Origin: Torpedo marmorata
Taxonomy: Eukaryota
DNA length: 64,000 bases
NCBI GenBank assembly: GCA_977017645.1
Contig: OZ360227.1
Coordinates: 113,150,001 to 113,214,000, forward strand
Reading direction: 5' to 3'
Shown here: positions 1 to 64,000 of the stretch, in pieces
Numbering within the stretch: the first letter of the stretch is position 1
How the letters are laid out: every line of letters begins with the position of its first letter
Position numbers and translations under genes: made by a program
Notes under the pieces: model-generated
Databases searched by the model: none
What the model was told of the DNA's origin: nothing
What the model saw: the letters and a program-made list of their open reading frames with translations, nothing else

Positions 1-249
1 ACCCACTGGACCTAATACTCTTCCCAACATGACAATTGGTGCTGCGAGCAGGGTTCAAAGAGTTTCGGCTGGACACACGTGGAGTCTTAACCATGTGGGA
101 GTGGAAGATCGTACTAACAATGTGGGGATTGTATTAGCAGATGTGTGTGTGGGCGTCTTGTCAGGTGCATGTGTGATTGTGTACCTGCTCACCAACAGGG
201 GCAGCAGGAGGCGACCCACAGATAGGAAAGGGACCCCAAGGTCGGATTA

Positions 250-1650
250 TAAAATCCCCGGTGGACCGATGATCGTCAGGCGTTCAGCCATTTGGCGGTG
301 TGGCTGGCAAGCCATGCCAGTCGATTGGGTCGACAGGTTGGACCCCCACAAAAAGAAGATAGTGCACCATGTGGTCTCCCACCTGGAGTTACTAGGGTTT
401 CCCGAGACCGGGGGAGCTGTGGGGGAGCCCTATGGTTACTGATATCCCTGTTTAGGCGCCAGTGGGGTATCACGTCCGAGTTAAGCAATCAGGGCTCTCA
501 GAAAGATAGGGAGATAGAATCCCTGCAACATCACTATTGTGAACTGCAAGAGGCAGTGCAGATTGCCCAAGGGCAAGGGATCAACTTAGAAATTAAAATT
601 ATGGAGGCAGCTTCCAAGCTGATTGAAACACAGCAGCTGCAAGCAGCTCGCTTGTCTGGCTCGCAGCTGGACTCAGGAAAAGTCCGAGCCATTGTCCAGC
701 GGGGGGAGGGGATCGACACGTGGTGGGGGGATGGGTATGTGTGGATGGATGGTGATAACCCTGAGGAAACTGTGTCCCACGACACACTTCTTCCTCCGTG
801 TGCCCGAGCCTTTACAAGCCCGAATACTGAGCACGCGGTCCCAGGTCTACCACGAGGGCACCCCGCCGACCCTCCAAAACAGGGAGGTAGCCGAAAATGG
901 GGGGACCTCGGGTGGGCACGTAGGTGGTCACTGTGAGTTAATGGAATCCCGGGACTACTATGCTAAGGGGCTAACTGGGCGAGGGGACCGATACCAACAG
1001 CGGTCAGGCGAAAACTTAGCCATGCCGCTGCTTCAGTTGGGAGACGAGGGGGCTCCCAATTCCCTTCTCTCTCATCGGGAAGAGAGCGCCCTGGGCGGTC
1101 TGTCTGACCAACAGATGATTGCCAACGCCTTGCGGGCGCCGCCAGAAGGGGTCGATGATGGCATCATACTGTGGGAACGGGTGGTGACTGCAGTCCGGGC
1201 CAGGCTCCCTGCCCTCCTAGAATGGGGCCTACATGGCCGGCCGCAGTGGCACACCATTGACGAGGGGACACCGGTTTTTAGGGAGTGGGCACTGATTGAG
1301 GGTATTTATGGGGGTGTCTGCAAGCACTACTTTCCAGGGTGCACGAATGTGACTGGTGCCTTGGCGGGCTATTAAGTCACCGCTGCACGCCCCGACCTTA
1401 TAGGGGTGGTCTTGTCCCTCATGGGGCTGGCGACCGTGAAAAAAATGTCCGGGAAGCCATTACCCTTCCCGAGGGATCAGAGTACACGGAGCGGGGAGCA
1501 CCCACTCAAGTTTGCAGGGCTGAGGCGAAGTGCGCCGACGTCACCCTGCCGGTGACTCACAGAGACATGTATGCTCTCTGGAGGGAGCATTGCGAGTGGA
1601 AGCCCCGTGGAGGTGGAGCTTCCCATGCGCTGCCCACTCTGACCTGGACC
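250..1650 (+). pseudogene. gag: Degenerate class III (ERV-L/Fv1-like) endogenous retrovirus gag
   Basis: Overlapping frameshifted ORFs 292-936, 623-1375 and 1339-1695 carry motifs in the same order as ERV-L gag: GGALWLLISL, a coiled coil, KVRAIV...DTWWGDGYVWMD (cf. KVRALIGKEWDPxTWxGDVWED), RYQQRSGENLAMPLLQLGDEG (cf. YRQKSGExxWxWILRVWDNG), QWHTIDEGTPVFREWALIEGIY (cf. PWFxVEEGIQRLREIGMLEWI) and VTHRDMYALW. Reference motifs are from memory. Confidence 0.7.
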
Positions 1651-2034
1651 AGCCTCCCCTCTGGTTCTCCCCCACCGGAGGTGGCCCCTGACTAATCTAT
1701 CTTTTGAGCTCTCCCAAACCACCCCCCCCCCTCCATAGGAGAAGACAACCCTTCAAGCTGTTCCTCTTCTCGATGTGAGGGGCTACGAAATGCTCATCAA
1801 AACAGACTGCTGCAATCCCATCACTGATTTCACTCACTACATCAGCTCGTTTTACCTGCAGGAGTTTTGTCACTTATTATGCACAGAACTTTCAAGCAGA
1901 CATACGACAGCTTTTGCCATGGAAACATCATCATTGATTGGCCATTCGACTGCATCTTTTGTTATGCACCTTCCAAGTACAGCCTTTGTAATGGACCTTT
2001 TATTTTTACTACACCTTGAGCTTTGGTATCTGCT

Positions 2035-2340
2035 CTGCAGCCGTATGTATGAATTGCTGTTTTCAAGGTGATCCGGAGCTGAGTGGAGAGCCAGCGATAT
2101 TGCATCTGCTGTGGAGTGATTGTGACGATAGGCGAATTGCAGTGGGTCCAGATCTTTGCTTAGGTATGTGTTAATTCTGGCCATGACCAGCCTCTCAAAC
2201 CATTTCATCACAGTAGAAGTTAGTGCTACTGGGCGGTAATTGTTGAGGCAGCTCACACTACTCTTCTTGGGTACCGGGATGATTGATGCCCTTTTGAAGC
2301 AGGTGGGAACCTTTGACTGCCGCAATGAGAGGTTGAAAAT
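2035..2340 (-). mobile_element. Rex1/Babar-type LINE RT fragment
   Basis: ORF 1870-2448(-) includes [41 protein letters not shown]...LDPLQFAYR. Confidence 0.85.
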
Positions 2341-2349
2341 GCCCCAGGT

Positions 2350-3895
2350 TGAAAATGCCTCAGGATGAATATACCTCAGGTTGCTGTGGGAAGTGAGGGA
2401 AGAGATAGCTGGGGCAGTGGCTATGATCTTTGAGTCCTCCTTGGCCACAGGGGACGTGCCAGAGGTTTGGAGAATGGCAAATGTGGTCCCCTTGTTTCAA
2501 AAAGGTAATAGGGAGAATCCTGGGAATTATAGAGACAGGTGAGTCTTACGTCAGTGGTGCGCAAACTATTGGAGAGGATTTGTAAGGATAGGATCTATGA
2601 GCATTTGGAGATGTACAGTCTACTCAAGGATAGTTAGCATGGCTTTGTGAAGGGAAGGGCATGCCTCATGAGCCCAATTGAGAGTTTTGAGGAGGTAACA
2701 AAATAAGTTGATGAGGGTAGGGCAGAAGATGTGGTCTATATGGATTTTAGTAAGGCATTTGACAAGGTCCCCCATGAGAGACTTGTTCAGAAAGTCATGA
2801 GGCATGGGATCCATGGAACTTTGTTTGTATGGATTAAAAATTGGCTTGCATGAAGAAAGCAGAGAGTAGTAGTGGAAGTAAAGTATTCTGCCTGGAGGTT
2901 GGTGATTAATGGAGTTCCGCAGGGATCTGTTCTGGGACCCCTACTCTTTGTGATTTTTATAAATGACCTAGATGAAGAGGCAGAAGGATGGGTCAGTAAG
3001 TTTGCAGATGATACAAAGGCAGAAGGAGTTGTGGATGGTGCTAAAGATTGTCGTAGGTTACAAAAGGATATAGACAGGATGCAGAGTTGGGCAGAAAAGT
3101 GGCAGATGGAGTTCAATCTAGATAAGTGTGAGGTGATGCATTTTGGAAGGACAAACTAGAAAGCTGAGTACAGGGTTAATGGTCGGTTACTTAAGAGTGT
3201 GGATGAACAGAGGGACCTTGGGGTCTAAATTCATACATTTCTCAAGGTTGCCGCGCAGGTTGATAGGATAGTTAAGAAGGCCAATGGGATGTTGGGCTTC
3301 ATTAATAGGGGGATTGAGTTCAAGAGTCATGTTGCAACTCTACAAATCTCTGGTGAGACCACACTTGGAGTATTGTGTTCAGCTCTGGTCACCTCATTAT
3401 AGGAAGGATGTGGAAGCTATGGAGAGGGTGCAGAGGAGACTTACCAGGATGTTGCCTGGATTGGAAAATGTCTTATGAGGCAAGGTCAGCAGAGCTGGGA
3501 CTTTTCTCTTTGAGCGAAGAAGGATGAGAGGAGGCTTAATAGAGGTCTACAAAATTATGAGAGGGAAAGATAGGGTGGACATCCAGCGCCTTTTTTCCCC
3601 AGGGCAGAGGACATATGTACAAAGTGAAGGGAGGGAAATTTAGGGGAGACATTAGGGTATGCTTTTACACAGAGAGTTCTGGGTACCTGGAATGCCTTGC
3701 CAGGGATGGTGGTGGAGGCTGCAACATTAGGGGCATTTAAGAGACCCTTAGACAGGCACATGGATGGAGGAAAAATAGAGGGTTACGAAGTAGGAAGGGT
3801 CAGTACTTTTTTTTAAAGGAATATATGGTTCGGCACAACACCGAGGGCCGAAGGGCCTGTACTGTGCTGTAGTGTTCTATGTTCTATATTCTATC
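2350..3895 (+). mobile_element. CR1 LINE, 5'-truncated and degenerate
   Basis: RT motifs GVPQGSVLGPLLF, SKFADDTK and LVRPHLEYCVQLWSP; 3' end gggccgaagggcctgtactgtgctg followed by a (ttctat) tail. Confidence 0.93.
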
Positions 3896-5672
3896 CACAA
3901 ACCCAATTGTCCCAGTAGATCCATTGTTTGCATGTGCTCCTGCCCAACTGAACTACTATCTCCTTACCTGTTTTGTCCCCCCCAGTCCAGTCCCTCCCCA
4001 CCTACATCCGCGATACCTCACATGCCCTCCATCACTTCAACTACTTCCAGTTCCCTGAACCTGACCACCTCATCTTCACCATGGACATCCAATCACTATA
4101 CACCTCCATCCCCCATACCGAAGGCATCAAAGCCCTTTGTTTCTTTCTCAACAACAGACTCAACCAGCCCCCTCCACCAACACCCTCCTCTGCCTGGCAG
4201 AACTTTTCTACACCACCAATAACTTCTGCTTTGAAGCATAGCACTTTCTCCAACTCAAAAGTATAGTCATGAGTACCTGCATGAGTCCCATCTATGCCTA
4301 CCTTTTTGTTGCTTATGTGGAGCAATCTATGCTACAAGCCTGCACAGGCAAGGCTCCTCAACTCTTCCTCTGCAATATTGATGACTATATAGGTGCCACC
4401 ACATGCACCCATGATGAGCTCATCAACTTTATCCACTTCCAACTTCCACCCCGACCTCAAATTCACTTGTTCCATCTCTAGCAAAACTCTCCCCTTTCTC
4501 GATTTCTCTGTCTCCATCTCAAGAGACAAACTTTTGGCAGAAATTTTTTACAAACCCACCATCTTCCACAGTTACCTTGACTACACCTCTTAACACCCTG
4601 TCGCCTGTAAGGAATCCATTCCTTTCTAGCAATTCCTCCGCCTCTGTCGCATCTGCTCCCAGGATGAGGCCTTCTATGCGATATAATCCGAGATGTCCTA
4701 CTTCAAAAAATATGGCTACCCCTCTACTACCATCAACTCAGACCTTACCTGCATATCCTCCATTTACCGCACATCTGCCATCGCCCCCTCCGCCTCTAGA
4801 TGCAACAAGGACAGGATTCCCCTTGTCCTTACCTACGACCCTACCAGCCTCCGCATCCAACATCTTCTTCAATTTCTGCCCCCGCCTATAACATGATTCC
4901 ACCAGCAGACACTTCTTCCCTTCTTCTCTCCTCTCTGACTTTTGCAGTGATCGCTCCCTCCCTTCCTACCAGTCGTCCCCTTGGTACCTACCCCTGTGAC
5001 CACAGGAAGTGCTACAATTGTGCCCATACCTCCTCCCTCATAACCACTTGGGGCACCAAACAGCCCTTCCAAGTGAAGCAATACTTCATGTGTGACACTG
5101 CAGGGGCCATCTCCTGTATCCGGTGCTCCCATTGTGGCCTCCTCTACATCGGAGAGACTGGACGTAGACTGGGAGATCGCTTCGTTGAGCACCTTTGCTT
5201 TGTGGCTGCAATAGCGGGAATCTCCCAGTGGCAATCCGTTTCAATTTCCCACCCCATTCCCATTCTGACATGTTTGTGCATGGTCTCATGCACTACCAGA
5301 CTGAGTCCACCCACAAACTGGAGGAACAACACCTGATATTCTGTCTGGCACCCTCCAACCAGATCGCATTAACATTGACTTCTATGATTTCCATTAGCCC
5401 CCCGCCCCCTCCGTCTCTCCCTTTTCCTATTCCAATATTTCCTTTCCTCCAGCTCTATCTCTCTCTCTCTCTTTCCCTATCCCTCGGTTTCCTTTCCTTC
5501 AGCTCTGCAATCATAGAGCTACCTCCCTTTCCTGATCAGTTCTCAGCTTTTCTCTTCTGCCCTCCTATCCATTTCCACCTCTAGCCTCTCAGCCTGTGCC
5601 CCTCCCTCAGCCCTTTCTTGCCTCCACCCCCCAACCTTTTATTCAAGCGTCTGCCTGTTTTTCGCTCATAAC
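3896..5672 (+). mobile_element. Penelope-like element (RT + GIY-YIG), degenerate; its tail resumes at 10783-10912 after an L1 insertion
   Basis: LPTYIRDTSHAL, FTMDIQSLYTSIPH, IDDYIG, LPFLD and the GIY-YIG motif LYIGETGRRLGDRFVEHL; pyrimidine-rich 3' region. Confidence 0.9.
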
Positions 5673-8600
5673 TTTTTTTTTTGAAAATTTTATTTGTATT
5701 TTTTAAAGCCAAACATATTATCAATAACAAAAATAATACATCATCAAATATAATATTCCTCTGTTGACTATTATACTAAAAAACAACAACAAAATTACAA
5801 ACAAAGGAAATCCCACCCACCCAATTCCCCCCTAAATGAAAGAAAAGAGAGGAATAGAATAAGAAAAGGTTGAAATAGAAAAGGAAAGAAGACGTTGGAG
5901 ACTCGTCGTCCACCCCGCAGGCTTAAATTACTTGGCATACTCGGATTTCTGAAGAGGAAATGGACATAGGTCCTGGAGGCAAGGGGGGGCCTGGTTATAG
6001 ATTTACAGCCATGTGTTGTAAATATGGAGTCCAAATCTTTAAAAATATATCATATCTATTTCTAAGTTTATAGGTAATCTTCTCAAGGGGAACACAGCTG
6101 TACATTTCCTCATTCCATCTTGTCATACCTAGATGGGAATCAGACATCCATGTGACCGCTATACATTTTCTGGCCACCGCCAATGCGATCTTCACAAATT
6201 TTATTTGAAATTTTTACAGGCTCATCTTAGGTCTTACGCTGGAGATATTGCCCAATAGAAATAATTCTGGGCGTTGTGGGAACTGAATTTCTGTAATTTG
6301 TTCTAAGAGTTTCCCTAAGTCTGTCCAGAAAGGTTTTACTTTGGGGCATGACCAGGTTAAATGTAAAAACGTACCTATTTCTTTGCCGCATCTAAAACAT
6401 TTATCTGATATTTCTGATTTAAATTTATTCAATTTTTGCGGTGTGAGATACAACTGGTGCAAAAAATTGTATTGCACCAGTCTGTATCTCACATTTATTG
6501 TGTTTTTCATACTGTCCCGACATAAGTCGGACCAGTTTTGTTCATTAATTATTATATCCAAGTTTGACTCCCATCTCTGTCTAGATCTATGTAGCCCCTG
6601 TTTAGGGGTTCCTTTTTGTAGTAAAAGATAGGCTGCTGAAATAAACTTCTTTGTGATCCCCTTTCGAATCAAAGTCTCCACTTCACTGCATCCCAATTTA
6701 TCCCTTAAGTAAGATCTCAGCTGGAAATAGCAGAAGAGTATTATTCATAATACCATACTTATTTTTTAATTGTTCAAATGACATAAGTTGTCCCTGCTCA
6801 TAGCAATCCTCAACACATCTGATCCCTTTCCGGGACCAGGCATCCAGGATCTTATTATCCATTGTAAAAGGTATACACCTATTTTTTTTTTAATTAAATA
6901 TTTTATTTAAAATTTTAAATCACACAATACACTGTATAAAATGCAAAATTATCAAAATACATGTGATATATTTTCTCCCCCACCAACCTCCCTCCCCACC
7001 CTAATCCTCCCACCCCTACTAATCTATAAAATAGAAAAGAAAAAGAGAAAAAAAAAGATATAAGGAGAATATCAATCTGAAAAAAGAACAACTATAAACT
7101 AATTTTATTGTGGAAAATAGGATCACCAGTCAGATCTGATATCCAGAGATCTTCAAATCCTTAAACCAACCGTTTTTATATATGGGCTACATGTTTTCAA
7201 AAAGAAATGATATTTATTACGTAAATTGTAAGTAATTTTTTCAAGTGGTATACATGAACGAAGCTCTGCATGCCACCTTTCTAACCCTAAGTCTACATCA
7301 GATTTCCAAGTAATAGCAATACATTTCTTAGAAACAGCTAAAGCAATTCGCAAAAATTCTATTTGATACATATTTAATTTCATCTTGGTACTAATTCTTT
7401 TAATATCTCCAAATAAAAATATCATAGGATCCATTGGGAGTGTAATTCTTAATACTTTGTCTAAAAACTTTTTAACTTTCAACCAAAAATCATATATCTT
7501 TGGACAAAGCCATGTAGAATGTACAAAAGAACATTCTTCTCTATTACATCTAAAACATAAACCTGATAGTGTCGGATTAAATTTCTTTAATTTTTTAGGT
7601 GTTAAATATAATTGATGGAAAAAATTATATTGCACTAATCTATATCTGACATTAATAATCTTAGTCATACTTAATTTACATAATTCTTTCCAATGTTTTC
7701 ATCTATTGTTACATTCAAATCTGATTCCAATTTTAATCTTGATTTGTGAATTCCTACTTTAGGCATTTTTCTCTGTAATAATCTATACATTTGAGAAATA
7801 AATTTGTTTACACCTCCATTAGTAACTAATAATTCCAGTTCACTTTGTCTTGGTAAAGTCAAACTATAACCCAACCTTTCAACTAAAAATGCTCTGATTT
7901 GATAATAAGCAAAAAATGTATTATTTAATACATTAAACTTATCTTTCATTCTTTGAAAAGTAAAAACTTTACCAGCTTCAAAACAATCATTTATTTTCTT
8001 AATTCCCTTTTGAAACCAAATTTTAAATAATTGTTTATCAACAGTAAATGGAATAAGTTTATTTTGGTATAAAGGCATTCTTCGCGAAATTAACCCTTTC
8101 CCTCCTATCTCCTTATCCACTCTATTCCATATTTCTAACAAATGTTTAAAAATAGGAGAATTTTTCCCTCTTGTTAGTACTAATTTAGAATTCCATTTAT
8201 AAATAACTTCTTCTTTCAAATCTTCTCCTATATTATTTAATTCTATTCGAATCCAAGCAGAAGATTTTGCTGAATCAAACATTTCATTAATAAATCTTAA
8301 TTGAGCTGCTTTATAATAATTTTGAAAATGGGGAAGTTGTAAACCACCCAATTCATAATTCCAAGTTAATTTCTCCATAGCTACTCTAGCCAACTTTCCT
8401 TTCCACAGAAACTTCCTAATAATTAAATTTAAATCTTTAAAGAATTTCTGAGGAATTTCATAAGGAATTGATTGAAAAAGATATTGAATTCTTGGAAAGA
8501 CATTCATTTTAATACAATTTACCCTTCCTATTAAAGTTATAGGTAAATCCTTCCAACTTTCTAAATTTTTTTAAATTTTCATAAATAATGGTATATAATT

Positions 8601-10782
8601 TAATTTATATAGATTAACTAATTTTGTGTCTGTCTTTATTCCCAAATATTTAATTCCTTCGTTTGACCATTTAAATTGTGTAATTTCTTTACATTTACTA
8701 TAATCCCCTTGTGTTAATGCCATAATTTCACTTTTATCAGAATTAATCTTATAACCAGATATCTCCCCATATTCTTTCAATAAAACATTCAATTGTATTA
8801 AAGAAGTAATAGGTTTTGTCATATATATCAGTACATCATTTGCAAATAAACTAATTTTATGCTCTTCTCTTCCAACTTTAATACCTGCAATCTTGATATC
8901 TTGTCTAATTAATTCTGCCAAAAGTTCAATTGCTAAAATAAATAATGCAGGTGACAAAGGACATCCTTGTCTTGTCGACCTAGTCAACAAAAATTTTGAA
9001 GAAATTTGTCCATTTGTAACCACTCTGGCGGAAGGCTCTTTATATATAGTTTTAATCCAATTAATAAATGTAGTGCCAAAACCAAATTTTTCCAATACTT
9101 TAAATAAATAATTCCACTCTAATCTGTCAAAAGCCTTTTCAGCATCTAATGTTAATACTAATGCTAATTCCTCTTTCTTTTGAGCCACATTTATTAAACT
9201 AATTAACCTAGCTATATTATCTTTTGAATATCTATTCTTAATAAAACCTGCTTGATCCACATGAATTAAATCTGGTAAATATTTAGCAAGTCTATTTGCT
9301 AATATTTTCGCCATTATCTTATAATCCACATTTAACAATGAAATTGGTCTATATGATTCTGTTTTCAACAAGTCCCTGTCTTTTTTTGGTATAACTGTTA
9401 TTATTGCATTCAAAAATGTTCCTGGTAGAGAATGAGTTTCCGTTATTTGCTTTAACACCTCCATATATGGAGGTATCAATAAATCTTTAAATTCCTTATA
9501 AAATTCTGGTGGGAAACCGTCCTCGCCCGGAGATTTTCCACTTGTTAAAGAACTAAGAACCTCATTAACTTCTCTCATCGTAAATGGTGAATCTAAAAGT
9601 TCCTTATTTTGAATATTCAATCTAGGTTTATTTAAGAGGTCAAATAATAAGTTATTCAGCAAAGGTTAAAAAGGAATATGTTCAGGAATTAGATAATTTG
9701 GAGAAGAAGATTGAATTTCTGGAGAAAGATTTACAAAAGAAGAGATCAGAAGAAAAGAAGAGGAATTTAATCGAAAAAAAATTGTATTATAATACGTTAC
9801 AAACTTATAAAATGGAGAAATTAATTGAAAGAACTAAGCAAAGATATTATGAACTGGGAGAAAGAGCACATAAAGTATTGGCATGGCAATTAAAGAAAGA
9901 ACAAACTTCTAGAACTATAAATGCCATAAAAAAGAATTCAAAGAAAACAACATATAAACCTCGAGAAATAAATGATTCTTTTAGGGAATTTTATTTAAAT
10001 TTATATAAATCTCAAACTGATAAAGATGATTTCAAAATTAATGCATTTTTATCTAAAATCAGGCATACACCTATTTTGAGCCAGGGACGTTTTTGGAGAT
10101 AACCTCCCCTTATTCCCAATTTGATAATTTATTTTATACCAGGTATCAATTATGTGTTTCAACAGGGGGGTTTCTTTCACACCGGATATTAATTTTTAAT
10201 CCCATTTGTATATAAAGTCTTCTGCTATCTTCTCTCCCACCTTATGCAGTTCCAACTTTACCCAGGAAGGCTTGTCTTCCCCTTCAAAGAAGGAGGTGAC
10301 AAATTTCATTTGGGCTGCCCAATAATATTTTTTGAAATCTGGAAGTTGTAAACCTCCCAGTTCATATCTCCATGTTAATTTTTCCGTGGAGACTCTGGCT
10401 ACCTTACCTCTCCAAATGAACTTCCTGATATATTTATTTAATTCTTGAAAGAACCCTCGAGGCAATGGTATAGGTAGTGTTTGGAAAAGATATTGGATCC
10501 ATGGCAATATATTCATTTTTATACAATTGACCCTGCCAATAAGTGTTATTGGCAGTGCCGTCCATCTGTTAAGATCCTCTTCAGCTTTTCTAAGCAAGGG
10601 GAGGTAATTTAACTTATACAAATCTTGTAAGTTGTTATTTGTTTTAATGCCTAAATATTTTATCCCATTTGCCGGCCACTTAAAATTTATATTCCTTTGG
10701 TATTGAGTATAATCTCCACCCGTAAGTGGCATAATTCACTTTTGTCCCAATTTATCTTATAACCAGAAATTTTCCCATAATC
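5673..10782 (-). mobile_element. L1 (outer copy, 3' part of ORF2), split by a younger L1 into 5673-6885 and 10061-10782
   Basis: Poly-T at 5673; ORFs 5995-6195, 6214-6696 (C-terminal CFRCGKEIGTFLHLTWSC) and 10196-10732 (IKYLGI); TSD tttcgctcat at 5660-5669 and 10783-10792. Confidence 0.9.
6886..10060 (-). mobile_element. L1 (inner copy) with 5' inversion; body on - strand 6886-~9630, inverted piece on + strand ~9630-10060
   Basis: ORFs 7153-7668, 7671-8507 and 8571-9662 (-) plus 9698-10102 (+); TSD agg(t/c)atacacctatttt at 6869-6885 and 10061-10077. Confidence 0.93.
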
Positions 10783-10912
10783 TTTCGCTCATGACGAAGG
10801 GCTCAGGTCTGAAAAGTTTGTTATTTATCTTTCCCTCCTATGGACACTGCAGGACCTGCTGCGATTCTACAATTAACTAGAATCACAGCATCTGCAAACT
10901 TTCTGGTTTCCA
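10783..10912 (+). mobile_element. PLE 3' tail with a decayed hammerhead-like motif
   Basis: tgacgaagggctcaggtctgaaa...gacctgctgcg...cagcatctgcaaact matches other PLE tails in the window. Confidence 0.7.
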
Positions 10913-10914
10913 TC

Positions 10915-11565
10915 AATGTCAGCAAGATAAGGATCTGATCATAGACTTCAGGAGGATGGATGCAGCTCTCACCCATGTCCACATCAATGGCACAAAACTG
11001 GAGACAGTAGAGTTCTCGGCAGTTAACATTTCCATTAACCTGATCTGAACCAATCATGTTGATGCAACAATCAAGAAATTGCAACAACACTTCTACTTTC
11101 TAAAAAGGCTAAGGAAGTTCTGCATGTTCTTCTATCTTCTAGAGGTGCACCTAGGAAAGAATTTTAGCTGAATGCATCACTGTGTGACCTGGGAGTTGCT
11201 CTACCCAAGATCGGAAGATCTTGCCACCTGAGAAATGCAGCCAAGATATTAAAGGACCCATTCCACTCTGGCCACACTCGCTTCTCCCTTCTCCCATCAG
11301 GATGAAAGGTTCAAAAGTCTGAAATCATGCATCAACAGATTCTTGCAGCCATCAGGCTCCTGAATGAACCTCACTATAATGATCTCAGATTGTCTTTGCT
11401 ATATACTAATTTACCTTTTCACTGTAACAGCATGCATTGTACCATAATTTTGCTCCTCTACTTTGTACCGCAGTACGCATATTAGAGTTCACTTGCTGAA
11501 CTGCTTGAGAAATGAACCATTCTTGCTGTACCAAGTATAACGGCAACAATAAACCTGAACTTATA
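10915..11565 (+). mobile_element. Old Rex1-type LINE 3' fragment
   Basis: Degraded homology to 57170-57735 (aaggaccc...ggccacactcgcttctcccttctcccatcagg, gccatcaggctcctgaa); ends in caataaacctgaac. Confidence 0.65.
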
Positions 11566-11780
11566 TCCAAACTCAGCTCATAGCAACCTCTACCCTCCAC
11601 TTACACCTTCAAAAACTTTAACTACTCACAAGCTTCGCCTGTGTTCAAACCACATCAAGACTTCCTTGTCATAGGTCAGCAACACTAATTCCTTGTTCCT
11701 AATACCTCCAATTTAATATTCTTACAGGTGTTTTCATCACCCTTGAGGCCACACAGTCACTTTTTTATTATTATTATTAC

Positions 11781-11871
11781 CTGGCTTTGCCAAAAAGAAC
11801 AAGATGTTTGTGTCAAAGTTTCTTTCAACCAACCAGTTTGGTGAAATACAATAATTTTCTGTAGTAAAATT
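11781..11871 (-). CDS. Candidate host exon (NFTTENYCISPNWLVERNFDTNILFFLAKP), product unknown
   Basis: atttcag acceptor and CAG/gtaata donor around a 91-nt open frame in non-repeat DNA; no recognisable homology. Confidence 0.3.
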
Positions 11872-14451
11872 CTGAAATATATAGATATCAAATTGAATGT
11901 GGTGATACTTATTAGAGCTAACTAAAATAGAAATTCTTCTATTGCCTTTTATTTCACTCAACTCTCAAAATTATCTAAAATTTAATATTGTGGGTGTAGA
12001 TTTTAACTTTCAATAAAAGATGGGCTGAGATCAGGTTAGAAGTTAAGATTTTACAGATAGAACATGGAAATAAGTCTATGGAACAAATTCCCAGGTATGA
12101 TTCATTCTGCACTACTGTATAGTGACGAATGATTTAGACTTCAGCCACAAACTTGCATTGATTTTGTCTTACTGTTGCTTCACTTACACTAAGGCTTCAT
12201 AATAAGAAAACTCATGTATTTGTGCATTTGACGTATAACTGATGCAATGGTAGAATAAAATCAATCATTTAACCACAGCTTTATCAGTTATTCAGACTTC
12301 CGTCTGCATTCAATTCATTCCATTTTAAATCAATAAGTCAAGAAAGGGCGTATTTCCCTAACGTCGCCTTTTATGAGCAAGACAACAGTAACCAAATCTG
12401 TTTGACATTGATCTTAAAGCTGCAGCGGAATATATTTATGAAATCATAGAAGAACCCAATTTAGAATATACAACTGCAGCTATATAATCCTGTAATATAG
12501 GACATCTTGCATTTAAGTACCAATTTTAGTGCAGCAATTGTATTAAGGTTTTGAAGAGTAATTATCTCCATTGAACCGGATGAGATAACATAACACTTAG
12601 TCAAGGATATAGGTTCTCAGGGAGAGAAGAGAGTATGATTTAGGGAGAATTTACAGTTGTCTCCAAAGGCCTCCAACAATGAATTAGAGAAAGTAGGTAA
12701 TGTGTAAAAAAAAAACAGAATTGAAAGACTTTGCTGCAAGTTGGACAGAACCAGTGCCTCAATGTTACTGGGTTTCGATATTTTAGATGACATGCAGAGG
12801 GGGTTAAAAGAGATGGAGCGGTTGCATTACTAATCAGGGAGAATTCCATAGCTGCATTTAGAGAGAACATATGGTGGTCTCATTCACTGAGGCAGTATGG
12901 GAAGAGAGAAATAAAAAAAGTACAATCTCTCTGATAGGGTTATACCATTGGTCTCCCAATAGCCACTGAGAGATGGGGGAACAGATATGATGGACAGATT
13001 ATGGAAAGGTTCAAAAATAAATGGGTTGTTTGGAAAGGCATGGTCAGATTAGATGTAGTCAGCAGGCTTTGAGCAGGGCAAATCATTTCTTACAAATTTG
13101 ATTGAGTTTTTTGAAGAGGTGACAAAGGTAGCTGCAGTGGATGTTGTCTACATGGACTTCGGAAGGCATTTGACAAGGTCCCTCATGGTAGACTGATCTA
13201 GAAGGTGTGTATGGGATTCAAGGTGAATTGATAGTTTGGATTCAGAATTGTCTGGCCCATAGAAGATAGAGAGTAGTATTGGAAGAGTGTTATTCCCGCA
13301 GGAGGCCCATGTCCAGTGATGTTCCACAGGGACCCCTAGTTTGTTGTATATGTAAATTTCTTAGATGTTAAAGTCGGTGGGTGGGTTAGTAAGGTTGCAG
13401 ATAACACAAAGATTGGTTGAGCTATAGTCAGTGTAGGGGGCTATCAAAACTACAGCAGGGGATAGATCATTTACAGTTATGGGCAGGGATAAGGCAGATG
13501 GAGTTTAATCCAGACAAGTGTGAGATGCAGCATTTTGGGAGGTCAAATGGAAGGGGAACATATGCAGTTAATACAGTGGCGGATTAACTACCACCCGGGA
13601 CCCTAGGCTGAATTTTAGTAAGGCTCCCCAAGGTCGGCATCATGGGGGGGGAGCATTTACGGGCCATGCCCCAACTCACCTCCTTCCAACCCCCTCTCTC
13701 TCTCTCTCTCTCTCACACTCACTTGGAGTTGCGCGTTCCACAGCTTGTTGGCTGGTTTAGAGGAATTTTTACAGACTCCGTAAAGTTAAGGACAAATCGG
13801 TGCGTTGTGGTGGTAAATTTAATTTTGGAAGAAAGTAGGGAGGGCGGGGGGAGGGGGAATGACTTTTAATCGGTTGTAGTTCCAACGCTTGTGTGTTTTA
13901 AATTGAAGATTCAGCTATTTAAATTGAAGCTTATACCCACTCTCATCATAAGATGATTTTGTGTGGATGTGGGTCATGTCAGTTTCAATCTTTAAAGCTG
14001 TTCTATGCTTTACCACTCTTTTGGGTTAGTATTGCAATTTCACTGTTAATTTTGGAGAGAATGGGTGAATTAATTCTAAATGCACACTCTCTTCCCCTCA
14101 CCCTCACTCTCTCGTTGACGCCATTGTTCTCCGTGGACGCTGCCCGAGCCACGAGGCCCCTCTAGCTTTTCCCAGACAGCTGGACTGCCTGTGTTCCCCC
14201 TCCCTGCCCGCCCATCGGCCGCTCACCTTGATCCACAGCTCATTGGCCGCTCCGCTCAGATCCACCATGACGAGCGGAGAACCTCTGACCCCGTACAGCA
14301 CGCCCCCTTCCGGCTGCCAGTGGAAGCACAGAGGATCCTCAACGCAAACCGCCGCGCGGGGAAGATCCTTCGGCCCGCCGTATTCGTGCTGTCTGAAGAC
14401 CACATTCTGCACTGTATGGTCTTCCATCTCATTTCAAGAGTTTATCTAACT

Positions 14452-17030
14452 TTCTTTTTTTGTAAATTAATTAAACTAATTAATCTAGCTATAATATCTT
14501 TTGAATATCTATTCTTAATAAAACCAGCTTGATCTACATGAATTAAATCTCGTAAATAATTGGCCATTCTATTAGCTAAAATTTTTGCCATTATCTTATA
14601 ATCTACATTTAACAATGAAATAGGTCTATATGACTCAGTTTTCAATACATCTCTATCTTTTTTTGGTATAACTGTAATTATTGCATTTAAAAATGTATCC
14701 GGTAGTGAATGGGTTTCCGTAATTTGATTTAATACATCCATTACCATTAGTATTAACGTTAGATGCCGAAAAGGCTTTTGATAGACTAGAGTGGAATTTT
14801 TTATTTAAGGTGTTGGAGAAATTTGGTTTTGGAATTACGTTTATTAATTGGATTAAAACTATATATAAAGAACCAACTGCTAAGGTGACTACAAATGGAC
14901 AGATTTCTTCAAGATTTCCTTTGACTCGATCTACTAGACAAGGATGTCCTTTGTCACCAGCGTTATTTATTTTGGCGATAGAACCTTTGGCAGAATTAGT
15001 TAGAAAAGATCCTAAAATAGTTGGTATTAAAGTTGGAATGGAAGAACATAAAATTAGTTTATTTGCAGATGATGTATTGATATATATGACAAAATCTACT
15101 ACATCTTTAGTACAACTGTCTGTGTTATTGAGAGAATATGGGGAAATATCAGGATATAAAATTAATTCTGATAAAAGTGAAATTATGGCATTATCACAAG
15201 GGGATTATAGTAAATGTAAAGAAATTACACAATTTAAATGGGCAAAGGAAGGAATTAAATATTTGGGAATAAGGATTGACACAAAACTGGCTAATTTATA
15301 TAAATTAAATTATTTACCATTATTTGTGAAAATAAAAAAGGATTTAGAAAATTGGAAAGATTTACCTATAACTTTAATGGGAAGAGTAAATTGTATTAAA
15401 ATGAATGTTTTTCCAAGAATTCAATATCTTTTTCAATCAATTCCTTATGAAATTCCTCAAAAATTTTTCAAAGATTTAAATTCAATTATTAGAAAATTTT
15501 TATGGAAAGGAAAGTTAGCAAGAGTAGGTATGGAAAAATTAACTTGGAATTATGAAATGGGTGGTTTACAACTTCCTAATTTCCAAAATTATTATAAAGC
15601 AGCTCAATTAAAATTTGTTAATGAATTTTTTGATTCAACTAAATTTTCTGCTTGGATTAAAATAGAATTAAATAATATAGGAGAAGATTCTAAAGAAGAG
15701 GTTATTTATAAATGGGACTCTAAATTAATATCAACAAGAAAGAAAAATTCTCCTATTCTTAAACATTTGTTAGAAATATGGAATAAGACGGATAAGGAAA
15801 TAGGAGGAAAAGGATTGATTTCTTCAAGGATGCCTTTATATCAAAATGGACTTATTCCATTTACTATTAATAATCAATTATTTAAAATTTGGTTTCAAAA
15901 AGGAATTAAGAAAATAAATGATTGTTTTGAAGCTGGGAAATTTATTTCTTTTCAAAGAATGAAAGATAAATTTAATATATTAGATAATACACTTTTTGCT
16001 TATTATCAAATTAGAGCTTTTTTGATTGAGAAATTAGGTAATGCTTTGATTTTACCAAGACAGAATGAACTAGAATTATTAGTTACTAAAGAAGATGTAA
16101 ACAAATTTATTTCTCAAATGTATAAATTGTTTCAGAGGAAAACTCCTAAAGTAGGAATTCATAAATCAAGATTAAAATGGGAATCAGATTTGAATGTAAT
16201 AATAGATGAAAATCATTGGAAGGAATTATGTAAATTAAGTATGACGAAGATTATTAATGTTAGATATAGATTAGTACAATACAACTTTTTTCATCAATTA
16301 TATTTAACACCTAAAAAATTAAAGAAATTTAACCCGACATTATCAGATTTATGTTTCAGATGTAAAAAAGAGGAAGGTTCTTTTGTACATTCTACATGGT
16401 TTTGTCCAAAAGTTTATGATTTTTGGTTGAAAGTTAAAATTTTTTTAGATAAAGTATTTAAGATTATATTTCCGATGGATCCTATGATATTTTTGTTTGG
16501 AGATCTTAAAAAATTTCGTATTAAGATGAAATTAAATATGTATCAAATAGAATTTTTGCGAATTGCTTTAGCTGTTTCAAAGAAATGCATTGCTATTACT
16601 TGGAAATCTGATGTTGATTTAGGGCTAGAAAGATGGCATGCAGAACTTCGTTCATGTATACCACTTGAAAAAATTACTTATAATTTACGAAATAAATATC
16701 ATTTCTTTTTGAAAATATGGAGCCCTTATATGAAAACTGTTGGATTAAGGATTTGAAGATCTCTGGACATTGGATCTACTGGCTACCAAACCTCCATAAT
16801 AAAATTAGTTTATAGATGTATTTATTAGATTGACATTCTCCTTACTTTATCTTTTTCTTCTTTATTTCTTTCTTTTTTTATATTTTATTAGATTAGTGGG
16901 GTTGGGAGGGTTGGGGAGGGGAGGGTGGGAGGGGGGTGAAAATGTATCACAAGTATTTTTGACAATTTTATATTTTATTCTATGTATTTTGTGATTTAAA
17001 ATTTTAAATAAAATATATATATAAAAAAAA
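14452..17030 (+). mobile_element. Young L1 with 5' inversion (14452-~14745 on - strand; body on + strand with an intact 648-aa ORF2 C-terminal half)
   Basis: ORF 14810-16756 (RQGCPLSP, LFADDV, CFRC...H...C); poly-A at ~17023-17030; 16-bp TSD aagagtttatctaact at 14436-14451 and 17029-17044. Confidence 0.95.
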
Positions 17031-17044
17031 GAGTTTATCTAACT

Positions 17045-17205
17045 CAGTGGTTCTCAACATTTTTCCACTCACATACCACCTTAAATAATCCCTTACTAAC
17101 CACAGAGCACCTGTGACATCCTATGCCATAGAATAGATGCTCTGTGGTTAGTAAGGGATTATTTAGGTGGTATGTGAGTGGAAAAATAAAGGGTGAGAAC
17201 CACTG
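17045..17205. mobile_element. Palindromic hAT/Charlie-type MITE inside composite hAT copy 1
   Basis: TIR cagtggttctca; internal palindrome; TSD atctaact/atctaaat; the equivalent copy is at 30614-30767. Confidence 0.85.
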
Positions 17206-18490
17206 ATCTAAATACATCTGACACAGAGAAAGATCCTGCCTCCACCAGCTCGTCCAGAAGCCAACAGTGGAGCACCTTCCAACATAGTCCTCTTATCCAC
17301 GCTGCTTACACTGTCAACGGCCCGGGTGGCAATAGCCCAGTGTGGAGAGGGGTGCATGAGGAGGGGAGGGGTTGGGCCAGTAGTGGGTTGCCTTTTTGCC
17401 GGTAGTAGTTTGTAAATGCATGCATGATGAGCCGAGCTCTGCAGCAGGAGGCAGACGCCGCAGACCTCAGGCTCAGACTTGCGCGTACTTTTTGCAAACG
17501 CGCGGCATGAGCATTGATTGAGCGACTAGAGAAGTATGACTACAATAATATGTATAATGTTGTACTTAGTACTAGTAGATAACATAACATGCATAATAAA
17601 ATATCATGAAGACAAGTTATATGAATCAATTATAACAGACCTTTTATTCCATATGATAGAATTATTAAACCATAACACTACTACAGCACATAAAACAGGC
17701 ATGATAGAACCATTAAATCATAGAACGAACACCACAGCTAACAGCACAGAAAGGCCATGATAGAACCATAGATAGAACCATTAGGGCAGCAAAAGCATGG
17801 GGACACCAGCAGTGGTCAGTGGACGTTGTAAAACAACAAGCCACACACAATTTGACTTGAAATACCCCCACCTTTCAACCATTCAGCGACCATTGCAATT
17901 TGCAAAGTCTGGGTACAATACAATTTCCAGACACTGTTCTGTTGTTCATAATTTAAACAACATAAATAAAATAATTAAAGTGATCACTTACTCCGATCCC
18001 GTGGCTGGCAGTCTGGCAGAGAGTCCAATTGAATCAGTTGTCCCTGACTTTTCTGTGAGCGACGCTGGCGCTACATGCATGATGAGTCGAGCTCTGCAGC
18101 AGGAGGCAGATGCCACAGACCTCAGGCTCAGACTTGCACGCGCTTTTTTCAAACGTGCAGCGTGAGCATTGATTGACAGGTAACATTGGGACCGTATATA
18201 ATTAAATAACAAACTGCTGCCTGCCTGCTGGTGCTGGTGAGCAAATAGCACCTGTGACTGTGTGGATCGCAATAGGGGGACACATCATACACGATTAACT
18301 TATTTTGTTAGTGATTTATTATCCATCACAAATCAGTCACATCATGCTGTGTCTTTGCTGCCCAGATTATTTAGATGGTGTTGAGGTGTTCACTTGGTTT
18401 ATGGAAAAGTGAGTGACTTGTTGTTGGGGCGGGGGCGTCGGGCGTATGCTGGAATATAACAAGGAAGAGTTTAGGAGCCCGGGCCCCCTC

Positions 18491-19159
18491 GAGTCCCGAC
18501 GAGCACGACACACCACCCGGGCCCGCAGCAGGCACCGAACTACCTATGTAACCTATCCCCGAAGTGGCACTGGTAGTTCAGTGCCTCAGCTGCCGGCCTG
18601 GGTCGTGTCGTGCTCGTTGAGACTCCCAAAATCCTCCACCTCCCCAACCACCAAACTATTAGAATTTTAACGTCTCTCCGACCGAATTGGACGTTAAAAA
18701 TCTAATAGTTTGGTGGTGGGAGGAACTGAGGAAGGTGGAGGATTGGGGAGTGGGTGCCGGATTGCCGGTGAGGGTTGAACTTTTAAAGCAGCTCGCCCAG
18801 AGCACCCAGAGCCTGAGTCGAGGCAGACAGTTAGTTAAGTAAGTGGCACTCTTGTTGTGGGCGCGGCGCTGCTGGGCTGGGTCACTGGGTGATACTGAGA
18901 GGCCACCTATCTGTGAGCTCAGTGAGGTGGCCTCTCGGTCAATCACAGCGGTGCCCACCAGAGTGCCACTTAAGTGTCTGCCTCCGGGCACTCTCTGGGG
19001 TGAGGCGAGCTGCTTTTCAACCCGGGCCCCCCCCCCCCCCCCAATCATCCTCGATTCCTCCACCTTCCCACCAAACTATTAGATTTTTAACATCCAATTC
19101 GGTCGGAGTCCGACCAATTGGACGTTAAAAATCTAATAGTTTGGTGGGAAGGTGGAGGA
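18491..19159. repeat. GC-rich array of long imperfect palindromes
   Basis: Hairpins at 18491-18625, 18623-18750, 18772-19023 and 19056-19159, with arms paired by eye. Confidence 0.9.
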
Positions 19160-19769
19160 TCATCCATTCGCAATCATCGCACACACGGGACACGTCACAC
19201 ACCACAATTCCGCAAAAAACGCAAATCTTCATCATGATGCCGCCGGCCCGCCGCCACCGGCTCCCAGAAACCACAGCGCGCGCGTCACCCCGGCAATGGC
19301 ACGATGCCGACTCGGTCCACGCCCACACTACTGCCGGCTTCTTCCGCGAAGGCGCAGACGCAGTAAGTAGAGACCAAGCAGCAGGCGCCTACCCTTAACT
19401 GAGTAGGCGCTGAAGCCTAGGGGCTCGGGCCCCCTTACCCTCCAGGCCCCTTGGTTTCAGCCTACTTAGCCTAATGGTTAATCCGCCACTGAGTTAATAG
19501 CAGGGACTTTTAAAGGCATTGATGTGCAGAGGGATCTGGGGGTTCAGATTCATAGACCTTTGAAAATGGCCACAAAAGTAGACTGGGTGGTAAAGAAGAC
19601 TTATGGTACGCTTGGCTTCATTGGCCAGGGATAGTGTATAAAATAACAAAGTCATGTTGCTGCTACATAAAATTTGGTTAGGACACACTTGCAGTATTCT
19701 GGTTTCCCCAAGAAAGGAAGATGTGGAGGTTTTAGAAAGGGTGTAGAAGAGATTTACCAGGATGTTTAG

Positions 19770-19925
19770 GAGTCACACAGAAGACTGCAGATGTTGGAAT
19801 CTGAATCACACTCTGCTGGAGGAACTCAGCGTGTCAAGCAGCATCAGTGGGAGAAAAGGAATAGTCGGCCTTTTGAGCCAACACCCTCATCGAGAGTGGG
19901 GAATGTAGTATAGGAGTAGAGAAAT
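19770..19925 (-). mobile_element. Short PLE-type tail fragment
   Basis: gactgcagatgttggaatctg...tgctggaggaactcagc, homologous to the other PLE tails. Confidence 0.65.
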
Positions 19926-20889
19926 GTAGCAGGATGTTGCTTGAATTGGAGAGTATGAGGTAAAAGGAGAGGTTGGACAAACTTAGGTTGTTTTCTCTGG
20001 AGTGCTGGATTTATGAGAGGCATTGATAGGGGAGACAATCAGTATAGATTTCCCAGGGGAAAAATGTCACATACTAGAGGACACAAGTTTAAGGTGGGGG
20101 GAAGGGATAATTTAGAGATGTGCCCAGCATTTTTTTTACATAGAGAATGGTAGGTGACTGGAACGAGCTGCCAGGGGTAGCTTTAAAAAGGGAAGGGAAG
20201 TTGTAGGTCGTTTCTTGACACAAGAAGCAGTAAAGAGAGATTTTTATTTTTAAAAATAGGATGATGAATGTCGTTTTAAGTGGGAGGCGGAACCATTAAC
20301 AATCTAAACCAGAGGCAACAAGAAAGGATTTTGCAGGGTCAGCAGTTGAATAAGACAAAGCACAAAGTTTTAGGTAGAAAAAATATGACTGCAAACAGGA
20401 TTTTCAGAATGTATAGAAAATAATTCTCTTTAATAAAATATTCTAAATGCAAAATGCTGTTCAGTTCATGCATTGTGTGTGGTTTTGACTTCTGTATCAA
20501 ATGAAGGATGCAGTCATCCTGGAATCAGCGCAAGTAAATTCACTTGATTGATTCTGGAGATGTAGTGCTGTACTATGAGAAGTTGAATAAGAATGCTTTT
20601 ACTCACTGGAGATGAGAAAAATGAGAAGCAATTTCACAGAGACACACAATATTCTATGGGAGATTGATAATTTAGGAATTGAAAGATTGTTTTCTCCTGT
20701 TGGATATCATCACTTTAGACTTAAGTGAGTAGAATTCTTTTTAAGTTGTAAATCTTTGAAATTCTCATCTGTTTGCTTAGTCGTTGGTATCGTGAAGGTG
20801 AGATCAATATATTTTTGGATCCAAAGAAAATCAGAGGATCTGGGAACTGCTTGGAAAAATATATATGGCATAGGGTTAATATTAATCTG

Positions 20890-21140
20890 GAGACACACAG
20901 AGAGACTACAAATATTGGAAAGTGGGGCAAAAAACAAACTGCCAGAGGAGCTAAGTGGGTCGAACAACATCAATGGGAGTTAAAGAATAGTTGACATTTT
21001 GTGTCGGAACCCTTCATTATGACTGAGAATGCAGAGGGGAGATAGCCAGTATAATGAGGACAGAGTGGGAGGCGCTGGATTGGAGCCAGTAAGGGATTGG
21101 TGAATGAGAGATGAGTAAAGGATGACAGACAGGTGGGGAT
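20890..21140 (-). mobile_element. Short PLE-type tail fragment
   Basis: gagacacacagagagactaca...gacattttgtgtcggaacccttcatta (decayed hammerhead on the - strand). Confidence 0.6.
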
Positions 21141-21159
21141 CATCCTTTCACAGGATATT

Positions 21160-21365
21160 ATGTGTCTCACCGACCAGGATTCAAATCCGCCGATTTCTGT
21201 TAGCAGTTTGTACATTCTCCGCATGACTGCTTAGGTTTCCTATGGGCGTGCCAGTTTCCTCCCACTTTCCAAAGAAGTACAGGGTTAGGAAGTTAATTGG
21301 TCACATGGATGTAATTGGCTCATGGGCCGTAAGGGTCTGTTACCGTGCTGTATCTCTAAATTATT
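21160..21365 (+). mobile_element. V-SINE/HE1-like SINE, partial
   Basis: V-domain gtttgtacattctccgcatgactgc...gtttcctcccac and a CR1-like tail gggccgtaagggtctgttaccgtgctgtatct. Confidence 0.8.
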
Positions 21366-21814
21366 TTGTTTCAAATCTCCAATGAGTATAGGCACTCTTA
21401 CTCAGTCGGATAAATAATAATAATCTAATAATAGTTGAGAAATTCTAAGGGTATATGACCTTTGGCTGCTTTTATTTCTTTGGTTGTTGTAAAATAACCA
21501 AAATCAATCTTTTCATATGGATAAAACAAAATCAAATTGTTGTATATAAAACAGCAAAACTTTTACAGGTTATGGACGAAAAAAATTACCAAATAAAAAT
21601 TTTTTGAAAAAGAACATTACTGAACATTTATCACCAGTGTCACCAAAGAAGGAACTTACCTTAATACATAGTTTTTTTTTTTGTTGGAAGATACTTTAAC
21701 TTGCTTCACAATCAATGAAGAATTTCCAAATGGTAAATGGTGATCAAAATGCATTTCTTAACAATCAACAATCATCTCCTTTTTTGCGCACATGCTGCCA
21801 CTTATAGGGTCTGA

Positions 21815-22075
21815 CAGCCATAAAATATAACAGGCCTTTCTGTCCAACTCATCTATATGGACCAAGTTGGCATCCTGGTCTAGTCCCATTTGCCTACGTT
21901 TGGATCATATCCTTCCTATCCATATCTATCCAAATGTATTTTGAATGATAAAATTGTACCCACTTCCTCTGGCAGTTCTTTCCAGATATGAACTGCCCTC
22001 TAAGGGAAAAGGTTGCCCCTCAAGTTCCACTTAAATCTCTCCCCTCTCACCTAAACATATGCCCTCCAGCTCTGG
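21815..22075 (-). mobile_element. CR1 3' fragment
   Basis: caggcctttctgtccaactc...ttaaatctctcccctctcacc is the reverse complement of the CR1 3' end. Confidence 0.7.
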
Positions 22076-22239
22076 AACCATCTGCTATATATAACTAGTT
22101 ATTTTAATATACATATTTACTACTGCTTTCTTCTTTGGGAAAGATAAAAAACAACCAGATGAATCATTAACATTGTTAATGACATGAACATTGTAAATAT
22201 TATTATCCCAAATGAATGAATGACAAAGCACTCCAGCTG

Positions 22240-22622
22240 CTGCAGGACATTCAGGAGCAGGGTCACAGAATGCAGGAGATCAAAGAACAGGTGTATATTG
22301 AAACAGATCCAATATATGGAAATGCGACCTGACCGTGTTGGAGGTTCGGATCTGGAGCTCGGGTTGCCGATTGTTTGGACTGGACTCTGTGTGGCTGCGG
22401 AGGCTGCGGAAGCGCTGGAGGCGAATCTACGGAGACTCGGTGACTCTGGGGGGACTCTCTTTTGCTTCTCTTTCTCTGACTGAAAGGAATGTTAGAGGCG
22501 CTTAGGCAATTTCTGCCGGTGACGAATCTGTCTGCCTTGCAGCAGGCAAAAAGAAATTTCATGGAATATGACACTGTCTTATTACTATGACAATAAATTG
22601 AATCTTGAATCTTGAATCTTGA
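22240..22622 (+). mobile_element. Short non-autonomous retroelement with a Rex1-like (ttgaatc)n tail
   Basis: Ends gacaataaattgaatcttgaatcttgaatcttg; the 3' ~120 bp are homologous to the tail of the 5S-derived SINE at 24562-24665. Confidence 0.6.
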
Positions 22623-24561
22623 AATAATCCCAGAATCACAAACCACAAGGACATATGACATGTTAGACAGTAACTTGGTATTGAGAATTATCACTAAACT
22701 CAACTCTTCCCTTTTGGATGGAGCTTAAATCAGCATTCACACCATGGTATCAAAGAGAAATTCTGTTATTTTGTCTCAATTTATGACTTAATTTTTGGTA
22801 TCCTCTTTTGCTTCATTTTTTTATCAAGATGAAGAACTGTATTATCAAATTAAACTAAAATGTACAATTTGCCTTATTTGAATGTATATACCATTAAATG
22901 CAAATCAATTTTCATGTATCACCTTTATTCCCCCTTCGTGCATGTCCCAGATAGACAAAACTGTTTAACTGTACATATTTTTTCAAAAGAGAAGTCATTT
23001 TTATTACCATTAACTCCATGTAACCAATTACAGAAAAAACATGTACAAAACATACCGAATAAAGATCCTAGCATAACTTTCCATTGATCAACTCTTGAAA
23101 TGTAGTTCTAATTTAGAAACTTCTAATTAATGCATTCACTTTGGACAAAGCATTACAGAATTTTATTGAAATGCTCTGCAAGTAGGTTTTAATCATTTTG
23201 ACACGTATGTCAACATATCCATATTAAAACCTAATATTTAATATAATTCTAACATCAACATGGATAATTCAAACTACCGGTAAATAATAAAAATATGCCT
23301 TTATCTCAAATATGATCTTCATCCTATGATAACAATTTTTGGCTAACTCCTGACTGACTTGTAGGCCAAATAGCTTCTTTCTCAACTGTGATAATTTTGT
23401 GATTCTATGATTCGGATGGTTTCCTCCAATGTAGAGACATCTATTATGCTCTGTAATTAGTTAAGTTGCCAATAAGCTTCTCATTGCCCTTCCAGTAAAT
23501 CTTCCAAAATCTACAGATTTCACCTTGCAGCCATCAGCAGATCGATCTTATATCTTAATGGATGTAACTTTTCTAAAGTTATAATGAAAATGCAAACCAA
23601 GCTGTCAAACCAATAGATTTACTGCAAAGATAGATTGCTGCAGGACAAAATGTGCCATCCAAGTACACCATTAGGAAAAATATCATGTTGGAAATGAGAA
23701 CTATCAGTGGTCTTTTTTTTGTGTTTACAAACAATAAGCAATATTTGTAGTTCTTGTATTTGACAATCCATTTGTAGCTTTATCTATTTTAGCATCAAGT
23801 TTTCAGTTAGCAATTTCTACTCATCCATTGGATTGTGAATTATTATTAGTGGCTCTCCTCTCCAGGATATATTATCATTATCCTTTTAGCACCAAATTAA
23901 ACCCAATTTTCTCTTTTTCCATTATGTTGAGGAAGACCTGCTCCTTTCTCCTTGGTGACTGTAATTTGCATTTATGTAACACTTGTAGTAATATGTCCCA
24001 GCATGTAAATGCTACTAAGAAAAATTTGCAAGTAACCAAAATTTTGGTCAAAGAGGTAGATTTTATGAATACATTTGAAGTATGAGATTTACAGGAATGG
24101 AGAGATTTAGGGCAAGAATTCTGGAGCCGAAGGCAGCTCAGACATTGTGGAGTGATTAACGTTGAAAACATGCAAGAAGGACATACAGGAAGCATGCAAA
24201 CATTTCAAAAGATTAGAGGTGTGGAAGATATACAGTGATAAGGAGAGTTAACGTCTTGAAAAGGATGAACTTCTTTTAAAAATGCATGTTGCCAGAATTG
24301 CAGTCAACATAGTACCTGATCGTAGGACCGAAAGATAAATGGAATCAGTGTGAATAGGACACGTGTTTTGGATAAGTTTCAGTTTACGAAGGATATAATA
24401 AAGGGTCTAACCCGGGACACACTGGAATAGTTGAGATTACAATTGACAGAGTGATGAATATGCTGAGATATATGCATAGATATAACTGAGATAATTATAC
24501 TCAATGAGCCCTTTCCATGCTATAAACTAACAGCTGCAAATTGTACTGTTTCAAAAGGTAA

Positions 24562-24771
24562 AGATTCCATTCCATTATTGTCACGTAATACTACATGAAA
24601 TTCTTTAATTTTTGTCTACCATAAGGCAGACAGAGGGTCGCTACTTTGTCCAGCGCCCCTCACAGAAACTTGGAGTTCCTTGAGGGTCTCCCCTCCAAGT
24701 ACTGACCAGTCCTGCGCCTGCTTAGCTTCCGAGATCAGACAATCCCAGTTGTATTCAGGCTATTGGTGCTG
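24562..24771 (-). mobile_element. 5S rRNA-derived SINE (SINE3-type)
   Basis: The - strand reads gtctgatctcggaagctaagcaggcgcaggactggtcagtacttggaggggagacc (5S internal promoter region), then a non-5S tail ending gacaataatggaatggaatc. Confidence 0.85.
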
Positions 24772-24869
24772 AACATGGTTCCATTAACTTCAGAATTTCT
24801 AGGCTATGTGATAAGAATCAAATGATATTTTAATTATGACAAAATAAAGTGACAAGCAGCCATATACAG

Positions 24870-27207
24870 AAGTCAAGTCAAGTCAAGTCACCTTTATTTG
24901 TCGTTCATTACCATATACACAGTAAGACGAGATAGCGTTTCTCCAGGACCATGGGCAGATGTACATAAATATCATAATACAATAAATAAACTACAACATG
25001 CTAATACACATACATATATCTAGAAATTGAGGAGCCTGATGGCTTGCGGGAAAAAACTGTTGCACAGTCTGGACGTACGAGCCCGAGTGCTTCGGTACCT
25101 CCTTCCAGATGGCAAAAGGGAAAAAAGTTTACCAAAGGGGTGTGAGAAGTCCTTCACAATGTTATTAGCCTTCCTCATGCATGGTGTGTTGTAGATGTCC
25201 ATCATGGTGGGAAGAGAGACACCAATAATTTTCTACGCTGACCCCACTATCCTCTGCAGGGTCTTTCGGTCTGAGATGGTACAGTTTCCAAACCAAGCGG
25301 TGATGCAATTGCTCAGAATACTCTCAATGCATCCCCTGTAGAATGTAGTAAGGATAGAGGGTGGAAGATGAACTTTCCTCAGCCTTCGCAGGAAGTAAAG
25401 ACGCTGCTGGGCTTTCTTGACTATGGAACTGGTGTTGAGGGACCAGGTAAGACTCTCCGCCAAGTGCACTCCAAGAAACTTGGTACTCTTTACGACCTCA
25501 AAAGTAGAGCTGTCCATGGTCAATGGAGAATGATCCCCCCGGGCCCTCCTGAAGTCGATAACCAACTCTTTTTTATTTACATTCAGATGCAGGTTGTTGG
25601 CTCCGCACCATTCCATTAGTGACTGCACCTCATCTCTGTATGCTGACTCATCGTTCTTGCTGATAAGGCCCACCACGCTCATATCATCATCGAACTTGAT
25701 GATGTGATTCGAGCTGTGTTTTGCTGCACAGTCATGAGTCAGCAGAGTGAACAGCAATGGACTAAGCACACAGCCCTGGGGAGCCCCCGTGCTCAATGTA
25801 ATGACCTTAGAAGTGTTGTTTCCAATCCGGACTGCCTGAGGTCTTCCCGTCAGGAGTCTAGAATCCAATTACAGAGGGTGTTGTTTAGGCCCAGCCCGCT
25901 CAACTTCCCTATCAGGTACTGAGGTATGATCGTGTTGAATGCCGAGCTGAAGTTAATAAACAGCATTCGAACATACGCGTCCTTATTTTCCAGGTGGGTG
26001 AGGGCTAGATGGAGGGTGGTAATGATGGCATCATCTGTAGAGCGGTTTGATCTATATGCGAAATGCAGGGGGTCCAGTGAGGGGGGCAGCAGAAGCTTGA
26101 TGTGCCCCATGACGAGCCTCTCGAAGCACTTCATGACAGAAGATGTGAGTGCGACAGGGCGGTAGTCATTGAGGCAGGACACCGTCGACTTCTTCGGCAC
26201 GGGGATGATGTTAGTGGCTTTGAAGCACGTTGGAACCACGACACTGCTCAGGGAGATGTTAAAGATGTCGGTGAGAACATCAGCCAGCTGGGCCGCACAT
26301 CTCCTGAGCACTCTGCCGGGAATGTTATCTGGACCAGCAGCTTTCCTTGGGTTAACCTTGCTTAACACTCTCCTCACGTCGGCCACTGTAAAACACAGCA
26401 CCTGATCATTTGGAGGAGGGTTGGTCTTCTTTGCTGCTACATAATTTTTTGCCTCAAAACGTGCGTAGAAGTTGTTCAGTGCATCTGGGAGGGAGGCATC
26501 ACCAGCACAGTCAGATATTGTGGTCTTGTGGTTGGTGATATCTTGAATGCCCTTCCACATGCGTCGCGTGTCCTTGCTGTTCTGAAAGTGACTCTGAATT
26601 TGCTGGGCCTGTGCACGCTTTGCCTCCCTGATGGCCTTAGACAGCTTGGCTCTCGCAATAGCTAGGGTTACCTTGTCGCCCTCACTGAAGGCAGAGTTTC
26701 GACTCCTCAGCAGCACACGCACCTCCGCAGTCATCCATGGCTTCTGATTAGAGCGAGTAATGATGGTCTTGGGCACAGTGACTTCGTCAATACACTTACT
26801 AATGTAGCTAGTCACTGATGCCGTATCCTCCTCCAGATTGATGCAGTCGCCATCGGTTGCTGCTTCCCTGAACATGTGCCAATCAGTACGCTCAAAGCAG
26901 TCCTGAAGTGCATGGATGTCACCTGCTGGCCAGGTTTTAACCTGCTTCAGAACTGGTCTGGAGCGTCTGGCGAGCGGCCTGTATGCTGGGGTTAGCATTA
27001 CAGAGATATGGTCTGAGTATCCGAGGTGGGGGCGGGGCTCCGCCCGATACGCGTCGGAAATGTTCGTAAACACAAGGTCCAACATGTTCGCCCCTCTCGT
27101 AGCAAAGTCCACATACTGATGGAATTTAGGTAGCCCTGACTTGAGGTTCGTCTGGTTGAAGTCCCCAGCGATAATCAGCAGTCCATCAGGGTGTGCGGTC
27201 TGCAGTA
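24870..27207 (-). mobile_element. Rex1/Babar-type LINE (partial EN + RT), 5'-truncated
   Basis: ORFs 25850-27256 (AGDFN, SDH) and 25233-25868 ([10 protein letters not shown]); (GACTT)n tail. Confidence 0.93.
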
Positions 27208-27344
27208 TCCAGCTAAAATAGAAGTTAAAAAGCAGGAAAGAAAATACCATCTCCATAATTAATTATGAATATAGTTGTACTACCAAGAAATGGATCAGAT
27301 GGTCAAGAGATTGAAAGGCCATAGTCATAAAATTATACAGCACA

Positions 27345-27840
27345 GAAAAATGCCACCACAACTATTTCAATTCTGCACTCCACTCCCTCGCTGGCATGTC
27401 TGTCCATGACCTCATGCACTGCCAAACTAAGGCGATCCGTAAATTGTGGAGCAACACGTAATATTCCAACTTAGCACTCTCCAACCGGATTCATTAACAT
27501 TGACTTCTCTAGTTTCTGCTAGATCACTCCCATTCTCTCTCTCTTCCCTATCCCTCTGTCTCCTTCCCTCGAGCTCTCCATCCCCTTCCCCCTCCATTCA
27601 CCAATTCACCTCTTACCTCTTGCCTGTGGGCCTGTGTTTCTCCCCCTGCCCACCTTCCCCCAACCATTTTATTCAGGTGCCTGCCTACATCTTGCTCACA
27701 CCTTGATGAAGGGTTCAAGCCCGAAACGTTGGTTACGTATCTTTATCTTTGCTTTCTAAAATACGCTGTTTGACCTGCTGAGTTTCTCCAGCATTGTGTT
27801 TTTACTTCAATCACTGCGTCTGCAGACTTTCGTGCTTTAC
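27345..27840 (+). mobile_element. PLE 3' fragment with hammerhead-like motif at ~27697-27735
   Basis: EQHVIFQLSTLQPDSL; ccttgatgaagggttcaagcccgaaacgttgg. Confidence 0.85.
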
Positions 27841-28580
27841 GCCACCACAACTACCGGTATGTTGATAGTCAATTACCCATCTATGCTAATCACATTTACC
27901 AGCATTTGGTTCATAGCTTTCTATGCCCTGGCATTTCAACAGCTCATCACTTCCACCATCCACTGTGCATTTCAGATTCCCTCTGGATGAAAAAGTTCTT
28001 CAAATGCCCTTTAAGCCTCATTCTCTTTATTCTAAACTTATGTTGATAGTAAAATTAGAAATTTTATCAAAACAGCTAAAATTAAAGCAGATTAATCAAA
28101 TTGCACGATAAACTGACAATTCTCAACCAATTGTATCTCTACATTTTAGGTAAAGATATACCTAGATTTAAAAAGTGAGGCAAATTCCCCCTGAGAACTA
28201 TTGACCAATGGGTTTAACATCAGTAATATGAATAATAATGATAATCAATTTCATTCTCAGGAAGGAAATACAAAAAAAGTGAAAAGCAAAAAATTCATAA
28301 TGGATAATCAGCATGGATTTGTAAAAGGTAAAACCTTAAATATGCCAAAATTATTTTTAAAATAAGCCATTCTGAACAGCTGTTATGAAAGGATGATTAA
28401 TCAAAAATGTCTGTGATTTTACATGAGGTCATAAAATCATGTGTATGGTAGATGTGAGATTTCTTTAAGAATGTACATGGGTATTTCTTTTTCTACTGCA
28501 GTGCTGGCCAACATCTGGCCTCTAGCCAAACTAATGACTTATCTAAACTACATTTTCATTTTGAAAATTTTAATTTTCAG

Positions 28581-28637
28581 GTGAAACGTTATGATCTTTC
28601 AGGTTATCGTCCAGTTCTACCAGATCTGCCAATGTGA
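28581..28637 (+). CDS. Candidate terminal exon (VKRYDLSGYRPVLPDLPM*), product unknown
   Basis: ttttaattttcag acceptor followed by a short protein-like frame; no homology recognised. Confidence 0.2.
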   Translation: MKRYDLSGYRPVLPDLPM

Positions 28638-30613
28638 TCTAGTTCATGAACATTACATATAATACACAAATTTTATGAGCAACTAATGTTATATCTCTCT
28701 AAATTGGTCTCGATCAACAAAGCAAATGATTCTGTAATTTAAAACTTTTCATGGACATGGTTTTAATTGTATGACTTCATTATCACTACCCCCAGAGTGG
28801 GAATCTCGGGAGAACCACTGTAAAACAGTATTACAAGATTCTCATTAAAATAAATTATGACTATTACAGGAAATGTCACATTGTGCAATCAGAATCAATT
28901 TCCTGCAGCATAACATTTCTGTACAACCTTGAGGCTGATCCACTGACTTGGCTTCATTAAATTCAGGTTCAATTAACCATATTAGTCAACCATTCTCCTT
29001 GCATGAATTCTGGGTTCCCTCTTCTAAAAATGTAACCATAGCAACCAATTTGCCTTTTATACATCTAAAAACCAGTGGCGGATTAACCATAAGGCTGAGT
29101 AGGCTGAAGCATAGGGGTCCGGAAGGTAAGGGGGCCCATCAAACAACAATAGAAATAAGAAATACAACAATAGAAATAAGAGATACAACAATAGCAATGT
29201 TACTTTAACTATGCCAAAGAGAACTAAGCCACAATATTAAAAGTATTTTAAAATTGCAACAACTTGTAGCTTTCAAAGCTTCTGTCGATTGGCTTTCACC
29301 TATTTACTGAAATCAAAAAACAACGGCGGCAGCGGCTCAATGTGGGATCAATGGCCGTCTTCATTAATCATAATGCCCCACGCAGCTGGAACCGCTCTGC
29401 CTGTGCCAGCGCCAGGGAAACGTGCATGCCTGTGAAGAGTAATGCAGTTAAAGCACACACACACACACAAATAAAACAACATTCGGCAATGCATCACAAA
29501 TAAATAAATAAATAAATAGATATAAATATAAACACACATGCATTTAGCAAATAAACAACACAAACTTGTAAATGGAATACAAGGTTTAAAATTCATCAGT
29601 CTGCCCCTGTCTGCTGGAGACGCCTGTCCCGCTCGGTTGGTTTTGACTCAGTCAGGAACCAACAGTGAAATCACACAAAATCCAGCGTCATGAATAATTA
29701 GATTGCTAAAACACTCCCGTTTATTTCTATACGAGAGGGTAAGAGTTCTGTGTAAACAAGACGCATTATCAATTATCCAAGCTTTAAAAAACATTCTTAT
29801 TTTGACAAGTTTTATCATTTCCTCGCGTTGGCTACTTGCAATGAAATTGTCAGTGTACATCAATACACACAGCAAAGTAGGGATGACCTGTCACATCCCA
29901 GAAAGAGAGAAGAGAACAACATTTGAATCATCCCTCCACAAATAAAGCTTTTCAGAATTAAATCCTTTCAAAGCACCCCACCCCCCAAAATCAGTTGGAA
30001 GCAAACCTGTATTAAAATTTATATGGCATGCATTTAAAAAAAATAAATCATGCTTTCAAAATTGCTAATCAAATATTGAAGTTAAAATATAAATGCATCA
30101 TTTCACGCTATAACGACGCTCAGCGACCGACGGTACATTATATTAATAAAAACTGCCTTACCAAGACGTGATACATACAAACGAACAGGTAACACTGAAC
30201 ACAAAATTAACGAATTAAAGTATTAATTTCTCATTCAGTTGTGCCTTGGAGGGATATGGATCAAGTGCAGGGAAATGGAATTAGCCCAGAAGAAGACCAT
30301 ATTGCATTGACTAGTTGGGCTAAAGGGCCCGTACCACGCTGTTTGACTTTATTAGCATACCATCCAATATGTCTTGTACCCAGTGGCACTATTCCCAAAG
30401 TTCACAACGTCCAATGATCACTGCACCCACTAGTGCATGGCACTCGGTGACACATCATTCGTTCCCAATGTGCACCATTAAATTTATTTTCCTGTAGTGG
30501 GTTGACAGTGTAAGCAGCGTGGATAAGAGAACTACGTTGGAAGGTGCTCCACTGTTGGCTTCTGGACGAGCTGGTGGAGGCAGGATCTTTCTCCGTGTCA
30601 GATGTATTTAGAT

Positions 30614-30767
30614 CAGTGGTTCTCAACCTTTATTTTTCCACTCACATACCACCTTAAATAATCCCTTACTAACCACAGAGCATCTATTCTATGGCATAGG
30701 ATGTCACAGGTGCTCTGTGGTTAGTAAGGGATTATTTGAGGTGGTATGTGAGTGGAAAAATGTTGAG
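30614..30767. mobile_element. Palindromic hAT MITE (one TIR truncated), same insertion as 17045-17205
   Basis: Near-identical sequence with the same flanks. Confidence 0.85.
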
Positions 30768-31091
30768 TTTGATAAACTCTTGAAATGAGATGAGATAGAA
30801 GACCATACAGTGCAGAACGTGGTCTTCAGACTGCATGAATACGGAGAGCCGAAGGGTCTTCCCCGCGCGGCGGTTTGCATTGAGAATCCTCTGCGCTTCC
30901 ACTGGCAGCCGGAGGGGGGCGTGCTGTCCGGGGTCAGAGGTTCTCGGCTCGTCATGGTGGATCCAAGCGGAGCGGCTGATGGGCGGGCAGGGAGGGGGGA
31001 CACGGGTAGTCCAGCTTCCTGGGAAAAGCTGGAAGGGCCTCGTGGCTCGGGCAGCGTCCATGGAGAACAATGGCGTCAACAAGAGAGTGAG

Positions 31092-31552
31092 TTTGTAAAA
31101 ATTGCCTTAGCAGTATCTAGGAAATGTATTGCTATAACTTGGAAATCAGGTACAGACTTAGGAATTGAGAGATGGAATGCGGAAATTCGTAGCTGTATAC
31201 CACTTGAGAAAATTACATATAGCTTAAGGAATCGATACCATATATTTTGGAAAATATGGTGCCCATATTTTCAGAGGGTTGGAATGAATGTTTAATCATT
31301 TCTCTGGTAACCTTAATCTTTGGTGAACTCCTTTATTTCATGATAAATATGATTTCTGGAAAAGGACTCTCTCTTTTTTCTTCCATGTTGTATCTTTTTC
31401 ATTCTTTCTTCCTTCTTTCTTGGGGCTTTAGGGGGAAGGGGTGGGGGGAGCGGGATATATACATACCACATGTATAATGGATTAGACTATTTTAAAGATT
31501 TGTATTGTAAATTTTATTTGGTGGTTAACAAAAAAAACAAAACAAAAAAAAA
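31092..31552 (+). mobile_element. L1 3' fragment
   Basis: FVKIALAVSRKCIAITWKS...CIPLEKITY; A-rich tail; TSD aac(a/g)agagagtgag; absent from hAT copy 1. Confidence 0.9.
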
Positions 31553-31604
31553 ACGAGAGAGTGAGGGTGAGGGGAGGAGAGCGGGGAGTGTGCTTTTAGA
31601 ATTA

Positions 31605-32469
31605 CCCGTATATTTCGGCGTATAAGTCGACCCTTGAAACCCTCAAAAATGTCTCAAAAAACGGGGGTCGACTTATACGCCGGATATACTTTTGAGACCT
31701 TAAAATCAGCTCAAAATCGAGTTCACGTCGATTCGGCGTATAAGTCGACCCCTGAAAACACGATTCGGCGTATAGGTCGACCCTGGAAGCGCCTCCCCAC
31801 TGCCGGCGCCGCCGCTCCCCGACACCTCCCCACCGCCGGGCGCCGCCATAAACCACCCAGACATTCTACAATTGTAGAGCCCGAGGTCCCCGCTCCTACC
31901 CGGGAGAACGAGCTCCCCGCTCCTGCCTGGGAGAACGAGCTCCCCGCTCCTGCTCGGGAGAACGAGCTCCCCGCTACTGCCTTGGAGAACGAGCTCCCCG
32001 CTCCTGCCCAGGAGAACGAGCTCCCCGCTCCTGCCTGGGAGAACGAGCTCCCCGCTCCTGCTCGGGAGAACGAGCTCCCCGCTACTGCCTTGGAGAACGA
32101 GCTCCCCGCTACTGCTCGGGAGAACGAGCTCCCCGCTCCTGCTCGGGAGAAAGACGTCGCCGCACCTGCATCTTCCCGGCCAGAAGCAAAGGTTTTTTTT
32201 ACTGTTTTTTTTACTTACCGGTACTTGCTTAATTTACAGCTTTGTTACTTGGCGATTGGGATGTTGTAACAAATTTTGGGTTGTTGCTGGGAGGCCCAGA
32301 CAGCCTGAAAATTGGGGGTCGACTTATACGCCGGTCAATGCGCAACATCTCAGGCATCCCGATTTTTGGGGTCGACTTATACGCCGGATATACCATAAAA
32401 CCATTAAAATGAGGCTGAAAAAGGGGGGTCGACTTATACGCCGGTCGACTTATACGCCGAAATATACGG
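31605..32469. mobile_element. Non-autonomous Tc1/mariner-superfamily (Tc2/pogo-like) element
   Basis: TIR CCGTATATTTCGGCGTATAAGTCGACC; repeated subterminal gtcgacttatacgccg; TA TSD confirmed by the empty site in hAT copy 1 (~14063-14088). Confidence 0.9.
31880..32155. repeat. 27-bp minisatellite (GGGAGAACGAGCTCCCCGCTCCTGCCT-like), about 10 copies
   Basis: Direct tandem repeats; translate as (RENELPAPA)n. Confidence 0.95.
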
Positions 32470-33651
32470 TAATTCACCCATTCTCTCCAAAATGAACAGC
32501 GAAATCACAATACTAACCCAAAAGAGTGGTAAAGCATAGAACAGCTTTAAAGATTGAAAGTGACATGACCCAAATATGATATTGACTAAAATCCTCTTAA
32601 TTGATTGGCTTATTCCACCAAATCTGATACACATCCACACAAAATCGTCTTATGATGAGAGCGGGTATAAGCTTCAATTTAAATAGCTGAATCTTCCATT
32701 TAAAACACACAAGCGTTGGAACTACAACCGATTAAAAGTCATTCCCCCTCCCCCACACCCCCTCCACCAGCCCTCCCTATTTTCTTCCAAAATTAAATTT
32801 ACCATCACAACACATCGATTTGTCTTTAAGTTTACGGAGTCTGGAAAAATTCCACTAAACCAGCCAACAAGCTGTGGCACGCGCAACTCCAAGTGAGTGT
32901 GAGAGAGAGTGAGTGTGAGCGAGCGAGAGAGAGAGAGGGTTCGAAGGAGGTAAGTTGGGGCATGGGCCGCGAATGCCCCCCCCCATGACGCCGACCCTGG
33001 GGGGGCCTTACTAAAGCTCAGCCTAGTGGCCCAGGTGGTAGTTAATCCGCCACTGCTAAAAACAATTAAAAAATCAGAATACTGGGTATTTCTCCCACGC
33101 ATACAGCATCAATTATGCTAAGAAAAATCACTTCTAATTTCATTGTTGCAAAATTCCAGCATGATGCTTATAGAATCACATGAAATTTAATATCTAAAAT
33201 CAAGAATGTGATTTGACTACATGTAATTAAGTATTTATTTCAACAATGAAACTTTAATAGGTCCACTCATTAATTTAATTTTACATTTATTTTACTGTAG
33301 GCTGTTCTTCTCATTTGGGAATAAATCAATATGCTTTACGTATTGTTGTGGATACACGCAGACTTGGTACGCCGCGTATGACGTCATGACGTATTATATA
33401 TAGCGTGGCGCGGGAAACCATTGTTAGTTTGGTAATAAAGAATGAATGAAGCACCACGTCTCTGTGTGCTTGTGTATATCTAAGCCTGGAATACACTACA
33501 GATTGGCGACGAGGATCGAAACGAACTTCCCTAACAAGGAAAGGGAGGAGAAGAAAAGAAAAAAATAAGAACACAAACCTACCACAGCAGTGAGCCCCAC
33601 AGGCTCACTCACAAGAGAAGAAAGAAAGGAAAACGCGGGAAACGACGCAAA

Positions 33652-36600
33652 ATGGCGGACAGTCGTTTCGGGGAGTACAAAGACTCAGAAGACTGGTATG
33701 ACTACATTGAAAGATTCAATATGTACTGTATTGCCCACAATATAGTTGATACACCAGTAACCAAGAGGAAACAAGCACTGTTTCTAAGTGAAGTGGGAAG
33801 CAAAACTTTTAAACTTATGAAGTCCCTTTTGGCACCTGAAAGACCAAGCGCTAAGACTTATGATGAACTATGCACGGTAATAGGAGAACACCTATTCCCC
33901 AGACCAGTAATAATTGCAGAACGTTATAAGTTTTATTCCAGAAAGCAAATGACAGGCGAACCCATAAGTGAATATTTAGCGGAATTGCGCAGGCTGTCAG
34001 AACGTTGTGAGTTCGGAGAATTCTTGAATGATGCATTAAGGTTTGGCTGACCGCAACACCCAATGATTACTAAGTAAATCAGATTTAGACATTAAGTCTG
34101 CTTATGCTACAGTGTTGAGTTTCGAAATGGCCAGCCAAAATATTGATATTATACAAGGAGAGCCCTCGACCGTAGGGTTTGTTACAAAACCTAACCGACA
34201 AGAATGTTTCCGCTGCGGGAAAAGCAACCACAGCCCTGACCACTGTTATTTTAGAAAGGCCAAATGCCATTTATGCGACAAAGAAGGACACATCAAATCC
34301 AGATGTCCGAACAGAAGACTAATATACCAAAAAAGAAATAAACAAAAGCCAAAATATAGCAGACAACCGTCAAAAGTGAAAAAAATAGGGGAAAAGGACG
34401 AAAGCCTACTAGGGGGAAAAGGCGGTGGATGTAATGCAGGCAGTGGATGTAATGCATGTCCGCAGTGTGGGGGACAAGAAATCTGAAATTTATGTAGAGG
34501 TTAAAATCAATGGCAAACCTCTTCAAATGGTGTTGGACACCGGAGTATCGGTGACTCTAATGCCAAAACAAATAAAAGCACAATTATTGCCCAACCTTAC
34601 CGTAAAACAATCCGACATGGTATTAAAAACGGTCACAGGGGAAAAAGTCAAAGTGATTGGTAAATGCAAAGTAAAAGTCGAATATAAGGGTAAGATCTCG
34701 AAAGACTTACCCCTCGTCATCATTGACACAAAGGGACATGCATTGTTCGGAAGAAACTGGTTATCATACATCCAATTGGATTGGATGGAAATCGGGTCAG
34801 TACTGAAGATTCATACTGAAAATGAACCAAAACTGACACAAGTGCTTAAGAAGTATCAAACCTTATTCGGAAAAGGCTTGGGGAAAATCAAAGGAGTCCA
34901 AGCAAAGTTACATTTGAAACCTGAAGCTGAACCCAAGTTCTATGAGCCAAGGACAGTGCCTTTTGCAATAAAAGGAAAGATTGAAGCAGAACTCAACAGA
35001 TTAGAAAACGAAGGAATCATTGAAAGGCTTCAATATAGTGACTGGGCAGCTCCCATTGTGCCAGTCCGAAAACCGAATGGAGAAATCCGAATTTGCGGTG
35101 ATTATAAAGTCACCGTTAATCAAGCTCTGCAAATACCTGAACATCCCATGCCAAGAGCGGAGGAGTTATTCCAATCCCTAAATGGCGGGAAAAAGTTCAC
35201 GAAGCTGGACTTATCTCAAGCGTATCAACAAGTTAAATTGGATGAAGCATCAAAGAAATATATGGCAATCAATACCCACCTGGGGTTATTCACATATACG
35301 AGAATGCCATACGGAATATCAGCAGCTCCTGCAATATTTCAAGCAGTTATGGACAAATTACTGCACGGTATAAATGTAGGGTGCTACCTGGATGGTATTA
35401 TTATTACAGGGCGGGACGACGCAGAGCACCTATCGAACCTAGAAAGAGTCTTAACCCGACTATAACAAGCGGATGTCCGGCTGCGCCAAGACAAATGTGT
35501 ATTTATGGTACCCTCCGTAACGTATTTGGGATTTACAATTAATAGTGAAGGCGTACAAATGAATACGGCAGGGACCGAAGCCGTCCGCAGAGCACCCTGC
35601 CCAACAGAGCAGAACTACAATCGTTCTTAGATTTAGTTAACCATTATCGGAAACACATCCCAGACATGTCCACACTGTGCAACCCACTGAACCAGTTGCT
35701 AAGAAAAGACCAGATATGGTGCTGGAATACCAAAACAAATGACGCATTCAACCGGTTAAAGAAACAATTAACCTCAAGCAATAATGTACTCGTCCACTAC
35801 GACCCGAACAAAGAGGTGACTCTAGCGGTGGATGCCTCACCAGTGGGTTTAGGGGCAGTATTATCACAAATCACCGAAAAGGGAGAACAACCAGTGGCTT
35901 ATGCATCTCGGTCATTGACAGCTTGTGAACGCAATTATGCACAACTCAAAAAAGAAGGACTGGCCATAATATTCGGAATCAAAAAATTTCACCAGTACTT
36001 GTATGGTAGGAGGTTTACCTTAGTGACCGACAACAAACCACTGAGTTTAATTATAGGTCCTAAAAAGGGCATTCCGGTACTAGCGGCGACAAGAATCCAA
36101 AGATGGGCCATGATGCTCGCCGCTTACGATTATGATTTGAAACATAAACCAGCAACACAAAACGGACATGCCGATGCTTTATCACGTTTACCCCTACCTG
36201 AAACGGAACTGACAGAAGAGATAATCCACTGGACAGCAGAAGCAACAGCAGTTAACCAAGAACAGCTTCGCCATTTACCCATTACAGCGAAAATAATCAG
36301 AAAAGAAGTAAGAAACGAACCGACACTGGCCAAAGTCTTGTATTTTACAGTAAATGGATGGCCCGAAGGGGACGCTGTTTCTCCAGACCTTAAGCCTTAC
36401 TATACACGACGTAATGAGATAACTATCGAAAAAGGTTGTTTATTGTGGGGTGCCAGAACGATTATTCAAAAAAAATGGCAAAAGGGCATGCTAGCAGAAC
36501 TACACGACAATCATCCTGGAATGATCCGAATTAAAGCTTTGGCACGAATGCATGTTTGGTGGCCATCAATGGACATGGATATCGAACAAACCGTACGAAG

Positions 36601-37837
36601 GTGTGGCACTTGTCAAGAAATGCAACCCAAATCCCCACAAGCCGAAGCAAACCCATGGAAATGGCCTTCACGACCATGGCACAGAATTCATGTGGATTTT
36701 GCAGGTCCATTCATGGGGGAAAATTTCTTTATTGTTTTTTTAAAAAAATATTTTATTTAAAATTTTAAATCACACGATAATACATGTTTATAAAATACAA
36801 AATTATCAAAATACATGAGATATATTTTCACCCTCCCCTCCCTCCCTTCCCCCTCCCTAACCCATCCACCCCCTCTACTCTACTAAAAAAGAAATTTCTT
36901 TATTGTTGTCGACGCACACTCCAAATGGCCAGTGGTATCACACATGCGTACAACGACAACAATTCAAACAATTGAAAGACTGCGAAATATGTTTGCATCA
37001 TATGGATTACCAATGGAGTTGATCTCAGACAATGGACCTCAGTTTACATCTAATGCTTTTAGAATGTTCTTGTGTAACAACGGTACACGTCATGTGCTCT
37101 CAGCACTGTACCACCCAAGCACTAATGGAGAAGCTGAGCATTTTGTGCGGACATTTAAAAACGCCATGAAAGCTTGCAAATCGCAAAACATTTCTTGGAA
37201 TTACAAAATCGCGAACTTTCTCGCAGGATACAGAAATACACCTCACTCAACAAATAAAAGAACACCAGCAGAATTGATGTTTGGACGCAATTTAAGAACA
37301 CGATTCTCTGCAGTACACCCAGACATCGGCCTTCGTATCGAACGCGCCACTTCGCCAACTAAGCCGACTAGATCACTAGGAGTGGGAGAAAGAGTGTTGG
37401 TACGAGATTACAGAGATAATAAAGAAACCTGGGTAAGGGACGTTATCATTAAGAAACTAAGCCCTTGTTCGTATTCCATACAAGTAGGAACAAACATATG
37501 GAAACGACACATCAACCAATTGAGAGCAGTAGAAGATCCAATGATGACATTACCAACAGATGAGCCCCAAGAGTTTCCAGTTTGGGTCAACGACGACCCC
37601 CCAGTTATATCTCCAAAGGATACTGATCTAGAGAGATGGGGAAGCAGTCCAGCCCAAGGCCTAAATAATGCTCATCGAAAACCAAGCTCCCAATCCGAGG
37701 AGGAGGTCAGTCCCGAGAAGGCAAAGAGTCCAGAAAAGGCAAAGAGTTCAGGGGTCCTGACGGACACAGGGGCCCCGCCAAGAAGATCACAAAGGCAACG
37801 ACGTCCTCCGGAACGTCTGAGGGACTATGTACCATGA
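33652..37837 (+). pseudogene. pol: Gypsy gag-pol: double CCHC knuckle, protease, RT, RNase H, integrase; disrupted by frameshifts, stops and an L1 insertion
   Basis: CFRCGKSNH...CHLCDKEGH; LDTG; YLDG (YLDD mutated); DAS...ERNYAQ; HPG...C..C; HVDFAGPF; SDNGPQF. Confidence 0.93.
36737..36891 (-). mobile_element. Tiny L1 3' UTR insertion in the Gypsy integrase
   Basis: Matches the L1 3' UTR; 16-bp TSD aaatttctttattgtt at 36721-36736 and 36892-36907. Confidence 0.9.
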
Positions 37838-39589
37838 ACAGGACACTTGATATGTTATTACATTACAATATACATATACTCTGTAGTCGTAGTTCCCTCA
37901 TAATACTCGGTAGTCGCTGTAGTTTTACATACTTATTACCTGGGAATGTTTATTCTGTGGGGGGGAAGAGTGTTGTGGATACACGCAGGCTTGGTACGCC
38001 GCGTATGACGTCATCACGTATAATATATAGCGTGGCGTGGGAAACCATTGTTAGTTTAGTAATAAAGAATGAATGAAGCACCACGTCTCCGTGTGCTTGT
38101 GTATATCTAAGCCTAGAATACACTACACGTATCAGCAGAAGAGCCAATGTGCAGCAATCATTCAGAGATACATGGTTTATTTTCTGTCTGTTATTACTTT
38201 TCGAATGCAAAGTCATTGTACATCAGTAAACTTTTTTTAACATATTTTTTTCAAAAATGTCTTGGTAATTACACCAGTAAATAGATAGTTGAATGGAAGA
38301 TCAGACTTGTAATGCAAAAATAGTGTTTCAGTCTAACAAACTGGGACAGATCCGACCTGGAAAGCTGCAGTCAGTTTTAAGCACCAAATTTCAATAGTCT
38401 TAGGAAATAGTAAAGCACAGATTCACAGAAATGATTCCAGGACAGGGGTGTGCAACCTACGGCCCGTGGGCCGGATCCAAATTTATCTGGCCCGTAACCC
38501 AATGTAAAAGTACCATGTGCACCCGGCCTGCCGATACAAGTACAGTCATGCGCCCCATAACGTCCGTTCGGGCAACGTCCGACCGCATATACGTCCGTGG
38601 TCCCATAAGATTATAATAGAGTTCAGAAATCCCGATCGGAGAACGGGACGTAGCGGACATAACCGGACATAGCGAACTCAACAGCTTCCTGCTTGCAACA
38701 CGTGTATCTCATGTCTCTTGTATACAAAGCAATGCCTCCCATTTTCGTGATCCCGATTGGCTTTCAGGCTTGGCATTTCTGGTGGATGTTACGTCTCATC
38801 TGATCAACCTGAACTTGCAACTTCAAGGAAAAAAATCAGCTGATCCATGAGATGTATGCGCAGGTTGTTGCCTTTGAAACAAAAGTTCGATTGTGGGAAA
38901 GCCAGCTTAAAAAATTGAATTATGTGCATTTTCCCAATCTCCAAAAATGTGAACCAACTAATCTAGATACTTTTGTTTCTGTTTTCCATGACTTTAAAAA
39001 TGAGTTTTAGTCTCGTTTTGCTGATTTTCGTTTGCATGCAAGTGAATTCAAGCTGTTTGCAACTCCATTCAGTCTGGATGTGGAAACCGTACCAGAAAAT
39101 TTTCAGATGGAACTTATTGAGATGCAGTGCAGCGATCAGTTGAAATCCAAATTTAATGCAGATGATGTGTCTTTGATTGACTTCTACAAAAAATATCTTC
39201 TTCCATATGGGAATTATAAAAACTTGGTGGAGCACGCAAAAAAGATGGCATCACTGTTTGGCAGTACATACATGTGTGAGCAACTGTTCTCAAAAATGAA
39301 GTTCACCAAGAACCACTTGAGAACAAATATGACGAATGCCCATTTAGATGATGTCTTGCTATTGGCATCAACAACTATGTCACACAATATCAAAATGCTT
39401 TCAAACAACAAACAAAATCAAGTTTCCCACTTATTGAGCTGCTGTCTGTTTTGGGGTTAGTTATTTTGTTTTCATTGTGACTAATTTTTCTCCTTTTTGA
39501 CTTTTATATTTTTATTGTGTCATTTTAATGACAAACTCGTAATTTTTGGTGCATTTCCAGATTTGAAGATGCCTTCCCTTCCCTGACCT

Positions 39590-39670
39590 GAATCAGAATC
39601 AGAATCAGAATCAGAATTTATTGTCATGAACAAGTCATGAAATTCAGTGTTTTGCATCATTGTGCAAAAA
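39590..39670 (-). mobile_element. Rex1-type 3' tail fragment, (ATTCTG)n
   Basis: gaatcagaatcagaatcagaatttattgtcatgaacaagtcatgaaattc is the reverse complement of the tail at 57840-57892. Confidence 0.8.
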
Positions 39671-39741
39671 TGCATCATCGTAGTTTTTTGGAAGGAATAC
39701 GGTTGATCTCGTTGCTTGAACTTTTTATGTGGATTGTTTTT

Positions 39742-41456
39742 GTTTTTTTTTTTAAATATTTTATTTAAATTTTTAAATCACACATTACATAAAATAGTTT
39801 TGCATATAATTCTTAAAAAATACATGTGATTACATTTTCTCCCCCCCCTTCCCACCCTCCCCTCCCTAACCCCTATATCCCCCTAGTCTAAATTTAAAAT
39901 AAAATAAAATAATAAAAGAAAGAAAAAAGAAAAGAAAAGATAGAAAAATAGAGTGAGGAGTCAATAAGCTTAAAAACTAATATATCTTAGAGGTTATTTC
40001 GCCAGCGGATCTGATATCCAGAGAATTTACAATGTTAAACCCATAATCCTCATATATGGGCCCCAAATTTTCAAAAAGAAATGATATTTATTTCGTAAAT
40101 TATAAGTAATTTTTTCTAATGGTATACATGATCGTAACTCTGCATGCCATCGCTCTAAATTTAAATCAACATCCGATTTCCAAGTAATAGCTATACATTT
40201 TTTCGAAACTGCTAATACTATACGTAAAAATTCTACTTGATACATATTTAATCTATGTCTAATACAAAATTTTTTTATGTCTCCAAATAAAAATAACATA
40301 GGATCCATTGCAATTTCAACATTAAAAATTCTTTCTAAAAAATTCTTAACTTTCAACCAAAAATCTTGAATTTTTGGACATGACCATGTACAATGTACAA
40401 AAGATCCTATTTCAGTTTTACATCTAAAACACATATCTGATAACGCTGGATTAAATTTCTTCAGTTTTTTAGGTGTCAAATACAATTGATGAAAAAAATT
40501 ATATTGTACTAATCTATATCTCACGTTAATGACTTTTGTCATACTTAATTTACATAAATCTTTCCAATGATTTTCATCTATATTAACATTCAAATCTAAT
40601 TCCCATTTCAATCTAGACTTATGCACTCCTACTTTAGACATCTTTCTTTGAAACAACTTATACATTTGTGATATAAATTTATTAACATTGACTTTAGTAA
40701 TTAATAATTCCAATTCATTTTGTCTTGGTACTGTTAATTCATTCCCTAATCTCTCAATCAAAAAAGCTTTAACTTGAAAATAAACTAACATTGTATTATC
40801 TAATATATTAAATTTTTCTTTTAACCTCTGGAAAGTAATAAATCTACCTGCTTCAAAACAATCTTTTAAAGTCTTAATTCCCTTTAAAAACCATAACTTA
40901 AGTAACTGATTATCCATAGAAAATGGTAAAAGCGGATTCTGATATATTGGTGTATTTAAAGAAATTAATCCTTTTTGACCTATCTCTTTGTCTACTTGTG
41001 ACCAAATTTCCAACAGATGTTTAATAATTGGTGTATTTTTCTTTTTAAGTAATAATAATTTAGAATTCCATTTATAAATAATATCTTCTTTATGTATTTC
41101 TCCCATATTATTCAATTCTATATTAATCCAAGCAGAAGATTTATTTAAATCAAAGAATTCATTAATAAATTTTAATTGAGCCACTTTATAATAATACTGA
41201 AAATTGGGAAGTTGTAACCCTCCCATCTCATAATTCCATGTTAATTTATCTATACTTACTCTTGCCAACTTTCCTTTCCATAAAAATTTCCTAATAATAA
41301 ATTTTAAATCTTTAAAAAATTTATTTGGAATACCATAAGGAATCGATTGAAAAAGATATTGAATTCTTGGAAAAACATTCATTTTAATACAATTTACTCT
41401 TCCCATCAAAGTTATAGGTAAATCTTTCCAAAGCTCTAAGTCCTTTTTTATTTTCT
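39742..41456 (-). mobile_element. L1, 5'-truncated, nested in the hAT
   Basis: ORF 40027-41409; TSD tgtggattgttttt on both sides. Confidence 0.93.
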
Positions 41457-42571
41457 GTGTGGATTGTTTTTTGATAAATTATCGTCAGTTATGTTCATAC
41501 ATTGTACATTATGTACTTCAAGCAGAGACAATCGAAAACTTCAATTACATAATGTCTGTGTTTCAGTATCTATTTCATTTATGGTAGCATCAGTGCGGCC
41601 CGCCGTTCAACCACTGACACACCAACTGGCCCACGCATGGTAAAAGGTTGTCCGCCCCTGTTCCAGGATTTGATATTAGATTTGGCCTAATGATACATCT
41701 CTGAGTCAGCAGGTTCTGCCTTCAGTCCCACTCCAGAGCTTTGAGGACAAAATTCATGCTCAGAAAGCATGGCATAGTGAATAAGTATTACTACAATGAG
41801 ACCACACCTGTTCTTGAAGGTGTCCATTTCAAAGAAAGGGAGTTCTCCTTGAATACCAAATTAATATTTATTCATTAACTAAAATAGAGTATATCTGGAT
41901 ATTACTTGACCTCCTTGGAAACTGGCTGGTGAAGTTTACTTGTCATAATGATGTTTAATGAATTCTGTCCACCAATAATCAGATGTATTGCCCCAGCAAA
42001 GGCTGCAGTGCTTCTCATCGTCCAATATGAAGTGACATTACACAGCTAAGTAAAGCACATAAACAAAATTATAACCAAGTTGTCATTTTTAGGTTTCACT
42101 CATAGCATGGACTTGCACTAGACAGAAATTTAGGTTGGAGCAATAAAAATGTGGGATGATGCCAACATTTGAATTTTCAACATTTCTGATTGAATAATTG
42201 CCATAGAGAAGGGAAGCAGTTTACTGAACACTTCCGATGTGAGAAGTATTTATCAGCATCTTAATGATTCACTACAATCTTTTTTCATGAGAATATAACA
42301 CTGTGGTCTATAAATTAATTTAAATAAAGAGCAATACTGTCATACAATGTTCTCATCAAGTTTCACTTCACGTGAAATTCATGAACAATATTAGCATAGC
42401 AGTGACAGAGGGAGAATGTTACTTTTGTACACCAGATAAACATTTAATGATCATGAATCATCAGCTTGTTTTTCCCATTTGGGTGAAATATGAAATGCTC
42501 TCCAGATTTGCTTGGACTCATGTTTTGTCTGGCAATCAAAGTTAAAATTAACCACTTTTTGATATTCTTAG

Positions 42572-42639
42572 TAAAATATTACTCACGACCAATAATTCGG
42601 ATATGTGACATTGAGCAGAAAAAAACGAGCAAATTTGAG
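42572..42639 (+). CDS. Candidate host exon (KYYSRPIIRICDIEQKKTSKFE), product unknown
   Basis: ttttgatattcttag acceptor, GAG/gtaaat donor and an open frame. Confidence 0.3.
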
Positions 42640-43930
42640 GTAAATAATATTGACATATCTTTCATAAGGCAAAGAAAGAAGCAACCTCAAATCCTGACTG
42701 CTATCCACCTCTGTCTTCTCTGTGCCTAGCAAACCTTTTATGATGTAGCTCACGTTTGAAAATTCAGTTTAAAATGGAGCATTCCCATATGGTTACAGAG
42801 AGCATGTGCAAACTCCAGACGGTCAGCACCAAAAGTGAAGATTAAACCTGGGTTGCCAGAGGTGTGAAGCAGCAACTCTACGAGCTACACCATAACGTTG
42901 ATATTGATGGCCATATCCATGAGAGAAAATAAATAAAAGATATTGCAAATTAATGCCAGGGTGCTTTGAAATTAAACCACTGAGAAAAATAACATCTTTA
43001 CAATCGGTTGATTGATCTGAGACAGATGACTACCGCAAGGAGATGACAGAATTAACACAGCAAAGTGGTCCTGGAACAATGAAAGTACCTGAAGTCATAT
43101 TAGGATAGTTATTCAAAAGCTTTGTCAAAGAGTATTAAGGAAGAAACTTCCAGAGAATTAATGTAATATTGTCCTGATGATCCACCTTTGTAGTATTGCT
43201 GGTTGAGGAATAAACATTTTTGAGGACATGTAGGGTTAACTCTGCTACTTTCCTCAATATGCATGGATATTTTACATCCATGCAAGAAGAGTTTAATATC
43301 TCATCTAAATAACAGCACTCCCTCAATACTGAGCTCAAGTATCAGCCCATATCATGTGCTCAATTTTTGGAACACAAACTCACAACCTTTTGATTCAAAT
43401 ATATGAATCATGGATAATTTTAAACTGCAATTGTAAGTACTTCTTGGAAGTATTATTAGTTCACATAGAACAATATTATAATCGGAAATGCATGTCTGCA
43501 ACTGAGTTTTACTTTATATATGCATTTATTCACTGGAATACCTCCAATCTCTCATGGTACTTGACTGCATTCTCCAACATGGTTTACAGTATACAAAATA
43601 CATAATCTAAACCATCTCATTTTACAAGTATATTTGACAAGTGTGGACAGCATTGAAATTGCAATATTATTACAAATATTCAGTATATGAATCAAACCAA
43701 GAAAAACAAATTTTATTTACTGCCTTTTATAACACAGGATTGAATTTTTCTCTTCGCTCAGAGGAGCATTTTAGACAGAGAACAAGGGAAAATTGATCAG
43801 ATGAAGAATATTAATGCAACTGAGATTTCTGTTCCCACAAACTTACACAAAAGTACCCCCCCATCTCACTACAACCCCTCTTCCCCCACTTCAAATCCAC
43901 CCCTATCAGCTGATTCTTCCTTACTTACCT

Positions 43931-45420
43931 GGGGTTAACCCGCGGAAAGCTGCTGGGCCAGATAACATTCCCGGCAGAGTGCTCAGGGGATGTGCGGCCC
44001 AGCTGGCTGATGTTCTCACCGACATCTTTAACATCTCCCTGACCAGTGCCGTGGTACCAATGTGCTTCAAAGCCGCTACCATCATCCCCGTGCCGAAGAA
44101 GTCGACGGTGTCCTGCCTCAATGACTACCGCCCTGTCGCACTCACATCCACCGTCATGAAGTGCTTCGAGAGGCTCGTCATGAGGCACATCAAGCTTCTG
44201 CTGCCCCCCTCACTGGACCCCCTGCAGTTCACATATAGATCAAACCGTTCCACAGATGATGCCATCATTACCATCCTCCACCTAGCCTTCACCCACCTGG
44301 AAAATAAGGACGCGTATGTTCGAATGCTGTTTATTGACTTCAGCTCGGCATTCAACACGATCATACCTCAGTACCTGATAGGGAAGTTGAGGGGGCTGGG
44401 CCTAAACGACACCCTCTGTAATTGGATTCTAGACTTCCTGACGGGAAGACCTCAGGCAGTCCGGATTGGAAACAGCACTTCTAAGGACATTACATTGAGC
44501 ACGGGGGCTCCCCAGGGCTGTGTGCTTAGTCCATTGCTGTTCACTCTGCTGACTCATGACTGTGCAGCAAAACACAGCTCGAATCACATCATCAAGTTCG
44601 ATGATGATACGACCGTGGTGGGCCTTATCAGCAAGAACGATGAGTCAGCATACAGAGATGAGGTGCAGTCGCGAATGGAATGGTGCGGAGCGAACAACCT
44701 GCATCTGAATGTAAATAAAACAAAAGAGTTGGTTGTCGACTTCAGAAGGGCCCGGGGGGATCATTCTCCATTGATCATGGACGGCTCTACTGTTGAGGTC
44801 GTAAAGAGTACCAAGTTTCTTGGAGTGCACTTTGCGGAGAGTCTTACCTGGTCCCTCAACATCAGTTCCATAGTCAAGAAAACCCAGCAGCGTCTTTACT
44901 TCCTGCAAAGACTGAGTAAAGTTCATCTCCCACCCCCTATCCTTACTACATTCTACAGGGGATGCATTGAGAGTATTCTGAGCAATTGCATCACCGCTTG
45001 GTTTGGAAACTGTACCACCTCGGACCGAAAAACCCTGCAGAGGATAGTGAGGGCAGCGAAGAAAATTATTGGAGTCTCTCTCCCCACCATGACAGACATT
45101 TACTACACACGATGCATGAGGAAGGCTAAAAACATTGTGAAGGACTTATCACACCCATTTGGTAAACTGTTTTCCCCTTTGCCATCTGGAAGGAGGTACT
45201 GAAGCACTCGGGCTCGCACGTCCAGACTGTGCAACAGTTTTTTCCCCCAAGCCATCAGGCTCCTCAATTCCTAGATATATATGTGTATTAGCATGTTATA
45301 GTTTTTCTATTGTACTATAATGTTTATGTACATCTGCCCATGGTCCTGGAGAAACGCTATCTCGTCTTACTGTGTATATGGTAATGAACGACAAATAAAG
45401 GTGACTTGACTTGACTTGAC
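43931..45420 (+). mobile_element. Rex1/Babar-type LINE, 5'-truncated; same family as 24870-27207
   Basis: ORF 43814-45202 RT; (GACTT)n tail. Confidence 0.93.
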
Positions 45421-45869
45421 CTAATACAAGCAAAAAATAAGTTCCTCTGATCCATCTAATTTAGATATTTGATACACAAAAGTGCTGGAGAAACTCAGCA
45501 GGTCCAGCAGCGTCCATAGGAGGCACAGATATAGAACCAACATTTTGAACCTGATTTCTTCGTCAAGGTGTGAGCAAAACGTAGACAGGCGCCTGAATAA
45601 AAAGATGGAGGGAGGAGGGAACAAGGGGCAGGAGGAGGAGCATAGGCCACAGACGAAGCAATAGATGAACATGGATAAGAGGACAGAAGAGAAAAGCTGA
45701 GAATTGATCGTGGAGGGGGATAGTTCCTCCCTACCTACATCCTCGATAACTCACATGACTTCCATCACTTCAACAACTTCCAGTTCCCTGAACTCAACCA
45801 GCTCATCTTCACCATGGACATCCAATCTCTATACACTTCCATCCCCCATACTGAAGGCCTTAAAGCCCT

Positions 45870-46133
45870 TTTTAAATTTTTAATTTTTTTTATTTTGGAC
45901 ATACAGCATGGTAACACGCCCTTTCGGCCCACGAGCAGGTGCCACCCAATTGCACCCAATTGACCTACAATGTTGGTACATTTTGAAGAGTGGGAGGAAA
46001 CCAGAGCACCTGGAGGAATCTCAGGCAGACATGGGAAGAATGTACAAACACCTTACAGACAGCACCGGATTCGAAACCTGGTTGCTGGTGCTGTAACAGC
46101 TTGCGTTAACCACTAACGCTAACCATGCTGCCC
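45870..46133 (-). mobile_element. V-SINE/HE1-like tRNA SINE
   Basis: Reverse-complement homology to 47475-47735. Confidence 0.85.
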
Positions 46134-46944
46134 CTTTGTTTCTTTCTCAACAACAGACCCGAACAGTCCCCCTCCACCATGCCCCTCCTACTTCATCATC
46201 AACTCGGCCCTCACCTGCATATCCCCCATTTCCCACACATCTGCCCTGGCCCCCTCCACCCCTAGATGTAACGAAGATACGATTCCCTTGTCCTTACATA
46301 CCACCCACCAGCCTCCACATCCAACATAACATCCTCCGCAATTTCTGCCACCTACAAAGTGATCCCACCACCAGACACATCTTACCCTCACCTCTCCTCT
46401 CCGACTTCCGCAGGATCACTCCCTCCCTAACTCCTTTGTCCACTCATCCCTTTCCACCAATCGCCCCCTTGGTACCTACCTCTGTGGCTGCAGGAAATGC
46501 CACACTTGCACCCACACCTCCACCCTCAACAAACAGCCCTTCCAAGTGAAGCAAACTTTACTTGTGAATCTGCAAGGGTCATATACTGCATCCAGTGCTC
46601 TCGTTGTGGCCTCCGCTAGATCGGAGAGACTGGACGCAGGAGATCGTTTTGTTGAGCACCTTTGCTCTGTCCACTGTAATAGCAGGGATGTCCCAGTGGT
46701 AACCCATTTCAATTCTTCACCTCATTCCCATGTCGACATATCTGTCGATGGTCTTGTGCACTGTCAAACTGAGACCACTTTCAAATTGGTGTAACAACAC
46801 CTCATATTCCTTCTGGGCACCCTCCAACCAGATGGCATTAACTTTGATTTCTCTGGTTTCTGTTAGCCCCCCTCCCCCGTCTCTTCCTTTCCCTTTCCCT
46901 ATCACCATGTCTCCTTTCCTCAGCTCTATCACTCTCTCTCTCTT

Positions 46945-47100
46945 TCCCCATTTGGACAGGTACATGGACGAGAGGGTTATAGAGAGATATGGTCTGGGTG
47001 CAGGTCAGTGGGATTAGGCAGAAAAATAGTTCAGCACAGAGTAGAAGGGCTGAAGGGTCTGTTTCTGTGCTGCAGCATTCTATAGTTCTACGGTTCTATC
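46945..47100 (+). mobile_element. CR1 3' end fragment
   Basis: atttggacaggtacatgga...gggctgaagggtctgtttctgtgctg...ttctatagttctacggttctat. Confidence 0.8.
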
Positions 47101-47474
47101 CCTCTGTCTCCTTTCCTCCAGCATTGCATTCACAGAGCTGCACTCCTCCCCCGATCAATTTTCAGCTTTTCTCCCCTGCCCTCCCATCCATATCCACCTA
47201 TGGCCTCTGACCTCTTGCCTGTTGGCCTATGCTCCTTTCCCTTCCCCTCCCCCTTCTTCCCTCCTCCCCTCGCCTTTTTATTCAAGCGCCTGCCTGCTTT
47301 TTGCTTATCCCTTGATGAAGGGCTCAGGCCCGAACGTTCTATGCCTCATATGGTCACTGCGGGATCTGCTGAGTTTCTCCAGCAATTTTGTGTATTAACT
47401 GCAATCACAGTGCCTGCAGACTTTTTCTTGTTTCACCTCAATTTAGCTATGCCGCTTGTGGAAACTAGTATCAA

Positions 47475-47735
47475 GCACGGTTGGCGTAGCGGTTAGCGTA
47501 ATGCCTTTACAGCGCCAGCGATTGGGACTGGGCCTGGGTTCGAATCCCGCGCTGTCTGTAAGGAGTTTGTACGTTCTCCCTGTGTCTGCGTGGGTTTTCT
47601 CCGGGGTCTCCGGTTTCCTCCCACCCTTCAAAATGTACCGGGGGTGTAGGTTAATGGGGTGTAAATTGGGCGGTTCGAACTCGTAGGGCCGAAATGGCCT
47701 GTTACAGTGCTGTATGTCTAAATTTTAAAAAAATT
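47475..47735 (+). mobile_element. V-SINE/HE1-like tRNA SINE, full length
   Basis: A box tggcgtagcgg, B box ggttcgaatcc, V-domain and a CR1-derived tail. Confidence 0.9.
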
Positions 47736-48204
47736 TAAAAAGGACTTGTTTGGCATTCTCTCCACCAAGGTTTGTCCACGTAGAATTCTATTGGGAGCCT
47801 GGCATACAATGTAAATGAATCCAATTATTTAAGTTGACAGGGGCAAATCTGAAGTGTTCAGCGAAACCTGCAGTCTTGCAAATCTGAAGACGAGAATGCT
47901 GGGCGTTCCTATCAGATGCATTGATGAAAATTATTCTACTTTTGATCATGCACACAAAATAAAAATGAGGTCTGAGTGAAAATACCATGATTCTGGAAAC
48001 AACCACAACAATTTCAAATATTTTTGTAAATGAACATGAGAAAAATGGATAAAAATGCCATTATATGTAATTAAATCAGAAGGCTTTGATAATACTGCCA
48101 CAAACTACAACAAAAGTTTGATTTACATTTTTAAATCTCATGAGGATTTTTACTGCTCATGTTTACAGGTACAAAAAGGATTCATATGTTGAGTGTTTTG
48201 GATA

Positions 48205-48420
48205 CTGGAGACACAGAGGAGACTGCAGATGCTAGAATCTGAACCTAAGCACACTCTTCTGGAGTAACCCAGTGGGTCAAGCAGCATCAAATGGAGAAAA
48301 AGAATTTCAACGTTTCAAGCTGAAATCCTTTATCAAGACATGACATTTGATTTTTTTTTTTTCCCACGATTGCTGTTTGACATGCTGAGTTCTCCAGCAG
48401 AATGTGTTCTGCTTTGGATA
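48205..48420. mobile_element. Old inverted pair of PLE-type tails
   Basis: ctggagtaacccagtgggtcaagcagca versus tgctgtttgacatgctgagttctccag. Confidence 0.6.
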
Positions 48421-48816
48421 ATCTGGAGGAGGGGTGTGGAAATGACCTATCAGAGGGTAGCAGCAACAGCCAAATCAGTGGCACCATGACTGGTTCTGAG
48501 GTTTAGCAGAGGATGAAGTCAGGCAGAGCGATAGTTGTAAGGGACTCAATGGTCAGGGGGGCAGACAGGAGGTGCTGTGGCCACAAATCAGACTCCAGAA
48601 TGGTATGTTGCCTCCCAGGTGCAAGGGTCAAGGATGTCTCAAAGCAGCTGTAGGATATTCTGAAAGAAGAGCATGATCAGCTGGTTGTTGTAGTGCAATA
48701 TAGGTGAAAAATGGGATGAGCTCCTACGAGCTTAATTTAAGGAATTGTAGGTAAATTTTAGCATGGCCATGGACATTGATAGGAACAGAAAATATGGGAA
48801 ACTATTTAATTATGAT

Positions 48817-49663
48817 CAGTCATTCTCAACCTTTGTTTGTCTCTGGCCCCCTTAGGACTCTGCTCTATGTTTATGGCCCCCCTTCCCTGTGAAGCAGACA
48901 GGCTTTGGTTTCTTCTGAGCTTCTTTCCTATCAACTACATAAAAAACAAGAAATATTTATTTAATATGAGATGAAAAGAAATCAAGGCTTTTACTTAAAT
49001 GTAAAAAACACAAATGCTGGAGAAACTCAGCAGGTCAAACAGTGTCTTTTATGTAGCAAAGGTAGAAATACATAACCGACGTTTCGGGCTTGAGCCCTTC
49101 ATCAAAGTATGAGAAAATGCTGGTAGGCGTCCGAACAAAAGAGTGAGGGGGGAAGGGGGATGGCAAAGGCAGGAGATGATAGGTGGAGAAAGGAGAGAGG
49201 GGACAGCAGCAAAGAGGGGGAGGAGGGATGGCTAGGTAGCTGGAGAAAAACAGGAAGGACAGGTGAGGGGGAGGGGAAGGGAACAACAAGCAGGTTTAGT
49301 GGAAAGCAGAAAAGTCAATGTTAATGCCATCTGGCTGGAGAGTGCTTAGACGGAATATGAGATGTTGTTCCTTCAATTTGCGGGTAGTCTGCACGGTGTC
49401 CACAGATTTTCGTGTTTTACTTCTGAAATTTGGACGCCTACCGGCATTTTCTCATTCTTTGATGAAAGGCTCAAGCCCGAAACGTCGGTTATGTATTTCT
49501 ACCTTTGCTACATAAAAGACACTGTTTGACCTGCTGAGTTTCTCCAGCATTTGTGTTTTTTACTTCAACCACGGTGTCCACAGATTTTCGTGTTTTACTT
49601 TTACTTAAATGTGCTGTGGACCCTGGGGAGTTGGGGGTCTTGAGGGCCCCCATTGAAAATGGT
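48817..49663. mobile_element. Probable hAT MITE hosting a PLE insertion
   Basis: cagtcattctcaac versus attgaaaatggt ends, with ggcccc subterminal motifs; TSD not clear. Confidence 0.5.
49003..49598. mobile_element. Young PLE insertion made of inverted tail (pLTR) copies, each with a hammerhead motif
   Basis: 49003-49132 is the reverse complement of 49432-49561; direct repeat ttttacttaaatgt flanks both sides. Confidence 0.88.
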
Positions 49664-51511
49664 ATTAGCAGGAACCTGGGAGTGTAAATTCAGAGCAGAT
49701 ATTCTCTGGGAAACACACAGCAGGAATGTGGAGGTTGTTTAGAGACCACTTGCATGGTGTTCTGGATAGGTTTTCCCATTGAGACAGGGAAAGGATGTTG
49801 GGGTAAAGGAACCATGATTGAGAAGAAGAGGTGGAACATTTAGTCAAGAAGAAGAAGGAAACATAAGGTTTAGGAAGCAAAAGAAAAACCCCTTCTACAT
49901 GCATGAAAAGAACAGGAGGATGACGAGTGAAGATAGGACTGCTCAGGGATAAAGGGGAAACATGCCTGGAGGCAGAGGAGGTAGCAGAGGTCCTGAATGA
50001 GTACTTTGCTTCAGTATTCACCAGGGAAAGAGACCTTGATGAATGTGAGGTCAGCTTAGAACAGGACAATGAGCTGGAGCATGTTGACCTTAAGAAAGAG
50101 GCAGTGTTCGAGCTTCTGAAAAATATACTACAGGACCTTAGGGTAGAGATTACTGAGGTGTTGACAATGATCTTTGCATCTTTCCTCATCACGGGTGTGG
50201 TACCAGAGGATTGGAGGATGGCAAATGTGTTCTGTTGTTCAAGAAAAATAATAGGGAGAATCCTGAGAATTATTGATGAAGGTAGAGCGGTGGATGTGGT
50301 GTATATGGATTTTAGTAAGATGTTCCCATGGTAGGCTCATCCAGAACATCATGAGGCATGGAAACATGGCTGTGTGGACTCGGAATTGGCCTGCCCACAG
50401 AGGCAGAGGGTAGCAAACGATGGAGCGTATTCTGCCTGGTGGTCAGTGACTAATGGTAAACGAAAGGGATCTATTCTGGGACCCCCTGCTCTTTGTGATA
50501 TTTTTTTAATTACTTAGACAAAGAAGAGGAGATGAGGGACAGTAAGTTTGTAGATTACATGAAGGTTGGAAGTGGTGTGGATAGTATAGAAAGTTGTCAC
50601 AAGTTACAATGGGATTCAGACAGGATGGAGAATTGGGCGGAGATGTGTCAGATGGAGCTCAATCAGGAAAAGTGTGAAGTGATACACTTTGAAAGATTGA
50701 ACCAGTGCAGAATACAAAGTCAATGGCAGGACTCTTAGCAGTGTAGAGGAACAGTGGTGCAAGCCAATAGATTCTTCAAAGTTGCCAGGCAAATTGATAA
50801 TGTGATTAAGAAAGCATATGATGTGCTGGCATTCATTAGTCAGGGGATTGAGTTCACAAGCTGCAAGGTAATGTTGCAGCTCTATAAAACTTTGGTTAGA
50901 CCACACTTAGAGTAGAGTTTAGTTCTGGTTGCCTCATTATGGCTCATCATGTGGAAGCTTTGGTGAGAGTATAGAGGAGATTTAGCAGGAGGCTGCCGGG
51001 ACTAGAGCACATTTTATGAGGAAAGGTTGAACAACCTGGGGTTTTTTTCTTTGGAGTGATGAAGAATGAAAGGTAACCTAATAGAGTTGTATAAGATTAT
51101 GAGGGGCATAGATAGAGTGGACAGCAGCACCTTTTTTTCCAGGGCAGCAGTGGCCAATACCAGAGGGCATCCATTTAAGGTGAGTGGAGGTAAGTTTAGG
51201 GGAGATGTTAAAGGGAGTTTTTTTTTTCCACAGTGTGGTGGTGGCTGCCTGGAACATACTGCCAGGGCTGGTGGTAGAGGCTGATAAAATAGGGATATTT
51301 GAAAGACTCTTAGATAGGCACATGGATCTAAGAAGAATCGAGAGTTATGGGCTGTGAGAGAGGAAAGGGTTAGATTGATCATGGAGTGGGTTTATATGGG
51401 TCAGAAAATACTGTGCTGTAGTATTCTATGTTCTCAGTTATAAAGTTGTACCTCAGTGATCTCAGGATTGCTACCAGTGCCACATCCTAGTCACGGAATA
51501 AATAGCACTAT

Positions 51512-52640
51512 AGTGGTTTCAAAAAGGAATTAAGAAAATAAATGATTGTTTTGAAGCTGGTAAATTTATTACTTTTCAAAGAATGAAAGATAAATTTAAT
51601 ATATTGGATAATACACTTTTTGCTTATTACCAAATTAGAGCATTTTTGGTTGGGAAATTAGGTTATAGTTTGATTTAACCAAGACAGAATGAATTAGAAT
51701 TATTAGTTACTAAGGGAAATGTAAATAAATTTATTTCTCAAATGTACAGATTGTTTCAGAGAAAAATTCCTAAAGTAGGAATTCATAAATCAAGATTAAA
51801 GTGGGAATTAGATTTGAATGTAACAATAGATGAAGATCATTGGAAAGAATTATGTAAACTAAGTATGACGAAGATTATTAATGTTAGATATAGACTAGTA
51901 CAATATAATTTTTTTCATCAATTATATTTAACACCTAAAAAGTTAAAGAAATTCAATGCAACATTATCAGGTTTATGTTTTAGATGTAATAGAGAGGAAG
52001 GTTCTTTTGTACATTCTACATGGTTTTGTCCAAAAGTTTATGAATTTTGGTTGAAAGTTAAAAAAATTTAGACAAAGTATTAAAAATTACATTCCCAATG
52101 GACCCTATGATATTTCTGTTTGGAGATATTAAAAAAGTTAGTATTAAGATGAAATTAAATATGTATCAAATAGAATTTCTGCGAATTGCTTTAGCTGTTT
52201 CAAAGAAATGTATTGCTATTACTTAGAAATCTGATGTAGATTTAGGGTTAGAAAGATGGCATGCAGAACTTCGTTCATGTATACCACTTGAAAAAATTAC
52301 TTACAATTTACGTAATAAATATCATTTCTTTTTAAAAATATGGAGCCCATATATGAAAGTTGTCGGTTTAAGGATTTGAAGATCTCTGGACATCGGATCT
52401 GACTGGCGAACATAACCTCCATAATAAAACTAGTTTATAGATGTATTTTTTAGATTGACATTCTCCTTATTCTATCTTTTCTTTCTTTTTATTTTTATTT
52501 TATTAGATTAGTAGGGATGGGAGGGTTAGGGAGGGGAGGGTGGGAGGGGGGTGAAAATGTATCACAAGTATTTTGATAATTTTATATCTTACCTTATGTA
52601 TTTTGTGATATAAAATTTTAAATATAATATTTTTTTTTAA
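51512..52640 (+). mobile_element. L1, 5'-truncated
   Basis: ORF 51742-52071; TSD aaatagcactat at 51500-51511 and 52640-52651. Confidence 0.92.
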
Positions 52641-52719
52641 AATAGCACTATCCATATTTTATTTAAAATATTATATCACAAAATACATAAGGTAAGATAT
52701 AAAATTATCAAAATCCATG

Positions 52720-53110
52720 GTGCAGGAGCGATTCAGATGTCTGGATTTTGAGGGAGTTAGGACAAACTGAATGGTCAACACCTGGTCAGGGCTGGAACCA
52801 ATGTCCTGGGTATTACTGTCTCAGTAATCCCAATGGGGTGGTGGGTGGTTTGATAGTGCTATTGGGGAAGGTTTAAATTAATGTGGCAGAATTGGGATTA
52901 CTGAGACATGGCTCCAGGGTGGCCAAGGATAATATTCAAGGGTACTCAACATTTAGGAAGGATATACTGAAAGGTAAACTTTATTGGATAGTGTTGCTCA
53001 TTTAAAAGGAGGTTAATGTGATTGTAAGAAGAACATCAGCTTTGATATTGTGGAATCGGCAAGGGTTGAGTCGTGGAACACCCGAGGGGAGAAAACATTA
53101 GTGGGAATGT
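52720..53110 (+). mobile_element. Old CR1 fragment (end of ORF1 / start of endonuclease)
   Basis: gggattactgagacatggct (GITETWL) and ggtttaaattaatgtggcag. Confidence 0.6.
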
Positions 53111-54374
53111 ACAATATTTAATGAGAATATTAATGTAATTTGCCACAGCTTCAATTTTTTACTCTCGTGGTCCACCATTTAAAGGTTAAAATAAGCAATG
53201 AACTTACCCCCACCTTCTTGGTTTTAGAGTCAAAAGAAATAATACGATTTCTTGTTTTAGTAAGAAGGTACACTTTTATAATAAATTAATCTGTTTTAAA
53301 ATAAATATATTGGTCATTTTTAATTATATAAAAAAATAAAATGGCAGCGGACATGGTTGTAGCAGCCTGTCTGGCTCCAAACAATGGTGGCATCACTCGT
53401 TCTATTCGTCTTCTCTATGATCAAGAAATTATTAAATTGTTCCAAAATATTTATACATATTTATTTTATATTATATTATATTTTTATGTGATTATGTGTG
53501 CTGTGTAATATGTGTGTGTGTGTATGCAGGATGGTTGGAGAAACACTGTTTCATTTGATTGTGTATGTATAGTTAGATAATAATAAACTTGAACTTGATC
53601 TTATTGCATAACTAGATAATAACATTAGTAACAGAAGCCCATTAGAATTCTGAGGCTGTCAAGTAGGCTCGAATGATTATCCACATTCTTTCTAAATTTA
53701 TTGGAATGAGCCAATTTTATATGAAGTCAGGATATGAATTCTTAATCCTGTGTTCTGGACTTGCAGTGAATTTGTCAAAGTATCCTCATTATAAGGAAGT
53801 CTGAAAACAAAAGAGATAAGGATTGCAACCTTAAATTTACCAGATATGTTCAATCCCTTTGCTGTTGGCACTATTTTTACTTGACACCAAATATGTTTAA
53901 AATAATTTTGATAACATATTAGATAGATAACAAAATAAGAAGCATATCACCATATCCACTGCAAAGAGTCAATTGATAAATGCATGTAGATAGACAATGA
54001 AAAGGTAATTTTCCCTTACTAATTTTTATGAAAATTCCCTAAACACATCTTAAGTTTCCATAGCAATAGGAATAAAAGGAAAAGGAACAGAACCAAAAAT
54101 GTCATTGGAATAATTCTATTCTGGAAAGAAAACCATTTACATCAAATCTAGTTCAGCATTTGCCTTGCTTTAAACTTCAAATTGTAAACTGAGCATATTT
54201 ATCTATTGTAATTTATTTTCAATTACTTCACCTTATTCACAAAATAAATAAGAGAACCATTAAATAAGTTCAATTTTTAATAATATAAAGAGCATTAAAA
54301 AAATCAAAAAGTGATGGCATAATTTTTGGCATCTGAGCAGTAATCAATTGTCCAAGAATGGACAATTATTTATA

Positions 54375-54484
54375 TATGTAATGCCGTAAGATGGTAATAA
54401 TATGAATGTTTGCACGATGATGCTGTCGCAAAACACCGAATTTCATGACTTGTTCATGACAATAAATTCTGATTCTGATTCTGA
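54375..54484 (+). mobile_element. Rex1-type 3' tail fragment
   Basis: Near-identical to 57785-57892, ending in (attctg)n. Confidence 0.85.
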
Positions 54485-56507
54485 TAAATGCAGAAGAGAA
54501 CACTGAGTTGTCTGCCTGGTCCATAATATACAGTACATCTTTTGGTTCATTGTTGATTCATAATAAATCTACAGCTACATGATGAAAAATTTATTTTTTC
54601 AACAACTATTGATTACTTCTCATTCAATTTTCAATTTTTACTTTTCAATACTGTAATACTCAAATAATTTGTTTCTGAAAGTAGTCGGAGAGTACATAAA
54701 AGTAAACTGATGTATTTCGTTGTGCTGGAGTATGGTAATGAAATATAGTGAACATCAATATAACAAATGATAGGAAATCACTATTTGTTGAAAGCTTTCT
54801 GACCTGCATACATACATGCACATCAATATTTCTTAATCCCATTACCTTTTTCCACCCATTTCTGACTCTGCTCTTGGCCTTCCAGCTTTCCACCTTAACT
54901 CCAATAAGTTCAATACCAACCATTTCTTATGCCTGAGCCTTGATGGCATTCCCTTCAAAAACACCATTATCAGCGTCCCTCTATTTCTTAAAATTTGTCC
55001 AGTTTTAACATACTCTTCATCTCTGGTGTATTTTATACTAATGTGCATTGAGCACGCTCACCAGTCTTGGTTTTGAGACTCTTAAATGCAGGCTGACAGT
55101 TCAGTTGCTCTTTTCTCTACATTCATTAGTTTTATCTGTCTATCTCTGCTTATTCACTGCAAGATATCCCCTCACATAGAATACATCCTAAAAATTATTG
55201 GTTCCAGTCGAGTGCTCTCCCCTCCAAAGTGTTAAATATTGGAGGTAACTTCAACCAGCATTAGCAAATAATTATGGAAGTACCTTTCACAGCATTGTTT
55301 CAAATATTAGTTTAAAAGCAAATACAAATTATTAGGTAAAATATGTGTGGTCATATTCCTGTGACTTTGATCAGGAAAATTTTTCATAAACAAGCTTTTT
55401 TTTCCACAAAGCTCCCTTATATTCTCAAATTTCTTTCAGAGTTTATTTATCTCCTTTTCGCTGCTTTCTATTCATGTCTTTCAGGGAAAAAAAATTGATG
55501 CTGATGTCCAGGTGGAACAAATCAGGGGTTTGAATGGTTGAAAATTAGAGATAGGTTGAGAATGTTTAATCCTTTACAGAAGGTCATACTGAACATTCTT
55601 TCGATTCTTGCATAATATGCATGGAGGAAAGTGAAGCCACATGCATTCCTTGGTCTCAGAGTTTCTACCAGCTCTGTTTTCTCACTCATTTCTATTCAGG
55701 GATGCACGTAAATGTACCAACATCACATCTGTTAGGTTTACAAAAGAATTCTATTTGAAGCCATCTCTTGGAGCATGCTAATCATGTGTAGCCGGAGCAG
55801 AACAGTTTTCAACACAATGAGAATTCTGAATGATTTAGATACGTTCATCAAAGCTACAATCAAACAATATAACACTTTTTCTATCCACACCTGCGTTCAT
55901 TTGGGTTTATGATGGAAGACTGGAAGCTGTGCAGAGAAAAGTCATAAAATTGAATGCTGATGGTGGGTGTCTGGAGAAAAACTGGAAAACTTTTGGAATG
56001 GAAAAGAATATTAGTGGTGTTATAATGTAAGGATATTAGAAGATCAAGAGTTTGGAATATGTAATTTTGATGAAGGCCATTACAAGGACATGATAGAGTT
56101 TTGACTGTCATATAACAATTCCTAAAAAACAAAAAAATAGATTTCAACACCATTGGTCCCAAACAGAAATCAAACTCATTGACTGATGGAGAGCATGTCA
56201 AAATTATACGTTATCGTACAGTGCTTCAAGAATGTAAATATTTCGATCCAATACTAGTTCAGATTTTGAAATACTCCAAATGTCATTACTGGCTTAGCAT
56301 CTACAAAATCACATTCATTGGGATTAAATCTTCTCCTTTAATTTTGAAAGAATTATGAGACCCCATTTTCATCACTCCTGGTAAGCCAATGAATATGGTA
56401 ACATTTATTCTGAAGTCTTGTAAAGAAGTTGAATGGAGATAAGAGCAAACTAATAAATTAATCAGCTCAAATTTCACAGGATCTTACCATTATTTTTAAG
56501 TTATAGT

Positions 56508-56670
56508 TTAAATTTAGACATACAGCACGGTAACAGGCCCTTTCGGCCCATGAGCCCATACCGCCTAATTACACCCAATCGATCATCTACCCCCAGTACG
56601 TTTTGAAGGGTGGGAGGAAACCAGAGGCCCCAGGGAAAACCCATGCAGACACGGAGAGAACATACAAACT
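56508..56670 (-). mobile_element. V-SINE/HE1-like SINE, partial
   Basis: tagacatacagcacggtaacaggccctttcggccc...gggaggaaaccagag...catgcagacacgg. Confidence 0.85.
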
Positions 56671-56797
56671 GTAACGAATGTGCTATGATTAATCTTTAGT
56701 TTAATGTTAAATCTATATTTCATCTAGAGATGGCTTAGTAAGTTAGTTTTGGGTGGTTTCAGGGGCACAAAGACAACATATTTGCATTTTAAACACA

Positions 56798-57892
56798 CAG
56801 CTCGGCCTTCAATCCCATCATTCCCTCAGTGCTGGTCAAGAAGCTACAAACTCTAGGCCTCTGTACCCCCCTCTGCAACTGGATCCTTGACTTTCTCATC
56901 GGAAGTCCACAATCAGTACGAATTGGAAACAACGTCTCCTCCTCACTGATTATCAACACAGGCGCACCCCAAGGATGCGTGCTTAGTCCACTGCTCTACT
57001 CGTTATACACCCATGACTGTGTGGCCAGGCACAATTCTAATGCCATCTACAAGTTTGCCGATGACACCACAGTTGTCAGCAGAATCACAAACGGCAATGA
57101 GGAAGCGTACAGGAGGGAGATAGATCAGCTCGTTGAATGGTGTAATGGCAACAATCTTGAGCTCAACGTCAGCAAAACCAAGGAGATGATTGTGGACTTC
57201 AGGAGGAAGTCAGGGAAACACGACCAAGTCCTCATCGAGGGCTCAGTAGTGGAGAGGGTCAAGAACTTCAAATTCCTGGGTGTCAACATCTCCAAGGATC
57301 TGTCCTGGAGCATCCACATTGATGCAATCACAAAGAAGGCTCGCCAGCGGCAATACTTTGTGAGGTGTCTGAGGAGATTCGGTATGTCACTGAAGACTCT
57401 CGTAAACTTCTACAGGTGTACCGTGGAGAGCATTCTGGCTGGTTGCATCGCTGCCTGGTATGAAGGCGCCAACTCCCAGGACAAGAGTAAACTCCAGAGG
57501 GTTGTTAACTCGGCCTGTGACATCACAGGCACCAAACTTCACTCCATCGAGGACATCTACATGAGGCGGTGTCTTAAAAAAGCAGCCTCTATCCTCAAAG
57601 ACCCCCACCACCCAGGCCATGCCCTCTTCACTCTGCTTCCATCGGGAAAAAGGTACAGGAGCCTAAAGACGAGCACTCAACGGCACAAGGACAGCTTCTT
57701 CCCCGCTGCCATCAGATTCCTGAATAATCAATGAACCAAAGACACTGCCTTCCTTTTCGTGCACTATTGTTTATAATTTTTTATAGTAATGTCGTAAGAT
57801 GGTTAATATGAATGTTAATTGCACTATGATGCTGCCGCAAAACACCGAATTTCATGACTTGTTCATGACAATAAATTCTGATTCTGATTCTG
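56798..57892 (+). mobile_element. Rex1-type LINE (second family), 5'-truncated
   Basis: ORF 56829-57734 ([15 protein letters not shown]); (attctg)n tail. Confidence 0.92.
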
Positions 57893-58396
57893 AAATGGCA
57901 GATGGCCATTTGCAGAGACAGAATGTCTCTGATTGCAGTTGAAGCCAAGAGATGAAAGGCTTTATGATGGTTCTTGAGATACTGAAAACAATAGGTGTTG
58001 GCTCAGAAGCACCTGTGCAAACGCAGATTCATTCTGTGTCCATGTGGGCAGACATCACAGAGGCATCTTCTCATTAACTTTTGGAGAAGTTGGAACTTCA
58101 AACACAGGAAAATACTTGGTAAAACGCAGGAAGGCATAAGTGGAATGAGATGCTTTTAGCACATAAGTGTGAAGAAGACATTATGAACTTCAAAGACAGA
58201 AATTATGTCATATACCATGTGACATGAGAGATGTGCAAGAAATATATTATCGAAGGGGGACGTCACGTGATGCCGTAGGGTTAGGACATAGAAACCTGAC
58301 TCTCCTGGGAATTTTTTAAAAAAGTACCGAATAAAAAACGTTTAAAAAAATTTAAACCTTTTTTAAAAGTATTTAAATACTAGGAAAATAGTACAA

Positions 58397-59525
58397 ATGC
58401 CTTTAAAAAAAGATAAATCAGCCGCAGCCTTACCTAAAGCTCCACGCAAGGAGAAGACTTGAATGGAAAAAAAGGCCTCAACAGCAGGGATCCAGCGTAC
58501 AGACCGATCCCGAGGTGGGTGGTACCGCTGGCAGGGACCTCTGCTGGCGTTGCACACCTCCAACAAGGGGAGCATGGCACTGAGGAAGAAACCGGAAGTG
58601 AAACGGGCATGAGCGGAACGCCGGAGCTCTCAGCTGAGTCTGCAGCATCGGGAGGAGAGACAGAACACTCCGATTCTGACAGTGAAGAAGAGAAGGTGGA
58701 AATTGAAGATCAACAACAACAAGAAGAGGAAATACAAGAAGATGTGGAAGCAAAAGATAAAGAAACAAGAAACTCAGACTTATTAATAGTATTAAAAGAG
58801 TTTAAAAAATTAAGGCTGAAATTAAAGGGATTAACAAAGTGGCGAAAGAGATAAAAGGAATAAGGATAAAATTGGATAAAATTGATGGAAAAGTCAATAA
58901 AGTACAAGATGATATTGAACTTATTGATGACAGAATGGAAAAAGTGGAAAATAATACTACAGCTTTAACAATGGAAAATCAGAAGCTTCAACAGAAAGTA
59001 GATATACTGGAGAATTTTATCAGAAGAAATAACATAAAAATAGTGGGTCTTAAAGAAGGAATAGAAGATCAAGATATGATTGCTTTTATTAAAAGGTTGA
59101 TACATGAAGTTTTGGGCCAAGATAACTTTGAACACCCAATTGAAATTGAAAGAGCTCATAGGGCTCCAGGAGGGAAACTACTACAAGACCAAAACCCACG
59201 TTTAATTATAATTAAATTTCTTCGTTACCAAGATAGAGAGAAGGTTCTGAAAGTGGCGATGGAACAAACAAGAAAAAGATGTGGCCCTCTGGTATATGAA
59301 GGTGCTAGAATTCTATTTTATCCTGATATAAGTGCTGATTTAATGAAGAGAAGGAAAGAATTTAACCCAGCTAAGAAGATCCTCTGGGAGAAGGGTTATA
59401 GATTTGTACTGCGACACCCAGCGACTTTGAAAATCTTTTTGCTTGAACAACCAAGCGGATACTTTACAAGTTATGTATTGGCAGAGGATTTTGTTAAAGA
59501 ACTTCCACAGGTCCAGAGGGAATGA
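58397..59525 (+). pseudogene. L1 ORF1p (Transposase_22-like), disrupted
   Basis: Coiled coil, RRNNIKIVGLKE, IERAHR and FYPDISA...RRKEF; a stop and a frameshift lie upstream of 58839. Confidence 0.9.
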
Positions 59526-59985
59526 AGGAAAAATTAAAACCTGGACTGTTATAATTACGATTCACAAGGACTATATTATCTGTACCAGATTATAAGCCTG
59601 ATTAATTTAATAACTGGTTACTTTAAAAAAAAAATATATATATATATATAAAATGATGCACCAGGGGGGTTGGGGAAGAGGATGAGGTTCTAACTCCTGC
59701 TGGATCATGTGTAACTTTGCGACTCTGGTCACGACCCATAAAATGGAGGGGGGTAGCGCTATATATATATAGACAGCGCTAGAGGGGAAGAATTTACTTT
59801 GTTTTTTTATTGTAAAAGTTGGAAAATGTACTTTTTAACTTTATACTTACTTTTTTCTATTTGTGTGGACTGCCGGAGGAGACGTGTGACGACGCAATGG
59901 AGACTGGAGAACGAAGTAAAAGGGAGAGAGTTAGCGGTCTGGGGTAGAGGAGCTAACACTAAAAGAATGAATATGGCTATTCAAA

Positions 59986-62900
59986 ATGAGTAATATAGTA
60001 AAATTTATGAAATTTAATATTAATGGGATAAGTGGACCAATTAAGAGGAAAAGAGTATTAGCATATATTAAAAAATTAGGTATAGATGTGGCTTTTTTAC
60101 AAGAGACACATTTAACAGAAAAAGAACATTTGAAACTAAAAAGAGACTGGGTGGGATATGTAGCAGCTTCTTCATTTAATTTTAAGGCAAGAGGTGTGGC
60201 AATTTTAATAAAAAAGAATCTCCCAATCAAAATTCAAAATGTAGTGATGGATCCTGTAGGGAGATATGTAATGATACATTGCCAAATATATTCAGAATTT
60301 TGGACTTTTTTGAATATATATGCCTCTAATGTGGATGATGATAAATTTATTCAAGGAACTTTTCTTAATATAGCAGAGGCACATGAAAATATTATAATAG
60401 GAGGAGATTTCAACTTTTGTTTAGATCCAGTCTTAGATAGATCTACAATAGGAGTGAAGAGAACTAAGGCAGAAAAAGTTACATTGGTACTAATGAAAGA
60501 TCTAAATTTAATAGATGCCTGGAGAAGAATCCATCCTAGGGAAAAGGATTATTCATTTTACTCGAGTAGACATGACTCTTATTCTAGAATTGATCTATTT
60601 TTAGTTTCAGCACAACTGCAAGATAGAATCCTAGAAACAGAATATAAAGCAAGGATTTTGTCTGATCACTCACCTTTATTAATGACAATTGCCGTACCTG
60701 ATAAAGAAAAATCAATATATAGGTGGAGACTAAATCCATTATTATTAAAAAGAACAGACTTTTGCGACTTTATAAGGTGGCACATTCAGATATTTTGTGA
60801 AACAAATTTAAACTCCGTGAATGATAAATTTGTAATATGGGAAACTTTGAAAGCATATCTAAGAGGTCAAATTATAAGTTACACTTCAAAAATTAAAAAG
60901 GAATATTTGAGAGAAATAGACCAATTAGAAACAGAAATAACGATTTTAGAAAAGGATTTACAAAAGAGAAGCTCTGAAGATAAGCGTAGACAATTAACTA
61001 ATAAAAAATTCCAGTATAATATATTACAGACTTATAGAACGGAAAAGACTATAAGAACTAAGCAGAGATATTATGAATTAGGTGAACGATCACACAAAGT
61101 ATTAGCATGGCAATTAAAAACTGAACAGGCTTCAAGAACAATTAATGCAATTAAAAGCGACTCTAATGTTACCAGTTATAAGCCCCAAAAAATAAATGAC
61201 TCTTTCAAAAAATGTTATTCTAAATTATATAAATCGGAGTCTTTGCAAGATGACAGTAAAATAGATGGATATCTATCGCAGATAAATTTACCAAGATTAA
61301 ATATGCAAGAACAGCTAGAATTGAGTACCCAGCTTACACAGAAAGAAGTAAAAGATGCAATGAGCTCATTACAAAGTAATAAAGCTCCGGGAGAAGATGG
61401 TTTTCCACCAGAGTTTTATAAAGAGTTTCAAGAACTATTAATTCCTGTCTTTATGGAAATGTTACAACAGGCATCAGTAACTCATACTCTCCTGGAATGT
61501 TTGTCAACGGCAATAATTACAGTAATACCAAAGAAAGATAGAGATCCATTGAAACCCTCGTCCTATAAACCAATCTCATTATTAAATGCAGATTATAAAA
61601 TTGTAGCTAAAATTTTGGCTAACAGGATAATTAAATTGTTACCTAAATTAGTAAATATGGATTAGACAGGCTTTTTAAAAAAATGACAAGCGGCTGACAA
61701 TGTAGCAAGATTACTTAGTATTATTCATCTAGCTCAAAAAAGGAAAATATTAAGTGTTGCGGAGGCTTTAGATGCAAAAAAAGCATTTGATAGATTGGAG
61801 TGGGATTTTTTGTTTAAAGTGTTGGAGAAATTTGGATTTGGACAAACCTTTATAAACTGGATTAAAGCACTATATAATGCTCCAAAAGCTAAAGTAGTGA
61901 TTAATGAACAAATATCAACGCCGTTCTGTTTGACAAGGTCTAGCAGACAAGGATGCCCATTGTCACCAGCTTTATTTATATTAGCTATAGAACCACTTGC
62001 AGAGGCAATAAGAAGTGACTTGGAAATTAAGGGATTTAGAGTTGGCCAAGAACAACATAAAATTAGTCTATTTGCAGATGATGTTTTAATATATTTGACA
62101 GAACCTGAGGCCTCTCTACAAATATTACATTTTAAATTGGAAGAATATGGAAAGATCTCAGGTTATAAGGTAAATTGGGACAAAAGTGAAATTATGCCCC
62201 TTACAGAAGGAGACTATACTATATGTAAATGAAATACTCAGTTTAAATGGCCACAAAATGGGATAAAATATTTAGGGATTCGAACAGATAACAATTTAAA
62301 AAAATTATATAAATGGAATTATTTACCATTACTTAAAAAGGTTAAAGAAGATTTGGAAAAATGGATGAGTCTACCTATAACATTGATAGGAAGAGTCAAT
62401 TGTATTAAAATGAATGTATTTCCAAGAATACAATATTTATATCAAACCATACCTATTTTATTACCACAAAGGTTTTTTCAAGAGTTATATAGACAAGTGA
62501 GAAAATTCCTTTGGAGAGGTAAATTGTCAAGAGTTTCTATAGAACGTTTAACATGGAAATATGAGTTAGGAGGTTTACAACTCCCTAACTTTAAAATGAG
62601 ATTTCTTACTTCTTTTTTTGAAAGTGAGGAAAAACCTGCATGGGTAAAAATAGAATTAGGAAAAATAGGAGAGAGAGTACCAGAAGGATTTATATATAAA
62701 TGGAATTCAAAATTATTAGTAGGAGTTAAATAAGCACCATTATTAAAATATTTGATTACTGCTTGGAACAAGATTAACGATGAGATAGGGACAAAAGGGA
62801 CTATATCACCTAAAAAGCCCTTGATACAGAACAATCTTATACTTTTTACAAAAGATAATCAATTTTTAAATATATGGTTACAGAAAGGAATTAAGAAGAT

Positions 62901-63741
62901 AGAAGATTGTTATGAAAGAGGCCAATTGATGTCATTTGTACAGTTAAGAAATAAATATGGAATACCGAATAATACTTTTCTTCATTATTTTCAACTAAGA
63001 GGATATCTAATGGAAAAACTAGGTTTAGACATGTTGTTACAAAATTGTAGTGAAGTGGAAACTCTTATTAAAAAAGGAAATACTAGAAAATTGACTTCTA
63101 TAATATACTCTTTGTTACAAAGAGGAGTCCTTAAACAAGGACTTCATAAATCTAGACAGAGATGGGAACAAGATCTTAATGTGACAATTGACGTAAAAAG
63201 ATGGTCGGATTTATGTCAAGATAGCATGACCAATACTATTAATGTAAGATATAGATTAGTTCAGTATAACTTTTTACACCAATTATATCCTACACCGCAA
63301 AAATTGAATAAAATGAAATCTGTATTATCAAATAAGTGTTTTAGATGTGGTGAAGGAGTGGGAACTTTTTTACATTCAACTAGGTTATGCTCCAAGGTAA
63401 GACCCTTCTGGGTGGAATTAGGGAATTTGTTAAAGCAAATTACGGGTGTTACACTCCCACAAAACCCTTATTTATTTTTATTAGGGAATGTTGAAGGAAC
63501 CAGACCAAAATTGAAGTTATCAATATATCAATTGAAATTTGTAAAAATTGCCCTAGTGGTAGAGAGGAAGTGTATAGCAATAACTTGGAAGTCAGATACA
63601 AATTTAGATATGGAAAGATGGAATACAAAGATACAGAGTTGCATTCCATTGGAAAAAATAACTTACAATATGAGAAATAAATATGGGGTATTTTTGCAAA
63701 TTTGGCGTACATATATCCAGACATTAGGTATAAATATGTAA
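59986..63741 (+). pseudogene. L1 ORF2p (APE endonuclease, RT, CCHC), disrupted
   Basis: NING, LQETH, GGDFN, SRID, SDH; RQGCPLSP, LFADD; stops or frameshifts near 61665, 62232 and 62733. Confidence 0.95.
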
Positions 63742-64000
63742 ATGTGTTATTCCATACGCTAGGCCAAATGCTAACTCCCTCAAATTTAAATAATAAAAAC
63801 ACTGTTGAAAACCATGCGTCGAACTATGAATTCCCGGGCGATCCACATAGATGTCTTTTATAAGTAATATTATATTACTTTCTTTTTTTTTTCCTTCTTT
63901 CTTTTGTAGATTTTAGGAAGGGGAGTGAATGTAAGGGGAGGGAGTGTGTAGAGGGTGGGATTAGAAATATTAAGTAATCATTTTAATTTGAAATGTTTGA

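Follow-up and report, generated by a model that had tools for sequence, protein, structure and literature searches.

The window analyzed here, a stretch of 64,000 nucleotides of Torpedo marmorata (contig OZ360227.1), contains two transposable elements, copies A and B, that have the same ends and one common arm, with different DNA in between (Table 1). How did elements with the same ends come to carry different interiors? The preliminary description of this locus saw in them a hAT lineage that captures and exchanges blocks of host DNA. Our analysis bears this out for the family, from its sister subfamilies and from an indel in the shared arm, but not for copy A.

TABLE 1 Features of copies A and B in the window
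Feature	Position	Strand	Description
TSD of copy A	left 13566..13573, right 19492..19499	.	8 bp
Copy A	13574..19491	+	non-autonomous hAT element, 3.3 kb net (3,325 bp); by alignment an internal deletion of type III, the long transposase-coding layout
Family left end in A	13574..13629	+	56 bp including TIR; common to all interior classes
Shared arm X, first part (X0, X1, GC-rich X2)	13630..14451	+	
L1-type insertion in A, later	14436..17044	+	16-bp TSD; RT frame 14723..16753
MITE, palindromic, old, from another hAT-like family	17036..17214	.	fixed within shared arm
Shared arm X, last part (X3)	17215..17318	+	stops at A/B switch point
Left arm of type II transposase origin (a1 to a3)	17319..18194	+	includes 103-bp direct repeat
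Deletion point in A	18194..18196	.	~3.6 kb missing, transposase gene included
Type III right arm in A	18196..19423	+	135-bp palindrome 18491..18625; 530-bp inverted-repeat module 18631..19160
Family right end in A	19424..19491	+	65 to 68 bp including TIR
Copy B	29073..33055	-	non-autonomous subfamily, 2.6 kb net; TSDs 29065..29072 and 33056..33063
B right arm (b3, b4)	29138..29433	-	also in C-type subfamily, whose interior differs
B-only cargo (b1, b2)	29434..30500	-	contains old CR1-like 3' remnant, ~30245..30348
Shared arm X and left end in B	30501..33055	-	
L1 3' tail in B, later, poly-A	31092..31552	+	13-bp TSD, 1 mismatch
MITE in B, later, at TA	31605..32470	.	minisatellite inside

Both copies are bounded by exact 15-bp TIRs, and these four are the sole matches in the window when up to two mismatches are allowed; each copy also has its own perfect 8-bp TSD (AGTTAATA for A and CTAAAAAC for B). 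As described previously, A and B diverge sharply at 17318 and 30501, match again over the last 65 bp (88% identity), and encode no transposase. The common arm of ~1.15 kb is likewise real once later insertions are excluded (a 2,593-bp L1 in A; an L1 tail and a MITE, which we take to be of the Tc1/mariner type, in B), and its consensus differs by at most 1.5% between B and the A/type III copies. The two L1 pieces inserted independently, at different sites and each with its own TSD; the reverse transcriptase frame in A contains an RVT_1 domain (Pfam, E 1e-26). The MITE embedded in the arm was correctly placed, but the CR1 tail that had been assigned to the arm sits in the B-only cargo. The arm MITE consensus matches 50 free copies at a median of 84% (maximum, 92%), and the CR1-like remnant is 74 to 77% identical to 6 free copies, with a median of 97.5% across 40 in-family matches. 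This repeat debris is old, older than the spread of the family.

The family is abundant: a genome-wide count of exact right ends gives at least 1,151, against 0 in the control. Of the two possibilities raised earlier, high copy number or local hopping, the first holds; B is no local hop of A, because the two belong to separate subfamilies and have different TSDs. The 47 complete elements, a set that leaves out L054 with its two right ends, measure 336 to 8,934 bp, and 41 of them have a TSD with at most one mismatch. At least 11 interior classes occur among 34 complete copies sampled in genome order, and only ~56 bp at the left end and ~65 bp at the right end are common to the copies. Between these same ends L068 encodes DUF4371 (E 8e-11) and Dimer_Tnp_hAT (E 3e-6) domains, and the short TIRs, the 8-bp TSDs, and a hAT transposase place the family in the hAT superfamily; from the end sequences and DUF4371, we presume that the transposase belongs to the Tip100 group. 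Transposase-coding elements, candidates for the autonomous partner anticipated in the preliminary description, exist in several forms. Among 41 transposase loci examined (of 156 candidates), in which the longest frame has 523 aa, there are three coding layouts of ~3.0, 4.3 to 5, and 6 to 7 kb with nearly the same transposase, and the longest is the left arm of B joined to a transposase element of the middle layout. The type consensus sequences are 1.4 to 3.3% apart, and copies differ from their consensus by ~3%.

Copy A is collinear with L001, L002, and L020 and with both arms of L008 and L049; L008 aligns to bases 3456 to 4621 and 4623 to 5916 of A, on either side of its transposase, and type II elements align to the a1-to-a3 arm from about base 175 of their own sequence. 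Because its supposed cargo equals the arms that flank the transposase in nine long coding copies, A is, judging from these alignments, an internal deletion product of a ~6.9-kb transposase-coding element; what it carries is transposon arm and not captured host DNA, which sets it apart from Pack-TIRs. Elements of the Ds type arise from autonomous hAT elements by internal deletion. A fits this description exactly; B and the gene-carrying subfamilies do not, and at none of the 41 loci does B run collinear with the two arms of a coding element.

Capture of host DNA is evident at the level of sequence in two of these sister subfamilies, TTPA-like and actin-like, each of which has an intact TIR-free gene in the genome. 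The first exon of a TTPA-like gene was seen at 16 distinct insertion sites. Its intact TIR-free counterpart, L122, differs from the element consensus at 4 of 201 exon positions, and a CRAL_TRIO exon follows on that strand, 76 kb downstream. The second gene, L266, is an actin-like, TIR-free locus with an intact frame of 411 codons, and ~930 bp of it, that is, most of the gene, occurs at a divergence of 3.8 to 4.0% in two subfamilies that differ in their left arms. This piece is carried by 13 TSD-bounded elements (12 with paired TSDs, and L053); a further measure, 150 scored actin-like matches, consists mostly of unexamined loci and includes demonstrated family members only in part. Since four other TIR-free actin-like loci (L252, L255, L263, and L267) stand no farther from the consensus of the elements than do the elements themselves, a pseudogene may have been the direct source. 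With TIR-free parents (L122 and L266) and multiple copies that have distinct TSDs, the family as a whole corresponds to what has been called a Pack-TIR.

Blocks are also distributed across bodies in a way that points to repeated arm exchange. A 55-bp indel in the shared arm was typed in copies with either body, with 13 copies undecided and L141, L149, and L157 removed as duplicates; the insert is present in 7 and absent from 30 copies with an A body and present in 30 and absent from 2 copies with a B body. The indel had suggested a transfer from B to type III, but the wider sample put both states on both bodies, and this direction was abandoned. The arm tree is star-like and uninformative on arm history.

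We think it probable that A and B belong to separate subfamilies within a single high-copy hAT family in which only the tips are shared. Because ~56 and ~65 bp of end sequence are all that copies have in common, the interior could likely lose sequence, trade it with other members, or take up host DNA, most plausibly by template switching during repair. Transposase supplied in trans would have moved all subfamilies, and the mosaics would stem either from template switching in the course of repair or from the use of a neighbor's end. A rival model, that of Pack-CACTA elements (Gisby and Catoni), derives mosaics from nesting and fusion of neighbors, in which inner ends are lost and outer ends mobilize the whole. 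The 3.4-kb actin subfamily, with its fixed and partly doubled right end, would suit such fusion, as would a 155-bp element that carries the right end twice and the lack of microhomology at the junction of X3 with type II sequence. An independent second element lies nearby at 2 of 120 loci, in addition to A and B, which is a weak clustering signal, and every copy listed lacks an inner TIR remnant at the X3 junction. Exchange within shared sequence is also the simpler account of all four arm-body combinations, and we consider fusion a somewhat unlikely source of the mosaics.

Could B, like A, be a simple deletion product of a long autonomous element, one whose parent was unsampled or has been lost? 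The preliminary description had named deletion of both cargos, with no TIR-free donors, as the reading opposed to its own, and for A deletion is indeed demonstrated. A parent of B could lie among the candidates outside the 41 sampled, and our searches found no donor for B. The b1/b2 cargo occurs in 0 of the 41 transposase loci, however, and all 22 retrieved b2 matches have the layout of B and lack a transposase, so that B's cargo appears not to be a deletion product of any examined locus. Moreover, subfamilies B and C have both ends in common and different interiors, with 352 bp identical between their consensus sequences at the right arm (b3, b4), and deletion leaves the TTPA-like and actin-like subfamilies unaccounted for. 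We regard plain deletion of both copies as improbable. On the preferred reading, the interior of B would be captured genomic DNA.

TIR-free donors, found for the TTPA-like and actin-like pieces, did not emerge for X or b. Searches with X2 (near-consensus query) and b2 returned family copies at 30 of 30 and 22 of 22 loci, a search for the empty MITE site gave 0 matches, and the b2/b3 junction pattern gave 4, all family copies. Of the junction candidates the best, L278, proved to be a B copy that carries an 888-bp insert; L161, which at first seemed to lack TIRs, is a B copy interrupted by other insertions. No donor locus was obtained with a translated b-cargo query, and no donor flank was seen in contigs of four sequencing runs that covered parts of B. 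The top 40 matches to the B cargo included no TIR-free parent, at a copy number (hundreds) that could hide one. No donor was seen among 30 loci each for the C type (L183 has no family module) and the L030 type (5 loci lack a TIR), and no low-identity match of the shared arm to free repeats was found. Pfam matched 2 interiors among 274 frames, both from elements other than A and B, and the A and B cargo gave nothing significant in PDB and homolog searches, a comparison of which the host coding sequences were not part.

Interiors might instead have been swapped between copies already inserted and fixed, through ectopic recombination or gene conversion and with no part for transposition. This might account for L107, L142, and other rare types, but crossing over of this kind should leave mismatched TSDs, and A and B have perfect ones and belong to multicopy subfamilies. 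Every mosaic has become fixed in numerous copies whose TSDs are intact and distinct, so the mosaics formed before amplification and this explanation is very improbable.

Pack-hATs are already known from a frog, maize, and fungi; the unusual features here are how many copies there are and that arms are exchanged with coding elements. Frog Pack-hAT-N8_XT, an animal Pack-TIR, likewise combines hAT ends with a 5' piece of a host gene, a TIR-free parent, and distinct TSDs that indicate repeated transposition (Tan et al. 2021, PMC8277862). In that broad animal survey, multicopy Pack-TIRs were rare and low in copy number (four cases in 370, the examples having about three to five copies), whereas the present family amplifies host pieces far more, with one exon at at least 16 sites and an actin-like piece in 13 TSD-bounded elements (150 scored matches). 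The passages of that paper considered here describe no exchange of arms with coding elements. Plant Pack-TYPE elements, which include maize Pack-hATs and form clusters of more than 100 copies in maize, resemble the family in that the ends are conserved and the interiors vary, blocks are gained stepwise, and fused members occur, but not in their host, which here is a vertebrate (Gisby and Catoni 2022, PMC8903248). By the rule of those authors, a match to coding sequence, the TTPA-like and actin-like subfamilies would qualify and A and B probably would not. A fungal hAT that amplified host histone H3 to hundreds of copies also carries its cargo within elements holding hAT domains (Dhillon et al. 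2019, PMC6710886). It has one cargo, inactivated by RIP, unlike the many interiors here, and the block inside our coding elements is not demonstrably genic. Bat Helitrons, also in a vertebrate, carry captured 5' gene ends at high copy number but, as rolling-circle elements, have neither TIRs nor 8-bp TSDs (Thomas et al. 2014, PMC4224331).

On a broader reading, which is possible and which we put forward tentatively, a vertebrate cut-and-paste family would operate at the scale of plant Pack-MULEs, gathering the 5' ends of genes, multiplying them tens to hundreds-fold, and passing blocks between non-autonomous and transposase-coding members, while the autonomous element would have grown from ~3 to ~7 kb in one short burst. 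Coding partners, donors, and intermediates coexist in one genome at ~3% divergence, and because they have been retained alongside such amplification, the family is well suited to tests of capture models such as gap filling, FoSTeST, and neighbor fusion. Hundreds of actin-like matches in the Torpedo genome may be transposon cargo.

The A/B feature in the window is real: the 15-bp TIR has exactly four exact matches there, one at each end of the two hAT copies, and each copy has its own TSD. Alignment of the copies bore out the layout given in the preliminary description, a common stretch of about 1.15 kb, a split at 17318/30501 and a renewed match over the terminal 65 bp. The CR1 tail assigned to this shared arm is not part of it, and the CR1-like remnant sits in B's own cargo. 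Copy A contains a 2,593-bp L1 with a 16-bp TSD, and copy B an L1 tail and a MITE inserted at TA, leaving net sizes of 3,325 bp and about 2,650 bp.

Features of the window and transposase-coding layouts of the family
Feature	Position or loci	Size	Remarks
Copy A TIRs	13574 and 19491		perfect 8-bp TSD
Copy B TIRs	29073 and 33055		perfect 8-bp TSD
Repeat pair	24872-26357 and 43933-45420	1.49 kb	inverted orientation, 94.8% identical
L1-type pair	6884-9464 and 14450-17030		87-88% alike; one end segment reversed relative to body
Type I, compact	7 loci	about 3 kb	family ends
Type II, medium	12 loci		family ends
Type III, long	9 loci + 5 partial		family ends

The family has common ends and mosaic interiors that were fixed before amplification. 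In the 6.2-Gb genome, a 29-bp right-end pattern gave 1,151 exact matches (control, 0), the high copy number that had been anticipated; the suggested local hopping does not apply, as B is no local hop of A. Sixty loci (the 20 best left-arm matches, plus the leading 40 right ends in a list of 100) yielded 47 complete elements, from 336 bp for the smallest to 8,934 bp, 41 of them having a TSD with at most one mismatch. The 40 loci picked in genome order gave 34 complete copies, which represent at least 11 interior classes, and many copies have only 56 bp and 65 bp in common with A and B. One 155-bp element has two right ends (L054:201-355); a similarly doubled right end is fixed in a 3.4-kb actin-carrying subfamily (ends of L256-L262).

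Transposase-coding partners with the same TIRs exist in three layouts. The transposase search returned 156 candidates; we examined 41 loci, the best 40 as scored plus L059, including 8 truncated ones beside types I to III. The encoded domains are DUF4371 and the hAT dimerisation domain. The longest transposase frame among these 41 loci has 523 aa, and no intact one was seen. Transposase consensus sequences of the types are 1.4-3.3% apart, with individual copies about 3% from consensus. Type I forms a clade in the transposase tree, and type III lies inside type II, except that one type II copy groups with III. Eight truncated copies (L077, L079, L082, L083, L086, L087, L090 and L098), mostly on small contigs and at most 0.4% from their own consensus, are likely one insertion spread by segmental duplication; so, likely, are L123 and L129-L132, which have one TSD in common. 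One type II arm (L073:897-4184) contains a minisatellite expansion of about 3 kb with a 1,096-codon open frame; expansions inside elements also occur at L022, L026 and L102, and a 54-bp unit in the B-only module b1.

Copy A is collinear with family loci L008 and L049 on either side of a single point, 18194/18196, at which about 3.6 kb including the transposase is absent. Because A matches the flanks of this missing block, its cargo is a transposon arm, and A is the deletion product that the preliminary description had set against cargo capture.

Type III is itself a mosaic, in which the arm common to B joins a type II element at about base 175, with no microhomology at that junction. The arm consensus of A and type III differs from that of B by at most 1.5%. 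Of the arms on A bodies, 7 carry a 55-bp segment and 30 lack it; on B bodies, 30 carry it and 2 lack it (13 arms undecided). That all four combinations occur points to repeated exchange of arms between A and B bodies, which may have run either way. Actin cargo likewise stands behind two different left arms. The proposed block exchange is supported by these combinations and the type III mosaic, but the interior of A is a transposon arm, not swapped host cargo.

B's layout, without transposase, recurred in all 22 fetched cargo matches (of the best 40 scored), and b1 and b2, its cargo modules, occur in 0 of 41 transposase loci. B has 97 bp at its start and 352 bp at its end in common with the sister C-type subfamily, whose interior is different. 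Whereas B's cargo is thus no deletion product of these loci, donor searches yielded no TIR-free locus for it: searches with the A and B cargo and the shared arm returned family copies only, or nothing, and these blanks are weak because only the best 40 matches were scored each time among hundreds of copies. Old repeat debris in B would fit captured genomic DNA: the MITE of the shared arm is 84% (median) and the CR1-like tail 74-77% like free copies, with B copies mostly 94-99% like the B consensus. Neither Pfam (274 frames), PDB nor homolog searches gave significant protein matches for the A and B cargo. On B's reverse strand (17215-17318 and 30501-30520), a splice-acceptor-like site precedes a run of 37 codons that ends in a stop immediately ahead of the shared-arm MITE; this may be a last exon, and it had no PDB match. 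The reverse strand of the C-type consensus (about 1250-1300; L171-L200) has an 18-codon hydrophobic start and a perfect splice donor, possibly another first exon. The minisatellite in B's nested MITE (31882-32169) is 74-86% like that of small family members L043, L051 and L052.

TIR-free donor loci for captured modules were found for two sister subfamilies. L034 contains a CRAL-TRIO N-terminal exon, which PDB matches and what we take to be its exon structure suggest is TTPA-like. Family ends flank 19 of 20 fetched exon matches (of the best 40 scored), giving 16 distinct insertion sites with L034. The remaining match, L122, is without family ends; its 67-codon exon is intact and has a GT donor, and a CRAL_TRIO exon lies 76 kb downstream on the same strand. 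Within the exon the element consensus departs from L122 at 4 of 201 positions, and within the intron at 10 of 161. In many copies the first 90 bp or so of the captured exon are duplicated, inverted, at the junction (L034:598-783).

An actin-like piece occurs in L053. Among 150 scored matches (498 candidates) of an actin protein search, 8 of the top 12 have a family TIR within 1.5 kb; 12 distinct elements have paired TSDs and measure 1.9-2.0 or 3.3-3.5 kb. TIR-free L266 has a complete 411-codon actin-like frame, presumably ACTL7/9-type, 3.8-4.0% from the element consensus. Because the TIR-free pseudogenes L252, L255, L263 and L267 are as near this consensus as the elements themselves, the direct donor may be a pseudogene instead of L266, and the 150 scored matches need not all belong to this family. 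L263 also matches (87%) an extra 470-bp module of L027.

We infer that members are mobilised in trans via the family tips and that blocks are gained and exchanged through template switching during repair. Fusion of neighbouring elements, a partial rival, would also give mosaics. Maize and rice have Pack-hATs and show fusion, according to Gisby and Catoni 2022 (PMC8903248). An independent second element occurred in 2 of our 120 loci (1.19 Mb), a weak sign of clustering.

Our literature search found no publication on hAT exon capture in elasmobranchs. The main text of Tan et al. 2021 (PMC8277862), whose species list is in the supplements, gives four multicopy cases in 370 animal Pack-TIRs and lacks the word "shark"; hAT goes unmentioned in sections of a shark and ray genome-size preprint. 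Sections of Dhillon et al. 2019 (PMC6710886) describe a fungal hAT multiplying histone H3 to hundreds of copies, and those of Thomas et al. 2014 (PMC4224331) bat Helitrons that likewise amplify gene 5' ends. The A/B family is a variation on already described Pack-hAT-like capture. A and B are poorer examples of capture than first proposed, and they reveal a high-copy hAT family that exchanges blocks and captures genes.
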